In this document: one piece after another, positions 1 to 34,518 of the stretch
Layout of the letters: each line of letters opens with the position of its first letter
How positions within the stretch are numbered: the stretch's first letter is position 1
Source of the DNA: a virus
Lineage: Duplodnaviria > Heunggongvirae > Uroviricota > Caudoviricetes
Virus record (IMG/VR): IMGVR_UViG_3300029653_000081
Location: 1 to 34,518 of that record
Length of the DNA: 34,518 nucleotides
Direction: 5' to 3' (one strand)
Program-made: the position numbers and the translations under genes
Notes under the pieces: model-generated
Seen by the model: the letters and a program-made list of their open reading frames with translations, nothing else
The model's database searches: none
Told to the model about the DNA's origin: nothing

Positions 1-126
1 CGGCATAACCTGAATCTGAGGCAGCACCTGGCACGGCTGGGACGGAAGTCGCTGTCGTTCTCAAAATCGGTGGAGCAGCATGACAAAGTCATCGGGCATT
101 ATCTGAACATAAAACACTATCAATAA
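1..126 (+). CDS. insB: IS1 transposase InsB, C-terminal 41 codons (5' part outside window)
   Basis: Translation [41 protein letters not shown] with TAA at 124-126. Confidence 0.8.
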
Positions 127-141
127 GTTGGAGTCATTACC
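1..141 (+). mobile_element. IS1 insertion sequence, terminal portion (continues beyond the window start)
   Basis: Positions 121-141 (caataagttggagtcattacc) are the reverse complement of the IS1 terminal inverted repeat GGTAATGACTCCAACTTATTG; frame-1 translation of 1-126 is an InsB C-terminus ending ...[12 protein letters not shown]. Recognised from memory of IS1. Confidence 0.8.
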
Positions 142-305
142 CCATATGACGATAATATTTCGTTATATTCTTCAATAAGAGCTTTTCTTGTTTCCACTGA
201 ATTACAATCTACCTTCGAAAAGTCAACTTCATCAGCAAAAACATTAAATGTTAAAAAGGAAAGCACTAAAAACAAACGAATCAGCATAAATCCACTCCTA
301 CGCAT
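120..305 (-). pseudogene. Small signal-peptide protein gene, apparently truncated by the IS1 insertion
   Basis: ORF begins MRRSGFMLIRLFLVLSFLTFNVFA (signal-peptide-like). Its last six codons and stop (VMTPTY*) are read from inside the IS1 terminal repeat, so the native 3' end appears replaced. Confidence 0.5.
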
Positions 306-308
306 GGA

Positions 309-440
309 TTAATAGTCATTGATCGCAAAGGCGTAAACTTGCCAAAGGTATTTCGTATAATCGGTACAAATCTCCTTTACGCTTGATGCTGCATTAACAG
401 TCCCAGCCATAAATAATAACGATAGTAATAGTTTTCTCAT
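309..440 (-). CDS. Small secreted protein (43 aa) with predicted signal peptide
   Basis: ATG at 440 preceded by AGGTGAGG on the minus strand; translation MRKLLLSLLFMAGTVNA/ASSVKEICTDYTKYLWQVYAFAINDY*. Not in the ORF track (below its size cut-off). Lies upstream of the immunity-I region, where P1 has sim genes, but no homology is shown. Confidence 0.45.
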   Translation of the reverse strand: MRKLLLSLLFMAGTVNAASSVKEICTDYTKYLWQVYAFAINDY

Positions 441-536
441 TATAACCTCACCTGCCTTATAACCCATTTAGGGTACATATTTTCGCCTTTAAAAAAAAGA
501 GGTTATTAGATCCAATTGTGTATTTATTAAGCAGAT

Positions 537-553
537 AATGCTCTAATAAATTT
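537..553 (+). promoter_or_regulatory. C1 repressor operator (Op51-like) upstream of the c4-icd-ant operon
   Basis: AATGCTCTAATAAATTT matches the asymmetric 17-bp P1 C1 operator consensus ATTGCTCTAATAAATTT at 16 of 17 positions. Confidence 0.8.
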
Positions 554-724
554 GTATTTTTAAGTCACGAATGCTATCTTTTCGCATCATATTGACCTTT
601 TAATCGTTCAGGCTTATAGTTCCGCCGTCGTAGCAAATTCTGCGACCGGGTTTAGCAGCCTGAATGATTGTGCGGACAGCCGCAGATATCCGATATTGCG
701 GTATTTTTGTGTCCGTAAAACCGC

Positions 725-805
725 GTTACGCCCAAATTATGGTGGGGCGTGATGGGGAGGCTTCGGCCTGCTGGTTTCACAATCGCCAGTCTGCTAACCC
801 CGTCA
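725..805 (+). ncRNA. c4: c4 antisense RNA (immunity-I repressor RNA); boundaries approximate
   Basis: Segment 778-797 (cacaatc...ctgctaa) is antiparallel-complementary to two target pairs: ttagcag/gattgtg at 652-672 and again at 822-856. The downstream gattgtg overlaps the icd Shine-Dalgarno (gagg 855-858). A UUCG-loop hairpin lies at about 747-760. Confidence 0.55.
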
Positions 806-867
806 CGTCCTGCCACCTGTTTAGCAGCGGGTAGCAGGTTGTTAAACCTGATTGTGAGGCCGTAACT

Positions 868-1089
868 ATGGTTAATGCCAATCCTTGCGCACGCCCAGAA
901 TTCATCTGGCGTTTCTATTCCTGTAAAAAACACCACTATCACTTCGTTATCGCAGCAACTGAAGACGAAGCACGCTCTCAATTGCCTGATGGCCCCTGCA
1001 TTTTTACTGCCTGTTTTTCAACTAACTCGCGCAATTCACTTAGTTACTGGAGCCTCCCCTTCTCTGCCGACGTTCAGGGGGGTTTATGA
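868..1089 (+). CDS. icd: Icd-like protein (interference with cell division), 73 aa
   Basis: ATG at 868 with SD GAGG 9 nt upstream; stop overlaps the ant start (ATGA at 1086-1089). Position between c4 and ant matches the P1 immunity-I operon. Confidence 0.6.
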   Translation: MVNANPCARPEFIWRFYSCKKHHYHFVIAATEDEARSQLPDGPCIFTACFSTNSRNSLSYWSLPFSADVQGGL

Positions 1090-2129
1090 AAAAACCTCTC
1101 GTCACCCGTAATGACATAGCCGAAGCGATCGCCCTGCATACTGCCTGTATACCGACACGGGAGATCCCCGGCGCAATTGCCAACTATTTCATGATAACCA
1201 GGCGTTTTTATACCCGAACAGATAAGGCTGTGATCAACAGGCTACTGATAGCCGAGATCAGGGATTATTTGATTGAACAAGGACGTCTACGTTACGCAAC
1301 GGTGGCAGCAGAAATGAGAAAGGAGGCACATAGAATGACCAGTAATAATTTGAATGTTAAAAAACCAGCACCTGTTGCTTCAGCAACGCCAGCACCAGCC
1401 GTGAATGTCATCCCCACCACCGGAGACACAATCGACAGCCTGACACTGTTAAAGATGGTCAATGAAGCGCGTAAGTTATGTGGGGAACCAGAGGTTCGGA
1501 ACAACAAATTCATCGAAAAAATACTCGACGAATTAGAAGGTGAGGACGGTTACACAAAAAGTGCAACCGTGCCGCCAGGTGGCGGTACGCCTATGGTTGT
1601 CATAACCATGACCTACAAACAAGCCCTGCGAGTCGCCGCGCGCGAATCGAAAGCGGTCCGCCGTTCGCTGATCGACAAACTGGAAGAATTGCAGCAGGCA
1701 AACTCCCCTACCCCATCGATCCCCCAAACATTACCAGAAGCCCTACGCCTGGCTGCCGAGTTGGCAGAACAGAAATTGCAGCTGGAACAACAGCTGGTGG
1801 CCGCAGCCCCTAAAGTCGATTTTGCCGACCGGGTATCAGTGGCTAATGGAATCCTGATCGGGAACTTTGCAAAGGTCGTTGGACTTAAGCAAAACGCCCT
1901 TTTCTCATGGTTGCGCCAGAACGGCATTCTCATGGCTTTTGGTGCGCGCAAAAACGTACCGCGCCAGCAGTACATTAACGCCGGGTATTTCACGGTGAAA
2001 GAAGTGGTGCTGGATGATGAAAATGGCTACCAGATACGGCTGACGCCCCAATTAACGGGTAAAGGCCAGCAGTGGTTAACTCGCAAGCTACTTGATGCTG
2101 GTTTGTTAAAACCAGTAGCAATAGGTTAA
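1086..2129 (+). CDS. ant: Antirepressor Ant (Ant1; an internal in-frame start could give Ant2)
   Basis: 347 aa. C-terminal about 130 aa (PQTLPEALRLAAELAEQK...GKGQQWL) is paralogous to the KilA C-terminus at 2293-3093, i.e. an antirepressor C-terminal domain. Translationally coupled to icd. Confidence 0.75.
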   Translation: MKKPLVTRNDIAEAIALHTACIPTREIPGAIANYFMITRRFYTRTDKAVINRLLIAEIRDYLIEQGRLRYATVAAEMRKEAHRMTSNNLNVKKPAPVASATPAPAVNVIPTTGDTIDSLTLLKMVNEARKLCGEPEVRNNKFIEKILDELEGEDGYTKSATVPPGGGTPMVVITMTYKQALRVAARESKAVRRSLIDKLEELQQANSPTPSIPQTLPEALRLAAELAEQKLQLEQQLVAAAPKVDFADRVSVANGILIGNFAKVVGLKQNALFSWLRQNGILMAFGARKNVPRQQYINAGYFTVKEVVLDDENGYQIRLTPQLTGKGQQWLTRKLLDAGLLKPVAIG

Positions 2130-2137
2130 CAAAAGAA

Positions 2138-2166
2138 AAAACCTGCCAGCAAACTGGCAGGTTTCT
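2138..2166 (+). terminator. Stem-loop terminator after ant
   Basis: aacctgccag-caaa-ctggcaggtt perfect 10-bp stem followed by tct. Confidence 0.5.
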
Positions 2167-2206
2167 GAGCAGATCGACCAACCCGATCTGGATCGAGTCA
2201 GAAAAA

Positions 2207-2223
2207 TTTGCTCTAATAAATTT
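2207..2223 (+). promoter_or_regulatory. C1 repressor operator (Op53-like) overlapping the kilA-repL promoter
   Basis: TTTGCTCTAATAAATTT, 16 of 17 to consensus; TTGCTC is a -35-like hexamer with TATAAG/ATAAGT about 16 nt downstream. Confidence 0.8.
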
Positions 2224-2292
2224 CGTTTTATAAGTGCAAAGAATCACCATTTCGAGCTGGTGATTGAAGGTTGATGCAAATTTGGAGAAAAA

Positions 2293-3093
2293 ATGCAACA
2301 AACATTCAATGCGGATATGAATATATCAAACCTTCATCAAAATGTCGATCCTTCAACCACTCTGCCTGTTATTTGTGGTGTTGAAATTACGACCGACCGC
2401 GCTGGCCGTTACAACCTTAATGCTCTACACAGAGCGAGCGGACTCGGTGCCCATAAAGCGCCAGCTCAATGGCTAAGAACGCTGTCAGCCAAACAGCTCA
2501 TCGAAGAGCTTGAAAAAGAAACTATGCAGAATTGCATAGTTTCGTTCGAAGGCCGTGGCGGCGGCACTTTTGCCCATGAATTGCTCGCTGTGGAGTACGC
2601 AGGCTGGATTTCTCCCGCGTTTCGGCTGAAGGTAAACCAGACATTTATCGACTATCGAGCCGGAAGATTACAACCTGCTATTCCGCAGAGTCTCCCTGAA
2701 GCTCTCCGTTTGGCTGCCGACCTGGCAGAGCAAAAGCAACGGCTGGAGCAAAAAATGCTTATGGATGCACCTAAAGTCGAATTCGCCGAACGCGTTGCTA
2801 CCGCCAGCGGGGTTCTAATCGGCAACTATGCCAAAGTGCTCGGTCTGGGCCAAAACTATCTCTTCACCTGGTTGCGTGATAACGGAATTCTGATCGCAAC
2901 CGGTGAACGCAGGAACGTCCCCAAACAAGAATACATATCCCGTGGGTATTTCACCCTTAAAGAAACCGTGATCGATACAAGCAATGGAAGCAGGATTTCT
3001 TTCACGACTCGTATAACCGGCAAAGGTCAGCAGTGGCTGATGAAGCGATTGCTTGATGCTGGTGTGCTGGTACCTGTCGCGGCAACGCGCTAA
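2293..3093 (+). CDS. kilA: KilA (KilA-N domain protein of the lytic replicon operon)
   Basis: 266 aa; ATG at 2293 with GGAG SD. The C-terminus is paralogous to Ant. Position under the Op53-like operator and upstream of repL. Confidence 0.75.
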   Translation: MQQTFNADMNISNLHQNVDPSTTLPVICGVEITTDRAGRYNLNALHRASGLGAHKAPAQWLRTLSAKQLIEELEKETMQNCIVSFEGRGGGTFAHELLAVEYAGWISPAFRLKVNQTFIDYRAGRLQPAIPQSLPEALRLAADLAEQKQRLEQKMLMDAPKVEFAERVATASGVLIGNYAKVLGLGQNYLFTWLRDNGILIATGERRNVPKQEYISRGYFTLKETVIDTSNGSRISFTTRITGKGQQWLMKRLLDAGVLVPVAATR

Positions 3094-3122
3094 CAGACGT
3101 AGTAAGAACCACCAGCATTGTA

Positions 3123-3968
3123 ATGCTGGCTAAAGTCACTTTCCTGAGCTGTATAACGATGAGCGATTTTACTTTTTCTGGCTATGAATTGGCCTGCTTT
3201 GTAACACACTCCGGTCTATCCCGTAGCGCCGGGCATATCCTGTCGCAATGTGCAAATCTAGCGGCAACAACCAGTGAATACTTCATTCACAAGCCTCACC
3301 GCCTGATCGCGGCAGAAACTGGTTATAGCCAATCAACCGTCGTTCGTGCATTCCGTGAAGCTGTAAACAAAGGAATCCTGTCTGTAGAGATTGTTATCGG
3401 CGATCACCGTGAACGTCGCGCTAACCTGTACCGGTTTACACCATCCTTTTTGGCCTTCGCACAACAAGCCAAAAATGCGCTGATTGAAAGCAAATTAAAG
3501 ATCTCTTCAGCGGCAACCAAGGTTAAAGCTGTTCTCGCTAAGACATTGGCTTTATTTAATTTTTTATCCACACCCCCATGTCAAAATGATACCCCCTCCC
3601 CCTGTCAGGATGACGTGGCAATAAAGAATAAGAAGTCACAAGTTAAAAAAACAAAAAGATCAGTTTCCGGCGGTGCCGGAACGAGCAGACTCAAAAAATT
3701 GACTTCATGGATCGCTGAGGCAAAAGCAAAGGCTGACAATCTGCGGTTATCCAAAAAACGCGCTCAAAAACATGAGTTCAAGCAGAAAGTAGAGGCGGCA
3801 GCGCGGAAATATGCTTACCTGAAGAACAAGCGTTCTCCTGATATTGGCGGGGTATCAAACTTCGATAATCTGCCGCATTGCATGATGGTAAACGAAGCTC
3901 TTAATGCGGTTTTAGCCAAAAATAAAGATAACGAACAATGGGGTATACCGGCGGGATTCAGAGGGTGA
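3123..3968 (+). CDS. repL: RepL-like lytic replication initiator; start uncertain
   Basis: 281-aa ORF immediately downstream of kilA in the same operon. Assigned by synteny with the P1 lytic replicon, not by motif. Confidence 0.55.
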   Translation: MLAKVTFLSCITMSDFTFSGYELACFVTHSGLSRSAGHILSQCANLAATTSEYFIHKPHRLIAAETGYSQSTVVRAFREAVNKGILSVEIVIGDHRERRANLYRFTPSFLAFAQQAKNALIESKLKISSAATKVKAVLAKTLALFNFLSTPPCQNDTPSPCQDDVAIKNKKSQVKKTKRSVSGGAGTSRLKKLTSWIAEAKAKADNLRLSKKRAQKHEFKQKVEAAARKYAYLKNKRSPDIGGVSNFDNLPHCMMVNEALNAVLAKNKDNEQWGIPAGFRG

Positions 3969-4194
3969 TAGATTGCTCTAATCTGGAGTCACCTGGCGTT
4001 TTCAGTATGGATTTTCTTTGGCGCGGTCTGGCCATTAGGGATCATGTTTGCTGCAACATTTCTTCTGATGTGGATATTCACCCTTCCCGGTGATTTCTAT
4101 AGAAAAAAAGCCAGACATTGATACAATCATTGCGGGTGCTTGAGGCTATCTGCTTCAGGCATTACCCGAAAAGCAGATAGAAGAAAGCCCCAGA

Positions 4195-4255
4195 TAACAT
4201 TACGCGTCCTGCAAGACGCTTAACATTAATCTGAGGCAATATCTATGCTTAGCAT
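4195..4255 (-). ncRNA. sok: sok-like antisense RNA (position inferred)
   Basis: Expected opposite the mok translation initiation region. A minus-strand TTGACC -35-like hexamer is at 4284-4289. Boundaries are not determined. Confidence 0.3.
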
Positions 4256-4451
4256 ACGTAGATTAGCCTCTTACCGACCAAAAGGTCAAGGAGAAGCAGG
4301 CTATGAAGCAGCAAAAAGCGATATTAATCGCTCTGATCGTCATCTGTTTAACCGTCATTGTGACGGCACTGGTAACGAGGAAAGACCTCTGCGAGGTACG
4401 AATCCGAACCGGCCAGACGGAGGTCACTGTCTTCACAGCCTACGAATCTGA
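4245..4451 (+). CDS. mok: mok-like overlapping reading frame
   Basis: 68-aa ORF starting upstream of, and overlapping out of frame with, the hok-like CDS, as in hok/mok/sok loci. Confidence 0.45.
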   Translation: MLSIRRLASYRPKGQGEAGYEAAKSDINRSDRHLFNRHCDGTGNEERPLRGTNPNRPDGGHCLHSLRI

Positions 4452-4458
4452 AAGGTAA
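4303..4458 (+). CDS. hok: Hok/Gef-family type I toxin (51 aa)
   Basis: ATG at 4303, TAA at 4456. Translation MKQQKAILIALIVICLTVIVTALVTRKDLCEVRIRTGQTEVTVFTAYESER has the Hok hydrophobic helix and the conserved TRK.LCE.R...E...F.AYES pattern. Confidence 0.85.
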   Translation: MKQQKAILIALIVICLTVIVTALVTRKDLCEVRIRTGQTEVTVFTAYESER

Positions 4459-4532
4459 GAGACCTGGCGGGGAGAGATCCTCGCCACTCTTCGTGTGTCA
4501 GGTATCCTCAATGCACCCTTTCCTCTCCAAAT

Positions 4533-4556
4533 AAAAAAGCTCCCGAAGGAGCTTTA
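4533..4556. terminator. Stem-loop between hok (+) and the minus-strand structural genes
   Basis: aaagctcc-cgaa-ggagcttt with A-run on one side; on the minus strand it is followed by TTTTTATTT, so it likely terminates the minus-strand operon. Confidence 0.6.
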
Positions 4557-4574
4557 AAATACAAGGGATGACTC

Positions 4575-5084
4575 TTAATCCCACTCAATCCAGTTGTAGA
4601 CGATACGAAGTGACGGGCGCACAGCGGCAGTCACATCTTCGGTACTAAAGTCGATTGCATCACTGTAGATTTTGCAGTCCAACATTTCAATTGTTGTAGC
4701 AGCTTTTGTCACAGCGTTAACCCCGGAAGATTTGGATTCAGGGGTAGCAGCCATCGTGATATCAACATAGTCCTTCGCCGCAATGCGATCTTTAATGAAC
4801 TGAAGAATATCGCCTTCGATAGTCTCCACGCACTGGACCTGGATTTCCCCAGAGTTTCGAATTGGACCGTGCTGGTTGAACTTCACACCATTCGGACCAT
4901 AGTCCTCCACATCCTCGCGGGTCATTTCAGGAATTTGCGACGTGCGAACCAGTACGCTGATATCTTCATGGCCTGCAAAAGTGAGCTGGAATTCAGAAGA
5001 TACCAGTCGTTCGCCTTTGGCCGCGTTGGCAGTATAGCGGCCCTTAATAAATTTACGGTTTCCCTTAGTGTTATTGTGCCCCAT
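4575..5084 (-). CDS. Virion structural protein, possibly tail tube or baseplate (169 aa)
   Basis: Size and position in the minus-strand structural block next to the sheath-like gene. No diagnostic motif identified. Confidence 0.35.
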   Translation of the reverse strand: MGHNNTKGNRKFIKGRYTANAAKGERLVSSEFQLTFAGHEDISVLVRTSQIPEMTREDVEDYGPNGVKFNQHGPIRNSGEIQVQCVETIEGDILQFIKDRIAAKDYVDITMAATPESKSSGVNAVTKAATTIEMLDCKIYSDAIDFSTEDVTAAVRPSLRIVYNWIEWD

Positions 5085-5095
5085 ATAAAATCCTT

Positions 5096-5677
5096 TTACT
5101 GGAACGCCCGAACAATATCGGAGCTGTTATATATCGAAGAACCGGTCAACTGGAGGTTGACGGTGTTTTTCAGGAAATGTCCATTGCTGTCCCTGGGCGC
5201 ATCGAGATCGAAACTTATGTCCTGGATAGCGACATCAATGATGTTGATCCGGCGACCAATGTTTAGCGTCACACGCTCCGGGATTCGACCACCAATACTG
5301 GCATCTTTAAGTTCCGGGCTAATCATCGCTGACAATGCGGCGATAGCTCCTGAAACCTCCGTGAATGGGTCAAACAAAGCGATGAAAGTTACTGGCAGCG
5401 TGAAAGTCGGCGGTGTTCCCCCTTCCCAAACCATTAAGCTGTTCCAACGGGCAACCGACGTTGTTTCAGTACCAACCTGCGCAAAACCACTGAAGGCACC
5501 AGCAACAGATCCCATGGACATACCGGTAAACGGCGCTTCCCAATTCTGGGCCATGTTCATTGCCGCTCCCTGGCTGATATATCCGGTAACCTGGTACTGA
5601 GAGTTCGTTAAAGTAACTTTCAGATATGGCGATACACCGTCAGCCTGGCTGTAAACCCCATAAGGAATAGGTGCCAT
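5096..5677 (-). CDS. Virion structural or morphogenesis protein (193 aa)
   Basis: Co-oriented and tightly spaced within the structural block. Confidence 0.3.
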   Translation of the reverse strand: MAPIPYGVYSQADGVSPYLKVTLTNSQYQVTGYISQGAAMNMAQNWEAPFTGMSMGSVAGAFSGFAQVGTETTSVARWNSLMVWEGGTPPTFTLPVTFIALFDPFTEVSGAIAALSAMISPELKDASIGGRIPERVTLNIGRRINIIDVAIQDISFDLDAPRDSNGHFLKNTVNLQLTGSSIYNSSDIVRAFQ

Positions 5678-5712
5678 TCAAGTTAAAGGCCGGAGTTCTC
5701 CGGCCTCCTCCT

Positions 5713-6528
5713 TTAGCCAAGGCGCTTACGGCGCAGTTTCATTGACTTTTTGCGGGCAAGTTTTGCCGCGCCGGTCTGGGCTTTTCGACGCGCTTTTTTC
5801 AGCGCCGATTTTTGAGCCGCAGTCAGACGTTTTTTACGCAGGCGTTTACGGATGAGTTTGATCTCACCGTTACGAACAACCTTCTTAAATGCTTCAGTCA
5901 GCATTTCATCAGAAGTGCCAGCAACAACAAACGCCGCTTCCAGTTCGTCGCGGTCGTCGCTATCTAAACCAGCGATAGAGGCACCAACATCAGCAGCTGC
6001 GTCGTCGTCTTCATCGTCAGCCAGTGCTTCGATCAGGTCATCATCTACACCGCATGCTGCGAGGAAGTCAGCAACATTTGCCCATGCTTCGTTATAGGCA
6101 TCGTCCTGTTCTTCTGTAACTTCGGAGTCGTCGTCATCAGAGATACCAGCGATAGCCTGAACGAAACCATCAAGGGAGTCGAAAGTCAGATCACCGCTAT
6201 CAGCCCAGGCGAAAACGGCGTCGGCCGCATCACTCAACGCATTTTGCATAGCACTTCGATTTGCAGCTTCCAGAATCATCTGGTGCGCCTGTTCGACGGT
6301 CCATTCTTTACCGTCTTTCCCTTCCAGGATTTGCTCAGGAGCCTGGGCAGATGGAACGTTATCGTTAGTCTGTGCCGCCGGTTCCGGATTATTATTAATA
6401 ACCGGATCTGTTGGCGGTTCAGCGCTTGCTCGGGCAGACTCCATCAGCTGCACAGGATCAGAGTTCAAAGCGAAACGAGACAGTCCATTCCCCAAAAATG
6501 CCCCGGATTGAAAAAAGTTTTTGCTCAT
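5713..6528 (-). CDS. Highly acidic protein with a polybasic C-terminal tail (271 aa), function unknown
   Basis: D/E-rich middle region (DDDDSEVTEEQDD, ADDEDDDAAAD) followed by KLIRKRLRKKRL...RKKSMKLRRKRLG. Confidence 0.4.
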   Translation of the reverse strand: MSKNFFQSGAFLGNGLSRFALNSDPVQLMESARASAEPPTDPVINNNPEPAAQTNDNVPSAQAPEQILEGKDGKEWTVEQAHQMILEAANRSAMQNALSDAADAVFAWADSGDLTFDSLDGFVQAIAGISDDDDSEVTEEQDDAYNEAWANVADFLAACGVDDDLIEALADDEDDDAAADVGASIAGLDSDDRDELEAAFVVAGTSDEMLTEAFKKVVRNGEIKLIRKRLRKKRLTAAQKSALKKARRKAQTGAAKLARKKSMKLRRKRLG

Positions 6529-6537
6529 TGTATTCCC

Positions 6538-8127
6538 TTACTTAATAAGCAGCGGTACGCCCTGGATACGACGGGCTACGCCAGTCGGGCAGCAGGCCCA
6601 GACTACTTCCCATTTATCGAATTCCGCCTGCGTAACTTTCAGCACATACGGTTCTGTACCGTCAGCATCAGGATCACGAGGAGCCACCAGAGCGCCGGAG
6701 GCGACAAAGCGATCTAAAAGTTTGGTCATCCCTTTAGTCAGGCCAGCCGCAGTAATACCGTCCGGGCTATGCTTCATCTGTCGGGCTAACTGGACAAAGA
6801 AACGGCTGATTGCATTCATCAGGGATGGGACGTGCTGGAAGTGCAGATAGTTATCCTGCGTGCAGCAAGTTAAAGCATCGTCGATGATCATCTGGCCAGA
6901 GGTGCCAACAGATACTTTATTGAGACGGCCCTTGACCATTGCTTCTTCGTCCGGGGTATCTTCCGGATACAGCGGTTGAATTGACGCACGAGCAATGACG
7001 GCACGTTCTTCACCAGCCGGTGAGTAATGCCAACCGCCGACATCAGAGTTTTTCTTGACGCCACGAGCTTTCGCCGCATACGCCACGCCAGACAGACCAA
7101 AGACCACACGGGATTGGGTCCATTTGTCTTTGCAGGAGAACGGGTAGTGATAGACAGCACAGCTTACATAATCGGTACCAAGTAAACCGGTATCTTCAAC
7201 AGCAGAGATCGCTTCCGTGTACGTCAATGTCGGTTTGACATCAAAGAAGCCATCAATCAGGCGATCTGCACAGATTTTACCTAATGCGGTGATAGCCGCA
7301 TTGTCATAGCAGCCCAGGCCAAGAACAGCGGTGTACATGTACGGCGCATTATTCAGCACTTTAACCGCACGCAGGTACGCAGCGGTTGAGATTTTCGCCT
7401 GATCGCCGTTGGTACCGCCAGTGAACGCCAACGATTTTTTGTTTGTTACTTTCGCTGTCGAAATCAGCTCTTCATTAACAACCGCGCGCAGATATTTAGA
7501 ACGGGCTTCCAGAGCCGTAGGCAGATAACACAAGCGGCCCATGTCATCTTTCGCTTCTTCCGCCAAAGACACAGTGTGTGTCTCCAGGGTCGTTACCACG
7601 CCGAGCGAAGTCGTCTGGGTCAGTTTTAAGAGGAAGCGTTCATTACCCGCGCTGTCCGCTGTTGCCGTTTCGATGGTTAACTCACGGGTAGGTGAAATAC
7701 ACGGATCACCATCATCAACGTAGATAGCAAAGGCTTCGCCACTATCAAGTTCAATTTCAGAACCGTATGGCAACGCACTGTAAGCCGGTTCGCCTGATTC
7801 ATCGAACATAATAATCGGGAACTTCGCATCATCCGGAACAGCGCGAACAACATAACCAGACGTTTGCTGAATAGCTTCGTATACATGGCGAATTGGTTCG
7901 AACTGTGAGCCGGAAGACGGCTTCAGCGGTTCGCCGAGAACATCTTCGTAATTGGACTCAGTAACCGCAAGAACAGTAAACGGCTTGCCACGCGCAAATA
8001 CGCCAATACCAGCCCATAAGCTGCTATTTAATGCAACACCGGTAGATAACGTCGCATCGGCATTGATCGGGCTAACCGCGACGCCGGATGCATTACCTAA
8101 TGACTGTTGAATTGAATATTGAGACAT
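6538..8127 (-). CDS. Putative contractile tail sheath protein (529 aa)
   Basis: Size and position between the small structural genes and the capsid-like gene, as recalled for P1 gene 22. No motif check possible here. Confidence 0.4.
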   Translation of the reverse strand: MSQYSIQQSLGNASGVAVSPINADATLSTGVALNSSLWAGIGVFARGKPFTVLAVTESNYEDVLGEPLKPSSGSQFEPIRHVYEAIQQTSGYVVRAVPDDAKFPIIMFDESGEPAYSALPYGSEIELDSGEAFAIYVDDGDPCISPTRELTIETATADSAGNERFLLKLTQTTSLGVVTTLETHTVSLAEEAKDDMGRLCYLPTALEARSKYLRAVVNEELISTAKVTNKKSLAFTGGTNGDQAKISTAAYLRAVKVLNNAPYMYTAVLGLGCYDNAAITALGKICADRLIDGFFDVKPTLTYTEAISAVEDTGLLGTDYVSCAVYHYPFSCKDKWTQSRVVFGLSGVAYAAKARGVKKNSDVGGWHYSPAGEERAVIARASIQPLYPEDTPDEEAMVKGRLNKVSVGTSGQMIIDDALTCCTQDNYLHFQHVPSLMNAISRFFVQLARQMKHSPDGITAAGLTKGMTKLLDRFVASGALVAPRDPDADGTEPYVLKVTQAEFDKWEVVWACCPTGVARRIQGVPLLIK

Positions 8128-8187
8128 AACTTTCCCTGTTATGCGCCCCGCACGGGGGCGCTATGTTAAACGGAGAACTTCCCCTGA

Positions 8188-9915
8188 TTACTCAGAGTCA
8201 CCGGCATCAATCGTGTCGCCGCTAATGAAGTTAAGCCCGCCTTTTTTGGCCATTGTCAGCGTTACACGAGTGAAGTAATCAGCGCCGTTGCGTGGGTGCA
8301 TATCGTTGATAGCCGAACCCCACAGCGTGGTACGGTTGACCAGCGCCGGAGTGGTCGGATGCTGGAACGGGATGGCCGGGACAGCATCACCAGTCACGAA
8401 GCCTGCTTTACCCGGATTTTCATCACGGACGTAGCACAGCACATCCATCGAGCTGAACTGAATGTTCTCTGTCGTTAAGTTCTTACAAATACCAGCAGGT
8501 ACTTCGTACACTTTCACGTTACCGAACAGGGTACCGATGTAGTGAACATACGGAGTCTGGATATAGTCTTCGGCTGGCTGGAAGAAATCCTTCGGCAACT
8601 GTTTGAAGAAAGATGCTGCATCAGCACCAGCAAACATCCCCATCGCACCAGAAGATTTAACGCGCTCAATAATGTCGCGATATACAGTCTGGAATTTGCC
8701 ACGAATGATGGTTGCCCATACATCAAAGGACTGGTTAACCGGCAGAGCGATGTCAAAGGTGTCGGTCGCAAGAGTACGCCAGATCATGATGCGAAGACGC
8801 AGCATATCCTGTTCATGAGACAGGTATTCCTTCAGGGTGCGGAACTGTAGGGAACCCAGGTCCAGACCAAATTCACGCTGTGCTTCATACGCCGCCTGTA
8901 CCGTGTGCTCAGCCGCGATAACGAACTGGCTTGGGAACAGGGTGTATTTCTTCATTTCGTGGTTGATCAGCGGGATCAGCTCAGGAGCGGCTTCAATATT
9001 GATTTCCGTCTCAATTGCGATCTCAGTGCCTTTATCCGGCGCTTTGGAGAACGACAGTGCAATCTGACCAATGTTGTAGTTCAGAGAGCAGGTAACAGTG
9101 ATTTGCTCACCAGCAGCATTAGTAAACGAGTGAAGTAGGCTGCCGGAACCGTTATCAACAACAGACTTAATACGGTTAACGTAGATATTAGTGCGACCTT
9201 TTCGGATTGGTACATTCTGGCCTTCGAAGTCTTCCATCTTGAAGGTTGCGGTTTTGCTGGTGCCATCGGAGCTTGCCACCAGCACATAGCGGCGGCGTAA
9301 CTGGCTGTACACACCGACGGATTGCATGTCCAGAACATCACCAGCAGCATAAGAACCAAAAGAGGAACCTGCCACGTTAAAGACTTCATAGATGTCGGAC
9401 TGGTCACGCGTAACCGGAATGAAGGTACACGCATCAGCGGTAGCTGCCCCCAACTGAACAGGCAGGATCATCGCGAGGAATAAAGGCAGACGCATAACAC
9501 CGTCAGAAACGCTCATCATCTCTGCTGCGACGGATTCCAGCATCGCTTTATTAGTGGCATCCATGCTATTGCGGGTGGACTCAATCAGGCAGTTTTCCAG
9601 CGTCTGGTGGCAGGAGGCCAGAATTTCCGGACGCGGCATAGATTTATGTGCTGCGGCGTAGTCAGCCAGTGCACTTGCCCACGCTGTAGCGATTTGAGCG
9701 GTGGCATTATCAGAGATACCCGCAAAAACCGGGTCTTTACGTGCAGCTTCAAGGATAGATGCGGCACGCGCGGCATCATCTTTAATGAATTGGTTATCAG
9801 TACCGAACTGCGCAGTGCTTGCCCAGCCAAGCACAGCTTTAGAGCGTTTTGCGATATCTGCAATACGATTCTGGTATTCGCGTAAGTTACTCAATTTACT
9901 CTTCCTTAAACACAA
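8188..9915 (-). CDS. Putative major head protein (575 aa as tracked; real start probably a few codons in)
   Basis: Large ORF adjacent to parS, as recalled for P1 gene 23. The tracked start is TTG; AAGGAAGAG precedes a second TTG five codons downstream. Confidence 0.4.
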   Translation of the reverse strand: MCLRKSKLSNLREYQNRIADIAKRSKAVLGWASTAQFGTDNQFIKDDAARAASILEAARKDPVFAGISDNATAQIATAWASALADYAAAHKSMPRPEILASCHQTLENCLIESTRNSMDATNKAMLESVAAEMMSVSDGVMRLPLFLAMILPVQLGAATADACTFIPVTRDQSDIYEVFNVAGSSFGSYAAGDVLDMQSVGVYSQLRRRYVLVASSDGTSKTATFKMEDFEGQNVPIRKGRTNIYVNRIKSVVDNGSGSLLHSFTNAAGEQITVTCSLNYNIGQIALSFSKAPDKGTEIAIETEINIEAAPELIPLINHEMKKYTLFPSQFVIAAEHTVQAAYEAQREFGLDLGSLQFRTLKEYLSHEQDMLRLRIMIWRTLATDTFDIALPVNQSFDVWATIIRGKFQTVYRDIIERVKSSGAMGMFAGADAASFFKQLPKDFFQPAEDYIQTPYVHYIGTLFGNVKVYEVPAGICKNLTTENIQFSSMDVLCYVRDENPGKAGFVTGDAVPAIPFQHPTTPALVNRTTLWGSAINDMHPRNGADYFTRVTLTMAKKGGLNFISGDTIDAGDSE

Positions 9916-9939
9916 GGCACTTGTGTGAATCCCTTTTCG

Positions 9940-10070
9940 GAAGAGATTTTATTGAAAGTCACTTGTTGACTTTCTCGCTAAAAGTAATTTTTTAAATTTT
10001 TTGTGCGGGGGAGGGGGGCAAGTAAAACAGGCGTGAAATCGTGGGAATTTCAGTCTGAAATTTTCCATGA
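9940..10070. promoter_or_regulatory. parS: parS-like partition site downstream of parB
   Basis: Heptamers related to ParB box A (gtgaaat 10033-10039, atttcag 10047-10053, ctgaaat 10055-10061) next to an AT-rich tract (10070-10100) that could be an IHF site. Confidence 0.5.
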
Positions 10071-10160
10071 ATATCTATATATATCATATATTTATACATG
10101 AAATAGGCGCGGGACATTTTAGACAGGGGAGGGGGCTAAAGCCGCCTCCCACCAGCGGGA

Positions 10161-11126
10161 TTATTCCCCAGCAGACATTTTCCCAATGATTTTTTTTATT
10201 GCTTCGTCAATTTCAGTTTGCACTTCAGACGGGAGTCTGGAGAACTCGTAGGCGACAACCCGTTTTTTCGGATCGGACTTCTTTCGGGCATATTGGCGAC
10301 GGTCAGAGAAGTCTCGCAGCTTCTCAACCACCACAGATTTAACCGGCGCGGGCTTCAGGCTTTTGCTTTCCGCTTTGAAGATAGCCAGTATCTTCGCTTT
10401 ATCCTCTTTCGCGCCCTCAGTCTCTGCAATTCGTTCGCGCACCGTATCAACCAGCTCTTCAATCGGCACGCTTTTAGCGTTAGCATCCTCGGCGATCTGG
10501 AGCAGTAACTGGTAATCTGGAAGGGCGAGATCGCTGGCTACGGGGAAGACAGCAATCATCTCATCCGGCACCGCGGCAGCCTGGAAAGCTCGCGTCACTT
10601 TTGCCTTTGAGATGTTCTCAGCTCGGGCGATCTCTTCTTTGGTCATATTCTTACCGTACATAACCTCGAAGCGTTTACCCAGCTCGCGCAGAGTGTGTTC
10701 GCGGGCTGTCTGGATATCAATGGCCAGCTGGCGGGCATCCGCCAGGCTGATCTCATCTTTCGTCACCAGAATCTCAAATTTCGTTTCATTGAAGATACAC
10801 GCAGCGCGGCGACGCGATCCGTCCAATACCTCAATGCGCTCCCCAACCATACGACCGATAGCCGGGAAGAACTGTTGCAATTTAATGGTGCGGGAAATAT
10901 CGCTTACCGACTCAGGGGTGAGCAGAGACTGATCGCGGCCGTTAACTGCCGGGTCAACGAACGTGCGCGACTCAATCTCACCACTCAGCACGACGGTAAG
11001 CAAGAATTTAGCCTGGCGGCCAGATTTTAGGGTAAAGGTTTTGGTGCCTTCACTGCCTTCAAGCATGCGAGCAAACTCGGAGCTATTCTTGCCCAGCACT
11101 CGTCCACGGGAAACTATTTTTTTCAT
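10161..11126 (-). CDS. parB: Partition protein ParB
   Basis: 321 aa with ParB-like segments (GRDQSLLTPESV, LDGSRRRAA, SKAKVTRAFQAAA); overlaps the parA stop. Confidence 0.9.
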   Translation of the reverse strand: MKKIVSRGRVLGKNSSEFARMLEGSEGTKTFTLKSGRQAKFLLTVVLSGEIESRTFVDPAVNGRDQSLLTPESVSDISRTIKLQQFFPAIGRMVGERIEVLDGSRRRAACIFNETKFEILVTKDEISLADARQLAIDIQTAREHTLRELGKRFEVMYGKNMTKEEIARAENISKAKVTRAFQAAAVPDEMIAVFPVASDLALPDYQLLLQIAEDANAKSVPIEELVDTVRERIAETEGAKEDKAKILAIFKAESKSLKPAPVKSVVVEKLRDFSDRRQYARKKSDPKKRVVAYEFSRLPSEVQTEIDEAIKKIIGKMSAGE

Positions 11127-12334
11127 GCCGCCTCACCCCTAACAAACTCAATTCGATCAAACACAGCCTTAGTGAAACGCTCGGCCTCGGTTCGTGCCTT
11201 CTTCAGCGCCTCTGCACTGCCTGGATACGATTGCGGGTTGGCACTGATTACGGTGTCGAAAGACTCGCCGCATCGCTCAAAGCCATCCAGACGAGGCAGA
11301 GAAGAGTCCAGAATGTTGCTGGCGTAAACCTCACGCGCAAGGCTGTGTGATGTCTCGTGATCGCGCTTGCCGGTCATCTTCGACATAAAACCAATGCTGG
11401 CGCTCAAACGCGGTTCTACGCCTTCCTCCTCCAGTTGCTCCAGCATTTCTGGCAGACGGGTGAGATATTTCAGTGTTGAGTGGAAGTCAACCTGGGCTGG
11501 TGGGGTAGGGGTAAGCAGCAAATCGCTGGCCGCCAGACCGTTGAGCAGGAACGGATCCAGGTGTGGACCGGTATCAATAAAGATAAAGTCATAATCATCC
11601 GCAACACGATCAATGATATTGCGTCGAAGGATTTCGTACTGATTTTGTCCGGGAAGATGCTCTTCAACCAGCTCTTTCCATTGGCTGGCAACAAAGCCAT
11701 CGTCGATAGAGGCTGGAATCACGTCTACGCCAGGAACGATGGTCGGACGAATCACCTCTTTGCGTAGCGTCTCCGCGTCCAGGTCGTTCAGCATCGCCTG
11801 CGCGGCGGTTTCCAGGATGGAACCAATACTGTGAGTATGGTCGAGGAACATTGTGCTGGATGCCTGAGGGTCAAGGTCAATTACCAGAATGCGCAGATCG
11901 TGACGCAGTAAATCCTGATGCACACGCAGAGCGTGCGCCAACGTGACTGTGGAAACCGTTTTGGATACGCCACCCTTCAGGTTTACGACAAAAATAACGT
12001 AAGGCGATTTGTGAATGTCGCGATATTTGGGGATCTTACGGTGGGCATAGATATCAATGACGTTCTGGATGGTCAGCGCGTACTGTTCAACGTTACCGAC
12101 CTGTTTCTTGTTGAACTGGTACCCATCATCTTCCATCTCTTTGATGGCCTGCTCCACAATACGGCGGCTCAGCTTCGGCAACTTTGCCACAGCGTTACGA
12201 GTGAACGTCTGATAATACTCGGTCTGATTGAACTCTTTGCGCTGATCTTCAATATCCTGACTCATGGCCTTAAGTAATGCGCTTGCACGAAGAGCTATGG
12301 TGCCGACACCGCCGTAATCGCGTTTCATCATCAT
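11123..12334 (-). CDS. parA: Partition ATPase ParA (type Ia)
   Basis: 403 aa; deviant Walker A NLKGGVSKTVST, plus VIDLDPQ and FIDTGPHLD motifs; long N-terminal extension typical of P1-type ParA. Confidence 0.9.
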   Translation of the reverse strand: MMMKRDYGGVGTIALRASALLKAMSQDIEDQRKEFNQTEYYQTFTRNAVAKLPKLSRRIVEQAIKEMEDDGYQFNKKQVGNVEQYALTIQNVIDIYAHRKIPKYRDIHKSPYVIFVVNLKGGVSKTVSTVTLAHALRVHQDLLRHDLRILVIDLDPQASSTMFLDHTHSIGSILETAAQAMLNDLDAETLRKEVIRPTIVPGVDVIPASIDDGFVASQWKELVEEHLPGQNQYEILRRNIIDRVADDYDFIFIDTGPHLDPFLLNGLAASDLLLTPTPPAQVDFHSTLKYLTRLPEMLEQLEEEGVEPRLSASIGFMSKMTGKRDHETSHSLAREVYASNILDSSLPRLDGFERCGESFDTVISANPQSYPGSAEALKKARTEAERFTKAVFDRIEFVRGEAA

Positions 12335-12430
12335 CTCCTTATCATTTCGTATGAGTGAATTGTACGTTTGATTCTGCTACGTGCAACTTTTTTTGATTCG
12401 TGCGTCAATTATTGCACGTAAAGAAATGGC

Positions 12431-12730
12431 GATGTGGCTATTAGATGTGTGCTGGAGGGATGATGCAGGACCAGAATGTGCGATAGAGGGAAGTCGCATT
12501 AAATTATGTGCTGTGGAGGGATCGCTGGTATCAAATATGTGTGCTGGAGGGAAAGGCAGAGAATTACATGTGCACTGGAGGGAAAAACGGATGGACAGAT
12601 GTGTGCTGGAGGGAAAGTCTGGGCAAACTGCGGGGCGTCCCCCTCCAGCGCACATCAAAAACAGGAAATTAGACAAGCCTTCCCGGCAGCACACATATTT
12701 TTAATGCAGCTTCCCTCCAGCACACACTTA
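12431..12730. repeat. incA: incA iteron array (about nine 19-bp RepA-binding repeats, both orientations)
   Basis: Direct copies of (G)ATGTGTGCTGGAGGGAAA-like repeats near 12444, 12474, 12504, 12536, 12567, 12598 and inverted copies near 12639, 12678, 12710. Confidence 0.85.
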
Positions 12731-13588
12731 TTCTGGGAGTTTCAGCTTTGGATTGCGAGAATGGACGATTACAAAACTTTCCCGGCCTTTCTTCTCAATT
12801 GAACAGTCGAGATAGCCGATTGTTTTAAGCTGTTCTATCGCTTTCTTAATGATACGGTTTTGCTCGCCAACAGCTGACTGCAAAGCCAGGCGCTCACGGA
12901 TTCGGGCGAAAGATAGCGGCAACGGATTCTGCGGAAGGCTTTCGATGAAAGTGTAAATGGCTTGTGCAGCTTCTTTCTTCGGAAGGGCACGCAAGGCGTG
13001 GTGTTGCAACAGAACGCGATAATCAAGCTGGAACAGCTCCCACAGCTTCGAATCAGCCTCCAGCTCTATCAGATCAAGGTCAGCATCAAAACGACCGACC
13101 TTTAGCAGACCAGTCTGATAGCCGCCTTTAGCATCTTTTCCGCGCTTAAAAGCGATACCCTTGTTACGTAAGCGTCCAAGTGATTCATGAATGGTTAAAC
13201 GCAGTTTCGCATCCAGACGTTTTGAGGGGAAACCACAGGCTTTAGCGAATTCCTGAAACGATAACTGGATGGTGTTTGAGGACAAGCCGTATTTGCTGAA
13301 CGCGTAGATGACACCGATCCACGTTTTGAAATCAGTATCCATATCGAGTCGAGGACCGGTGATTTTAATATCATCGTAACCCTCGGCTTTAGCTATCTCC
13401 AGCTGGGAAAACGCTTTGGTGGCATCAATCTCTTTACTTTCTCCTTTGCTCTTTGATGGCTTCGGAACGAATACCCCCAAGCGCATCAATGCTACAGGCT
13501 GGACAGTGTTGTTTGAATTAACTGTTAGTTCTTTTGCCTTACTTTCAATGTCTGCGTAAAGAATATCGGAGATAAATGATTGATTCAT
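12728..13588 (-). CDS. repA: Plasmid replication initiator RepA (286 aa)
   Basis: Flanked by iteron arrays on both sides and followed by parA-parB, the P1 plasmid replicon arrangement. Confidence 0.9.
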   Translation of the reverse strand: MNQSFISDILYADIESKAKELTVNSNNTVQPVALMRLGVFVPKPSKSKGESKEIDATKAFSQLEIAKAEGYDDIKITGPRLDMDTDFKTWIGVIYAFSKYGLSSNTIQLSFQEFAKACGFPSKRLDAKLRLTIHESLGRLRNKGIAFKRGKDAKGGYQTGLLKVGRFDADLDLIELEADSKLWELFQLDYRVLLQHHALRALPKKEAAQAIYTFIESLPQNPLPLSFARIRERLALQSAVGEQNRIIKKAIEQLKTIGYLDCSIEKKGRESFVIVHSRNPKLKLPE

Positions 13589-13599
13589 ATTACTTTTTC

Positions 13600-13870
13600 C
13601 GAATTGTGTGGATAGTTTTTATAAGTGGTGATAACTACCCAGGCTTTCCCGTCAGCACACATCCTATATCCCGCCAGCACACATTAGCAACCCGTCAGCA
13701 CACATTTTTATCCCTCCAGCACACATCGTTTTCCCTCCAGCACACATCGCGATACACTTCTAAGCCAGACGTGGCGCGGCCTGCAACGATCAGGGATCTA
13801 TATGGATCTAATTGGGATCTGTATGGACCTAATTATTGGATCTACCCAGTGGATAATGTGGATAAGTGAA
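13600..13870. other. oriR: Plasmid origin (oriR-like) including incC iterons
   Basis: Five inverted iterons (13645-13748, ...cagcacacat...); five heptamer repeats (G/T)GGATCT at 13793-13843, four with GATC; DnaA-box-like sequences tgtggatag (13607-13615) and agtggataa/tgtggataa (13848-13866). Confidence 0.85.
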
Positions 13871-13905
13871 AAACCGGCCAACATAGCCGGTTGGAAGGAA
13901 GGGTA

Positions 13906-14298
13906 TTATTCTACGCTTTCGATAAGAAGACCATGTTCATAGCATTTAAGCTCATCGCCTTCATACAGGAACTGGTATCCAATACCACCATATTCAGGCA
14001 CATTAGGGAATAACTCATCACTTACCGAAGAACAAATCACACCAATGCAGCGATCAACGCCTTCTCGTTCTTCAGTGCTGAAAAAATCCTCTTCGGTAAG
14101 AACATGAGTGCATTGCTCATCAGCATAGGTCGGAAATACATGCTCGATGCAATCCGGGTGTTTTAAACCAAGCTGATCGGCAAGCTCGAAAGCATGACGG
14201 TATTGTTCAGATCCTGGCTTGCCAACAGTGATTTGCTCAATTTTGTAGATTGAAGTCGCTTTGTTGATAGTTTGCTTTACTGTTACTTTATCAGACAT
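13906..14298 (-). CDS. Hypothetical protein (130 aa)
   Basis: ORF with coding-like composition next to the origin; no motif recognised. Confidence 0.35.
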   Translation of the reverse strand: MSDKVTVKQTINKATSIYKIEQITVGKPGSEQYRHAFELADQLGLKHPDCIEHVFPTYADEQCTHVLTEEDFFSTEEREGVDRCIGVICSSVSDELFPNVPEYGGIGYQFLYEGDELKCYEHGLLIESVE

Positions 14299-14309
14299 AA
14301 AAATCCCTT

Positions 14310-14642
14310 TTAGTTACCACTGATAGCGTGGTTGTAATCATTAACGTTGCGATTCTTCCTGTTAATCCCCATCAGCATCGTTTCTGTATCAAGGATATAG
14401 GCTGGCAGATCATCAAAATATTCACTGCTAAACTCTGGCATCCTGCACATAAACGCACTTTTGGGGGCAGGGTGATTAACCTTTGTCGGCGTCGGCGTTA
14501 AATTCGCTGATCGACTCCCGGAGCAACCGCTGAGTGTCAACAGGAATGCGCTGGCGAACACTACCCGACGCAACCAGTTGTTTCTGAACTTCAGCTTTTC
14601 GTTCCATTTGCCTGTCAGCATATTTGGCTTGTTCTGATTCAT
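14310..14642 (-). CDS. Outer-membrane lipoprotein, possible o-spanin (Rz1-like)
   Basis: Basic n-region KLKFRNNWLRR, hydrophobic VVFASAFLLTL, lipobox LSGC, then proline-rich PTPTKVNHPAPK. Its 5' part is embedded out of frame in the upstream gene. Confidence 0.5.
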   Translation of the reverse strand: MNQNKPNMLTGKWNEKLKFRNNWLRRVVFASAFLLTLSGCSGSRSANLTPTPTKVNHPAPKSAFMCRMPEFSSEYFDDLPAYILDTETMLMGINRKNRNVNDYNHAISGN

Positions 14643-14898
14643 TTTTCACTTCCTGGCTGTGAAAATGTTGCTCTGCTTTGTTCATCGTCTCAATGGTCTG
14701 GTTAAGATCCATTATTGACTTATCACGTTCCTTAACAGCCTGATCAAGACTGCCAATTTTCTCCATGGCTTGCTTTAGCTGATGACGTTCCCATGCAAAC
14801 CCAGCACCAACAAGTGCGCAAATCAGAACAAGAACACCAGTAGCAGCAAGTTTCTCCTTCAAAGACAAAGCTGTTTTTAACGTAGAAAAGAATGACAT
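14476..14898 (-). CDS. N-terminally anchored coiled-coil protein, possible i-spanin (Rz-like)
   Basis: ATG at 14898 preceded by AGGAGG; single TM segment TGVLVLICALVGAGFAW then a charged helical region. Overlaps the lipoprotein gene as in Rz/Rz1 pairs. Confidence 0.5.
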   Translation of the reverse strand: MSFFSTLKTALSLKEKLAATGVLVLICALVGAGFAWERHQLKQAMEKIGSLDQAVKERDKSIMDLNQTIETMNKAEQHFHSQEVKNESEQAKYADRQMERKAEVQKQLVASGSVRQRIPVDTQRLLRESISEFNADADKG

Positions 14899-14937
14899 GT
14901 CTTCCTCCTGAAGAAAAATTATCAATGAAGTCCTTTG

Positions 14938-15726
14938 TTACTGTGCCGCTTTGTTTAATTCATCAAGAACAGAATCAGGAACCAAAGCGGCAACTGCGCT
15001 GGCTGTGCTGGCCTTATTTGCTGATGCTTCCGCAAGCGCGGTACCGATAGCATGGTTATAAGCAGTTATGGCTACGTTGGCGCTTTCATTCGCTCGTTCA
15101 TACTGCTGTTGTAACGCAGTTGTGGGCGCTGTTGTCTGGTTGAAAACAACCCCAAACTGTTCAGTTGCTACTTTCAGAGATTCAATTTGCTCTTCTGTTA
15201 GTGCTGGTGGGGGAGTGGCAGTGCCGCCGCCTGAACCAGAGCCTGACGAGCTTCCTGAGCCAGTGTTAAGGGTCTGGTTAATCTCCCCCATAGCAGCAAC
15301 TAAACTTGATGTATTAAGCGCGTTTACAGCGTCCTCAAGCGATTTAGTAATAGTCACATCACCAATGGCAATAGAGATCGGCAGTTCTGAAACTTCTCGC
15401 TCATTAGCACGGCAGTAAACATCCCAACCAATATCGAGTTGAAGCAGCATTGACAGATCTGCATAACCAGCCAACAGGTCCGCGTGCTTAGTTGCCAGTT
15501 CGACAATGTTCGTTAAGCCTGTTGTGGTTGTTCTGATCGTTGAAACATAACTGGTAATAGTGTCGGGATAGACAATTGTATCCAAAATTAATCCGATCAA
15601 TTCTTCTGCAAGCTGTTTTGCCGTGTTAGCACTGTTTCGTGCCGATGTTATGGCACCAAGTGTTTTCATCCCACCGGCTGCGGCCAATTTTTTATATGCG
15701 GATAACTGGTAGTCTTTTTCCAGCAT
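14938..15726 (-). CDS. Two-domain protein joined by a Gly/Ser-rich linker (about 262 aa), function unknown
   Basis: ATG at 15726 with AGGAG SD (tracked ORF extends to 15783); linker GSGSSSGSGSGGGTATPPP. Confidence 0.4.
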   Translation of the reverse strand: MLEKDYQLSAYKKLAAAGGMKTLGAITSARNSANTAKQLAEELIGLILDTIVYPDTITSYVSTIRTTTTGLTNIVELATKHADLLAGYADLSMLLQLDIGWDVYCRANEREVSELPISIAIGDVTITKSLEDAVNALNTSSLVAAMGEINQTLNTGSGSSSGSGSGGGTATPPPALTEEQIESLKVATEQFGVVFNQTTAPTTALQQQYERANESANVAITAYNHAIGTALAEASANKASTASAVAALVPDSVLDELNKAAQ

Positions 15727-15734
15727 GATATCTC

Positions 15735-16019
15735 CTAACTTACCTGAACTAGGCCGTCTCCGGACGCTACGGTAGATCCGCATGAAACAGGGTCACCAAC
15801 GCATACGATCCCTTTACCATTGACGGTAAACCATGCCCTGGTTGATATAGCTTGCCCACCGTGCGTACTGTTTCCATCGGTATGCTGTGCATATTGCTTA
15901 CCATCAACTAACACTTCGACTCCGTTGACTTTAAGTAGTGGTTCACTCTCTACAGGAGGCCTGGATGGGAATCCTCCGTGCCCCGAACAAATGCTGTCTT
16001 TTGTTGCAATACTTGCCAC
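15735..16019 (-). CDS. PAAR-like small protein (94 aa), possible tail spike tip
   Basis: GTG start; CSGHGG, THGG and VNGKGIVCVGDPVSCGS motifs resemble PAAR repeats. Confidence 0.45.
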   Translation of the reverse strand: MASIATKDSICSGHGGFPSRPPVESEPLLKVNGVEVLVDGKQYAQHTDGNSTHGGQAISTRAWFTVNGKGIVCVGDPVSCGSTVASGDGLVQVS

Positions 16020-16100
16020 GTCGTCACCAATGATTTGCTCTGATTTTCGTTATTTTAACTTAGGTTATTTGTGGTCTGTATGGCGTTTACTTATTACAAA

Positions 16101-16117
16101 ATTGCTCTAATAAATAT
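16101..16117 (+). promoter_or_regulatory. C1 repressor operator upstream of the uhr-rdgC-dmt operon
   Basis: ATTGCTCTAATAAATAT (16 of 17); TTGCTC -35-like with TTATAT/TATATC about 16-17 nt downstream. Confidence 0.8.
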
Positions 16118-16188
16118 TGTTTTTTATATCGTGTTTTCGGTACCATTCAGCCATCGCCCTTCAATGGGCATTTGTTTGGAGTCGTCAG

Positions 16189-16473
16189 ATGCAGATGGAG
16201 CTAATAAGCCGCAAGGAGTTCGATAGCCGTGTAACCAGCGGTGAACTCGACAACTTGCAGGCTATCAAGGTGAAAGAAGGCTTTTGCCTCATTGGGAATC
16301 AGAGCGGAACAAATCGCGTTTTTATGCTTCGCCGTACGGATTTGAAGCCATTTGTCTGGAAGAACGAAATTGGTCCCAGCTCATACGCTCAAACGAGGGG
16401 GTGCCACAACTTGGCCTTTTTCTACAAAGACGAGCTTTCTGTGGTTGATATTCAAGGGTTACAACATGTTTAA
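16189..16473 (+). CDS. Small protein upstream of rdgC (uhr-like, 94 aa)
   Basis: ATG at 16189 with GGAG 8 nt upstream; overlaps the rdgC start by 8 nt. Confidence 0.45.
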
Positions 16474-17371
16474 GCACTGGAAAAATATTACTATTTATAA
16501 ACTTTCTCGTGAGGCGGATCTGACCGACTTAGAAGATAAAAAGAAAATGATCCTTTTCACGCCATGCGGTAGTCAGGATATGGCCAAGTTCGGTTTTGTA
16601 TCGCCATTTGGTGATAATTCCGAAGTTATCGCTATGCATGGAAATGGTTTTATCCTTGTTGAAGCAAAGCGCGAAACAAAAATTCTTCCCCCGCCGGTTA
16701 TCCAGCGAGCTATTCAAGAAAAAATTGAAAAACTTGAGCAAGAACAAGCGCGTAAACTGAAGAAAACAGAGAAGGACTCCCTGAAAGACGAAGTTCTGCA
16801 TTCTCTTCTGCCACGGGCTTTTTCAAAGTTTTCTGTTATCCAGGCGATCTACGACGGTTCAACTAAACGTATCTATATCAATGCCAGCGCGCGGCAGGCA
16901 GAGGATATGCTCGCGCTTATGCGTAAGTCTCTGGGTTCTCTTCCTGTTGTGCCACTAAGTGTTGAAAATCCCATTGAGTTAACGCTGACCGACTGGGTAC
17001 GTGATGCTAGTGCTCCACAGGGATTTCAAATGGGGGATGCGGCAGAACTTAAGGCAGTGCTTGAGGATGGCGGTATCGCCCGAGTGAAAAAGCAGGATTT
17101 GGGAAGCGATGAAATTTCCACACACCTGGAAGCTGGCAAGCTCGTCACTAAGTTGGCACTCGACTGGCAGAACCGCATTAAATTTACACTGGACCATAAC
17201 TTCAGCATTACCAGCGTCAATTTTGCGGATGAATTGCTTGAGCAGAACTCTGATATTGATAGTGAAGATGTTGCGCAGCGACTGGACGCAGATTTCTTCC
17301 TATTGACCAGTGAAATTTCGTGCCTGGTTGATGCTCTGGTAAATGCCCTTGGTGGAGAGGCTAAGCAGTGA
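16466..17371 (+). CDS. rdgC: RdgC-family recombination-associated protein (P1 hrdC-like)
   Basis: 301 aa from [15 protein letters not shown]; [38 protein letters not shown] and GSLPVVPLS closely resemble E. coli RdgC as recalled. Confidence 0.8.
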
Positions 17372-20250
17372 AAGAGCTGTGCTATGGATCTGTTTGCAGT
17401 GGAATTGAAGCCGCGAGTATTGCCTGGGAACCGTTGGGTATGCGTCCGGTTTGGTTTGCTGAAATCGAGCCTTTTCCATCGGCCGTTCTTGCGCTCCGCT
17501 GGCCCCATGTCGCCAACCTTGGCGACATGACAAAACTTGCCAAAAAAGTCTTGGCTGGGGAAATCGAATCCCCTGACGTGCTCGTCGGGGGAACACCATG
17601 TTTTACCGCGGGGCATATGGTTCTTTGTAAAAATGGTTATAAACCAATAGAAGATGTTTGCCCTGGCGATTACGTAGTCAGTCATCTCGGGCGGTTACAA
17701 CAAGTAAAAAGAGTTGGTTCAAAAATAGCTAATACGGGGTTACTTAATGCCGTTGGGCAGCCTTTAGGTATAAGAACAACCAATGACCATCCCTTCCTGG
17801 CTGTTCGGTGGAAAGCCCAAAACACCCGGAAAAATGGCACATATTTTAAGAGAGAGTTGTTGTCTGAACCGGAATGGCGAGCAGCATGTGATATGCCGGG
17901 ATATCAATGGTGCGCTCTAACTAATTTCAATATTGCATCTCCAGATATTTGTTCTCGGTTCTTGTCTGAAGAACAGGCTATGTATCTTGCGGGCGCTTAT
18001 GTTGGCGATGGATATATTAGGAGATGGAGAGGTAAATCTAAGAAGGCGGTTGTTTTTGGCATAAATTGCCAGAAATTGAGAAAGTTTCATTGCCGCATAC
18101 CAGAAAACATATTTTCCGTGGCAAGCGAAATCCGAGGGAGCATCAAAGTAACCTTGAATGATACGTGTTATGCCAATTGGCTTAATGAACATTTTGGCGA
18201 GTTAAGCCATGCTAAGCGTATCCCTGCATGGGTGATGTCGCATCCATTGCGTCATGTGTTTTTACAAGGCTATCTTGATACTGATGGGACACCAAGTGGT
18301 AAAGCGGGATTTAGAATTAATAGTGTTAGTCCTGCGCTTGCTTGGGGCGTTGCGGGGTTGTCACAGACTTGTGGTTATGTTTCTTCGGTCAGCTTTATTG
18401 AAGTTGAGCCCAAAAAAGTGATCGAGGATCGCGTGGTAAATCAACGGAATTATTATCAGGTAACAATCTGCCCGCAGAAATTGTCACGTAAATCAAGATT
18501 GGCTCATGGAATGCTTTTACGAACAGTCAAAGAGTTTAAATCGGTAGGCCTAGATACTGTATACAACATAGAAGTCGAAGGTGATCATTCCTATATCCTC
18601 AATGGTGCGGTGGTCCATAACTGTCAGGCATTCAGTATCGCGGGATTACGTGGTGGGCTTGATGATGAGCGTGGCGCGCTAACTTTAAAGTATGTGGAGC
18701 TTGCAAATGCAATTGACGACAAACGGGCTGAGTCATTTCTCAAACCAGCCGTTATTGTCTGGGAAAATGTCCCAGGAGTCTTGTCATCGGCAGATAACGC
18801 CTTCGGATGTTTCCTTGCCGGATTGGCTGGAGAAGATGCGCCATTTGAACCAGGTGATCGACCTGAATCAGGAAAAAGTAACGCGTTCTGGCGGTGGGAT
18901 GGCAAAACCGGTTGCCATGCTCCAAAGTGGCCGCAGTGTGGTTGTATTTATGGGCCGCAGCGAAAGGTGGCCTGGAGAATCCTTGATGCCCAATACTTCG
19001 GAGTGGCACAACGACGCCGACGCGTGTTTGTTGTCGCAAGTGCTCGAACAGACCTCGATCCCGCAACGGTACTTTTTGAGTTCGAAGGCGTGCGCCGGGA
19101 TATTGCGCCGAGCAGAGGCGAGGGGAAGGAAACTACCAGATATACTTCAAACATCGCTATCAGATCTTGCGATGATACAAACATAGTTGCCATGGCACAT
19201 GGGCAAGGAGGGGCTGAGATAAAAACCGATAATTCGGCACCAACTTTAACATGTAACCATGAAGCACCAATTGTATTGCTCGGCGACGGTAGAATACGCC
19301 GTCTTACCCCTGTCGAATGTGAAAGGCTGCAAGGTTTTCCTGATGGGCATACGTTGATCCCTACGGAAAAGCGTAAAAAAGTTTCTTCAGATGAACTGGC
19401 ATACCTTCGCAATAACTATCCTGATTTAAGCGAAGAAGAGGCCGCGATGCTTGCAGCTGACGGACCGCGTTACAAAGCGATCGGCAATAGTATGGCAATA
19501 CCAGTAATGCGCTGGATTGGCGATCGGATTACTAAGGCCGTATGTCGGCAGAAAGAAGGAAGTGAAACAAAAGAGCGAAAAGTTAAACCAGCGGCAGAAT
19601 TCGAACGGTCCATATTCAAATGGGCTGGTGGAAAATTTGGTGTTCTGGAACAAATCTTTCGCTATTTGCCAGAAGGGAAGCGCCTGATTGAACCTTTCGT
19701 TGGTGGCGGAGCTGTCTTCATGAATGCCGGATACCAGGAAAATCTGCTAAATGATGTGAATGCTGACCTGATTAACTTTTACAAGACTCTGCAACGCGAG
19801 GCGCATTCACTTATCACTCTGGCACATCGTTTCTTCCAGGACTACAACACACAGGAAGGATACCTGGCAGTACGGAATGCGTTTAACAAACAAGTCTATG
19901 ATGATTTACATCGCGCAGCGGCGTTTTTGTTCCTGAACCGACATTGTTTTAACGGATTGACGCGTTACAACCAGGCCGGTGAGTTCAATGTCGGTTATCC
20001 GGACATGAGTCTCGATAAAGCATGCGGTATTTATCACGGCATGCGAATTGAGCTTAAAGAACCAAATGGTAAAGCCCCGACGAAAGAGCAGATCGCCTGG
20101 ATGCGCAGGCTTAGAGAGGAAGGTTACTACGTCGTTCTTGCGTATGGTGCAGAACAAGCGATAACCGCCATCCTGGAATACATAAGCCTTAAAAAGGGTG
20201 AGGCTATTGAGCATGTATTGAACGGCGACAAGTGGTTGTATGCCACTTAA
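17368..20250 (+). CDS. dmt: Dmt-like multidomain DNA methyltransferase: C5-cytosine MTase interrupted by an intein, then a Dam-like domain and a nuclease-like tail
   Basis: GTG start coupled to the rdgC stop. C5-MTase motifs: [13 protein letters not shown] (split), [33 protein letters not shown]. Dam-like segment FKWAGGK...[10 protein letters not shown]...[23 protein letters not shown]. No DPPY-type motif anywhere in the protein. Confidence 0.85.
17599..18621 (+). other. Intein (341 aa) with LAGLIDADG homing-endonuclease motifs inside dmt
   Basis: Begins Cys (CFTAGHMVL), ends VVHN, followed by Cys+1; contains [11 protein letters not shown] and [10 protein letters not shown]. Excision would join GGTP to CQAFSIAG, restoring motif IV. 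Confidence 0.8.
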
Positions 20251-20316
20251 AATAATAAATTAATTAGTGCACATGTGCTCTTTGATATAGCGCACATTAA
20301 CATCGGGAGAATAATC

Positions 20317-20472
20317 GTGTCATTCAAGGTTAATTATGAATCGCTGGCATCGATCATGCCGCGTAATGAACAGGAAGCAGATGCTGTAGTGGACCCGGTA
20401 ATCGCTGAAATGAATGCTCGCCTGGAGGCTGAATTTGCAGCTGAGAATGAACATACCACCCAGGGCGACTAG
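20317..20472 (+). CDS. Small acidic hypothetical protein (about 51 aa)
   Basis: GTG preceded by GGGAGA; tracked ORF starts earlier at 20275. Weak evidence. Confidence 0.25.
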   Translation: MSFKVNYESLASIMPRNEQEADAVVDPVIAEMNARLEAEFAAENEHTTQGD

Positions 20473-21076
20473 GACTGTTTTTTGTGTCGGTAGCGGTCCG
20501 TCACTCACTCGTGAGGACTGTGCTGCTATAGAAAAAACTGGCTGTTCAATCATTGCGGTTAACAATTCCTGGCTGATGTTCGATGACATTTATGCCTTAT
20601 ACGCCGGTGATTTGTCATGGTGGAAGCAATACGGTTCCACCATACCGGGAGGGAGGTTCCGCAAAGTGACAGCCAACCTGGCGGCGGCGAAATCATTTTC
20701 GTTGGAGTACAGGCGATATTGTGGACCGGCGGAAGGGGTAAATAGCGGCGCGCAGGCTATCAGTCTGGCTGCTGAATCAGGGGCTGAAGTAGTGGTATTA
20801 GTCGGCTATGACTGTTCTCTGCAAAACGGCCTTCATTGGCATGGCGCGCACCCTCAAGCCCTACGGAATCCAACGCAGGTGTCTATTTCAAAATGGCAAC
20901 AGCAGTTCCTGGATACCCGCAAAAAACACGCAGATTTACATATTTTGAATGCAAGTAGGAGCAGTGCAATTCAATGTTTCCCAAGAATAAATTTAGAGGC
21001 AGTGATCGCGTTATTATCGTCGGCAGTGGCCCAAGCGCCGCAAACTTTGTTGCGCCGCGCGGAGTGCCGATTATAG
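20444..21076 (+). CDS. Rossmann-motif protein, paralog 1 (possibly DUF115/MptE-like transferase)
   Basis: N-terminal VFCVGSGPS, IIAVNNS, and NSGAQAISLAAESGAEVVVLVGYD; paralogous to the next gene. Family assignment is from memory. Confidence 0.5.
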   Translation, partial: RMNIPPRATRTVFCVGSGPSLTREDCAAIEKTGCSIIAVNNSWLMFDDIYALYAGDLSWWKQYGSTIPGGRFRKVTANLAAAKSFSLEYRRYCGPAEGVNSGAQAISLAAESGAEVVVLVGYDCSLQNGLHWHGAHPQALRNPTQVSISKWQQQFLDTRKKHADLHILNASRSSAIQCFPRINLEAVIALLSSAVAQAPQTLLRRAECRL

Positions 21077-21600
21077 CGGTCAATGGGGCTATCGACTGGC
21101 TTAACCGCGCTTCTTATTTTTTCACCCTTGATCCATCCCCAGACAATATGCGGCGCGTTGGTCGTGGCCGCCGTCGCCGTGGTGTTTGTTATTGCATGGC
21201 ACTACCCGATGTTAAAGAACGTGAAGTCAGAGATGGCGTTCTGTGCTTCCGTCGTGTGGCTGAACGCGGCACAGAGCCAAAAAATACGAATTCTCCCGAG
21301 TGGTGGGCGTGGCGCTGGTCCGCACATTTCGGCCTTTGCGAAGATGAGAATGAAATTGCCAGCGGCAATAGTGCATATGGTGCTCTGAACCTGGCTTTCC
21401 ATATCGGATTCAAACATGTAGCCCTGGTGGGCGTTGACGCTACGCAAGAACTACGCGTTCACTCCGGCGGCACGCCAAAAAATCTAAGTCACCTGCCTTT
21501 GTTATTCCAGTCTGCGCGTGAACAGATTGACGTTGTTTCATGCGGGAAAATGGGAGGTATTCCGCAGATGACTCTTAAAGAATGGCTGAAGAATACATGA
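20974..21600 (+). CDS. Rossmann-motif protein, paralog 2
   Basis: [40 protein letters not shown]; its start overlaps the 3' end of paralog 1. Confidence 0.5.
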
Positions 21601-22274
21601 TGGCACCCACAATTTATCACCGTATCGACGGTACCAAATACAGGAATGTCTGGGTTGTTGGTGATCTGCATGGTTGCTACACCAGACTGATGTCCGAACT
21701 CCATCGTGTGGATTTTGACCCGGCGCAGGATTTACTGATATCGGTCGGCGACCTTATCGATCGCGGTACTGAAAATGTCGAATCTCTGGAACTATTGCAG
21801 ATGCCCTGGTTCAGGGCAGTAGTGGGGAACCATGAGCTGTTGATGCTCGATGCGTTAAGTCCTGATGGCAACGTGAATAACTGGCTAATGAATGGCGGTC
21901 AATGGTTCTTCATGCTGGACGCTGATCAGGAAATATTAGCCAGGGCGCTGGTGGAGTTGGTAAGACGACTGCCCTATATCATTGAGTTGAACACCGGGCA
22001 AGAAACTATCGTTATAGCCCATGCCGACTATCCGGATAATGAATATCAATTCGGTAAGGAGGTGCCGCTTTTCAACGTTGTCTGGGCGCGCGAGCGTATC
22101 AGTGATTCGATGGATGATATTGGTGGCGAAATTTCGGGCGCAGATCGTTTTATCTTTGGTCACACTCCGGTGAAAAGCCCGAAGACATTCTGGAATCAGC
22201 ATTATATCGACACAGGTGCCGTATTTTGCGGAAACCTGACATTGAAGAAAGTGAAAGGTGATGGTGCAGCATGA
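21582..22274 (+). CDS. Lambda-type Ser/Thr protein phosphatase (metallophosphatase)
   Basis: GDLHG, GDLIDRG and GNHE motifs; start may be ATG at 21597 or 21600. Confidence 0.85.
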
Positions 22275-22971
22275 AGATTGCTTTAGTTCTTCGCTCTGGT
22301 GGTGACTATAACGCTTCCGATGTGCAGTGGCTGGTTAATCAACTGCCAAAAGACTATGAAATTATTTGCCTGACAGACCTGAAGTGTTTACATGTACCTG
22401 GCGTCAAAGTTATCCCATTGATCAACCAGTGGCAAAAGTGCCGTGGCTGGTGGGCGAAAATCGAGTTGTTCCGACCGGATATAACCGATGATCTGTTCTA
22501 TCTGGATTTGGACACGGTTATTGCCGGTGATATACGCCCAATCCTAGAGAATCCACCAACCAACTTCACCATGCTTAGGGATTTTTACCATCCACAATAT
22601 CGTGGCAGCGGGGCCTGTGGATACCAAATAGTGTAAAAGCGCATATCTGGAGTGCATTCTGGCAAGATCCGGAAGGTTGGATTGCTCGTTGTGTTACTAC
22701 TGAATGCTGGGGTGATCAGGGGTTTTTGCGGAAGGTTATGGGTGATGATACACCAGCATTTCAGGATCTGTATCCGGGATGGTTTGTAAGTTACAAGGCC
22801 GATGTTGTGGAACCTGGTTCGAAATATGCGAGCGCGCGTTACTCCAGGGGGAATGGGGCATTACCAAAAGACTGCCGAATAATCTTTTTCCACGGCAAAC
22901 CGCGACCTCGCGAAGTGTCAGAGGATTGGATTCCCCTTACCAGCTCGTTTTTTGAGCAAGTATCAGAATAA
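22271..22971 (+). pseudogene. Glycosyltransferase-like gene (DxD motif) split by a one-base frame change
   Basis: Frame 2 (22271-22636) contains YLDLDTVIAGDI; frame 1 is open from 22579 and continues to 22971 (..ECWGDQGFL..). The frames overlap around a G4 run at 22610-22613. Confidence 0.5.
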
Positions 22972-22972
22972 T

Positions 22973-22989
22973 ATTGCTCTAATAATTCC
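22973..22989 (+). promoter_or_regulatory. C1 repressor operator, left member of an inverted pair
   Basis: ATTGCTCTAATAATTCC; the 5' 13 nt match the consensus. Confidence 0.7.
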
Positions 22990-22997
22990 ATATTTTT

Positions 22998-23027
22998 AAA
23001 ACGTGATGTACACTCATCACGTTTTTT
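22998..23027 (+). terminator. Rho-independent terminator between the operator pair
   Basis: aaaacgtgatg-tacact-catcacgtttt (11-bp stem) followed by tt. Confidence 0.7.
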
Positions 23028-23038
23028 ATTAGAGCAAT
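23022..23038 (-). promoter_or_regulatory. C1 repressor operator, right member of the inverted pair
   Basis: Minus-strand ATTGCTCTAATAAAAAA; arrangement resembles bidirectional paired operators described for P1. Confidence 0.7.
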
Positions 23039-23052
23039 TTACAAGGTGCACT

Positions 23053-23271
23053 ATGTGGCCATTCCGACGGAAATATCACTACTGGCTGATCGCCTTTGTT
23101 ACGCCGACCGGCGGTATCAGGCATGTCATCACCAGGTATCGCAACAAGAGACTCACCTTAGCCAGAATTTTACAGGCTGCCATAGGTGAGGGACTGGATA
23201 CAAATTGCGTAGTCCTTCCTCCTTCATACTTAGGAAAAATGACCGAAGCACAAGCTAATACGGAACTTTGA
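23053..23271 (+). CDS. Small basic hypothetical protein (72 aa)
   Basis: First ORF downstream of the operator pair; no motif recognised. Confidence 0.35.
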   Translation: MWPFRRKYHYWLIAFVTPTGGIRHVITRYRNKRLTLARILQAAIGEGLDTNCVVLPPSYLGKMTEAQANTEL

Positions 23272-23272
23272 A

Positions 23273-24535
23273 ATGAGCACTTCAGCACAAAAGCAATCAA
23301 TCGAAAATGTATCTATCCCTGATGTCCTGAATGCCGGTATCCCGGCCATTATCCAGAACATCCGGGCCGCGCAACGCCGCGTTAGTTGTGATGACCTCAC
23401 AGCACGTTTTTTTGATAATGCGGTTCAGTCAGCGGAGATGCTTCACGCACAGCTTATTGATGTTTATAACGCAGAAGCTGATAGCCATAACTCCCTGGTA
23501 GATGCAGCTGAAAATATGCAGTTGGATCTCGGTCTGAAGGGTAAAGAAATTGAAGAGCTTCAGCTGCAAATTGAACATTTGAAACGCCAGCAACAGGACG
23601 CGATCGACGATGCGACGCATGACTCCAACCAGCGTGCTGATAATGCCGAACGTATAAGCATTGAGCTGGAAACAAAACTCAATGAAATGACCGCGATGGT
23701 TGAACTGCGGAACTCACAGATTTCAACGCTAAAATCTCAATATAAAGAGATCATGAAACTTGATCCTTTTAACCTTGAGAAACGCTATAACAAAGCTAAA
23801 AGCGAGCGACAGGAACTGCGTAAGCAGGTCGCCGACCTTAACCAACAGCTCAAAAAAACTATTAAAGATGCAAGCGAGGCGCGCGTGGCATTTGCTAATA
23901 AAAAAGCAGAGGTTACCGCGCTGGTTAATGAGAATGCCAAATTTGCGACGCTCAAGAAGGAAATGTATGGCATTACTGAGCGCCGTTTCCCTGCAAGCAA
24001 ACTTCATCCGACGTTAGGGCAAATCTCCTTCTTCCCGCGCCTCCTGGCTTATGGGATCTCATCGCCTAAAGAGTTCAATAACGAGCGTCCTTATATCGTT
24101 TCTAAGCTGGACTTTGCTTATCAGTTCTGCTGCGACATGGGCTATGCCATTGATATCCGAATCAACGAATGGTTGATGCCAAACTTCCAGCCGTTGGCAA
24201 TTTTCCGCGAGTTTCAGCCGGAAGGTTGGGTAGAGTTCTTCCATGAATTGATCTGTAAAGAGATGGAAAGCCGCCGCCCGGAATTGGTCCGTCGAGTTGA
24301 GTGGGCGCAAGAGGTTATGTTGGCAGATGCAGAGCTGCCGTTCGAACCGGAATTCATTGATGATCTGGCAACTAAAGGGCTGCATACCCTGTTTGATGTG
24401 GTTACCCGCCGTCATGAGCAGTTGGTTGTCGAATTGGGTTTAGAGGAAACTGCGGCAAGAAGACTTCTCGATGTTTGCTATGCACGTAGCGATGCATGGG
24501 AAAAAGAGAACGGCGGCACTATTTACGTTCGCTGA
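23273..24535 (+). CDS. Coiled-coil protein with unknown C-terminal domain (420 aa)
   Basis: Residues about 60-250 are heptad-like and Q/E/K-rich (EELQLQIEHLKRQQQDAIDDA...); C-terminal region contains FAYQFCCDMGYAID. Confidence 0.5.
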   Translation: MSTSAQKQSIENVSIPDVLNAGIPAIIQNIRAAQRRVSCDDLTARFFDNAVQSAEMLHAQLIDVYNAEADSHNSLVDAAENMQLDLGLKGKEIEELQLQIEHLKRQQQDAIDDATHDSNQRADNAERISIELETKLNEMTAMVELRNSQISTLKSQYKEIMKLDPFNLEKRYNKAKSERQELRKQVADLNQQLKKTIKDASEARVAFANKKAEVTALVNENAKFATLKKEMYGITERRFPASKLHPTLGQISFFPRLLAYGISSPKEFNNERPYIVSKLDFAYQFCCDMGYAIDIRINEWLMPNFQPLAIFREFQPEGWVEFFHELICKEMESRRPELVRRVEWAQEVMLADAELPFEPEFIDDLATKGLHTLFDVVTRRHEQLVVELGLEETAARRLLDVCYARSDAWEKENGGTIYVR

Positions 24536-24554
24536 TAGTTACAGTGTCACTTTT

Positions 24555-24588
24555 AATGCTGGTGGAGTGCTCCCACCAGCATTTTTTT
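24555..24588 (+). terminator. Rho-independent terminator after the coiled-coil gene
   Basis: aatgctggtgg-agtgctc-ccaccagcatt followed by ttttttt. Confidence 0.8.
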
Positions 24589-24607
24589 CGTCCAATGAGG
24601 AGGGCAT

Positions 24608-25114
24608 TTGAGTATTTTCAATAAACACGCACACCAGGAACGTCCGTACATCGTCATAGTAGATATTGATGGGACGATATCAGAGGCAACGGAAGACAGG
24701 CTGCATTTACTTCCACCACCTGGCAAAGGTGCATTAACAGAGCACTGGAACGAGTTTAACCTTGCCTGTGACACTGATGCTCCCATCACTCCAGTTATTG
24801 ATATGGTGCGCCAGTTATTTAACGTTTACACGGTCTGGTTTGTAACCGGGCGCTGTGAGATCGCAAGGGATAAAACACGAGCCTGGCTGCGGAAGTACGT
24901 AACAAACGGGGCTGAGCCTTTGCTATCTATGCGTCCTGCCACCGATGACAGAAATGACGGTCCAGCAAAGATTGATCTCCTGAAGAAAATTGGTCTAAGT
25001 AAAATTGCGTTCGCGCTGGAAGATAAGATTGAAGTGGCGCGTGTGTTCAGGAGTCATGGCGTACTTACATTAATGGTCAGGGAGTATGAAAATGCGCTTC
25101 TTCATCAACAATAA
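24608..25114 (+). CDS. HAD-superfamily phosphatase-like protein (168 aa)
   Basis: TTG start 6 nt after AGGAGG; motif I IVIVDIDGT and motif II-like WFVTGR. Confidence 0.55.
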   Translation: MSIFNKHAHQERPYIVIVDIDGTISEATEDRLHLLPPPGKGALTEHWNEFNLACDTDAPITPVIDMVRQLFNVYTVWFVTGRCEIARDKTRAWLRKYVTNGAEPLLSMRPATDDRNDGPAKIDLLKKIGLSKIAFALEDKIEVARVFRSHGVLTLMVREYENALLHQQ

Positions 25115-25130
25115 TTGTTCTAATAAATCT
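25114..25130 (+). promoter_or_regulatory. C1 repressor operator abutting the HAD gene stop
   Basis: ATTGTTCTAATAAATCT (15 of 17); TTGTTC -35-like with TAAAAC about 17 nt downstream. Confidence 0.65.
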
Positions 25131-25212
25131 TGATTTTTAAAACAGAGAAAGTAAAAATAAAAACATGCCGCAAGGCGCGGCATGTTTCCAATCAATCACA
25201 GGAGCTGAAAAT

Positions 25213-25299
25213 ATGAACACGGCATTCAAAATCATTATGGCCGCGATCTATTTCTGGCTGTTCTCTATCACTTTTGACGGCATCGTCGCGCATGGGTAA
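25213..25299 (+). CDS. Small hydrophobic peptide (28 aa)
   Basis: AGGAG 8 nt upstream of ATG; MNTAFKIIMAAIYFWLFSITFDGIVAHG*. Preceded by a perfect 8-bp hairpin (catgccgc/gcggcatg, about 25165-25185). Confidence 0.4.
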   Translation: MNTAFKIIMAAIYFWLFSITFDGIVAHG

Positions 25300-25378
25300 G
25301 GGGAGTATATTAGCCATTTGGAACCCCACGAGCTCTTGCGGGTTTAATTAAGAACCCGCAAGAAAAACACGAATTGGG

Positions 25379-28300
25379 CTATATTTTTCCGCCTACGCCT
25401 TTAAACTTCTCAATAAACGAGACGATTTTCTGGAAAACTGCCTGTTTTTTCGTTTTATATTGCGGATTCAACGGACTAAGTTTTGGTAATGTTTCGTTTA
25501 ATTCTGTGCCATTTTCGGTGGCGTATTCGCGTTTTAAAGACGTGCGAATATAGCGTTTTGCTGCATCTTCATTGAGATTTTCTTCTTTTATCAATGCTTC
25601 TGCTTCACGTTGCTGTTCGCGTTGAGCAAACGTAAAGAATGCCTCAATGATACTGGCTTTGTCTGGTAAATCATCCAGGTTCGTTTGCTGAATAAAATCG
25701 ACCACCAGGCCCTCTTTCGCCCGGTTCCCCAGGCTTGAACGAATTAAGCGTTTGACCTCTTCGATCATTTCGCCCTTGCCTTTATTTTGTCTGTTGTGTT
25801 CGAAAATCAGTCCAAGGATATAATCCAGGTTTATTTCCTGAGACTTCAGCAAATCGACCTCAAAAACCACGTCATCCCAGTCAGTGGTTGATTTCTCTTT
25901 TTTCTCAGCTTCTTTCTCACGGCGCTGCCAGTCGCGAATATCGTTATAGGCAGAACGATAATCCTGAATCTTGCGATCAGCAGGGAGACGAATTGTTTGC
26001 AATTCAGCGAACTTTTCATCATCCACATAATGTTCTGCTTTGAATTTTTCTACCGCAACAGGATCGCTAAGATCGATTTGTTGCAGGGCTTTTAGCGTGG
26101 CAAATTCATCATAGTTTTGCAGGATGTTCTCGGCACGCAGGTATTCGCCAAACAGTTTAACGAAGTCTTTCTTCTCTTTTTCACTTTCAATACTGGCAGG
26201 GTCAGGGAACCGTTGTTCCAGTTCTGAAACTACTGCCATAAAGCCGCGTTTGGCTTCACCGGTGGCAGCATCAGTAAAACCTTCCATATACTCTGCATAA
26301 CTCTTTTCTAACACCACATTTTTGGTATTTTTATCACCAAACAGCGTTATGGCATCAATGGTTGAGCGTTCCAGATCCCGAAAAGTGACAATGTTACCGA
26401 AGGTTTTAGTGGCGTTATAAATGCGGTTGGTGCGGGAAAATGCCTGCATCAGGCCGTGAAAACGCAAGTTTTTATCGACGAATAGCGTGTTCAATGTTGG
26501 AGCGTCGAAGCCGGTTAAAAACATCCCAACGACAATTAACAGATCGATATCCTGATTTTTAACCCGTTGGGCTAAATCGCGATAGTAGTTCTGAAAACCG
26601 TTACCGTCGGTGCTGAAGTTAGTTTTAAAATAGCTGTTATACTCACGAATTGCAGCGTCAAGAAACTCTTTAGCACTGCTGTCCATTGCGCTGGTATCAA
26701 AAGTTTCATCGGAAATTTCACCAATGGCATTTTGTTCTTCATTAGCGGCAAAGGAGAAGATTGTCGCAACACGCAGCGGTTTATAAGTTGCAGATTTATT
26801 AGCGGCTTCCTCTTGTAACCGTTTAAACGCCGCGTAATAGGCTTTTGCAGCATCCACGCTGCTCACTGCCAACATAGCATTAAAACCTTTTGCGCCAGGG
26901 AAAGTACGGTGCGTCTTCTGGCGGAAGTTATTCAGAATATATTGCGTAATTTCCTGTATACGCATGGGATGAAGAAACGCCTGCTGATTTTCAGCCGCAC
27001 TTAGTTTTTTCTCGTCAGTTTCTGTCTCTAAAGACTTAAACTGTGGCCGCACATCGTTGTAGTCCACCTTGAATTTGAGCACTTTTTCATCACGAATCGC
27101 ATCGGTAATTACATACGAATGCAATTCACGACCAAATACGCTGGCGGTCGTTTCTGAGCCTAAGGCGTTTTCCGGGAAAATAGGTGTGCCGGTAAAACCA
27201 AACTGATAATAGCGTTTGAATTTCTTCTTCAGGTTTTTCTGCGCTTCTCCAAACTGGCTGCGGTGGCATTCATCAAATATAAACACCACTTGCTGATTAT
27301 ATACAGGCAGGTCGCTTTCTGCTTTCATCAGGTTATTGAGTTTCTGAATAGTAGTGACGATAATTTTGTTATCGTCCTTATCCAGATTTCGTTTAAGGCC
27401 TGCGGTATTTTCCGAGCCGTTGACGCTGTCTGGCGAAAAACGCTGATATTCCTTCATGGTCTGGTAATCGAGGTCTTTCCTGTCGACCACAAAGAAGACT
27501 TTATCAATAAAGTCCAGCTCTGTTGCCAGACGCGCGGCTTTAAAGCTGGTGAGGGTTTTACCAGAACCGGTAGTGTGCCAGATATACCCACCGCTTTCCG
27601 GTTTTGACCAGTTCTTCGCTGTAAAGGAACTCTTAATTTTCCACAGAATGCGCTCGGTGGCGGCAATCTGGTACGGTCGCATCACCAGTAGCGTCTGACT
27701 ACTGTCAAAAACGCTGTAGTTCACCAGAACATTCAGCAGAGTATGTTTCTGGAAAAAGGTAGCGGTAAAGTCTTTGAGGTCTTTAATCAGCGTGTTGTCT
27801 GATTTCGCCCAATTCATGGTGAAGTCAAAACTGTTTTTATCGCGCTTTGTCGTGTTGGCAAAATAACGGGTATCGGTGCCGTTAGAAATGACAAACAGTT
27901 GCAGATACTTAAACAGGGAATTTTCGCTGTTAAAACTCTCTTTACTGTAACGATGTATCTGGTTGAAAGCCTCACGAATCGCCACCCCGCGTTTTTTTAG
28001 TTCGATTTGCACCAGCGGTAAACCATTAACCAGGATCGTGACGTCATAACGGTTAGCATGAGAACCCGTCTGTTCAAACTGCTGGATAATCTGCACCTTA
28101 TTGCGCATGAGATTCTTTTTATCTATCAAATAGATGTTCTCAAGTCGCCCGTCATCAAAAATAAAGTCGCAGATATAGTCGATATGGATTTTACGGGTTT
28201 TATCCAGAATACCATCGCTGGGGTTGTCCAGATACTGCTCCGTGAAGCGCCGCCACTCGCTGTCATTAAACATCACACCATTGAGGCTCTGAAGCTGTTC

Positions 28301-28495
28301 CCGAACATTGGACAGCATTGCCGACTGTGATTTTACGGAAATAAATTCATAACCCTGATTTTGCAGGTCCTGAATCAGTTCACGTTCCAGGTCCGATTCG
28401 CTCTGGTAGCTGTCGCCTGTTGGCTCAGCTTTGATGTACTTATCAAGAACGATAAAGTTATTGGATTCAGCAATGGTGTGTGTCTGATGAGTCAT
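25379..28495 (-). CDS. hsdR: Type I restriction enzyme R subunit HsdR (1038 aa)
   Basis: Helicase motifs TTGSGKT and [10 protein letters not shown]; size and position after hsdM-hsdS. Confidence 0.9.
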
Positions 28496-28616
28496 AGCGC
28501 ATCCTTTGTGCCGTCTGGCAAGGGCCGGAAGGGGGGTAATGGTGACTTCCGGCGCGTAAAAAATAGTCTATATACTGACCGGGTGTTAAGGTGGTCCGAT
28601 CGGTAGCAATGATCAA

Positions 28617-29822
28617 TTAATTACTGGCAGTTTCAGGTTTCGGGAAACTGAACAGTAAATCACGGTAGTATTCGTATTGTTTCTGGCGCAACTCGATTTC
28701 ACGCGGAAGACCTTCGGTGATGGAAGCTGCGATTGCATCAAACTTATCCAGAATATCCACAATACGCCCCTGTTCGTCTAAAGATTTTTGAGGGTGAGAT
28801 GGGTATGGAATAGGTACTCTGACTTGTTTCAGTGCATTAGCATTAAACTGTGGTTGCCCACCACCAGATACTAATTTATTAGCCTGTTCCCAAAAAAAAT
28901 CACTTTGTGCAAAGTGCCAGTAATATTTGGCATTAATAATCGTTTTATTTAGGTTCAACTTTATTAAAAAACCAGCGTATACTGCTGGATAATCTTCTTC
29001 AAAAATCATTGTTTTACCAAAGGTTGCCCCAGTTCTTGCCATGAGTAAATCATTTTTGTCTAAGGTATATTTCTCATTTTCCTCATTTAATTCAACGTAC
29101 ATTGGGTTTTCTTTCGATAGCTTCCCGTCTTTATTTATGTCAGTAATTCTCACGAAACGGGCATCTCCTGAATCCATGGCTTTGGCTGCATATCCATATG
29201 TAAAATCTCCAATTTCCCCCAAAGTCTTCCACTCAACCTCACCATCTTTAAAACTCAACAACTGGTCGCGATAGTAGTTGTACTGTTTTTTACGCATGTT
29301 AAGCTCAGCGGTAAGCTCAGCGGTAAGTGCAGTAAATTTATCCAGAATCCGAACGATTTCAGACTGGATGGCAAGGGATTTTTCCGGATTATCCGGGCAG
29401 GGGATGGGGATAGGGAAATTCTCTAAGGTTGATAGCACGATATATGTCATTGCCGCGCTATTTGTTCTTTCCTCGAGATATTTCTTCAGGCTATGGCTAA
29501 GCACAAAATACAAAAATCTAACACTTACATTTTCGTCGAAATTTGTCAGAACATAGGTGCGCTGATAAGCCTCAAACTTGCCGATGTAATGCTTCACCTC
29601 ACCAACATTCGCATTGCCTGCAATCAGCAATGCCTCTGTATCCCAGCGGAATTTATCAATTTTGCTTGTCTCTTTGGCTGTCGTGAAGAACATATACTCT
29701 CCATCATCAACAGCCGCATTCGCATTAAGCTTTCCTGTTTCAATTTTGCAAGTTTGCCCAAGTGTCTTCCACTCAACCTCAACCCCATCCAGCAATTTTT
29801 CCAGATAACTCATCTCGCTCAT
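28617..29822 (-). CDS. hsdS: Type I specificity subunit HsdS (401 aa)
   Basis: Two target-recognition halves each ending in a conserved repeat ([19 protein letters not shown] and [19 protein letters not shown]); 4-nt overlap with hsdM. Confidence 0.85.
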
Positions 29823-31381
29823 TTCTGCACCTCGCAGCCTTCAATTTCAGCCACAATTGCATCAATATCTTTACGCAACTGGTCGATTTTGCTGACCGTG
29901 GTTTTCAGCTCTGCATTCAGCTCACCGATATCGATAATTTCGCGGTTATCTTTCGCTTCCACATAGCTGCTCACCGACAGGTTATAGTCATTCGCGACAA
30001 CAGTCTCAAACGCAACAGATTTCGCCAGATGAGCAACATCTTCCTTGCTGGCAAATACCTGCATAATCTGTTCGATATGGGCATCGGTCAGGATATTGTT
30101 GTTGGTTTCTTTTTTGAACAGTTCGCTGGCATCAATAAACTGAACTTTGGTATCCGTTTTATGTTTAGACAGCACCAGAATGTTTACAGCAATAGTGGTG
30201 CCAAAGAACAGGTTCGGTGCCAGTGAAATCACGGTTTCGACATAGTTATTATCGACCAGATACTGACGGATTTTCTGCTCCGCGCCGCCACGGTAAAAAA
30301 TACCCGGGAAGCAGACAATCGCAGCACGACCTTTGGCCGAAAGATAGTTCAGCGCATGTAGTACAAACGCAAAGTCAGCTTTGGATTTGGGGGCCAGGAC
30401 GCCAGCCGGGGCAAAACGTTCATCGTTAATCAGCGTCGGGTCATCGCTGCCAATCCATTTCACCGAATACGGCGGGTTAGAAACGATGGCATCAAACGGT
30501 TTTTCATCTCTGAAGTGTGGCTCAGTCAGTGTATTACCCAGCTTGATATCAAACTTGTCGTAGTTGATGTTGTGCAAAAACATGTTCATACGTGCCAGGT
30601 TATAGGTTGTATGGTTGATTTCCTGACCAAAAAAGCCTTCTTCGATGATATGGTTATCAAACTGCTTTTTAGCCTGCAACAACAGTGAGCCGGAACCCGC
30701 TGCCGGGTCGTAGATTTTGTTAACGTTGGTCTGCCCGTGCATAGCCAGTTGTGCAATCAGCTTGGAGACGTGCTGCGGTGTAAAGAACTCACCGCCTGAC
30801 TTACCGGCATTTGCCGCATAGTTAGAAATCAGGAACTCATAGGCATCACCGAACAGGTCAATCTGATGTTCGTTGAAGTCACCAAGTTTTAACCCTTCAA
30901 CCCCTTTCAGAACCGCAGCCAGGCGGGCATTTTTATCTTTAACGGTGTTACCCAGGCGGTTACTGGTGGTATCGAAATCAGCAAACAAACCTTTGATGTC
31001 TGCTTCTGAAGGGTAGCCGTAAGCAGAACTTTCGATAGCAACGAAGATGCTGTTTAAATCTGCGTTCAGTCTGTCATTGGTATTTGCTTTCGCAGCTACG
31101 TTGCAGAAAAGCTGACTGGGGTAGATGAAGTAGCCTTTAGTTTTGATGGCATCGTCTTTAATGTCATCAGTAATTACGCTGTCATCCAGTTTCGCATAAC
31201 AGATACTGTCATCACCGGCTTCAATATAACTGGAAAAATTTTCGCTGATAAAACGGTAGAAAAGTGCGCCCAGAACGTATTGCTTAAAATCCCATCCATC
31301 GACCGAACCCCTGACATCGTTAGCAATTTGCCAGATTTGACGATGAAGCTCTGCACGTTGTTGAATACTTGTCATTTTCAT
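29819..31381 (-). CDS. hsdM: Type I N6-adenine methyltransferase HsdM (520 aa)
   Basis: NPPY motif ([10 protein letters not shown]) and AdoMet-binding [11 protein letters not shown]. Confidence 0.9.
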
Positions 31382-31489
31382 CCACTTATTTCAGGCTTAT
31401 GTAATTGGCGGTGATTCTACAGCAACTTGGATGCTTTAGCAGTTCGGACATTAGGCTACGAATGACCTGCCTAGAGGTTTGTTAAGCCG

Positions 31490-31552
31490 CAAAGTGCTGG
31501 TGCTTTATGCCTGTGAAGTTTATAATTGTGTACACATAACGAGTACACGAGG
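31490..31552 (+). promoter_or_regulatory. phd-doc promoter with Phd operator palindromes
   Basis: TATAAT at 31521-31526 followed by palindromic GTGTACAC (31528-31535) and GAGTACAC (31541-31548), then the SD. Confidence 0.65.
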
Positions 31553-31557
31553 TGTTT

Positions 31558-31779
31558 ATGCAATCCATTAACTTCCGTACCGCGCGCGGCAACCTTTCTG
31601 AAGTGCTCAACAATGTTGAAGCCGGGGAAGAGGTTGAAATCACCCGCAGAGGTCGTGAGCCAGCAGTAATTGTCAGCAAGGCTACTTTCGAAGCCTACAA
31701 AAAAGCGGCGCTGGATGCTGAATTTGCATCCCTGTTTGACACCCTGGACTCCACCAACAAGGAACTGGTTAACCGATAA
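31558..31779 (+). CDS. phd: Phd antitoxin (73 aa)
   Basis: [39 protein letters not shown]... matches P1 Phd as recalled; stop overlaps doc start (TAATG). Confidence 0.95.
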
Positions 31780-32159
31780 TGAGGCATATATCACCGGAAG
31801 AACTTATTGCGCTTCATGATGCGAATATAAGCCGCTACGGCGGCCTGCCGGGAATGTCAGATCCGGGTAGGGCAGAGGCCATTATCGGGAGAGTTCAGGC
31901 CAGAGTTGCCTACGAAGAGATCACCGACCTTTTCGAAGTCTCCGCCACCTACCTGGTGGCTACAGCGAGAGGGCATATATTCAATGATGCCAATAAGCGT
32001 ACCGCGCTAAACAGCGCGCTGCTATTTCTACGCCGTAACGGGGTGCAGGTATTTGATTCACCTGAACTGGCAGACCTTACTGTAGGCGCTGCGACTGGCG
32101 AGATATCTGTATCTTCTGTCGCCGACACGTTACGTAGATTGTATGGTTCTGCGGAGTAG
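31779..32159 (+). CDS. doc: Doc toxin (Fic-fold kinase, 126 aa)
   Basis: Fic-type motif [10 protein letters not shown]; tight coupling to phd. Confidence 0.95.
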
Positions 32160-32163
32160 ATTA

Positions 32164-32343
32164 ATGGCACGCAAATACAACAAATTGTCCCGTGAAGCGT
32201 TAAAGATGCTTCTTGATGGCGTGAGTCGCCGCGAGGTAAAGCAATACCTGGTTGGTAAGCAAATTGGAGCCAGGACTGCTATTGCTGTGTTATGCCGTCA
32301 GGAAATGGTTGTGCTTAAACAGAGAATGCCGGGCAGCAGATAA
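32164..32343 (+). CDS. Post-doc small protein (pdcA-like, 59 aa)
   Basis: ATG 5 nt after the doc stop; assigned by position. Confidence 0.4.
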   Translation: MARKYNKLSREALKMLLDGVSRREVKQYLVGKQIGARTAIAVLCRQEMVVLKQRMPGSR

Positions 32344-32370
32344 AGCCCAATCAGTGATTAAAGGTGTGAT

Positions 32371-33414
32371 GTGAAAGCCGTAATTACTCCCTTTGTACAG
32401 AAAGAGCTTGGCCTCGCCACGTTCAAAGTGGATCAGGAGGTCAGAAAGCTGGTGGAGGCTGGCCGTAAATTTATTATGGAGCCGGTGCCGCGTGAGTTAA
32501 TCGAGCACATGGAAGACGGCCTCGTTGTTACCGAGCAAACCATGGCAACAAATGAGGCGTTGCAGCCGTTTTTTAACAGCGATGAACTGTTTCGCCGTAT
32601 TGGTGGAATTGACGCGCTGGTGGCGTGGTTGCGCAGGAAAGAGGGGCAATGCCAGGCCGCAGATCGTAGTTGGTGTGACAACCATATTGTCCACGCTGAA
32701 CGAGACAATAGCGCGGTGTTGTTGTGCTGGCATCACGATCACCATTATCGGATGCGTGGTTTTAATGAGCTGAAAGAAACGCTGCACAATAATCGCGTTA
32801 ACTGGATACTGGATGTCGCCCGTCAGGAAATGGGCCTTTCAAATAGCCATGATTTAAGTATTCAGGAGCTGTGCTGGTGGGCTTTCATGCGCAACATGAT
32901 GCACCTGATGCCGGAAGAAGTCTGCCGCATATCAATAAATAAGATGAAGGCTATTCCGCAGGATAGCGGACCTCTGAAAGAGGCGGATATTCGCCCGTAT
33001 GACGATCGCGCTACAGCATATGTTCAGATGATGGAAGAACGCGCCGCGCCGATGCGTGCAAAAGTATGCCCTGTGGATGTTGACTCCGACCCAGGTATGG
33101 CGCATTTCAAAATACCAAAACTTCAATCGCTAAAATTGCCCGAGTACATGGACTTTGTGGCTTCCCGTCCATGCTGTGGCTGTGGAGCTGCGGGAGCTGG
33201 CGCTCACATTACGCCTTATATAGTTCGTCATAGTCGATTATGCGCGCATGACATTTATGCTATTCCTCTGTGCCAGTCATGCCAGCGTGATATTGAGCGT
33301 GACCGCGATAATTGGGAGAAGACGCACGGTAGGCTGGCGATGCATCAACGATTGTTCTTTGATTACGCGCTTGGAGTTGGCGCTATCACAAGTCATTCGT
33401 CGAGTGTTAGATAA
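32371..33414 (+). CDS. Post-doc protein (pdcB-like, 347 aa), Cys/His-rich
   Basis: GTG start with AAAGG SD; Cys/His clusters ([31 protein letters not shown]) suggest metal binding. Confidence 0.5.
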
Positions 33415-33415
33415 A

Positions 33416-33432
33416 ATTGCTCTAATGTATTG
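33416..33432 (+). promoter_or_regulatory. C1 repressor operator upstream of lpa
   Basis: ATTGCTCTAATGTATTG, immediately after the pdcB stop. Confidence 0.7.
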
Positions 33433-33502
33433 CTATTTCTTTAATCGAGGGTATTATATTCGACGTTGATTAGTTGACATGGGCTAATCAGTAGGTGACA
33501 GG

Positions 33503-33955
33503 ATGTTACTTAACTGGCAGGGACGCCACTTCATGGAAATAAATCACTCACGAATAACATCGTACGAGATTGCGGATTACATGATCCGCACTAAATCTCT
33601 TCTATCAGCGAAAGAACTCGCAGCAATTCTTGAAAAGGAATACCCGCATCTGGATGTCGATAAGCGCGATGTTTATCTGCGCTTAAAGGCTATCGCTGTG
33701 TCTAAGTATTCGTCTGTTTTGATTGATGACAGTACACGCCCACGTAGATTTCAGATCCACTCTCTGAATCCTGAATTCTTTCGCCGCAGTCGCGCTCCGC
33801 GCCGGTTTGATGAAAAACTCCAGAACGAACTCTATATGACGCAGGACGAAAAGGAACGCCGGGAGCACCAGCCTTGGGTAATGGCGCGTCAATTTTTCAA
33901 TAAGGTGGTCCGTCAGCACCGTCATTACGGTAATGCCACATCCGCACGTATCTGA
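33503..33955 (+). CDS. lpa: Late promoter activator Lpa-like protein (150 aa)
   Basis: ATG at 33503 with AGGTGA SD; sits between a C1 operator and pacA as in P1. Confidence 0.6.
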   Translation: MLLNWQGRHFMEINHSRITSYEIADYMIRTKSLLSAKELAAILEKEYPHLDVDKRDVYLRLKAIAVSKYSSVLIDDSTRPRRFQIHSLNPEFFRRSRAPRRFDEKLQNELYMTQDEKERREHQPWVMARQFFNKVVRQHRHYGNATSARI

Positions 33956-34041
33956 TTGATTGCTTGCCCGTTCCGGGCCTTTTGACATGTGACTTTCGTT
34001 ACCCTCGCGTCAAAAAGAGTTTTATACGAAAGGAAGCATAA

Positions 34042-34455
34042 GTGACCTGGGACGATCACAAGAAGAATTTTGCTCGCCTGGCGCGAGATGGTGGTTACAC
34101 CATCGCACAATATGCCGCCGAGTTTAATCTCAACCCAAACACCGCACGTCGTTATCTCCGTGCATTCAAAGAAGACACCGGAACAGCGGACAGCCGTAAG
34201 CCAAATAAGCCTGTCAGGAAACCACTAAAAAGCATGATCATTGATCACGCTAATGATCAACGTGCAGGTGATCACGTTGTGGCTGAAATGGATGAAAAAC
34301 AAAGAGTTAATGCCGTTGTCAGTGCCGCAGTCGATAATGCGAAGCGCCAAAATAAGCGCATAAATGATCGTTCAGATGATCATGACGTGATCACCCGCGC
34401 CCACCGGACCTTACGTGATCGCCTGGAACGCGACACCCTGGATGGGCTTTGTTGA
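34042..34455 (+). CDS. pacA: PacA terminase subunit, N-terminal part; reading frame ends after 137 codons
   Basis: GTG start with AGGAAG SD; the pac site lies within it; TGA at 34453-34455 and all three frames close within about 40 nt. Confidence 0.6.
34235..34393 (+). other. pac: pac packaging site with seven TGATC(A/G) hexamers
   Basis: Four hexamers at 34235-34274 and three at 34365-34393 flank an about 90-bp spacer, the 4+3 arrangement of the P1 pac site; each carries a Dam GATC. Confidence 0.85.
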
Positions 34456-34518
34456 ATAAATCGAACTTTTGCTGAGTTGAAGGATCAGATCACGCATCTT
34501 CCCGACAACGCAGACCGT

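Follow-up and report, generated by a model that had tools for sequence, protein, structure and literature searches.

A Predicted Op86-Controlled pmgR-pmgS Operon of a P1-Type Phage-Plasmid and the Possible Role of Its Coiled-Coil Product

The DNA between positions 23,053 and 24,588 of the window (the whole stretch that was analysed, 34,518 nucleotides of the viral record IMGVR_UViG_3300029653_000081) is, as judged by its sequence, almost certainly the Op86-controlled pmgR-pmgS operon of a P1-type phage-plasmid. Taken as a whole, the best explanation, to which a probability of roughly 0.75 is assigned, is that this operon would provide a non-structural PmgR and a PmgS serving as an accessory in DNA transactions. 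The operon is already known; it is long annotated in P1, where deletions and knock-downs of the two genes have followed, and annotation of the operon together with its operators and products reportedly dates from the P1 genome paper of Lobocka et al. in 2004. Being the long-annotated pmgR-pmgS operon of P1, the region is ordinary, and the genome feature itself matters little. New here are the domain make-up of PmgS, the lack of conservation of most of its cysteines, the early-region context of its distant homologues, and the finding that homologues of PmgR are confined to P1-like elements and always located directly 5' of pmgS.

PmgS, which is conserved throughout P1-like phage-plasmids, can now be described as a coiled coil followed by a novel beta/alpha domain and an (HhH)2 domain, which provides a handle on a DNA or protein partner. 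Its label "PmgS-like head morphogenesis" (PHROG 1660, RefSeq) is without experimental or structural support and is contradicted by the contexts of distant homologues. PmgR, essential, unseen in the virion and restricted to P1-like elements, is among the last unexplained essential gene products of P1.

Identity and Gene Content of the Region

Nucleotide identity to phage P1 in the region amounts to 98.4%, and 19 records of P1/P7-type phages match positions 22600-24700 at 98-99% nucleotide identity, with pmgQ, pmgR, pmgS, and pap annotated beneath the match. In the P1 record, the operators OpmgRa and OpmgRb (Op86a/b), the promoter PpmgR, and the genes pmgR and pmgS are all annotated at the corresponding positions; the P7 record has an identical layout, with the two genes named shtA and shtB. 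The unit of two genes under operator control and closed by a terminator, which the earlier note had proposed, was recovered with all its elements in place, including both open reading frames on the plus strand. The first of these, pmgR (shtA in P7; 23053..23271, ATG start; PHROG 3177, E 4e-47), codes for a protein of 72 amino acids (8.3 kDa, pI 10.1), and the second, pmgS (shtB in P7; 23273..24535, ATG start; PHROG 1660, E 2e-194), for one of 420 amino acids (48.3 kDa, pI 5.3). Protein homologues are conserved for each, which identifies both as real genes. Only 1 nt lies between the stop codon of pmgR and the start codon of pmgS, so that translational coupling is probable. PmgR is identical to P1 PmgR in 72 of 72 residues, the DNA being 100% identical as well, and the eight synonymous and three non-synonymous differences between pmgS and P1 pmgS leave 417 of 420 residues identical to the AF234172 product. 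Both genes are included in the 21 extremely conserved genes that were described for 77 P1-like phage-plasmids (PMC9603915).

The neighbouring genes are those of P1, on one strand throughout. Upstream are located ppp (21582-22274, plus strand), a Metallophos open reading frame, and a frameshifted pmgQ (22271-22971, plus strand), both at the position expected from P1, while downstream follows pap (24608..25114, plus strand), a phosphatase of the HAD/PNKP type according to Pfam (HAD_PNKP, E 1.2e-11) and the P1 annotation. In P1, ppp, pap, and pmgQ code for dispensable accessory enzymes.

Transcriptional Control Elements

Upstream of pmgR, two C1 operators are predicted, namely, OpmgRa (former Op86a; 22973..22989, plus strand), which is identical to positions 82152-82168 of AF234172, and OpmgRb (former Op86b; 23022..23038, minus strand), whose 17 bp match P1 throughout, the closest deviation being found at position 23039. 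Each of them matches the P1 C1 consensus ATTGCTCTAATAAATTT with three mismatches; the centres are 49 bp apart and the orientations are inverted. Sites of this type occur seven times in the whole window, versus a chance expectation of 0.28, and none of 100 shuffled sequences reached that count. The consensus match and the identity to annotated sites of P1 and P7 suggest that the two are C1-repressor operators, arranged as an inverted pair around a promoter and corresponding to OpmgRa/b of P1. The earlier note had seen in them an Op72-like pair that had acquired a new cargo. By position and sequence, the pair is P1's own Op86a/b, and the idea of a swapped cargo has to be given up, since Op86a/b of P1 already controls exactly pmgR and pmgS.

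The sigma-70 promoter PpmgR (22974..23002, plus strand) is predicted by transfer from the P1 annotation. Its hexamers TTGCTC (-35; 22974-22979) and TAAAAC (-10; 22997-23002) agree with the consensus at three and four of six positions, respectively; the promoter is weak by this measure and was not called by a generic promoter scan. OpmgRa overlaps the predicted -35 hexamer, and the predicted start site lies within a hairpin located between the operators (22998..23031, no strand assigned), which is composed of AAAACGTGATG-TACACT-CATCACGTTTT and a T-run. According to RNA folding, this hairpin has an energy of -13.4 kcal/mol (z -5.3), with none of 200 shuffled sequences being equally stable; it looks like a terminator of the upstream ppp-pmgQ transcript and may act as such.

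An intrinsic terminator (24555..24590, plus strand) was found 3' of pmgS by a hairpin/T-run scan and by folding. It is made up of an 11-bp stem with six G-C pairs and a 7-nt loop (24555-24583), followed by TTTTTTT, has a folding energy of -18.5 kcal/mol (z -2.7), and differs from P1 in a single loop base. Because the P1 annotation shows no separate promoter for pap, this gene is possibly expressed by read-through of this terminator and would then be co-transcribed. According to the P1 annotation, pmgS is driven by the early C1-controlled promoter; a crude scan of the upstream plus strand for a P1 late promoter (LPhot -22 box AAGTTACTT plus -10) found none, which is a weak negative.

The anatomy of the region and the P1 annotation would be compatible with the following course of events. 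In the lysogen, C1 would occupy both inverted 17-bp operators bracketing the weak sigma-70 promoter, and the operon would be switched off. Upon inactivation of C1, transcription would begin within the hairpin that otherwise ends the ppp-pmgQ transcript, pass through pmgR and pmgS, mostly halt at 24555-24590, and perhaps leak into pap. Membership of the operon in the lytic programme, as had been claimed before, agrees with the repression by C1 and with the need for the pmgR product in the formation of infectious particles that is described in PMC9024508.

Domain Architecture of PmgS

Residues 42-232 of PmgS (23396..23968, plus strand) form two long helices in the AlphaFold2 model (residues 42-160 and 166-232), which break at a conserved K-L-D-P turn near residue 163. 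The coiled-coil character attributed to the large protein at the outset is borne out by this model, in which the helical region is predicted to be of the long coiled-coil type; a simple heptad-periodicity score failed to tell coiled-coil from globular sequence and was not used. In the family alignment, the motif "ELKxLxxxxPxxLKK" is conserved. The helices are followed by a small beta/alpha domain (residues 235-347; 23975..24313, plus strand) with the conserved pattern LDF...R-x-N-E-W-L-x-P...HP-x-L-x-x-R-x-x-W-A, for which no significant structural neighbour was found, and by an (HhH)2 domain (residues 350-412; 24320..24508, plus strand). The latter is of the type found in RNAP alpha-CTD, the Rad51 N-terminal domain, and the NusA acidic repeats, as supported by profile and structure, and displays the five-helix fold with two helix-hairpin-helix motifs. 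It was by structure prediction and remote homology search, the very checks that had been recommended, that both domains were found in the C-terminal part.

The C-terminal domain had previously been described as unrecognised and Cys-containing. The first attribute was appropriate, while a cysteine domain is not present, the C-terminal part being composed of the beta/alpha domain and (HhH)2 and containing no CxxC. Among the cysteines of PmgS (C39, C286, C287, C328, and C402), C402, located in the last helix, is the only one to represent the majority residue in the family alignment, with most others, including the C286/C287 pair, being unconserved. A metal-binding cysteine domain was considered and rejected on these two grounds, the missing CxxC motif and the poor conservation of most cysteines.

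Gly-hydrophobic-Gly hairpins, the type that contacts the DNA backbone, are found across the family at large, whereas the second one is degenerate in the P1 clade. Its sequence in P1 PmgS is ELGLEE, with a net charge of -8 for the domain (range in the P1 clade, -6 to -8); in most family members, this hairpin is of the type KG(I/L/M)GxK(T/S)A, and the net charge is about 0. A protein, and not DNA, is suggested as the partner by the acidic character of the module in the P1 clade and by the loss of one DNA-contacting hairpin. An acidic HhH module devoid of the second GhG hairpin, as present in the P1 clade, is not what would be expected of a protein binding DNA directly.

Matches of PmgS to TPR, SMC, Rad50, and LmuB (Pfam/NCBIfam/PADLOC) and to myosin were sub-threshold and were discarded as noise of coiled-coil composition. 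Those of the SMC/Rad50 type covered coiled-coil segments only, with 12-18 bits versus cut-offs of 300-729, and since the model is without an ATPase domain, PmgS is not a member of that group. Foldseek searches of BFVD returned nothing at E <= 0.001, and Pfam, NCBIfam, and PDB contained no structural family match beyond coiled-coil noise. Had PmgS clearly resembled a family of structural or scaffolding proteins, this would have spoken against the lytic-cycle role envisaged by the earlier note; no such homology was found, the PHROG label being a propagated gene name.

Relatives of PmgR and PmgS and Their Gene Context

PmgS-like proteins form an uncharacterised family of early phage coiled-coil proteins ending in (HhH)2, with about 120 clusters at 50% identity. 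They are found in P1-like phage-plasmids, in Aeromonas and other lambdoid-type prophages, and on plasmid-like contigs, and their genes typically adjoin those for RecT, exonuclease, methylase, and RdgC. Single-protein scans of viral contigs yielded one full-length relative from the first scan and none from the second, and the evidence on homologue context is made up of 12 look-ups by exact protein. Among the gene orders found are exonuclease-RecT-x-PmgS-like-Dam-RdgC-integrase, RecT-Gp157-PmgS-like, and Dam-PmgS-like-integrase; other loci are plasmid or nin-like regions. The homologues are located in early recombination, replication, integrase-proximal, or plasmid-like regions rather than in a late or structural gene module. 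Outside the P1-like phages, PmgS-like genes never adjoin capsid or tail genes, and one terminase gene is found 3.5 kb away. In one distant P1-like element, the PmgS homologue is near genes for Tad2-like and Sequestin proteins. The RecT neighbourhood, which may be read in terms of DNA transactions, would be equally fitting for anti-nuclease or anti-defence genes, which cluster there, too.

The PmgR family comprises 34 cluster representatives, and those on judgeable contigs (about 90-98 kb) are P1-like. In six of the six P1-like lineages examined, the gene for the PmgS homologue is immediately preceded by one for a PmgR homologue, and screening of eight non-P1-like PmgS-homologue loci with a PmgR profile revealed none. 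PmgR has no match in Pfam, NCBIfam, or PADLOC. One clade of the family possesses a hydrophobic C-terminal tail, and the basic charge is not kept there.

Function of PmgS

An in-frame deletion of pmgS has been made in P1, and all viable P1 knock-outs plate normally and are normally restricted by EcoA, EcoB, and EcoK; by CRISPRi knock-down, pmgS is non-essential. PmgS does not appear in the main text or tables of the P1 virion proteome paper (PMC9024508), nor among the proteins named in the available text of the P1 cryo-EM paper (PMC12810830). Together with the early-region context of the homologues, this makes a non-structural nature of PmgS very likely, and the entry "PmgS-like head morphogenesis" of PHROG 1660 is nominal, a propagated P1 gene name under which PmgS is probably mislabelled. 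The P7 annotators, for their part, chose the sheath-related names shtA and shtB. PmgS would be a dispensable early cytoplasmic coiled-coil protein and no building block of the particle, whose (HhH)2 domain would dock it either to DNA or to a protein involved in DNA handling or transcription. Its function may tentatively be sought in an accessory contribution to phage DNA transactions, be it in replication, in recombination, or in preparing the substrate for packaging.

Alternatively, as the earlier note had suggested, PmgS could be a counter-defence or host-takeover protein that is dispensable in laboratory hosts devoid of the respective defence. In a first version, it would inhibit a host nuclease or an SMC-type defence in the manner of Gam; in a second one, it would mimic RNAP alpha-CTD or the NusA acidic repeat and redirect host transcription. 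Early C1-controlled expression, non-essentiality in K-12 derivatives, and the absence of PmgS from the virion proteins named in the available parts of both P1 studies would be in line with this, as would the location among the dispensable accessory enzymes ppp, pap, and pmgQ of P1 and the Tad2-like and Sequestin neighbours in the one distant element. In lambda, gam is found at the corresponding place downstream of RecT, which is where lambdoid prophages carry their PmgS-like gene. However, PmgS is not homologous to any anti-defence protein that has been characterised, the only published test shows normal restriction of the deletion mutant on EcoA, EcoB, and EcoK hosts, and literature searches retrieved nothing specific on an anti-defence role for pmgS or its neighbours. 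Counter-defence genes, moreover, usually reside in variable regions, whereas pmgS is among the most conserved P1-like genes, and the fact that it stays closely linked to pmgR, an essential gene of morphogenesis, in each of the P1-like lineages examined suggests a shared core function. A counter-defence or takeover role is for these reasons considered unlikely, though worth bearing in mind. The further-reaching proposal that PmgS-like proteins represent a new class of inhibitors or hijackers (Gam-like blockers or mimics of alpha-CTD/NusA-AR), to which the pairing with PmgR would be linked, is rather doubtful. As a linked possibility, the PmgR-PmgS pair of P1-like phages might control how replicated DNA is passed on to the machinery of packaging and head completion.

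PmgR and Virion Completion

According to PMC9024508, deletion of pmgR from P1 is non-viable and leads to unjoined tails and incomplete heads, is complemented in trans, and resembles in phenotype the deletion of the adaptor gene pmgC, with PmgR itself being undetected by LC-MS/MS of the virion. The P1 connector, as listed in the cryo-EM paper, is composed of Prt, PmgC, and gp7, plus the terminator gp24, and does not include PmgR (PMC12810830); by a term count of the full text, PmgR is mentioned nowhere in that paper. CRISPRi knock-down of pmgR caused no defect, in conflict with the deletion, and is counted by the authors as a missed essential gene. Small proteins can escape mass spectrometry and cryo-EM alike. 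The resemblance to the pmgC deletion makes a low-copy structural role of PmgR possible. Because it is undetected by virion mass spectrometry and absent from the cryo-EM model, PmgR is most likely a non-structural cofactor of head completion or packaging that is specific to P1-like myoviruses. It would be a small basic protein needed for complete virions, in whose absence tails and incomplete heads pile up.

If the incomplete heads were unfilled proheads, PmgR could be essential in DNA packaging together with PacA/PacB, acting on replicated P1 DNA that PmgS would help to tether. The pacA control of the deletion study likewise yields proheads and free tails, and the pI of 10.1, the absence of PmgR from the resolved connector as far as the available cryo-EM text goes, and its early co-expression with an (HhH)2-bearing protein would fit. 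The authors of the deletion study, however, place pmgR with the adaptor gene pmgC and not with pacA (PMC9024508), the basic charge is lost in the clade with the hydrophobic tail, and searches of Pfam, NCBIfam, PADLOC, and PHROG detected no DNA-binding motif in PmgR, which leaves such a packaging role rather improbable.

A true morphogenetic scaffold, ruler, or chaperone acting with PmgR in head completion or tail/sheath assembly, redundant in the laboratory, is very improbable for PmgS: scaffolds and assembly chaperones commonly have long coiled coils, the names point that way (pmg for putative morphogenetic, P7 shtB for "sheath contraction", and the PHROG label), and pmgS adjoins, is probably translationally coupled with, and in all P1-like lineages examined stays paired with a gene whose deletion blocks virion completion, but the pmgS deletion has no plaque defect, the protein figures neither in the proteome paper, as far as its main text and tables go, nor among the proteins named in the available cryo-EM text, the promoter is early and C1-controlled with no upstream late promoter in the crude scan, homologues outside the P1-like phages reside in early regions that serve recombination or replication or lie close to the integrase, and (HhH)2 is not a known scaffold fold.

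Comparison with Known Systems

The reference (HhH)2 domains are those of RNAP alpha CTD (PF03118), the Rad51/RadA N-terminal domain, NusA AR1/AR2, and HHH_5 (PF14520). Unlike these, the PmgS copy is joined to a coiled coil of about 190 residues and to a novel beta/alpha domain, and in the P1 clade the domain is acidic and its second hairpin is without Gly-x-Gly, whereas most members of the PmgS family keep KGIGxKTA. With proteins of the SMC/Rad50/MukB type, including LmuB of Lamassu, PmgS shares a long coiled coil that is interrupted midway by a conserved break; unlike them, it has no ATPase head, Walker motifs, or zinc hook, and the hits to them lie far below the family cut-offs (18 bits versus 567-729). 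The Op86 unit and the Op72a/b-ban unit of P1 are both early, C1-repressed, and equipped with an operator pair, the latter being situated at a different locus and having the DnaB-type helicase Ban as cargo. The closest counterpart is P1 itself (GenBank AF234172, 82152-83714), with which genes, gene order, neighbours, operators, hairpin, and terminator are shared and from which the operon is distinguished by point differences only; in the surroundings, pmgQ has a 1-bp deletion here, and a type I hsd locus is located 3' of pap in place of pmgT-humD of P1.

Organization of the pmgR-pmgS Operon and Its Identity with P1

Two plus-strand ORFs with ATG starts make up the operon, pmgR (72 aa, 23053-23271) and pmgS (420 aa, 23273-24535), and the TGA of the former is separated from the ATG of the latter by 1 nt. 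Upstream of pmgR, two matches to the 17-bp consensus of the C1-repressor operator are found in inverted orientation, OpmgRa at 22973-22989 on the plus strand and OpmgRb at 23022-23038 on the minus strand, with their centres spaced by 49 bp. The window holds seven such matches against 0.28 expected, a number that was reached by no shuffle. Exactly between the two operators lies a terminator-like hairpin, AAAACGTGATG/CATCACGTTTT, with further T residues behind it (22998-23031; -13.4 kcal/mol, z -5.3), while pmgS is followed by a canonical intrinsic terminator (24555-24583) with an 11-bp stem containing 6 G-C pairs and a T7 run. The ORFs, the consensus matches, and the hairpin after pmgS bear out the two-ORF unit with inverted operator pair and terminator that the earlier note had described.

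Taken as a whole, the window is an E. coli phage-plasmid of the P1 type. Nineteen P1/P7-type phage records match the stretch 22600-24700 from end to end at 97.9-98.6% identity, with pmgQ, pmgR, pmgS, and pap annotated under the matches. In the P1 record AF234172, OpmgRa (former Op86a) is described as a "monovalent C1-controlled operator" controlling expression of pmgR and pmgS; the corresponding positions also carry a predicted promoter, PpmgR, and, on the other strand, OpmgRb (former Op86b). The genes annotated there measure 219 bp (pmgR) and 1263 bp (pmgS), with pap next. No differences from P1 are present in the DNA of pmgR, while pmgS shows eight synonymous and three nonsynonymous differences (S2I, K7N, and S118A). 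The operator-hairpin-operator segment differs from P1 in one base, just outside operator b, and P1 and P7 share the hairpin element unchanged.

Regulation of the Operon

Judging from this anatomy and the P1 annotation, C1 bound to both operators would cover both the -35 region and the beginning of the transcribed sequence of a weak predicted promoter. The hairpin between them is built like a terminator and would end the upstream C1/Op83-controlled pmgN-ppp-pmgQ transcript. The annotated -10 of PpmgR (22997-23002) overlaps the left arm of the hairpin; transcripts initiated from this promoter would begin past that arm and, lacking it, would escape the terminator, which would halt read-through from pmgQ. 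As read from the sequence, such a promoter-in-terminator arrangement would be an attractive one. The 1-nt distance between the genes suggests that pmgS is translationally coupled to pmgR.

The TTG start of pap, with a strong GAGGAGG Shine-Dalgarno sequence, lies 18 nt past the T-run of the pmgS terminator (24590-24608). Since no pap promoter is annotated in P1, the pmgS terminator is probably leaky, with pap being expressed via read-through. In that case, the transcription unit would be pmgR-pmgS-(pap).

Further Features of the Window

The pmgQ gene (22271-22971), which in P1 is a nonessential, glycosyltransferase-like gene of 233 aa, has lost 1 bp near 22612-22613 in comparison with P1 and falls into two ORFs, one of 121 aa (22271-22636) and one of 81 aa (22726-22971); it is either a pseudogene or the product of a sequencing error. 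Homology to P1 stops at 25303 (P1 coordinate 84482), just before the expected start of pmgT. In place of P1 pmgT-humD, a type I restriction-modification locus is located on the minus strand within 25379-31381, comprising hsdR (25379-28495), an S-subunit-sized ORF (28617-29822), and an hsdM-sized ORF (29819-31381), so placed that an Op88-like C1 operator (25114-25130) and its promoters now face the 3′ end of hsdR. A resemblance of this junction to the DNA that lies 3′ of the EcoDXXI and R124 hsd loci is noted in the P1 record. Four more C1-operator matches with one to three mismatches are found at 537-553, 2207-2223, 16101-16117, and 33416-33432, the first of them a short distance 5′ of the c4 antisense RNA region. 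Rfam identifies the immI elements of P1, namely the c4 target sites a1/b1 (614-666) and the C4 antisense RNA (735-820). A full-length sok-type antitoxin RNA (Rfam, 114 bits) is present at 4134-4308. P1 carries three tRNA genes; none was found in the window, from which the respective P1 segment is absent.

Domain Architecture of PmgS

Direct family scans of PmgS gave only subthreshold coiled-coil matches, and, apart from one outlier (27% identical) with a Pfam HHH_5 match, its close homologues all lie on P1-like contigs of about 90-98 kb. An exhaustive profile search gave 120 cluster representatives at E ≤ 0.001, 83 of them at E ≤ 1e-10 and many full length (370-470 aa). When 30 diverse members were scanned singly, Pfam RNA_pol_A_CTD was matched by 10 and HHH_5 by 9; positions 344-400 of the 30-member profile matched the PDB sequences of the RNAP alpha-CTD (1doq, E 3.9e-8), the N-terminal domain of human Rad51 (1b22, E 3.1e-7), and, more weakly, NusA acidic-repeat regions. 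The full-length AlphaFold2 model (pLDDT 72.5) has helices at 15-35, 42-160, and 166-232, followed by a beta/alpha domain and a helical C-terminus; a second model, of residues 225-420 and built from 76 sequences, reached pLDDT 92.5 and pTM 0.87. Structural matches of the C-terminal part include RAD51D and many SAM domains; there was no significant match for residues 235-347 in the structure search and none for PmgS in BFVD.

PmgS accordingly consists of a conserved N-terminal motif (RRVxCDDL, in the family RxxGDDL), a coiled-coil-type helix of about 190 residues with a conserved K-L-D-P break, a small novel beta/alpha domain (235-347), and a C-terminal double helix-hairpin-helix, (HhH)2, domain. 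The "Cys-containing domain" of the earlier note proved wrong: the five cysteines form no motif and most of them, C286 and C287 among these, vary across the family, so that a metal site is rejected. In most family members the second hairpin is of the canonical KG(I/L/M)GxK(T/S)A type and the domain is roughly neutral, whereas in the P1 clade this hairpin is lost (ELGLEE, NYDMTPED, and similar) and the net charge of (HhH)2 is -6 to -8, which is closer to the protein-binding acidic repeats of NusA than to a DNA clamp.

Distribution and Genomic Context

A PmgR homologue is located directly 5′ of the PmgS homologue in six P1-like lineages (P1/P7 and five distant relatives, recognized by a giant DarB-like methylase-helicase gene some kb further 5′), across which PmgS identity falls to about 20%. 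The PmgR matches range from E 1e-12 to 2.6e-6; in one lineage, the ORF had been missed by the gene caller. The PmgR family comprises only 34 cluster representatives, and all contigs long enough to judge are P1-like in size. Members are mostly basic and about 72-76 aa long, and their predicted layout is beta-beta-alpha-beta. One clade from distant P1-like elements (P0260 and P0272-P0277; loci L009/L010 7577-7870 and L020 6584-6889) is not basic and has a hydrophobic, membrane-anchor-like C-terminal tail (...CCLIPFLVLGLVVWL...); P1 PmgR, with a pI of 10.1, lacks such a tail.

At eight PmgS-like loci outside P1-like elements, a PmgR profile screen found no homologue. There, the PmgS-like gene resides in early, nonstructural regions, and no case amid capsid or tail genes was seen among the neighbourhoods examined. 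Aeromonas prophages encode, in this order, CI-type repressors, a DUF3799 exonuclease, RecT, a 362-aa protein, the PmgS-like protein, a Dam/MT-A70 methylase, RdgC, and an integrase. Other orders are Cro, RecT, Gp157, PmgS-like in a P22/lambda-like element; Dam, PmgS-like, integrase; cytosine methylase, PmgS-like, ParE, StbA on a plasmid-like contig; and NUDIX, DUF4942, PmgS-like, NinX. The 362-aa protein (L003 6862-7950, L004 1313-2401) is conserved and without a Pfam match; at its position, the locus L012 encodes a Gp157-family protein. Outside P1, PmgS-like proteins might have either of these two as a functional partner.

Likely Functions of PmgR and PmgS

In-frame deletions of 29 P1 genes have been reported by Gonzales et al. 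2022 (PMC9024508). Deletion of pmgR yielded zero infectious particles, tails and incomplete heads being formed as with the pmgC deletion, and rescue in trans restored both plaque formation and lysogen establishment; the assignment to the lytic cycle made in the earlier note was right. PmgR (8.3 kDa) was undetected in the virion proteome, and HHpred returned nothing for it. Its absence from the detected virion proteins favours a role as a nonstructural completion or packaging cofactor. In the CRISPRi study of Piya et al. 2023 (PMC10695390), both genes were scored nonessential; pmgR is a known essential gene missed by the knock-down, while pmgS is nonessential by both methods. In the passages covered of a cryo-EM paper (PMC12810830), the P1 connector is assigned to Prt, PmgC, and gp7, with gp24 as terminator, and neither PmgR nor PmgS is named; a full-text term count of that paper gave no "pmgR". 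Both genes are among the 21 extremely conserved ones in 77 P1-like phage-plasmids (PMC9603915).

PmgS would be an early cytoplasmic accessory whose (HhH)2 module serves as an anchor, either on DNA or, as is more probable for the P1 clade, on a protein that takes part in DNA handling or transcription. A role in DNA transactions is tentatively given a probability of about 0.35. Counter-defence or host takeover, as guessed in the earlier note, is a rather doubtful possibility and concerns PmgS only. In an 86-kb distant P1-like element (L009/L010), the PmgR/PmgS pair is flanked by Tad2-like (7036-7584; weak Pfam match) and Sequestin (11479-11934; Pfam) genes. Both families are phage counter-defence proteins, which suggests that the region gathers such genes in that lineage. 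In P1, the viable knock-outs, pmgS included, behaved like the parent on EcoA, EcoB, and EcoK hosts (PMC9024508). A true morphogenetic protein is very improbable, and the structural reading was rejected in favour of the early cytoplasmic accessory. In PHROGs, PmgS belongs to phrog_1660, whose label, "PmgS-like head morphogenesis", is simply the P1 gene name. All knock-outs except the nonviable ones plated normally (PMC9024508).

Comparison with Known Systems

The earlier interpretation is partly supported overall. All defining features of the P1 Op86-pmgR-pmgS operon were found, and the unit to which the feature belongs is known and already annotated. Since the P1 positions are annotated as Op86a/b with pmgR-pmgS, the likening to Op72 and ban was mistaken; the pair controls its normal cargo. 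What is added is incremental: the domain assignment of PmgS, already partly in databases since certain Aeromonas homologues are listed in UniRef as [quoted passage not shown]; the evidence that the head morphogenesis label of PmgS has no foundation; and the pairing of PmgR with PmgS, which is strict and confined to P1-like elements. In P7, the arrangement is as in P1, with the genes named shtA and shtB.

Follow-up and report, generated by a model that had tools for sequence, protein, structure and literature searches.

The window analyzed here, meaning the whole 34,518-nt stretch of DNA, is a P1-like phage-plasmid with a DNA identity to phage P1 of approximately 98% through pap, the C1 operator Op88 and a small open reading frame (ORF) of 28 codons. 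Directly after pap, on the plus strand, lie the operator, a predicted promoter, a stem-loop, an unstructured leader and this small ORF, beyond which a type IC restriction-modification cassette is encoded on the opposite strand. The original prediction had listed a C1 operator at 25114 with a promoter-like spacing, a structured leader with a perfect 8-bp hairpin at about 25165-25185, and AGGAG followed by an ORF convergent with hsdR, and these elements are all borne out by the coordinates and comparisons given here. The features are as follows.

25114-25130, plus strand: C1 operator ATTGTTCTAATAAATCT, homologue of P1 Op88/OpmgT at the aligned position of the P1 annotation
25115-25120 (-35) and 25138-25143 (-10), plus strand: alternative promoter P2pmgT, predicted in the P1 record
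25130-25158, plus strand: predicted sigma-70 promoter, equivalent to P1pmgT, one of the promoters predicted in the P1 record
25161-25187, plus strand: stem-loop (hairpin 1) where the transcript is predicted to begin, identified from folds and covariation
25147-25190, minus strand: hairpin 1 read on this strand with its T-tract (TTTTTATTTTTAC), reported by a terminator scan and resembling an intrinsic terminator
25188-25204, plus strand: leader CCAATCAATCAC, predicted to be unstructured, and at 25200-25204 its Shine-Dalgarno sequence AGGAG, conserved across lineages
25213-25299, plus strand: small ORF, 28 codons and TAA, for a predicted single-transmembrane-helix peptide MNTAFKIIMAAIYFWLFSITFDGIVAHG, with homologues and a coding signature
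25304-25378, no strand assigned: 75-nt spacer that starts where P1 homology ends and holds hairpin 2
25335-25344/25353-25362, no strand assigned: hairpin 2 (cttgcgggtt/aacccgcaag), between the ORF and the hsdR stop codon
25379-31381, minus strand: type IC (EcoR124-family) hsdRSM cassette, replacing P1 pmgT through the region upstream of phd
25379-28495, minus strand: hsdR, with a full-length match of HsdR to EcoR124 HsdR (2w00)
28617-29822, minus strand: hsdS ORF
29819-31381, minus strand: hsdM ORF

The C1 operator and predicted promoter

The operator shares one base with the end of the pap stop codon and one with the start of the -35 hexamer, and it matches the asymmetric 17-bp C1 consensus ATTGCTCTAATAAATTT at 15 of 17 bases (two mismatches). 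Sites within three mismatches of this consensus occur seven times in the window, where 0.28 would be expected. The P1 record annotates OpmgT (formerly Op88), P1pmgT and P2pmgT at this locus, with no coding sequence between pap and pmgT, and the alignment directly establishes the positional homology of the window operator to Op88. Citron et al. (1989), cited in PMC1934351, reported Op88 among the C1 operators of P1. Judged from its sequence and alignment, the site is a real C1 operator and the homologue of P1 Op88/OpmgT. The window operator differs from P1's own copy at one base; at operator position 5 there is a C-to-T variant, and T recurs there in sister lineages L167-L169. Set side by side, the operator variants read ATTGTTCT and ATTGCTCT.

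The hexamers of P1pmgT, a -35 of TTGATT (25130-25135) and a -10 of AAAAAT (25153-25158) separated by a 17-nt spacer, occupy the same positions in the window as in P1. In all sister lineages a -35 element, a 17-nt spacer and a -10 of the form NANAAT likewise keep their positions. A custom consensus scan did not call this promoter in the window; it is assigned as a predicted promoter from its annotation in P1 and its conserved position.

Hairpin 1 and the leader

The perfect core of hairpin 1, CATGCCGC/GCGGCATG, lies at 25164-25171/25177-25184 and in the window extends to 11 bp (25161-25171/25177-25187) around a loop of AAGGC; in most relatives the core is 9 bp. Its centroid fold has an energy of -16.9 kcal/mol (z = -3). 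Sister lineages carry a hairpin of other sequence at the same place, with five of the nine pairs changed on both sides, and in the hairpin alignment 90.6% of cells are paired compared with at most 50% when the alignment is slid. The covariation test draws on a small sample of six sequences, in which none of 500 shuffles reached the observed covariation score. The hairpin is thus conserved as a structure, and it covaries. The G-U pairs in the stem suit plus-strand RNA in four of five cases, and because they favor that strand hairpin 1 is most likely a 5'-terminal stem-loop of the mRNA. Such stem-loops stabilize bacterial mRNAs, as in the ompA 5' UTR studied in the RNase E and RppH literature. 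By analogy, hairpin 1 resembles the ompA type in being GC-rich, in starting from the predicted +1 or +2 and in being followed by an unstructured ribosome-binding segment; it differs in that the sister lineages conserve the sequence of the loop as well. This 9-nt loop reads GCRCTWYCA in the sisters, which hints at sequence-specific recognition beyond plain end protection. In the leader that follows, the segment CCAATCA(ATCA)C.GGAGC is near-invariant across all lineages while the leader around it diverges, and the leader and ribosome binding site are predicted to be unpaired in every lineage.

Read on the minus strand, hairpin 1 is the first terminator-like site that leftward hsdR transcription would meet. 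As the T-tract beside it is absent in the sister lineages, this terminator-like role is not the conserved one. The site nonetheless bears on a reading of the locus as a type I toxin-antitoxin-like system, in which a membrane toxin would be silenced by a cis-antisense RNA ending at hairpin 1, a part that the hsdR 3' UTR could play in the window. Consistent with such a system, the 28-residue peptide amounts to little more than a single hydrophobic helix, and the minus-strand RNA has a stable fold (z = -4.3). Within 24900-25600 the sole canonical terminator-like site is hairpin 1 with the TTTTTATTTTT that trails it, read on the minus strand, and no terminator was found between hsdR and the ORF. 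The comparison with other lineages and with P1 points the other way, since the sisters keep the hairpin but none has the T-tract, the stem G-U pairs fit plus-strand RNA, and P1 has no leftward transcription unit nearby. A promoter-like site on the minus strand was found neither by scan nor by eye, control is by a protein repressor, and neither Pfam, NCBIfam nor PADLOC, searched at E thresholds of 1-10 (10 for Pfam), yielded Hok/Gef, Ldr, TisB, Ibs, Fst or another family. A search of 24900-25600 against Rfam gave nothing significant, the best hit (E = 0.068) lying well below its gathering score; the sub-threshold Rfam matches fall on the minus strand only and reflect the terminator-like hairpin. 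With none of the features sought (antisense promoter, toxin family match, Rfam match) found, and with the missing minus-strand promoter, the missing T-tract in the sisters and the G-U pairs all against it, we rejected an antisense sRNA or type I toxin-antitoxin system as highly improbable. The locus does resemble type I toxins (TisB, Hok, Ldr, Ibs, ZorO, DinQ) in its small 28-aa product with one hydrophobic helix and in lying on a mobile element. It departs from them in that no antisense RNA gene or family match was found, a phage protein repressor exerts control, and the ribosome binding site is predicted to be open where those toxins have a long folded 5' UTR that blocks it.

The small ORF and its predicted peptide

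The small ORF starts at the ATG at 25213 and ends with the TAA at 25297-25299, the AGGAG being separated from the ATG by an 8-nt spacer, and it encodes exactly MNTAFKIIMAAIYFWLFSITFDGIVAHG. A longer reading of 44 aa from the ATG at 25165, annotated in phage phi456, was discarded; that ATG lies within the hairpin stem and has no Shine-Dalgarno sequence, and in the sister lineages it is the downstream ATG that opens the frame. Hydropathy over 19 residues peaks at 1.9-2.4, with every family member at 1.9 or above, and the peptide is presumably inserted in the inner membrane. The residue D22 of the window peptide is a rare allele that places an Asp within the hydrophobic segment, where most relatives have G. 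The 28-aa and 44-aa forms and the 53-aa relatives gave nothing significant in Pfam, NCBIfam, PHROGs or PADLOC, and a literature search covering pmgT, Op88, the peptide and P1 transcriptomics found no description of the small ORF.

The original prediction had named P1-like elements as the place to look for conservation and would have been refuted by loss of the frame in relatives; the frame is kept in distant relatives, and this refutation fails. The layout of operator, promoter, hairpin, CCAATCA..C.GGAGC, ATG and small ORF recurs in at least six further P1-like lineages (Cronobacter phage JK004; L167-L173; L170/L199; L200-L202), and the start codon, Shine-Dalgarno sequence and reading frame are conserved in seven lineages including P1. 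Homologues of 46-53 aa in at least six lineages share one homologous transmembrane helix; across the family the C-terminal tail is anywhere from 0 to 30 residues long, and M1, K6, A11 and W15 are invariant in the protein alignment. BLASTP of the P1 peptide against P0023 gave E = 3e-4, and in a profile search over 1.84 billion proteins only syntenic members came up. Between lineages, pN/pS in the ORF frame is 0.24 (P1-L170), 0.32 (P1-L200) and 0.27 (L170-L200), compared with 0.85-1.75 in the other two frames, and across all 53 codons of the JK004 clade it is 0.42 compared with 0.98 and 1.02. Synonymous sites are saturated in the divergent lineages (pS 0.6-0.8). The ORF thus carries a coding signature.

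This signature bears on whether the ORF could be a chance reading frame in a non-coding 5' leader, with the region serving the pmgT operon only as operator, promoter and structured UTR. The lack of an annotation in the P1 reference and of any protein family match would agree with such a reading, as would the homologues of the 28-aa form, which are all at least 93% identical, and the close relatives, which show no codon periodicity. We regard it as extremely improbable, given that the start, the Shine-Dalgarno sequence and the frame are kept despite a pS of 0.6-0.8, that pN/pS is well below 1 in this frame only, and that so large a protein search returned syntenic members alone. From this comparative evidence we conclude that the predicted ORF is a genuine gene absent from the P1 reference annotation.

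Codon periodicity is missing from the ORF within the close P1 clade, with 13 variant alleles at codon positions 1 and 2 and seven at position 3, compared with 104:186 for pmgS and pap (Fisher p = 0.015). Because of this, the 28-aa version could be weakly constrained or decaying. An altered peptide occurs in 13 of 23 hsd-type loci and in 3 of 54 pmgT-type loci, which could point to relaxed selection on the ORF in hsd-type elements; the ratio of nonsynonymous to synonymous changes, 8:7 in the former and 3:4 in the latter, does not differ between the groups. Singletons of the ORF in the P1 clade include A11E and L16Q. Genome-contig and IMG/VR scans with Pap returned close P1 relatives only, and most of the results of a metagenome pattern scan were chance matches.

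The distance to the next gene introduces a further alternative, in which the ORF would be a translated leader only, coupling translation to that gene through ribosomes that pass on to its start or open up the RNA there, with a functionless peptide that survives in the window as a relic. In P1, pmgT begins on the same strand 9 nt beyond the ORF stop; in L200 the stop is 7 nt upstream of the next start, and in JK004, L167-L171 and L170 the stop and the next start share bases in an ATGA or TGATG overlap. This proximity, the variable C-terminal tail, the absence of codon periodicity in the P1 clade and the commoner peptide changes in hsd-type loci are what such a leader would produce. That the transmembrane core is constrained at the amino-acid level between lineages, with a pN/pS of 0.24-0.32 confined to this frame, would be unexpected for it, as would the invariance of K6, A11 and W15; moreover, pmgT has a strong Shine-Dalgarno sequence of its own, GGGGGA, and all 23 hsd-type loci have kept an intact ORF together with its Shine-Dalgarno sequence and ATG. 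On balance, we find a leader without a functional product unlikely and retain the reading of the ORF as a gene for a membrane peptide.

As to what this peptide does, the toxin or exclusion-factor roles raised in the original prediction are conjectural, and repression by C1 makes a role in the lysogen less likely. We do not regard the 28-aa peptide as a holin; it would be made at the start of the lytic programme, and our guess is that it may modulate a host membrane target early in lytic growth. MgrB, MgtR and SidA are small single-pass membrane regulators of bacteria and phages, and the peptide resembles them in having fewer than 50 aa, one transmembrane helix, a short or absent soluble tail and specific transcriptional control. 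It has no sequence relationship to them, and the likeness is one of analogy.

A probable operon head, exchangeable cargo and the hsd cassette

Taken together, the conserved elements make it likely that this region heads an early operon which C1 represses in P1-like phage-plasmids. A constant head is joined to varying cargo, since the next gene differs between lineages: no homology was found between PmgT, the P1 cargo, and the JK004 cargo, and the 105-aa gene of L170 has only a weak winged-helix match in Pfam. Whereas P1 has pmgT, pmgU, pmgV and further genes up to phd at the Op88 locus, the window has the hsdRSM cassette in their place, and the P1 record leaves both hairpin 1 and the small ORF without annotation. 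The replacement is delimited by the alignment to P1, which stops at 25303 (left junction 25303/25304) and resumes at approximately 31482, where window position 31482 corresponds to P1 87970. Downstream of the ORF, 83 relatives have pmgT in 57 cases and the hsd cassette in 22, and all 22 of the latter share one identical junction.

The hsdR stop codon occupies 25379-25381, and the gene is convergent with the small ORF. The original prediction had found this position facing a type I restriction-modification operon suggestive, an idea that does not survive the comparison with P1, where the same operator, hairpin and ORF precede pmgT. With the cargo swapped for an hsdRSM cassette and the head present in P1 without hsd, the position facing hsdR appears incidental. 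A device linked to restriction-modification would have the derepressed Op88 promoter transcribe antisense into hsdR and so lower restriction at lytic onset, with the peptide perhaps acting on the restriction-modification complex. The convergent arrangement, the lack of any plus-strand terminator found between the ORF and hsdR, and the intact promoter, hairpin and ORF in all hsd-type loci would permit this. It is nevertheless very unlikely; the head module is older than and independent of hsd, being present in P1 and in all sisters, none with an adjoining hsd, and the single junction of all hsd-type loci represents one event without independent replication. Approximately 280 IncF plasmids, moreover, keep the hsdRSM block with the module destroyed by IS1, the insertion having cut the ORF and removed its start, the Shine-Dalgarno sequence, the hairpin and the promoter.

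For the favored reading, a conserved operon head, we propose the following mechanism. In the lysogen, C1 bound to the single operator overlapping the -35 hexamer would keep the promoter shut. After infection or induction the promoter would fire, and the transcript would start at, or one to two bases from, the GC-rich stem-loop, which would most probably stabilize the mRNA as a 5'-terminal element. The conserved unstructured leader would then offer a strong Shine-Dalgarno sequence and AUG, and ribosomes would make the 28-residue peptide, essentially one transmembrane helix, for insertion into the membrane. In P1 and the sister lineages the peptide gene would be the first cistron, probably translationally coupled to the next, while in the window it would be the sole remaining cistron, its cargo having been replaced by the convergent hsdRSM. 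A broader proposal would join these elements, with the Op88 head as a conserved platform for expression bordering a hotspot of cargo exchange, the peptide as a functional early gene and a co-option specific to hsd-type loci, in which the hsdR 3' UTR would run antisense over the peptide gene and end at hairpin 1, silencing leaky expression in the lysogen, and convergent transcription after C1 inactivation would lower hsdR. In this combined form we consider the proposal unlikely.

P1 is a model phage, and P1-like phage-plasmids are frequent vehicles of resistance and defence genes among Enterobacteriaceae. With such a conserved membrane-protein gene under repressor control, P1 would gain a further early function for study, and the constant head with its variable cargo would pinpoint where accessory cassettes are exchanged, the cassette in this case being a restriction system of the EcoR124 type. 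In practical terms the gain is modest, comprising an annotation fix for P1 and a correction of the supposed tie between the peptide and the restriction genes.

The 75-nt spacer between the left junction and the hsdR stop codon contains hairpin 2, which counts 11 bp if the t25334-a25363 pair is included (25334-25344/25353-25363). The 10-bp stem had been correctly recognized in the original prediction, with coordinates (25334-25361) one base too far left. A canonical intrinsic terminator of hsdR was dismissed for hairpin 2, as the stem has no U-tract on the transcribed strand; no T-tract follows the stem on either strand, and the terminator scan does not report it. A general hsdR terminator was likewise dismissed. 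Beside the 92%-identical hsdR of another plasmid the homology ends at the stop codon and the 75-nt spacer is absent. Hairpin 2 is part of a spacer brought in with this version of the cassette and is not general to type IC hsdR 3' ends. Its stem is preceded by a T-run on the minus strand and followed by an A-run on the plus strand.

A small gene, probably operator-controlled, downstream of pap

The region that follows pap carries, in close succession, an operator, a promoter, a stem-loop and a 28-codon reading frame, and its surroundings are 95-100% identical to phage P1 and to hundreds of P1-like plasmids.

Features of the region and its neighbors
23273-24535, pmgS, upstream of the region
24608-25114, pap, upstream of the region, which starts at the pap stop codon
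25114-25130, C1 operator ATTGTTCTAATAAATCT, matching the C1 consensus ATTGCTCTAATAAATTT within three mismatches
25130-25135 (-35, TTGATT) and 25153-25158 (-10, AAAAAT), predicted promoter equivalent to P1pmgT, spacer 17 nt
25161-25171/25177-25187, hairpin 1, core CATGCCGC/GCGGCATG, 11 bp
25200-25204, Shine-Dalgarno AGGAG, 8 nt ahead of the ATG
25213-25299, plus strand, small ORF, ATG at 25213 and TAA at 25297-25299
25304-25378, 75-nt spacer containing hairpin 2
25335-25344/25353-25362, hairpin 2, perfect 10-11 bp
between 25303 and 31482, minus strand, hsdR (stop codon 25379-25381), hsdS and hsdM

The C1 operator with promoter-like spacing proposed in the original prediction agrees with the P1 record, which labels the 17 aligned bases OpmgT (earlier name Op88), a monovalent operator for C1 that overlaps two predicted sigma-70 promoters, P1pmgT and P2pmgT. 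Op88 is cited in PMC1934351 as an operator reported by Citron, Velleman and Schuster (1989). The operator and promoter are already known elements, and at up to three mismatches to ATTGCTCTAATAAATTT the window holds 7 sites versus 0.28 expected by chance. The predicted AGGAG and ORF are present, the ORF translating into the expected peptide, and hairpin 1, first described as 8 bp, extends to 11 bp. P1 carries the same operator, hairpin and ORF, with a sole amino-acid difference (G22 in P1 versus D22 in the window); the small gene and hairpin 1 are missing from the P1 reference annotation, and our literature search found no paper describing either.

Singleton variants are frequent in the operator and promoter spacer (window 25114-25160) of the 165 loci compared, with about 0.7 variant alleles for each site; the figure is about 0.25 for hairpin 1, the ORF and the region of the ribosome binding site. 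A/G changes are concentrated in the -35/-10 spacer. The window and three identical loci share two rare alleles, a C-to-T change at operator position 5 (25118), where T is the usual base in the divergent P1-like lineages L167-L169, and G22D (25277), which places Asp within the hydrophobic segment of the peptide. Other C1 operator-like sites of the window likewise have a hairpin after them, within about 30-60 nt (2207-2290, 16101-16180 and 22973-23038). The operator at 2207, for instance, is followed by AATCACCA...TGGTGATT, and the operator pair at 22973 and 23022 encloses AAAACGTGATG...CATCACGTTTT. C1-controlled transcripts may in general have a hairpin close to their start.

Coding signature and family of the peptide

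Close relatives lend weak support to the ORF as a gene, as codon periodicity is absent among the 165 loci (89 distinct rows), with 13 variant alleles at codon positions 1 and 2 and 7 at the third; the corresponding counts for pmgS and pap together are 104:186, a difference from the ORF with Fisher p = 0.015. All database proteins matching the peptide are at least 93% identical to it and bear automatically assigned names ("hypothetical protein", "membrane protein" and the like), and no family was found for it in Pfam, NCBIfam, PHROG or PADLOC.

Distant relatives are decisive. In Cronobacter phage JK004, whose Pap is 72% identical, pap is followed by ATTGCTCTAATAAATAT, an equally spaced promoter, a GC hairpin, the motif CCAATCAATCACCGGAGCC and the ATG of an ORF of 53 codons; the N-terminal part of its product can be aligned to the peptide of P1. 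Further sister lineages came from protein searches, from a profile search over 1.84 billion representatives and from scans for DNA patterns: P0023/L167, P0024/L168-169, P0025/L171-173, P0026/L170/L199 (48 aa) and L200-L202 (46 aa). All of them hold the module at the same syntenic position. Frame, ATG and small ORF recur well beyond the P1 clade. Some divergent lineages lack pap and have the module directly after pmgS (L170 3834-4001, L171 3833-4001); the module therefore goes with the operon that follows it, not with pap. M1, K6, A11 and W15 are invariant across the family alignment, and the hydrophobic helix is retained (Kyte-Doolittle 1.9-2.4 over a 19-residue window in every member), followed by a tail of 0 to 30 residues. 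Over codons 1-25, pN/pS is 0.24 for P1 versus L170, 0.32 for P1 versus L200 and 0.27 for L170 versus L200, with 0.85-1.75 in the other two frames; over the 53 codons of the JK004 clade it is 0.42 versus 0.98 and 1.02. This frame-specific signature contradicts a chance ORF. We conclude that this is a gene for a small protein with one predicted transmembrane helix, and that it defines a new family of predicted phage small membrane proteins, in which the P1 form is the shortest. Its interpretation as a type I toxin-antitoxin module is unsupported: an antisense promoter was not found, the peptide belongs to no known toxin family, and control is exerted by a repressor protein.

Hairpin 1 and the proposed mode of expression

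In sister lineages the stem sequence of hairpin 1 is wholly different, yet a hairpin occurs at the same place, 5-8 nt past the -10 hexamer and therefore at the predicted 5' end of the transcript. Across the six sequences compared, changes on both sides affect 5/9 pairs, paired cells reach 90.6% versus at most 50% with the partner columns slid, and G-U pairs suit the plus-strand RNA in 4/5 cases (L168, L171/L173 and P1-clade variants at 25171 and 25164). The segment from hairpin to AUG is predicted to be unpaired in every lineage. Decay of mRNA that depends on the 5' end is established in E. coli, and on this basis hairpin 1 is best read as a putative 5'-terminal stem-loop that would protect the transcript. 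A terminator scan showed that in the P1 clade the minus-strand reading of hairpin 1, with TTTTTATTTTT after it, resembles a textbook terminator; no T-tract follows the hairpin on either strand in sister lineages, and termination is therefore not its conserved role. In the window, hairpin 1 would be the first terminator on the path of leftward hsdR transcription, and the hsdR 3' UTR would then run antisense to the peptide gene.

In sister lineages the stems covary but the 9-nt loop keeps its sequence, GCRCTWYCA, which in L200 reads ATGCTTTCA (L170 3958-3966, L086 5541-5549; also L167/L168/L171). This hints at sequence-specific recognition of the loop. The P1 clade has a different loop of 5 nt, AAGGC, into which GG is inserted in six loci.

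We propose that in a lysogen operator-bound C1 would shut the promoter, and that upon derepression a hairpin-capped transcript would be made, whose strong and accessible ribosome binding site would serve to translate the peptide; ribosomes in P1 and its relatives would then go on to the next gene. That gene starts 9 nt beyond the ORF stop in P1 (pmgT, same strand) and 7 nt beyond it in L200; elsewhere its start and the stop overlap (ATGA or TGATG). The ORF is possibly a pure coupling leader, particularly in the P1 clade, though constraint at the amino-acid level weakens this view. The genes downstream in P1 and JK004 are unrelated, and by this comparison the head (operator, promoter, hairpin 1 and small ORF) is the conserved unit and the cargo exchangeable.

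The hsd cassette and cargo exchange

Homology between the window and P1 stops at 25303, 4 nt past the ORF stop codon, and restarts at 31482 (P1 87970), shortly before phd and doc. Between these junctions, an EcoR124-type hsdRSM cassette, whose HsdR match to EcoR124 HsdR spans all 1038 residues, stands in for about 3.5 kb of P1 (84483-87969) containing pmgT, pmgU, pmgV, upfM-O, hot, lxr and the humD region. Downstream of the ORF, 57/83 related loci have pmgT and 22/83 the hsd spacer; the junction is identical in all 22, and therefore reflects a single event. In plasmid locus L174, a 92%-identical hsdR loses homology exactly at its stop codon and the 75-nt spacer is absent; the spacer is specific to the cassette version in the window. 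Hairpin 2 lies between the ORF and the hsdR stop as predicted, though one base from its original coordinates; its stem is preceded by a T-run on the minus strand and followed by an A-run on the plus strand, and the scan called no canonical terminator there on either strand.

The original prediction had considered the position facing hsdR suggestive. This relation is secondary, as P1 has the same module followed by pmgT, and both the module's distribution and its IS1-truncated copies contradict a functional link to restriction. In about 280 plasmids, mostly of the IncF type, the match covers just the final 84 nt before the junction (window 25220-25303); their P1-derived block consists of the ORF from codon 3 on, hsdRSM and phd-doc, and is bounded on the left by IS1 in the ORF. 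One example is L085 (NZ_CP014498.1, pZH193, 8249-16018), with IS1 at ORF codon 3; these plasmids therefore keep the restriction system although promoter, hairpin and start codon are gone. According to the P1 record, this stretch resembles DNA located downstream of the EcoDXXI and R124/3 hsd loci, and the IncF block agrees with the record's note on plasmid R124/3. This implies that the EcoR124-type system and the phd-doc addiction module were transferred together, as one block, between plasmids of the P1-like and F-like kinds. After induction, transcription converging on hsdR may occur as a side effect. The 25303/25304 site looks like a hotspot of cargo exchange. Other rearrangements occur at or near the same point, with one related locus (L025) lacking pmgT and another (L007) breaking inside ORF codon 20.

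Follow-up and report, generated by a model that had tools for sequence, protein, structure and literature searches.

A complete type IC hsd cassette of the EcoR124I/EcoDXXI family at the pap-phd site of a P1-like phage-plasmid

The window, that is, the whole stretch of 34,518 nucleotides that was analysed, carries hsdM, hsdS and hsdR beside phd-doc (Table 1). As the preliminary description had stated, the hsd genes are intact on the minus strand: the ORF list gave three ATG-started, uninterrupted reading frames of 1038, 401 and 520 aa, and hsdM diverges from the plus-strand phd across 176 bp (31382-31557, up to the ATG of phd). The gene order is the type IC order M-S-R, with a 4-nt overlap between hsdM and hsdS and a 121-bp gap before hsdR. 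HsdR matched that of EcoR124I (PDB 2w00) with ~98% identity over all 1038 residues (2277 bits), and contains the Pfam domains HSDR_N, SWI2_SNF2, T1R_D3-like and EcoR124_C as well as the motifs E165-x-K167, Q179xxxY, GSGKT310 and DECH408. HsdM was identical to EcoR124 HsdM (7bst_D) at 517 of 520 residues (99.4%), with the domains HsdM_N and N6_Mtase and the motifs DPAAGSG225 and NPPY302. Judged by these alignments, both subunits belong to the EcoR124I sequence group. HsdS is a type IC specificity subunit with central TAEL repeats; identity to EcoR124I HsdS is 99-100% in its conserved N-terminal and central regions and 82% in the C-terminal one. PADLOC labelled the hsd proteins REase_I, Specificity_I and MTase_I. 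Plus-strand antisense ORFs in hsdM and hsdS (e.g., 29493-29966 and 29762-30226) were taken as chance ORFs, because the products of the minus-strand genes are almost the same as proteins of solved structure.

Table 1. Features of the hsd locus and its flanks, in window coordinates
Feature	Position	Strand	Basis or remark
pap (P1 3'-phosphatase), left P1-type flank	24608..25114	+	Pfam HAD_PNKP; 98% identical to P1
C1 operator Op88/OpmgT homologue, ATTGTTCTAATAAATCT	25114..25130	+	Mapped by alignment from P1 annotation
P1-derived hairpin, canonical intrinsic terminator	25158..25190	-	14-15 bp stem, then T-run
Small hydrophobic ORF, 28 aa, MNTAFKIIMAAIYFWLFSITFDGIVAHG	25213..25299	+	Conserved in P1, phi456 and 673R5
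hsd cassette	25304..31481		6,178 bp without P1 homology (blastn against P1, junction alignments)
Cassette-specific GC-rich hairpin, 12 bp	25334..25365		Fold -19 to -20 kcal/mol, z = -4.5 and -6.5
hsdR, type IC restriction/translocase subunit, 1038 aa	25379..28495	-	EcoR124I HsdR match, Pfam, motifs
hsdS-hsdR intergenic region	28496..28616	-	Candidate separate hsdR promoter (promoter scan)
hsdS, specificity subunit, 401 aa	28617..29822	-	Two Pfam Methylase_S stretches; alignment to 7bst_A
TRD2 of hsdS	28785-29207	-	Alignment to EcoR124 HsdS (7bst_A)
TAELTAEL repeat of hsdS, aa 167-174	29301-29324	-	Alignment to EcoR124 HsdS
TRD1 of hsdS	29409-29768	-	Alignment to EcoR124 HsdS (7bst_A)
hsdM, N6-adenine methyltransferase subunit, 520 aa	29819..31381	-	EcoR124 HsdM match, Pfam
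hsdM upstream region, cassette-specific	31382..31481	-	Sequence reading; 100% identical in pIP1206
Pphd promoter, P1-type	31498..31526	+	-10 TATAAT at 31521-31526; P1 annotation mapped by alignment
phd, addiction antitoxin, 73 aa	31558-31779	+	Pfam PhdYeFM_antitox
doc, addiction toxin, 126 aa	31779-32159	+	Pfam Fic/DOC; HIFNDANKR motif

The candidate promoter of hsdR (TTAACA-18-TATTTT, 28589..28560) is sigma-70-like, with only a 9/12 consensus match. The hsdM promoter probably lies in the cassette-specific upstream region; the consensus scan gave no site there, and reading of the sequence pointed to a candidate -10 element (TAGAAT, 31419..31414) with a preceding TG. Downstream of hsdR, the terminator scan picked out the P1-derived hairpin, which folds at -22.4 kcal/mol (z = -6.4), and it is likely that hsdR transcripts end at this minus-strand terminator. 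The cassette-specific hairpin lies 14-45 nt past the stop codon of hsdR and lacks a U-tract on both strands. An Rfam search over 24500-32500 found nothing credible, the single match being GcvB far below threshold (E = 0.78).

Blastn and junction alignments against P1 revealed that the cassette replaces the pmgT-humD block of P1. On the P1 map, junction 25303|25304 falls at 84482 and junction 31481|31482 at 87969, a distance of 3,486 bp, indicating that ~3.5 kb of P1 DNA was exchanged rather than that the cassette was simply inserted. The 28-aa ORF, annotated as Orf75 in phi456, stops 4 bp ahead of the left junction. No transposon-like or site-specific insertion signature was found, in that the cassette ends carry no terminal direct or inverted repeats; the only repeats of note in the cassette are internal hsdS duplications. 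The two P1 positions are already marked in the misc_features of the P1 GenBank record (NC_005856) as the points where homology to the hsd flanks of EcoDXXI and R124/3 ends, credited to Tyndall et al. 1997 (Mol Microbiol 23:729). According to this record, the DNA downstream of hsdR in R124/3 is 98% identical to P1 84399-84482. In EcoDXXI the geometry is the same: homology to P1 breaks off at 84482 on the downstream side of hsdR, and on the upstream side of hsdM it starts again at 87969 and extends through phd-doc. The window has this P1-flanked type IC layout, with the P1 Op88 region downstream of hsdR and phd-doc upstream of hsdM. The replicons differ, since EcoDXXI was described on a conjugative plasmid and EcoR124 resides on an IncF conjugative plasmid, whereas the window derives from a P1-like phage-plasmid. 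It is highly probable that a complete type IC hsd cassette of the EcoR124I/EcoDXXI family has here replaced pmgT-humD in a P1-like phage-plasmid, at the junctions known since 1997.

The preliminary description had read the system as cargo, placed at a variable site in a P1-like genome, and this was borne out. When hsd genes were sought at the same position in canonical P1 and P7, they were absent from both: between pap and phd, P1 holds pmgT-pmgU-pmgV-upfM/N/O-hot-lxr-humD, and P7 a different gene set with IS903 and humD. The proposed comparison across P1-like genomes found the hsd arrangement also in phi456, 673R5 and PLSDB plasmids. The hsdS gene of phi456 is interrupted by an IS5-family insertion, and hsdR and hsdM are split in the 673R5 annotation; thus, intact hsd genes are not universal. 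The exact hsdS allele of the window was found in 25 plasmids, and at least 80% of the cassette is held by 1,142 of 5,426 complete E. coli genomes. With the junctions documented since 1997 and the arrangement present in hundreds of plasmids, the cargo interpretation is right but already known.

The term cargo would be a misnomer if the hsd-bearing state were the usual or ancestral one and the pmgT-humD block of P1 the odd variant. The plasmid counts lend this view some weight: the pap|hsdR junction occurs in 254 of the 618 PLSDB plasmids with pmgS-pap, at least 80% of the P1 stretch from pap through pmgT...humD to phd was found in only 14 PLSDB plasmids, and a laboratory P1 isolate without most of pmgT-humD indicates that the block is dispensable. 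However, the GC content of the cassette (43.8%) is below that of the flanks (47.6% and 49.0%), the same hsd genes are also carried by other replicons and by chromosomes (1,235 chromosomal places, where only the coding part is matched), and the site is filled differently again in P7 and others ('region 8', PMC9603915). Since such traits mark a module as accessory and exchangeable, the ancestral-state view is improbable, and we retain the cargo interpretation. The type III system of P1 (res/mod, EcoP1I) lies elsewhere, as had been noted, at a different genome position outside the window. Both EcoP1I and the hsd genes of the window are restriction-modification systems in recognised variable regions of P1-type prophage-plasmids (1 and 8, PMC9603915), whereas the type III genes are unlike the type I hsd genes. 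In CP122701.1, the closest complete relative examined, the res/mod slot is occupied by IS1 and tet(A), and the annotation lists no type III genes; the element in the window may differ in this respect.

The specificity of the system was approached through HsdS. The gene order and the two TAEL repeats are shared with EcoR124I/EcoR124II (plasmids R124 and R124/3; PDB 2w00, 7bst), whereas both TRDs differ from those of EcoR124I (23% and 20% identity), which excludes its target, GAA N6 RTCG, for the HsdS of the window. RM.EcoST101IX of pIP1206 (Tn6602) shares hsdM, the length of hsdR and the doc-phd-hsdM layout, and recognizes CCAG N6 RTTG (bioRxiv 10.1101/2020.06.07.138552). Its HsdS, however, has 427 aa, three TAEL repeats and other TRDs, and its 42% overall identity to the window's 401-aa protein is confined to the conserved regions. 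Thus, neither the EcoR124I nor the RM.EcoST101IX specificity applies, and the half-sites probably differ from both GAA / RTCG and CCAG / RTTG; this TRD comparison covered these two systems. The best 120 database relatives of HsdS bear generic names only, and no system with these TRDs is listed in the methylome papers examined. The number of TAEL repeats is linked to spacer length in type IC HsdS, and EcoDXXI has three repeats and the target TCA N7 RTTC (PMC3874165). From the two repeats in the window, an interval of 7 between the methylated adenines is predicted, which with 3+4 half-sites corresponds to an N6 spacer. The earlier suggestion that the target be predicted from the recognition domains thus yielded a predicted spacer and failed for the half-sites.

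The likely mode of action can be outlined from the near-identical EcoR124I enzyme. hsdM and hsdS would be co-transcribed and hsdR expressed from its own promoter. The M2S methyltransferase would bind a bipartite, asymmetric target defined by the pair of recognition domains in HsdS and methylate one adenine per strand. On an unmethylated target the complex would recruit one HsdR and then a second, and the HsdR-bearing complex would translocate DNA at the expense of ATP and cut it away from the target. That a new host tolerates establishment may be due to weak assembly of the R2 complex; assembly-based restriction alleviation has been described for type IC systems (PMC12707154). The cassette would thereby shield the lysogen, and hence the plasmid, from incoming unmodified DNA.

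The hsd promoters are unproven, P1 genes for morphogenesis and replication, ~11 kb in all, have been lost from the element, which is thus decaying elsewhere, and the related copies in phi456 and 673R5 are disrupted, all of which would suit a silent or methylation-only system, e.g., one with HsdR unmade or the enzyme inactive in an apparently defective element. This is very unlikely, since all three ORFs have their full length and preserved motifs, their products are 98-99% identical to EcoR124I subunits of known biochemical activity, and identical hsdS alleles with intact neighbours occur in 25 plasmids from different hosts, which is unexpected for a drifting pseudogene. The C1-operator-controlled PpmgT promoters are kept to the left of the cassette (25114-25160), directly downstream of the operator homologue, which has one mismatch to that of P1. 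They converge on the hsdR 3' end, and the terminator scan found no plus-strand intrinsic terminator between them and hsdR. Prophage induction might lower HsdR through PpmgT interference and so make restriction specific to lysogeny, and the TRD1 and TRD2 pair might separately define an uncharacterised target; we consider this a highly speculative proposal with little chance of being correct.

The phd and doc genes overlap by 1 nt, the Doc motif fits HxFx(D/N)(A/G)N(K/G)R, and the pair is ~98-99% identical to that of P1 at the nucleotide level. The operator palindromes for Phd/Doc come after Pphd. The juxtaposition of a host-killing module and a restriction system had been called a typical defence-island arrangement. 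As a functional claim this was unsupported, since phd-doc belongs, as an addiction module, to the conserved core of P1-like elements (PMC9603915; PMC10879196), has its own divergent promoter and is present with or without hsd. No further defence genes are clustered near hsd: only the type I system scores in PADLOC, which gave no hit for Phd and weak candidate-family hits for Doc, and the surrounding genes pap, pmgS, pdcA/B and lpa belong to the P1 backbone. The locus thus does not hold the several independent anti-phage systems that define a defence island.

Physical linkage could nevertheless suggest that hsd and phd-doc are one integrated defence/addiction island, moving and acting as a unit, with post-segregational killing or abortive infection by Doc selected through linkage to the restriction system. 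In the conjugative IncF plasmid pIP1206, hsdMSR and phd-doc(+pdcA) lie together as a block between IS5 and IS1 copies, with an hsdM-phd intergenic region 100% identical to that of the window. At least 80% of the pap-hsd-phd-doc stretch was found in 476 plasmids and the pap junction in only 254, indicating that many hsd copies travel with phd-doc outside the full P1 context. This co-transfer is, however, sufficiently explained by recombination in the P1 flanks. Moreover, P1 and P7 carry phd-doc at the same place without hsd, phd-doc is among the most conserved P1 genes (PMC9603915; PMC10879196), the two sets of genes are divergently transcribed with Pphd wholly inside the P1-derived part, and the PADLOC result provides no defence-system profile for Phd. 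The integrated-island view is accordingly unlikely, and the phd-doc next to the cassette is the addiction module of P1 itself, independently regulated.

The locus is a further copy of the well-studied EcoR124-type family at a very common site, real but ordinary and already known. It illustrates how restriction systems, together with phd-doc, are moved by P1-like phage-plasmids among phage-plasmids, conjugative plasmids and chromosomes, and how type IC specificity diversifies when recognition domains are swapped while HsdM and HsdR stay nearly invariant. Canonical laboratory P1 is unrepresentative of the natural population at the pap-phd site. Strains carrying such an element would gain a restriction barrier and a methylation mark, and many of these plasmids also bear resistance genes.

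The three ORFs on the minus strand encode a complete set of type I R-M subunits, which PADLOC labeled as the restriction, specificity, and methyltransferase subunits. Their positions, and the 176 bp between the start codons of hsdM and phd, are exactly as read in the preliminary description. HsdM and the EcoR124 M protein (PDB 7bst) are identical except at 3 of 520 residues, and HsdR matches EcoR124I HsdR over its entire length (PDB 2w00; 2277 bits, ~98% identity). The DPAAGSG and NPPY motifs of HsdM are intact, as are the nuclease residues E165-x-K167, QxxxY, the GSGKT Walker A motif, and the DECH box of HsdR. Judged from these sequences, the system is a type IC enzyme in which the HsdM/HsdR chassis of EcoR124I carries a different specificity subunit; EcoR124I is one of the best-characterized type I enzymes.

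Features of the hsd cassette and its surroundings
Feature	Position	Strand	Description
C1 operator, PpmgT	25114-25130		one mismatch to P1
Strong terminator	25190..25158	minus	in P1-derived flank
hsdR	25379-28495	minus	1038 aa; Pfam HSDR_N, SWI2_SNF2, T1R_D3-like, EcoR124_C
Candidate hsdR promoter	28589..28560	minus	9/12 sigma-70 match, in the 121-bp gap before hsdR
hsdS	28617-29822	minus	401 aa; Pfam Methylase_S, two stretches
Two TAEL repeats	29301-29324	minus	HsdS central region, aa 167-174; from sequence
hsdM	29819-31381	minus	520 aa; Pfam HsdM_N, N6_Mtase
Candidate TG-TAGAAT element	31419..31414	minus	upstream of hsdM; sequence reading
phd	31558-31779	plus	
doc	31779-32159	plus	

HsdS aligns over its full length with the EcoR124 specificity protein, and the identity is sharply modular: 100%, 99%, and 82% in the N-terminal, central, and C-terminal conserved regions, respectively, but 23% and 20% in the two target-recognition domains (TRDs), which span aa 19-138 and 206-346. 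Among the best 120 HsdS relatives, TRD2 is shared by all but two, with 94-100% identity (98-100% for nearly all of them), and is paired with a large variety of TRD1s, which vary in length, while recurrence of TRD1 is limited to the query's own 90% cluster of 209 member sequences. The direct repeats D3 and D4 within hsdS are duplicated conserved segments, which make TRD swapping possible. The methyl-adenine interval in this family follows the number of TAEL repeats, being 7 with two (EcoR124I, GAA N6 RTCG) and 8 with three (EcoR124II, EcoDXXI, and EcoprrI) (PMC3874165). The enzyme of the IncF conjugative plasmid pIP1206 has three repeats and the target CCAG N6 RTTG, consistent with this rule. 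Since HsdS of the window has two repeats, an interval of 7 is predicted.

By analogy with EcoR124I, hsdM and hsdS would be translationally coupled through their 4-nt overlap. Their transcription presumably starts upstream of hsdM, in 100 bp that are specific to the cassette, where a TG-TAGAAT element was noted by eye and a promoter consensus scan found no site. The sigma-70 match before hsdR is consistent with the separate hsdR promoter typical of the EcoR124I family, and hsdR transcripts probably stop at the terminator in the P1-derived flank. If the enzyme behaves as EcoR124I does, an M2S methyltransferase would modify its bipartite target on both strands, and unmodified DNA would be translocated and cleaved by R1 and, subsequently, R2 complexes. 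Entry into naive hosts is safe for type IC systems because assembly of R2, the complex competent for cleavage, is weak (PMC12707154). The C1-controlled PpmgT promoters of P1 are kept and are now directed into the 3' end of hsdR. In a terminator scan, the stretch separating them from hsdR contained no plus-strand terminator, so they might damp HsdR expression upon induction, although we consider such an effect very improbable.

The cassette junctions were determined by local blastn against P1 and by alignments with P1 and the phages phi456 and vB_EcoM-673R5, all of which were concordant. P1-type DNA ends at 25303, just past a short ORF that is conserved and 5 bp before the start position of pmgT in P1, and starts again at 31482, where the humD stop codon lies. 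In place of the pmgT-pmgU-pmgV-upfM/N/O-hot-lxr-humD block (3,486 bp in P1), the element thus carries the 6,178-bp cassette. The GC content of the cassette is 43.8%, compared with 47.6% and 49.0% in the flanks, and a search for terminal repeats at the cassette ends found none. In P1 coordinates, the junctions are at 84482 and 87969. The P1 record has features ending or starting at these very positions: 84263-84482 is 96% identical to E. coli DNA downstream of the EcoDXXI hsd locus, 84399-84482 is 98% identical to plasmid R124/3 DNA downstream of hsdR, and 87969-88647 is 98% identical to conjugative-plasmid DNA upstream of the EcoDXXI hsd locus. In a laboratory P1 derivative (OP279344.1, 40749-41610), a shortened pmgT nearly abuts phd and pmgU-humD are absent, indicating that the replaced block is dispensable for that isolate.

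The system had been proposed to be accessory cargo at a variable site. Canonical P1 and P7 have no hsd genes there and carry other content, and pmgT-humD is one of eight highly variable regions in a survey of P1-like phage-plasmids (PMC9603915), which bears the proposal out. The hsd cassette at this site is already known and very common. In PLSDB, the pmgS-pap segment is present in 618 plasmids, 254 of which share the pap-hsdR junction, and the 8-kb pap-hsd-phd-doc stretch is covered to 80% or more in 476 records. P1's own pap-pmgT...humD-phd stretch was found at the same coverage in only 14 plasmids. The exact hsdS allele (100% identity) occurs in 25 PLSDB plasmids from E. coli, E. fergusonii, Klebsiella, and Salmonella. 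In a set of 5,426 complete E. coli genomes, 80% or more of the cassette is present in 1,142; among the chromosomal copies listed, the match is confined to the coding part (query ~76-6081), and the plasmid copies share the non-coding cassette ends too.

Only two phage records contain the cassette, both with damaged hsd genes. In phi456 (5618-8055), hsdS is broken by an IS5-family DDE transposase labeled 'putative baseplate hub protein'; in vB_EcoM-673R5 (2469-8420), hsdR and hsdM are annotated in pieces, perhaps because of frameshifts or sequencing errors. The 110-kb Klebsiella phage vB_KpnS_p4727 (PQ492289.1, 4119-10052) has an hsd locus with 82.7% identity across 62% of the query. Together with 303 matching Klebsiella plasmids, this indicates that type IC cassettes also reside on other phage-plasmid or plasmid groups.

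The remainder of the element departs from P1 at several places. At 19993-19998, ~11 kb present in P1 and in the close relative CP122701.1 is absent, removing the dmt 3' end, three tRNAs, tciABC, ban, dbn, pmgL, and the pmgM 5' end, as well as the baseplate and tail genes gp5, gp6, gp24, gp7, gp25, and gp26. Truncated dmt is fused to truncated pmgM over a 6-bp overlap, a junction spanned by none of 567 matching PLSDB plasmids. The element is likely a defective plasmid of P1 origin, no longer able to make virions. The window starts inside what we take to be the end of an IS1 copy (1-141, terminal sequence ...CAATAAGTTGGAGTCATTACC), which abuts P1 DNA within simB and accounts for the more than 5,000 plasmids matching the first 25 kb. 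At 3983-4532, ~550 bp stands in place of the rlfA-rlfB-pmgF segment of P1 (~1.8 kb) and matches a region of CP122701.1 with an annotated hokD type I toxin (approximately 4303-4458 in the window). Two stretches, 10064-12444 in the parA/parB area and 17601-18622 internal to dmt, have no megablast match in CP122701.1, which is otherwise 98-99% identical, and by sequence comparison look like further mosaic segments; P1 matches 4533-19998 at 99.7%, both stretches included. CP122701.1, an IncY P1-like plasmid with an identical hsd cassette, has IS1, tetR/tet(A), and other cargo in the slot of P1's res/mod (4737-12865). The PLSDB gene table, which is incomplete and so does not prove their absence, shows no type III genes there.

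The location of hsd beside phd-doc was initially regarded as a typical defence-island arrangement, and such adjacency could reflect functional coupling of the two modules. Against this reading, phd-doc occurs without hsd in P1 and P7, Pphd (-10 at 31521-31526) lies entirely in the P1-derived part, and no further defence genes were found nearby by Pfam, PADLOC, or comparison with P1. In P1-like elements, few genes are as conserved as phd-doc (PMC9603915, PMC10879196). Functional coupling is improbable. What best accounts for the two modules lying side by side is where the exchange site is located, together with their joint transfer when recombination takes place in the P1 flanks, and a functional defence island is the less likely reading. 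In pIP1206, a pdcA-doc-phd-hsdM-hsdS-hsdR block is flanked by IS5 and IS1 copies, and the intergenic sequence from hsdM to phd shows 100% identity with that of the window, which indicates that the hsd and phd-doc block moves between replicon types. This movement agrees with the proposal made in 1997 (Tyndall et al.) and with recent evidence placing R-M systems among the genes that phage-plasmids and plasmids exchange most frequently (PMC10879196).

Follow-up and report, generated by a model that had tools for sequence, protein, structure and literature searches.

A truncated pacA gene joined to IS903B beyond an intact pac site in a defective P1/P7-type phage-plasmid

In this study, the pacA gene at the end of a stretch of viral DNA of 34,518 nt (IMG/VR record IMGVR_UViG_3300029653_000081, positions 1 to 34,518, the whole of which is called the window here) was investigated. 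We observed that the gene departs from its P1-type relatives after nucleotide 403 and runs directly into the end of an IS903B element, of which the window holds the first 74 nt. The short pacA is very likely the result of a simple insertion of one IS903B element (1057 bp) at this point, with the end of the contig being a repeat break inside the element. The pac site upstream of the junction is intact in its sequence, and the gene that carries it is disrupted.

The pacA fragment and the insertion sequence at its end

The pacA portion of the window comprises the features below.

33987..34005, + strand: late promoter LPpac (-22 element, -10 TACCCT), same as in P1, with the P1 annotation transferred by alignment
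34042..34444, + strand: pacA 5' fragment of a P1/P7-type phage-plasmid (nt 1-403, codons 1-134 plus 1 nt), from alignment to P1 and pMCR_SCKP-LL83
34042..34455, + strand: junction ORF of 137 codons, with PacA residues 1-134 followed by IS-encoded G-L-C and a stop, from translation
34453..34455, + strand: TGA ending the pacA frame, which is IS nt 9-11 and lies within the terminal repeat

The order pdcB-lpa-LPpac-pacA is the same as in P1 and in the P7-type plasmid pMCR_SCKP-LL83. The lpa gene (33503-33955; Pfam BPP1_LPA, E = 1e-56) stands directly upstream of LPpac and pacA, the ORF starts directly downstream of lpa with GTG at 34042, and the leader 3' of LPpac differs from that of P1 in the alignment only by a 1-nt insertion at about 34024. 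Over the region 33500-34444 the identity reaches 97.2% with P1, 98.7% with phage SJ46 and 100% with P7/P1-type phage-plasmids such as pMCR_SCKP-LL83; for pacA nt 1-403 it is 97.2% at the nucleotide level with P1 and again 100% with pMCR_SCKP-LL83. In every search the P1-type match breaks off at 34444, which is pacA nt 403 of 1194, and in a three-way alignment the window agrees with P1 and pMCR up to ...GACACCCTGGATG and is unrelated to them beyond that point.

The first-pass annotation of this DNA had noticed a frame of 137 codons closing at 34455, some 60 nt after the pac site, and had put P1 PacA at about 45 kDa. Both the ORF (34042..34455, with its GTG start) and the distance, counted from the last canonical pac hexamer, were recovered here, and this size agrees with the intact gene, which has 1194 nt and encodes 397 aa in P1 (NC_005856) and pMCR (MF510496.1), where it overlaps the start of pacB. 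Unlike these two, pacA in the window is interrupted after nt 403, and the one piece present encodes 134 of the 397 native residues, with 263 missing, so that the proposal of a truncated terminase small subunit was correct. The fragment matches the PHROG 1711 'terminase' profile (E = 5e-61), only at profile positions 1-131 of 417, and gives weak, sub-threshold helix-turn-helix matches at aa 7-48; no solved structure was found for any PacA relative. An alignment in which P1 pacA also ended here had been named in advance as the result that would overturn the idea of truncation, and P1 pacA runs on to its 1194 nt; the same alignment to P1 and pMCR rules out a natural short PacA isoform. The gene has the position of a P1-type pacA, 3' of lpa and LPpac, and homology to P1 PacA. 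In place of an unbroken, full-length ORF (about 397 codons) that runs into the start of pacB, it has a frame that closes at codon 137 inside the IS, and for this reason pacA here is a disrupted gene (pseudogene) and no functional member of the family.

The earlier statement that no frame stays open to the end of the window did not stand, as the pacA frame itself reopens after the lone TGA and is open over 34456-34518, reading LKDQITHLPDNADR from a TTG at 34477. pacA and the IS903B transposase share this frame by coincidence, separated by the single TGA (34453) and seven sense codons, and a one-codon change within window positions 34042-34518 would give a PacA(1-134)-transposase fusion. A read-through fusion of this kind was considered and ruled out, given the TGA at 34453 and the transposase's own TTG start.

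The sequence that follows pacA contributes four further features.

34436..34444: target-site duplication, left copy, 9 bp, CCCTGGATG; the same 9 bp follow the IS right end on the sister contigs L027 and L028
34445..34518, + strand: IS903B (IS5 family), first 74 nt, cut by the window end, with 100% identity to annotated copies
34445..34462, + strand: IS903B left terminal inverted repeat, GGCTTTGTTGAATAAATC, whose reverse complement is the right end of a reference copy (L003) and of the IS on L027 and L028
34477..34518, + strand: start of the IS903B transposase gene (TTG, then KDQITHLPDNADR), on the same strand and in the same frame as pacA

The last 79 nt of the window matched IS903B in thousands of records with 100% identity (E = 2e-33), this query including 5 bases that precede the IS, and the 74 nt at 34445-34518 are identical to copies annotated 'IS5-like element IS903B family transposase'. 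The hits that also cover the 5 preceding bases (H26-H32) were set aside as unrelated IS903B copies with a chance flank match, for example L003, which lies beside a RepB gene. L003 is 1057 bp long with the same 18-bp terminal inverted repeats, and its transposase CDS (RefSeq) begins at IS nt 33 with the same N-terminus. All the IS bases that can be seen, 74 nt in the window and 126 and 127 nt on sister contigs, equal this copy, including the first 14 transposase codons. The element shares with annotated IS903B copies the 18-bp repeat, the transposase N-terminus, 100% of the visible bases and the 9-bp duplication, the right copy of which comes from sister contigs. Target duplications of IS903 are 9 bp long. 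The element is oriented as pacA and its insertion point lies 51 nt past the last canonical pac hexamer. IS903 has been described as a signature resident element of phage P7 (PMC6906374).

The far side of the insertion in sister assemblies

In the proposed mechanism, IS903B would have transposed into pacA after nt 403, in the orientation of the gene, within a target region whose uninterrupted form is GACACCCTGGATGATGATGG, and would have duplicated the 9-bp CCCTGGATG. The pacA frame would then enter the left terminal repeat for 9 nt, gain Gly-Leu-Cys and stop at the TGA, giving a stub of 137 residues in which only the putative helix-turn-helix region at the N-terminus and the pac-encoding stretch remain, and the other 791 nt of pacA would lie beyond the IS together with pacB, c1 and cre. 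Since IS903 duplicates 9 bp, the far side is expected to show the IS right end, then CCCTGGATG, then pacA from nt 404 onward, with GATTTATTCAACAAAGCC followed by CCCTGGATGATGATGG as the predicted k-mer across the right junction. The right terminal repeat also carries an in-frame TGA, 19 nt before the IS right end, which rules out a fusion of the IS into 3' pacA and implies that a gene caller should start the C-terminal fragment at Met161 and predict a protein of 237 aa.

With reference to an exact-protein index, the 137-aa junction protein was found on at least 10 public contigs from several runs. Its sources include the ENA assembly ERZ918259 (run ERR912081, human gut metagenome; a 34,620-bp MEGAHIT contig), the Logan assembly of the same ERR912081, the Logan assemblies of SRR34061433 and ERR10113986, and six similar places. 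These left-junction contigs match the window without a single mismatch for as much as 10.4 kb upstream, and all of them break inside the IS, either 126 nt (k = 127) or 27 nt in. The window itself stops 74 nt into the element because short-read assemblers fail to cross the multicopy IS903B. Mis-joins do occur at contig ends in repeats, so that a chimera of pacA reads and IS reads might be suspected, as the first-pass annotation did in naming an assembly artefact; nevertheless, two assemblers (MEGAHIT at ENA, and Logan) built the identical junction from at least three different runs, and the reciprocal junction described below bears the 9-bp duplication typical of IS903, which a chimera would not make. 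We consider that there is hardly any chance of such a mis-join.

The predicted far-side protein (PacA Met161 to the end, 237 aa) was present as an exact copy in the collection, encoded on L027 (6,635 bp, same ENA assembly) and on L028 (same run SRR34061433). These two contigs open with the final 127 and 28 nt of IS903B, continue with CCCTGGATG and pacA nt 404-1194 with 0 of 791 mismatches to pMCR, and then pass into pacB (494 aa), c1, coi, cra and cre. The same 9 bp therefore stand on both sides of the IS in two contig pairs, L006/L027 and L007/L028, each from one sample; four further similar places were noted for the right junction. An IS right end followed by the duplicated 9 bp and a perfect remainder of pacA denotes a clean transposition with target duplication. 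The right junction is known from two sister samples whose left contigs are identical to the window, which itself carries the left copy only; through this identity the reciprocal junction, the duplication and the downstream genes would probably belong to the window's source as well. The frameshift-corrected continuation that had been raised earlier was not found, as pacA resumes only beyond about 1.06 kb of IS.

These pairs also bear on the reading in which IS903B is the end point of a deletion or rearrangement in the window's genome, with the 3' part of pacA and pacB lost or placed elsewhere. The far side lies outside the window, IS elements often cause adjacent deletions, and this element has another large deletion and an IS1 boundary. 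Nevertheless, both samples that could be checked pair a left contig identical to the window with a perfect right-junction contig, and the similar places (six left, four right) indicate more such pairs, which makes a deletion end point very improbable. The rearrangement junction proposed earlier is excluded at least for the two samples in which both sides are visible, with the reciprocal junction, its duplication, the rest of pacA and pacB all in place.

Another arrangement, a larger segment such as a composite transposon or cargo lying between two direct IS903B copies at the same site and with the same 9-bp duplication, is unlikely, though slightly less so. Each assembly breaks 27-127 nt from the IS ends and the interior is unobserved, and IS903B is highly multicopy on enterobacterial plasmids; on the other hand, a single IS covers everything with fewer assumptions, and the left junction is a transposase start and the right junction a transposase end, as for one element. 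Since the two outer ends are different IS ends, inverted copies in the manner of Tn903 are excluded. The simple insertion of one IS903B remains the preferred explanation, and the population may be mixed and carry an intact pacA allele as well.

We also looked for the allele in other collections. Among the records searched (PLSDB with its 573 pacA-bearing plasmids, complete E. coli genomes, phages), none crosses 34444/34445 and none has IS903B inside pacA, and the exact strings of both junctions were absent from viral_contigs, genome_contigs and metagenome_contigs. At least 80% of pacA lies in one place in 564 of these 573 plasmids, the rows sampled being single full-length pieces, and in a published survey pacA is one of 21 genes present at full length in 77 of 77 P1-like phage-plasmids (PMC9603915). 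Disruption of pacA is uncommon in these elements, and the pacA::IS903B allele appears to be unreported.

A PacA fragment of 199 aa (P0017), which like the junction protein came solely from Logan and ENA sources, was considered as a possible instance of the same allele and rejected, its contigs being frameshift-like pacA splits without an IS, some with homopolymer errors. As a separate observation, many public contigs (L010-L026 and L029; for example, L019 nt 1-30 and L020 9526-10714) carry pacA as two ORFs without any IS, the C-terminal pieces being 237 or 199 aa. Some of these read GACACCTGGATG instead of GACACCCTGGATG, obvious homopolymer errors, and part of the splits is sequencing noise; one sits in the NCBI assembly GCA_028485975.1 and could be a real frameshift.

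The pac site and the capacity for packaging

The elements of the pac site, whose layout has been described (PMC10028697), are located as follows.

34235..34393: pac site, intact, with left hexamers at 34235, 34242, 34254 and 34269 and right hexamers at 34365, 34377 and 34388, at the P1 offsets
34297-34309: IHF site of pac, mapped from the P1 annotation
34317-34326: pac cleavage positions, mapped from the P1 annotation

Four TGATCA hexamers lie at 34235-34274 and three TGATCA/G hexamers at 34365-34393, all seven in the arrangement found in P1, with a further TGATCG at 34416; the IHF site and the cleavage positions align to P1 without gaps. The window therefore contains a P1-type pac of about 161 bp, lying within pacA, in which 4+3 Dam hexamers flank the IHF site and the central cleavage region.

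Self-packaging of the element has very probably been lost, in that it would be unable to cut its own pac or to package itself, as the first-pass annotation had also expected. pac is cleaved only when PacA and PacB are both present (Skorupski 1994, as cited in PMC10028697), and the PacA encoded here is without 263 of its 397 residues; moreover, the right terminal repeat holds an in-frame stop and no good ribosome-binding site precedes the C-terminal piece, which could in principle be translated from Met161. Unlike in P1 and pMCR, an IS of about 1.06 kb stands between pacB and LPpac, and it also parts pacB from its overlap with pacA and from translational coupling to that gene. On the far-side contig the predicted internal promoter PpacB is intact, and PacB might still be made from it. 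Predicted terminators in IS903B, which could exert polarity on pacB, were no more numerous than in shuffled controls. The question of packaging also loses some of its weight, since about 11 kb of tail and baseplate genes are gone from this same element.

An engineered P1 lysogen, pacA*::npt with a mutated pac (PMC10028697), is also altered at the pacA/pac locus and also has lowered packaging of the resident genome. The lesions are opposite, as the engineered P1 keeps PacA and has its pac hexamers destroyed, whereas the allele in the window keeps pac and has PacA destroyed.

The remaining backbone and the decay of the element

The window represents 34.3 kb of a P1/P7-type phage-plasmid with IS fragments at both ends, the other 60 kb or so lying outside it. 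Positions 142-34444 are colinear with pMCR_SCKP-LL83 in reverse orientation at 97.7-100% identity. The replication and partition genes, phd-doc and lytic functions of a P1/P7-type backbone are present; ParA, ParB, Doc and an antirepressor were confirmed by Pfam. The parA, parB and phd-doc genes are intact, as is an ORF of 286 aa in the position of repA, which gave no Pfam match at E <= 1e-5. The set of morphogenesis and packaging genes is incomplete, with pacA disrupted and an 11.1-kb block gone.

Compared with every close complete relative, about 11.1 kb are missing (pMCR 11739-22839), with dmt losing its 3' end, pmgM losing a part, and tciABC, ban/dnaB, dbn, the tail and baseplate genes and pmgL removed. 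The deletion crossed a 6-bp microhomology, GGTTAT, at 19993-19998 and yields an in-frame Dmt'-'PmgM fusion of 960 aa (ORF 17368-20250) in which the D12 adenine-methylase domain is truncated. The same 960-aa protein was found on 11 public contigs from other runs, indicating that the deletion is real and marks a circulating lineage. An intein of 341 aa (17599-18621; Pfam Hint_2 and LAGLIDADG_3) was also noticed; it interrupts the C5-cytosine methylase domain of Dmt immediately ahead of the catalytic Cys in the motif GGTP|CQAFS, begins with Cys and ends with His-Asn, and the stretch is without counterpart in pMCR_SCKP-LL83.

Several other features of the backbone were recorded. Window positions 1-141 are the end of an IS1A-family element abutting P1-type DNA at 142, the junction falling within a hypothetical gene beside the ant/icd region and recurring in two complete records, NZ_CP061756.1 and NZ_CP034659.1; with IS1 at one end and IS903B at the other, both ends of the window are IS repeat breaks. 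The ISApl1-mcr-1 cassette (pMCR 43456-46639) is absent, with no resistance gene at that site in the window, and a further stretch of about 140 bp differs from pMCR_SCKP-LL83 (window sites about 1356-1361 and 4004-4009). The partition and replication region at 10064-13857 has no megablast match to pMCR_SCKP-LL83 and holds parB (10161-11126), parA (11123-12334) and the repA-sized ORF (12728-13588), which points to two otherwise near-identical backbones that differ in their par/rep (incompatibility) module. A complete type I restriction-modification system at 25379-31381 (HsdR 1038 aa, HsdS 401 aa, HsdM about 518 aa) separates pap/pmgS from phd-doc, an arrangement shared with pMCR-type plasmids; P1 lacks the system at this position. 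The closest complete relative, NZ_CP034659.1 (E. coli ATCC 98082, a 454,520-bp record), is 100% identical to window positions 13589-34444 and carries the two segments in opposite orientations; for a 'plasmid' entry of 454 kb, this arrangement suggests a cointegrate, an inversion mediated by IS1 or a fault in the assembly.

Both the inactivation of genes by IS insertion and the decay of P1-like phage-plasmids to plasmids are established (PMC10879196). The defective P1-like plasmids described by Pfeifer and Rocha (2024, PMC10879196) have kept replication, partition and addiction and have lost phage functions via transposable elements and deletions, and the same is seen here. Compared with those plasmids, most of the phage genes in the window remain, the lesions being pacA::IS903B and the 11-kb dmt-pmgM deletion, and no relaxase, oriT or resistance cargo was found within the window. 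The element is a defective prophage persisting as a plasmid, with its replication, partition and addiction genes spared, and it looks like an early stage in the decay from phage-plasmid to plasmid.

The set of three lesions, that is, loss of PacA, retention of pac and loss of tail genes, is carried unchanged by a lineage seen across several independent sequencing runs. This raises the idea, which we regard as a long shot, that a pac-positive, pacA-null and tail-less lineage is a stable, helper-dependent transducible plasmid, or that its stub interferes with P1-like phages. As a satellite, the plasmid would use its intact pac for packaging only with pacase and virions provided by a P1-type phage, whether co-resident or superinfecting; by interference, the PacA(1-134) helix-turn-helix stub, driven by LPpac, would bind pac hexamers and hinder incoming P1-like phages.

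In summary, the gene should be annotated as pacA::IS903B, a disrupted gene, and neither as a novel short terminase nor as a misassembly. This accounts for the puzzling short pacA and for the contig end, and as an ordinary knockout in an already decaying prophage-plasmid it has little import beyond annotation. Since pacA is almost always intact elsewhere, its loss marks a lineage that would no longer be able to spread as a phage, and the element provides an example, dated by its structure, of an early step from phage-plasmid to plain plasmid through IS hits and a microhomology deletion. Such lesions should be taken into account in rating phage-plasmids as vectors that transduce resistance genes.
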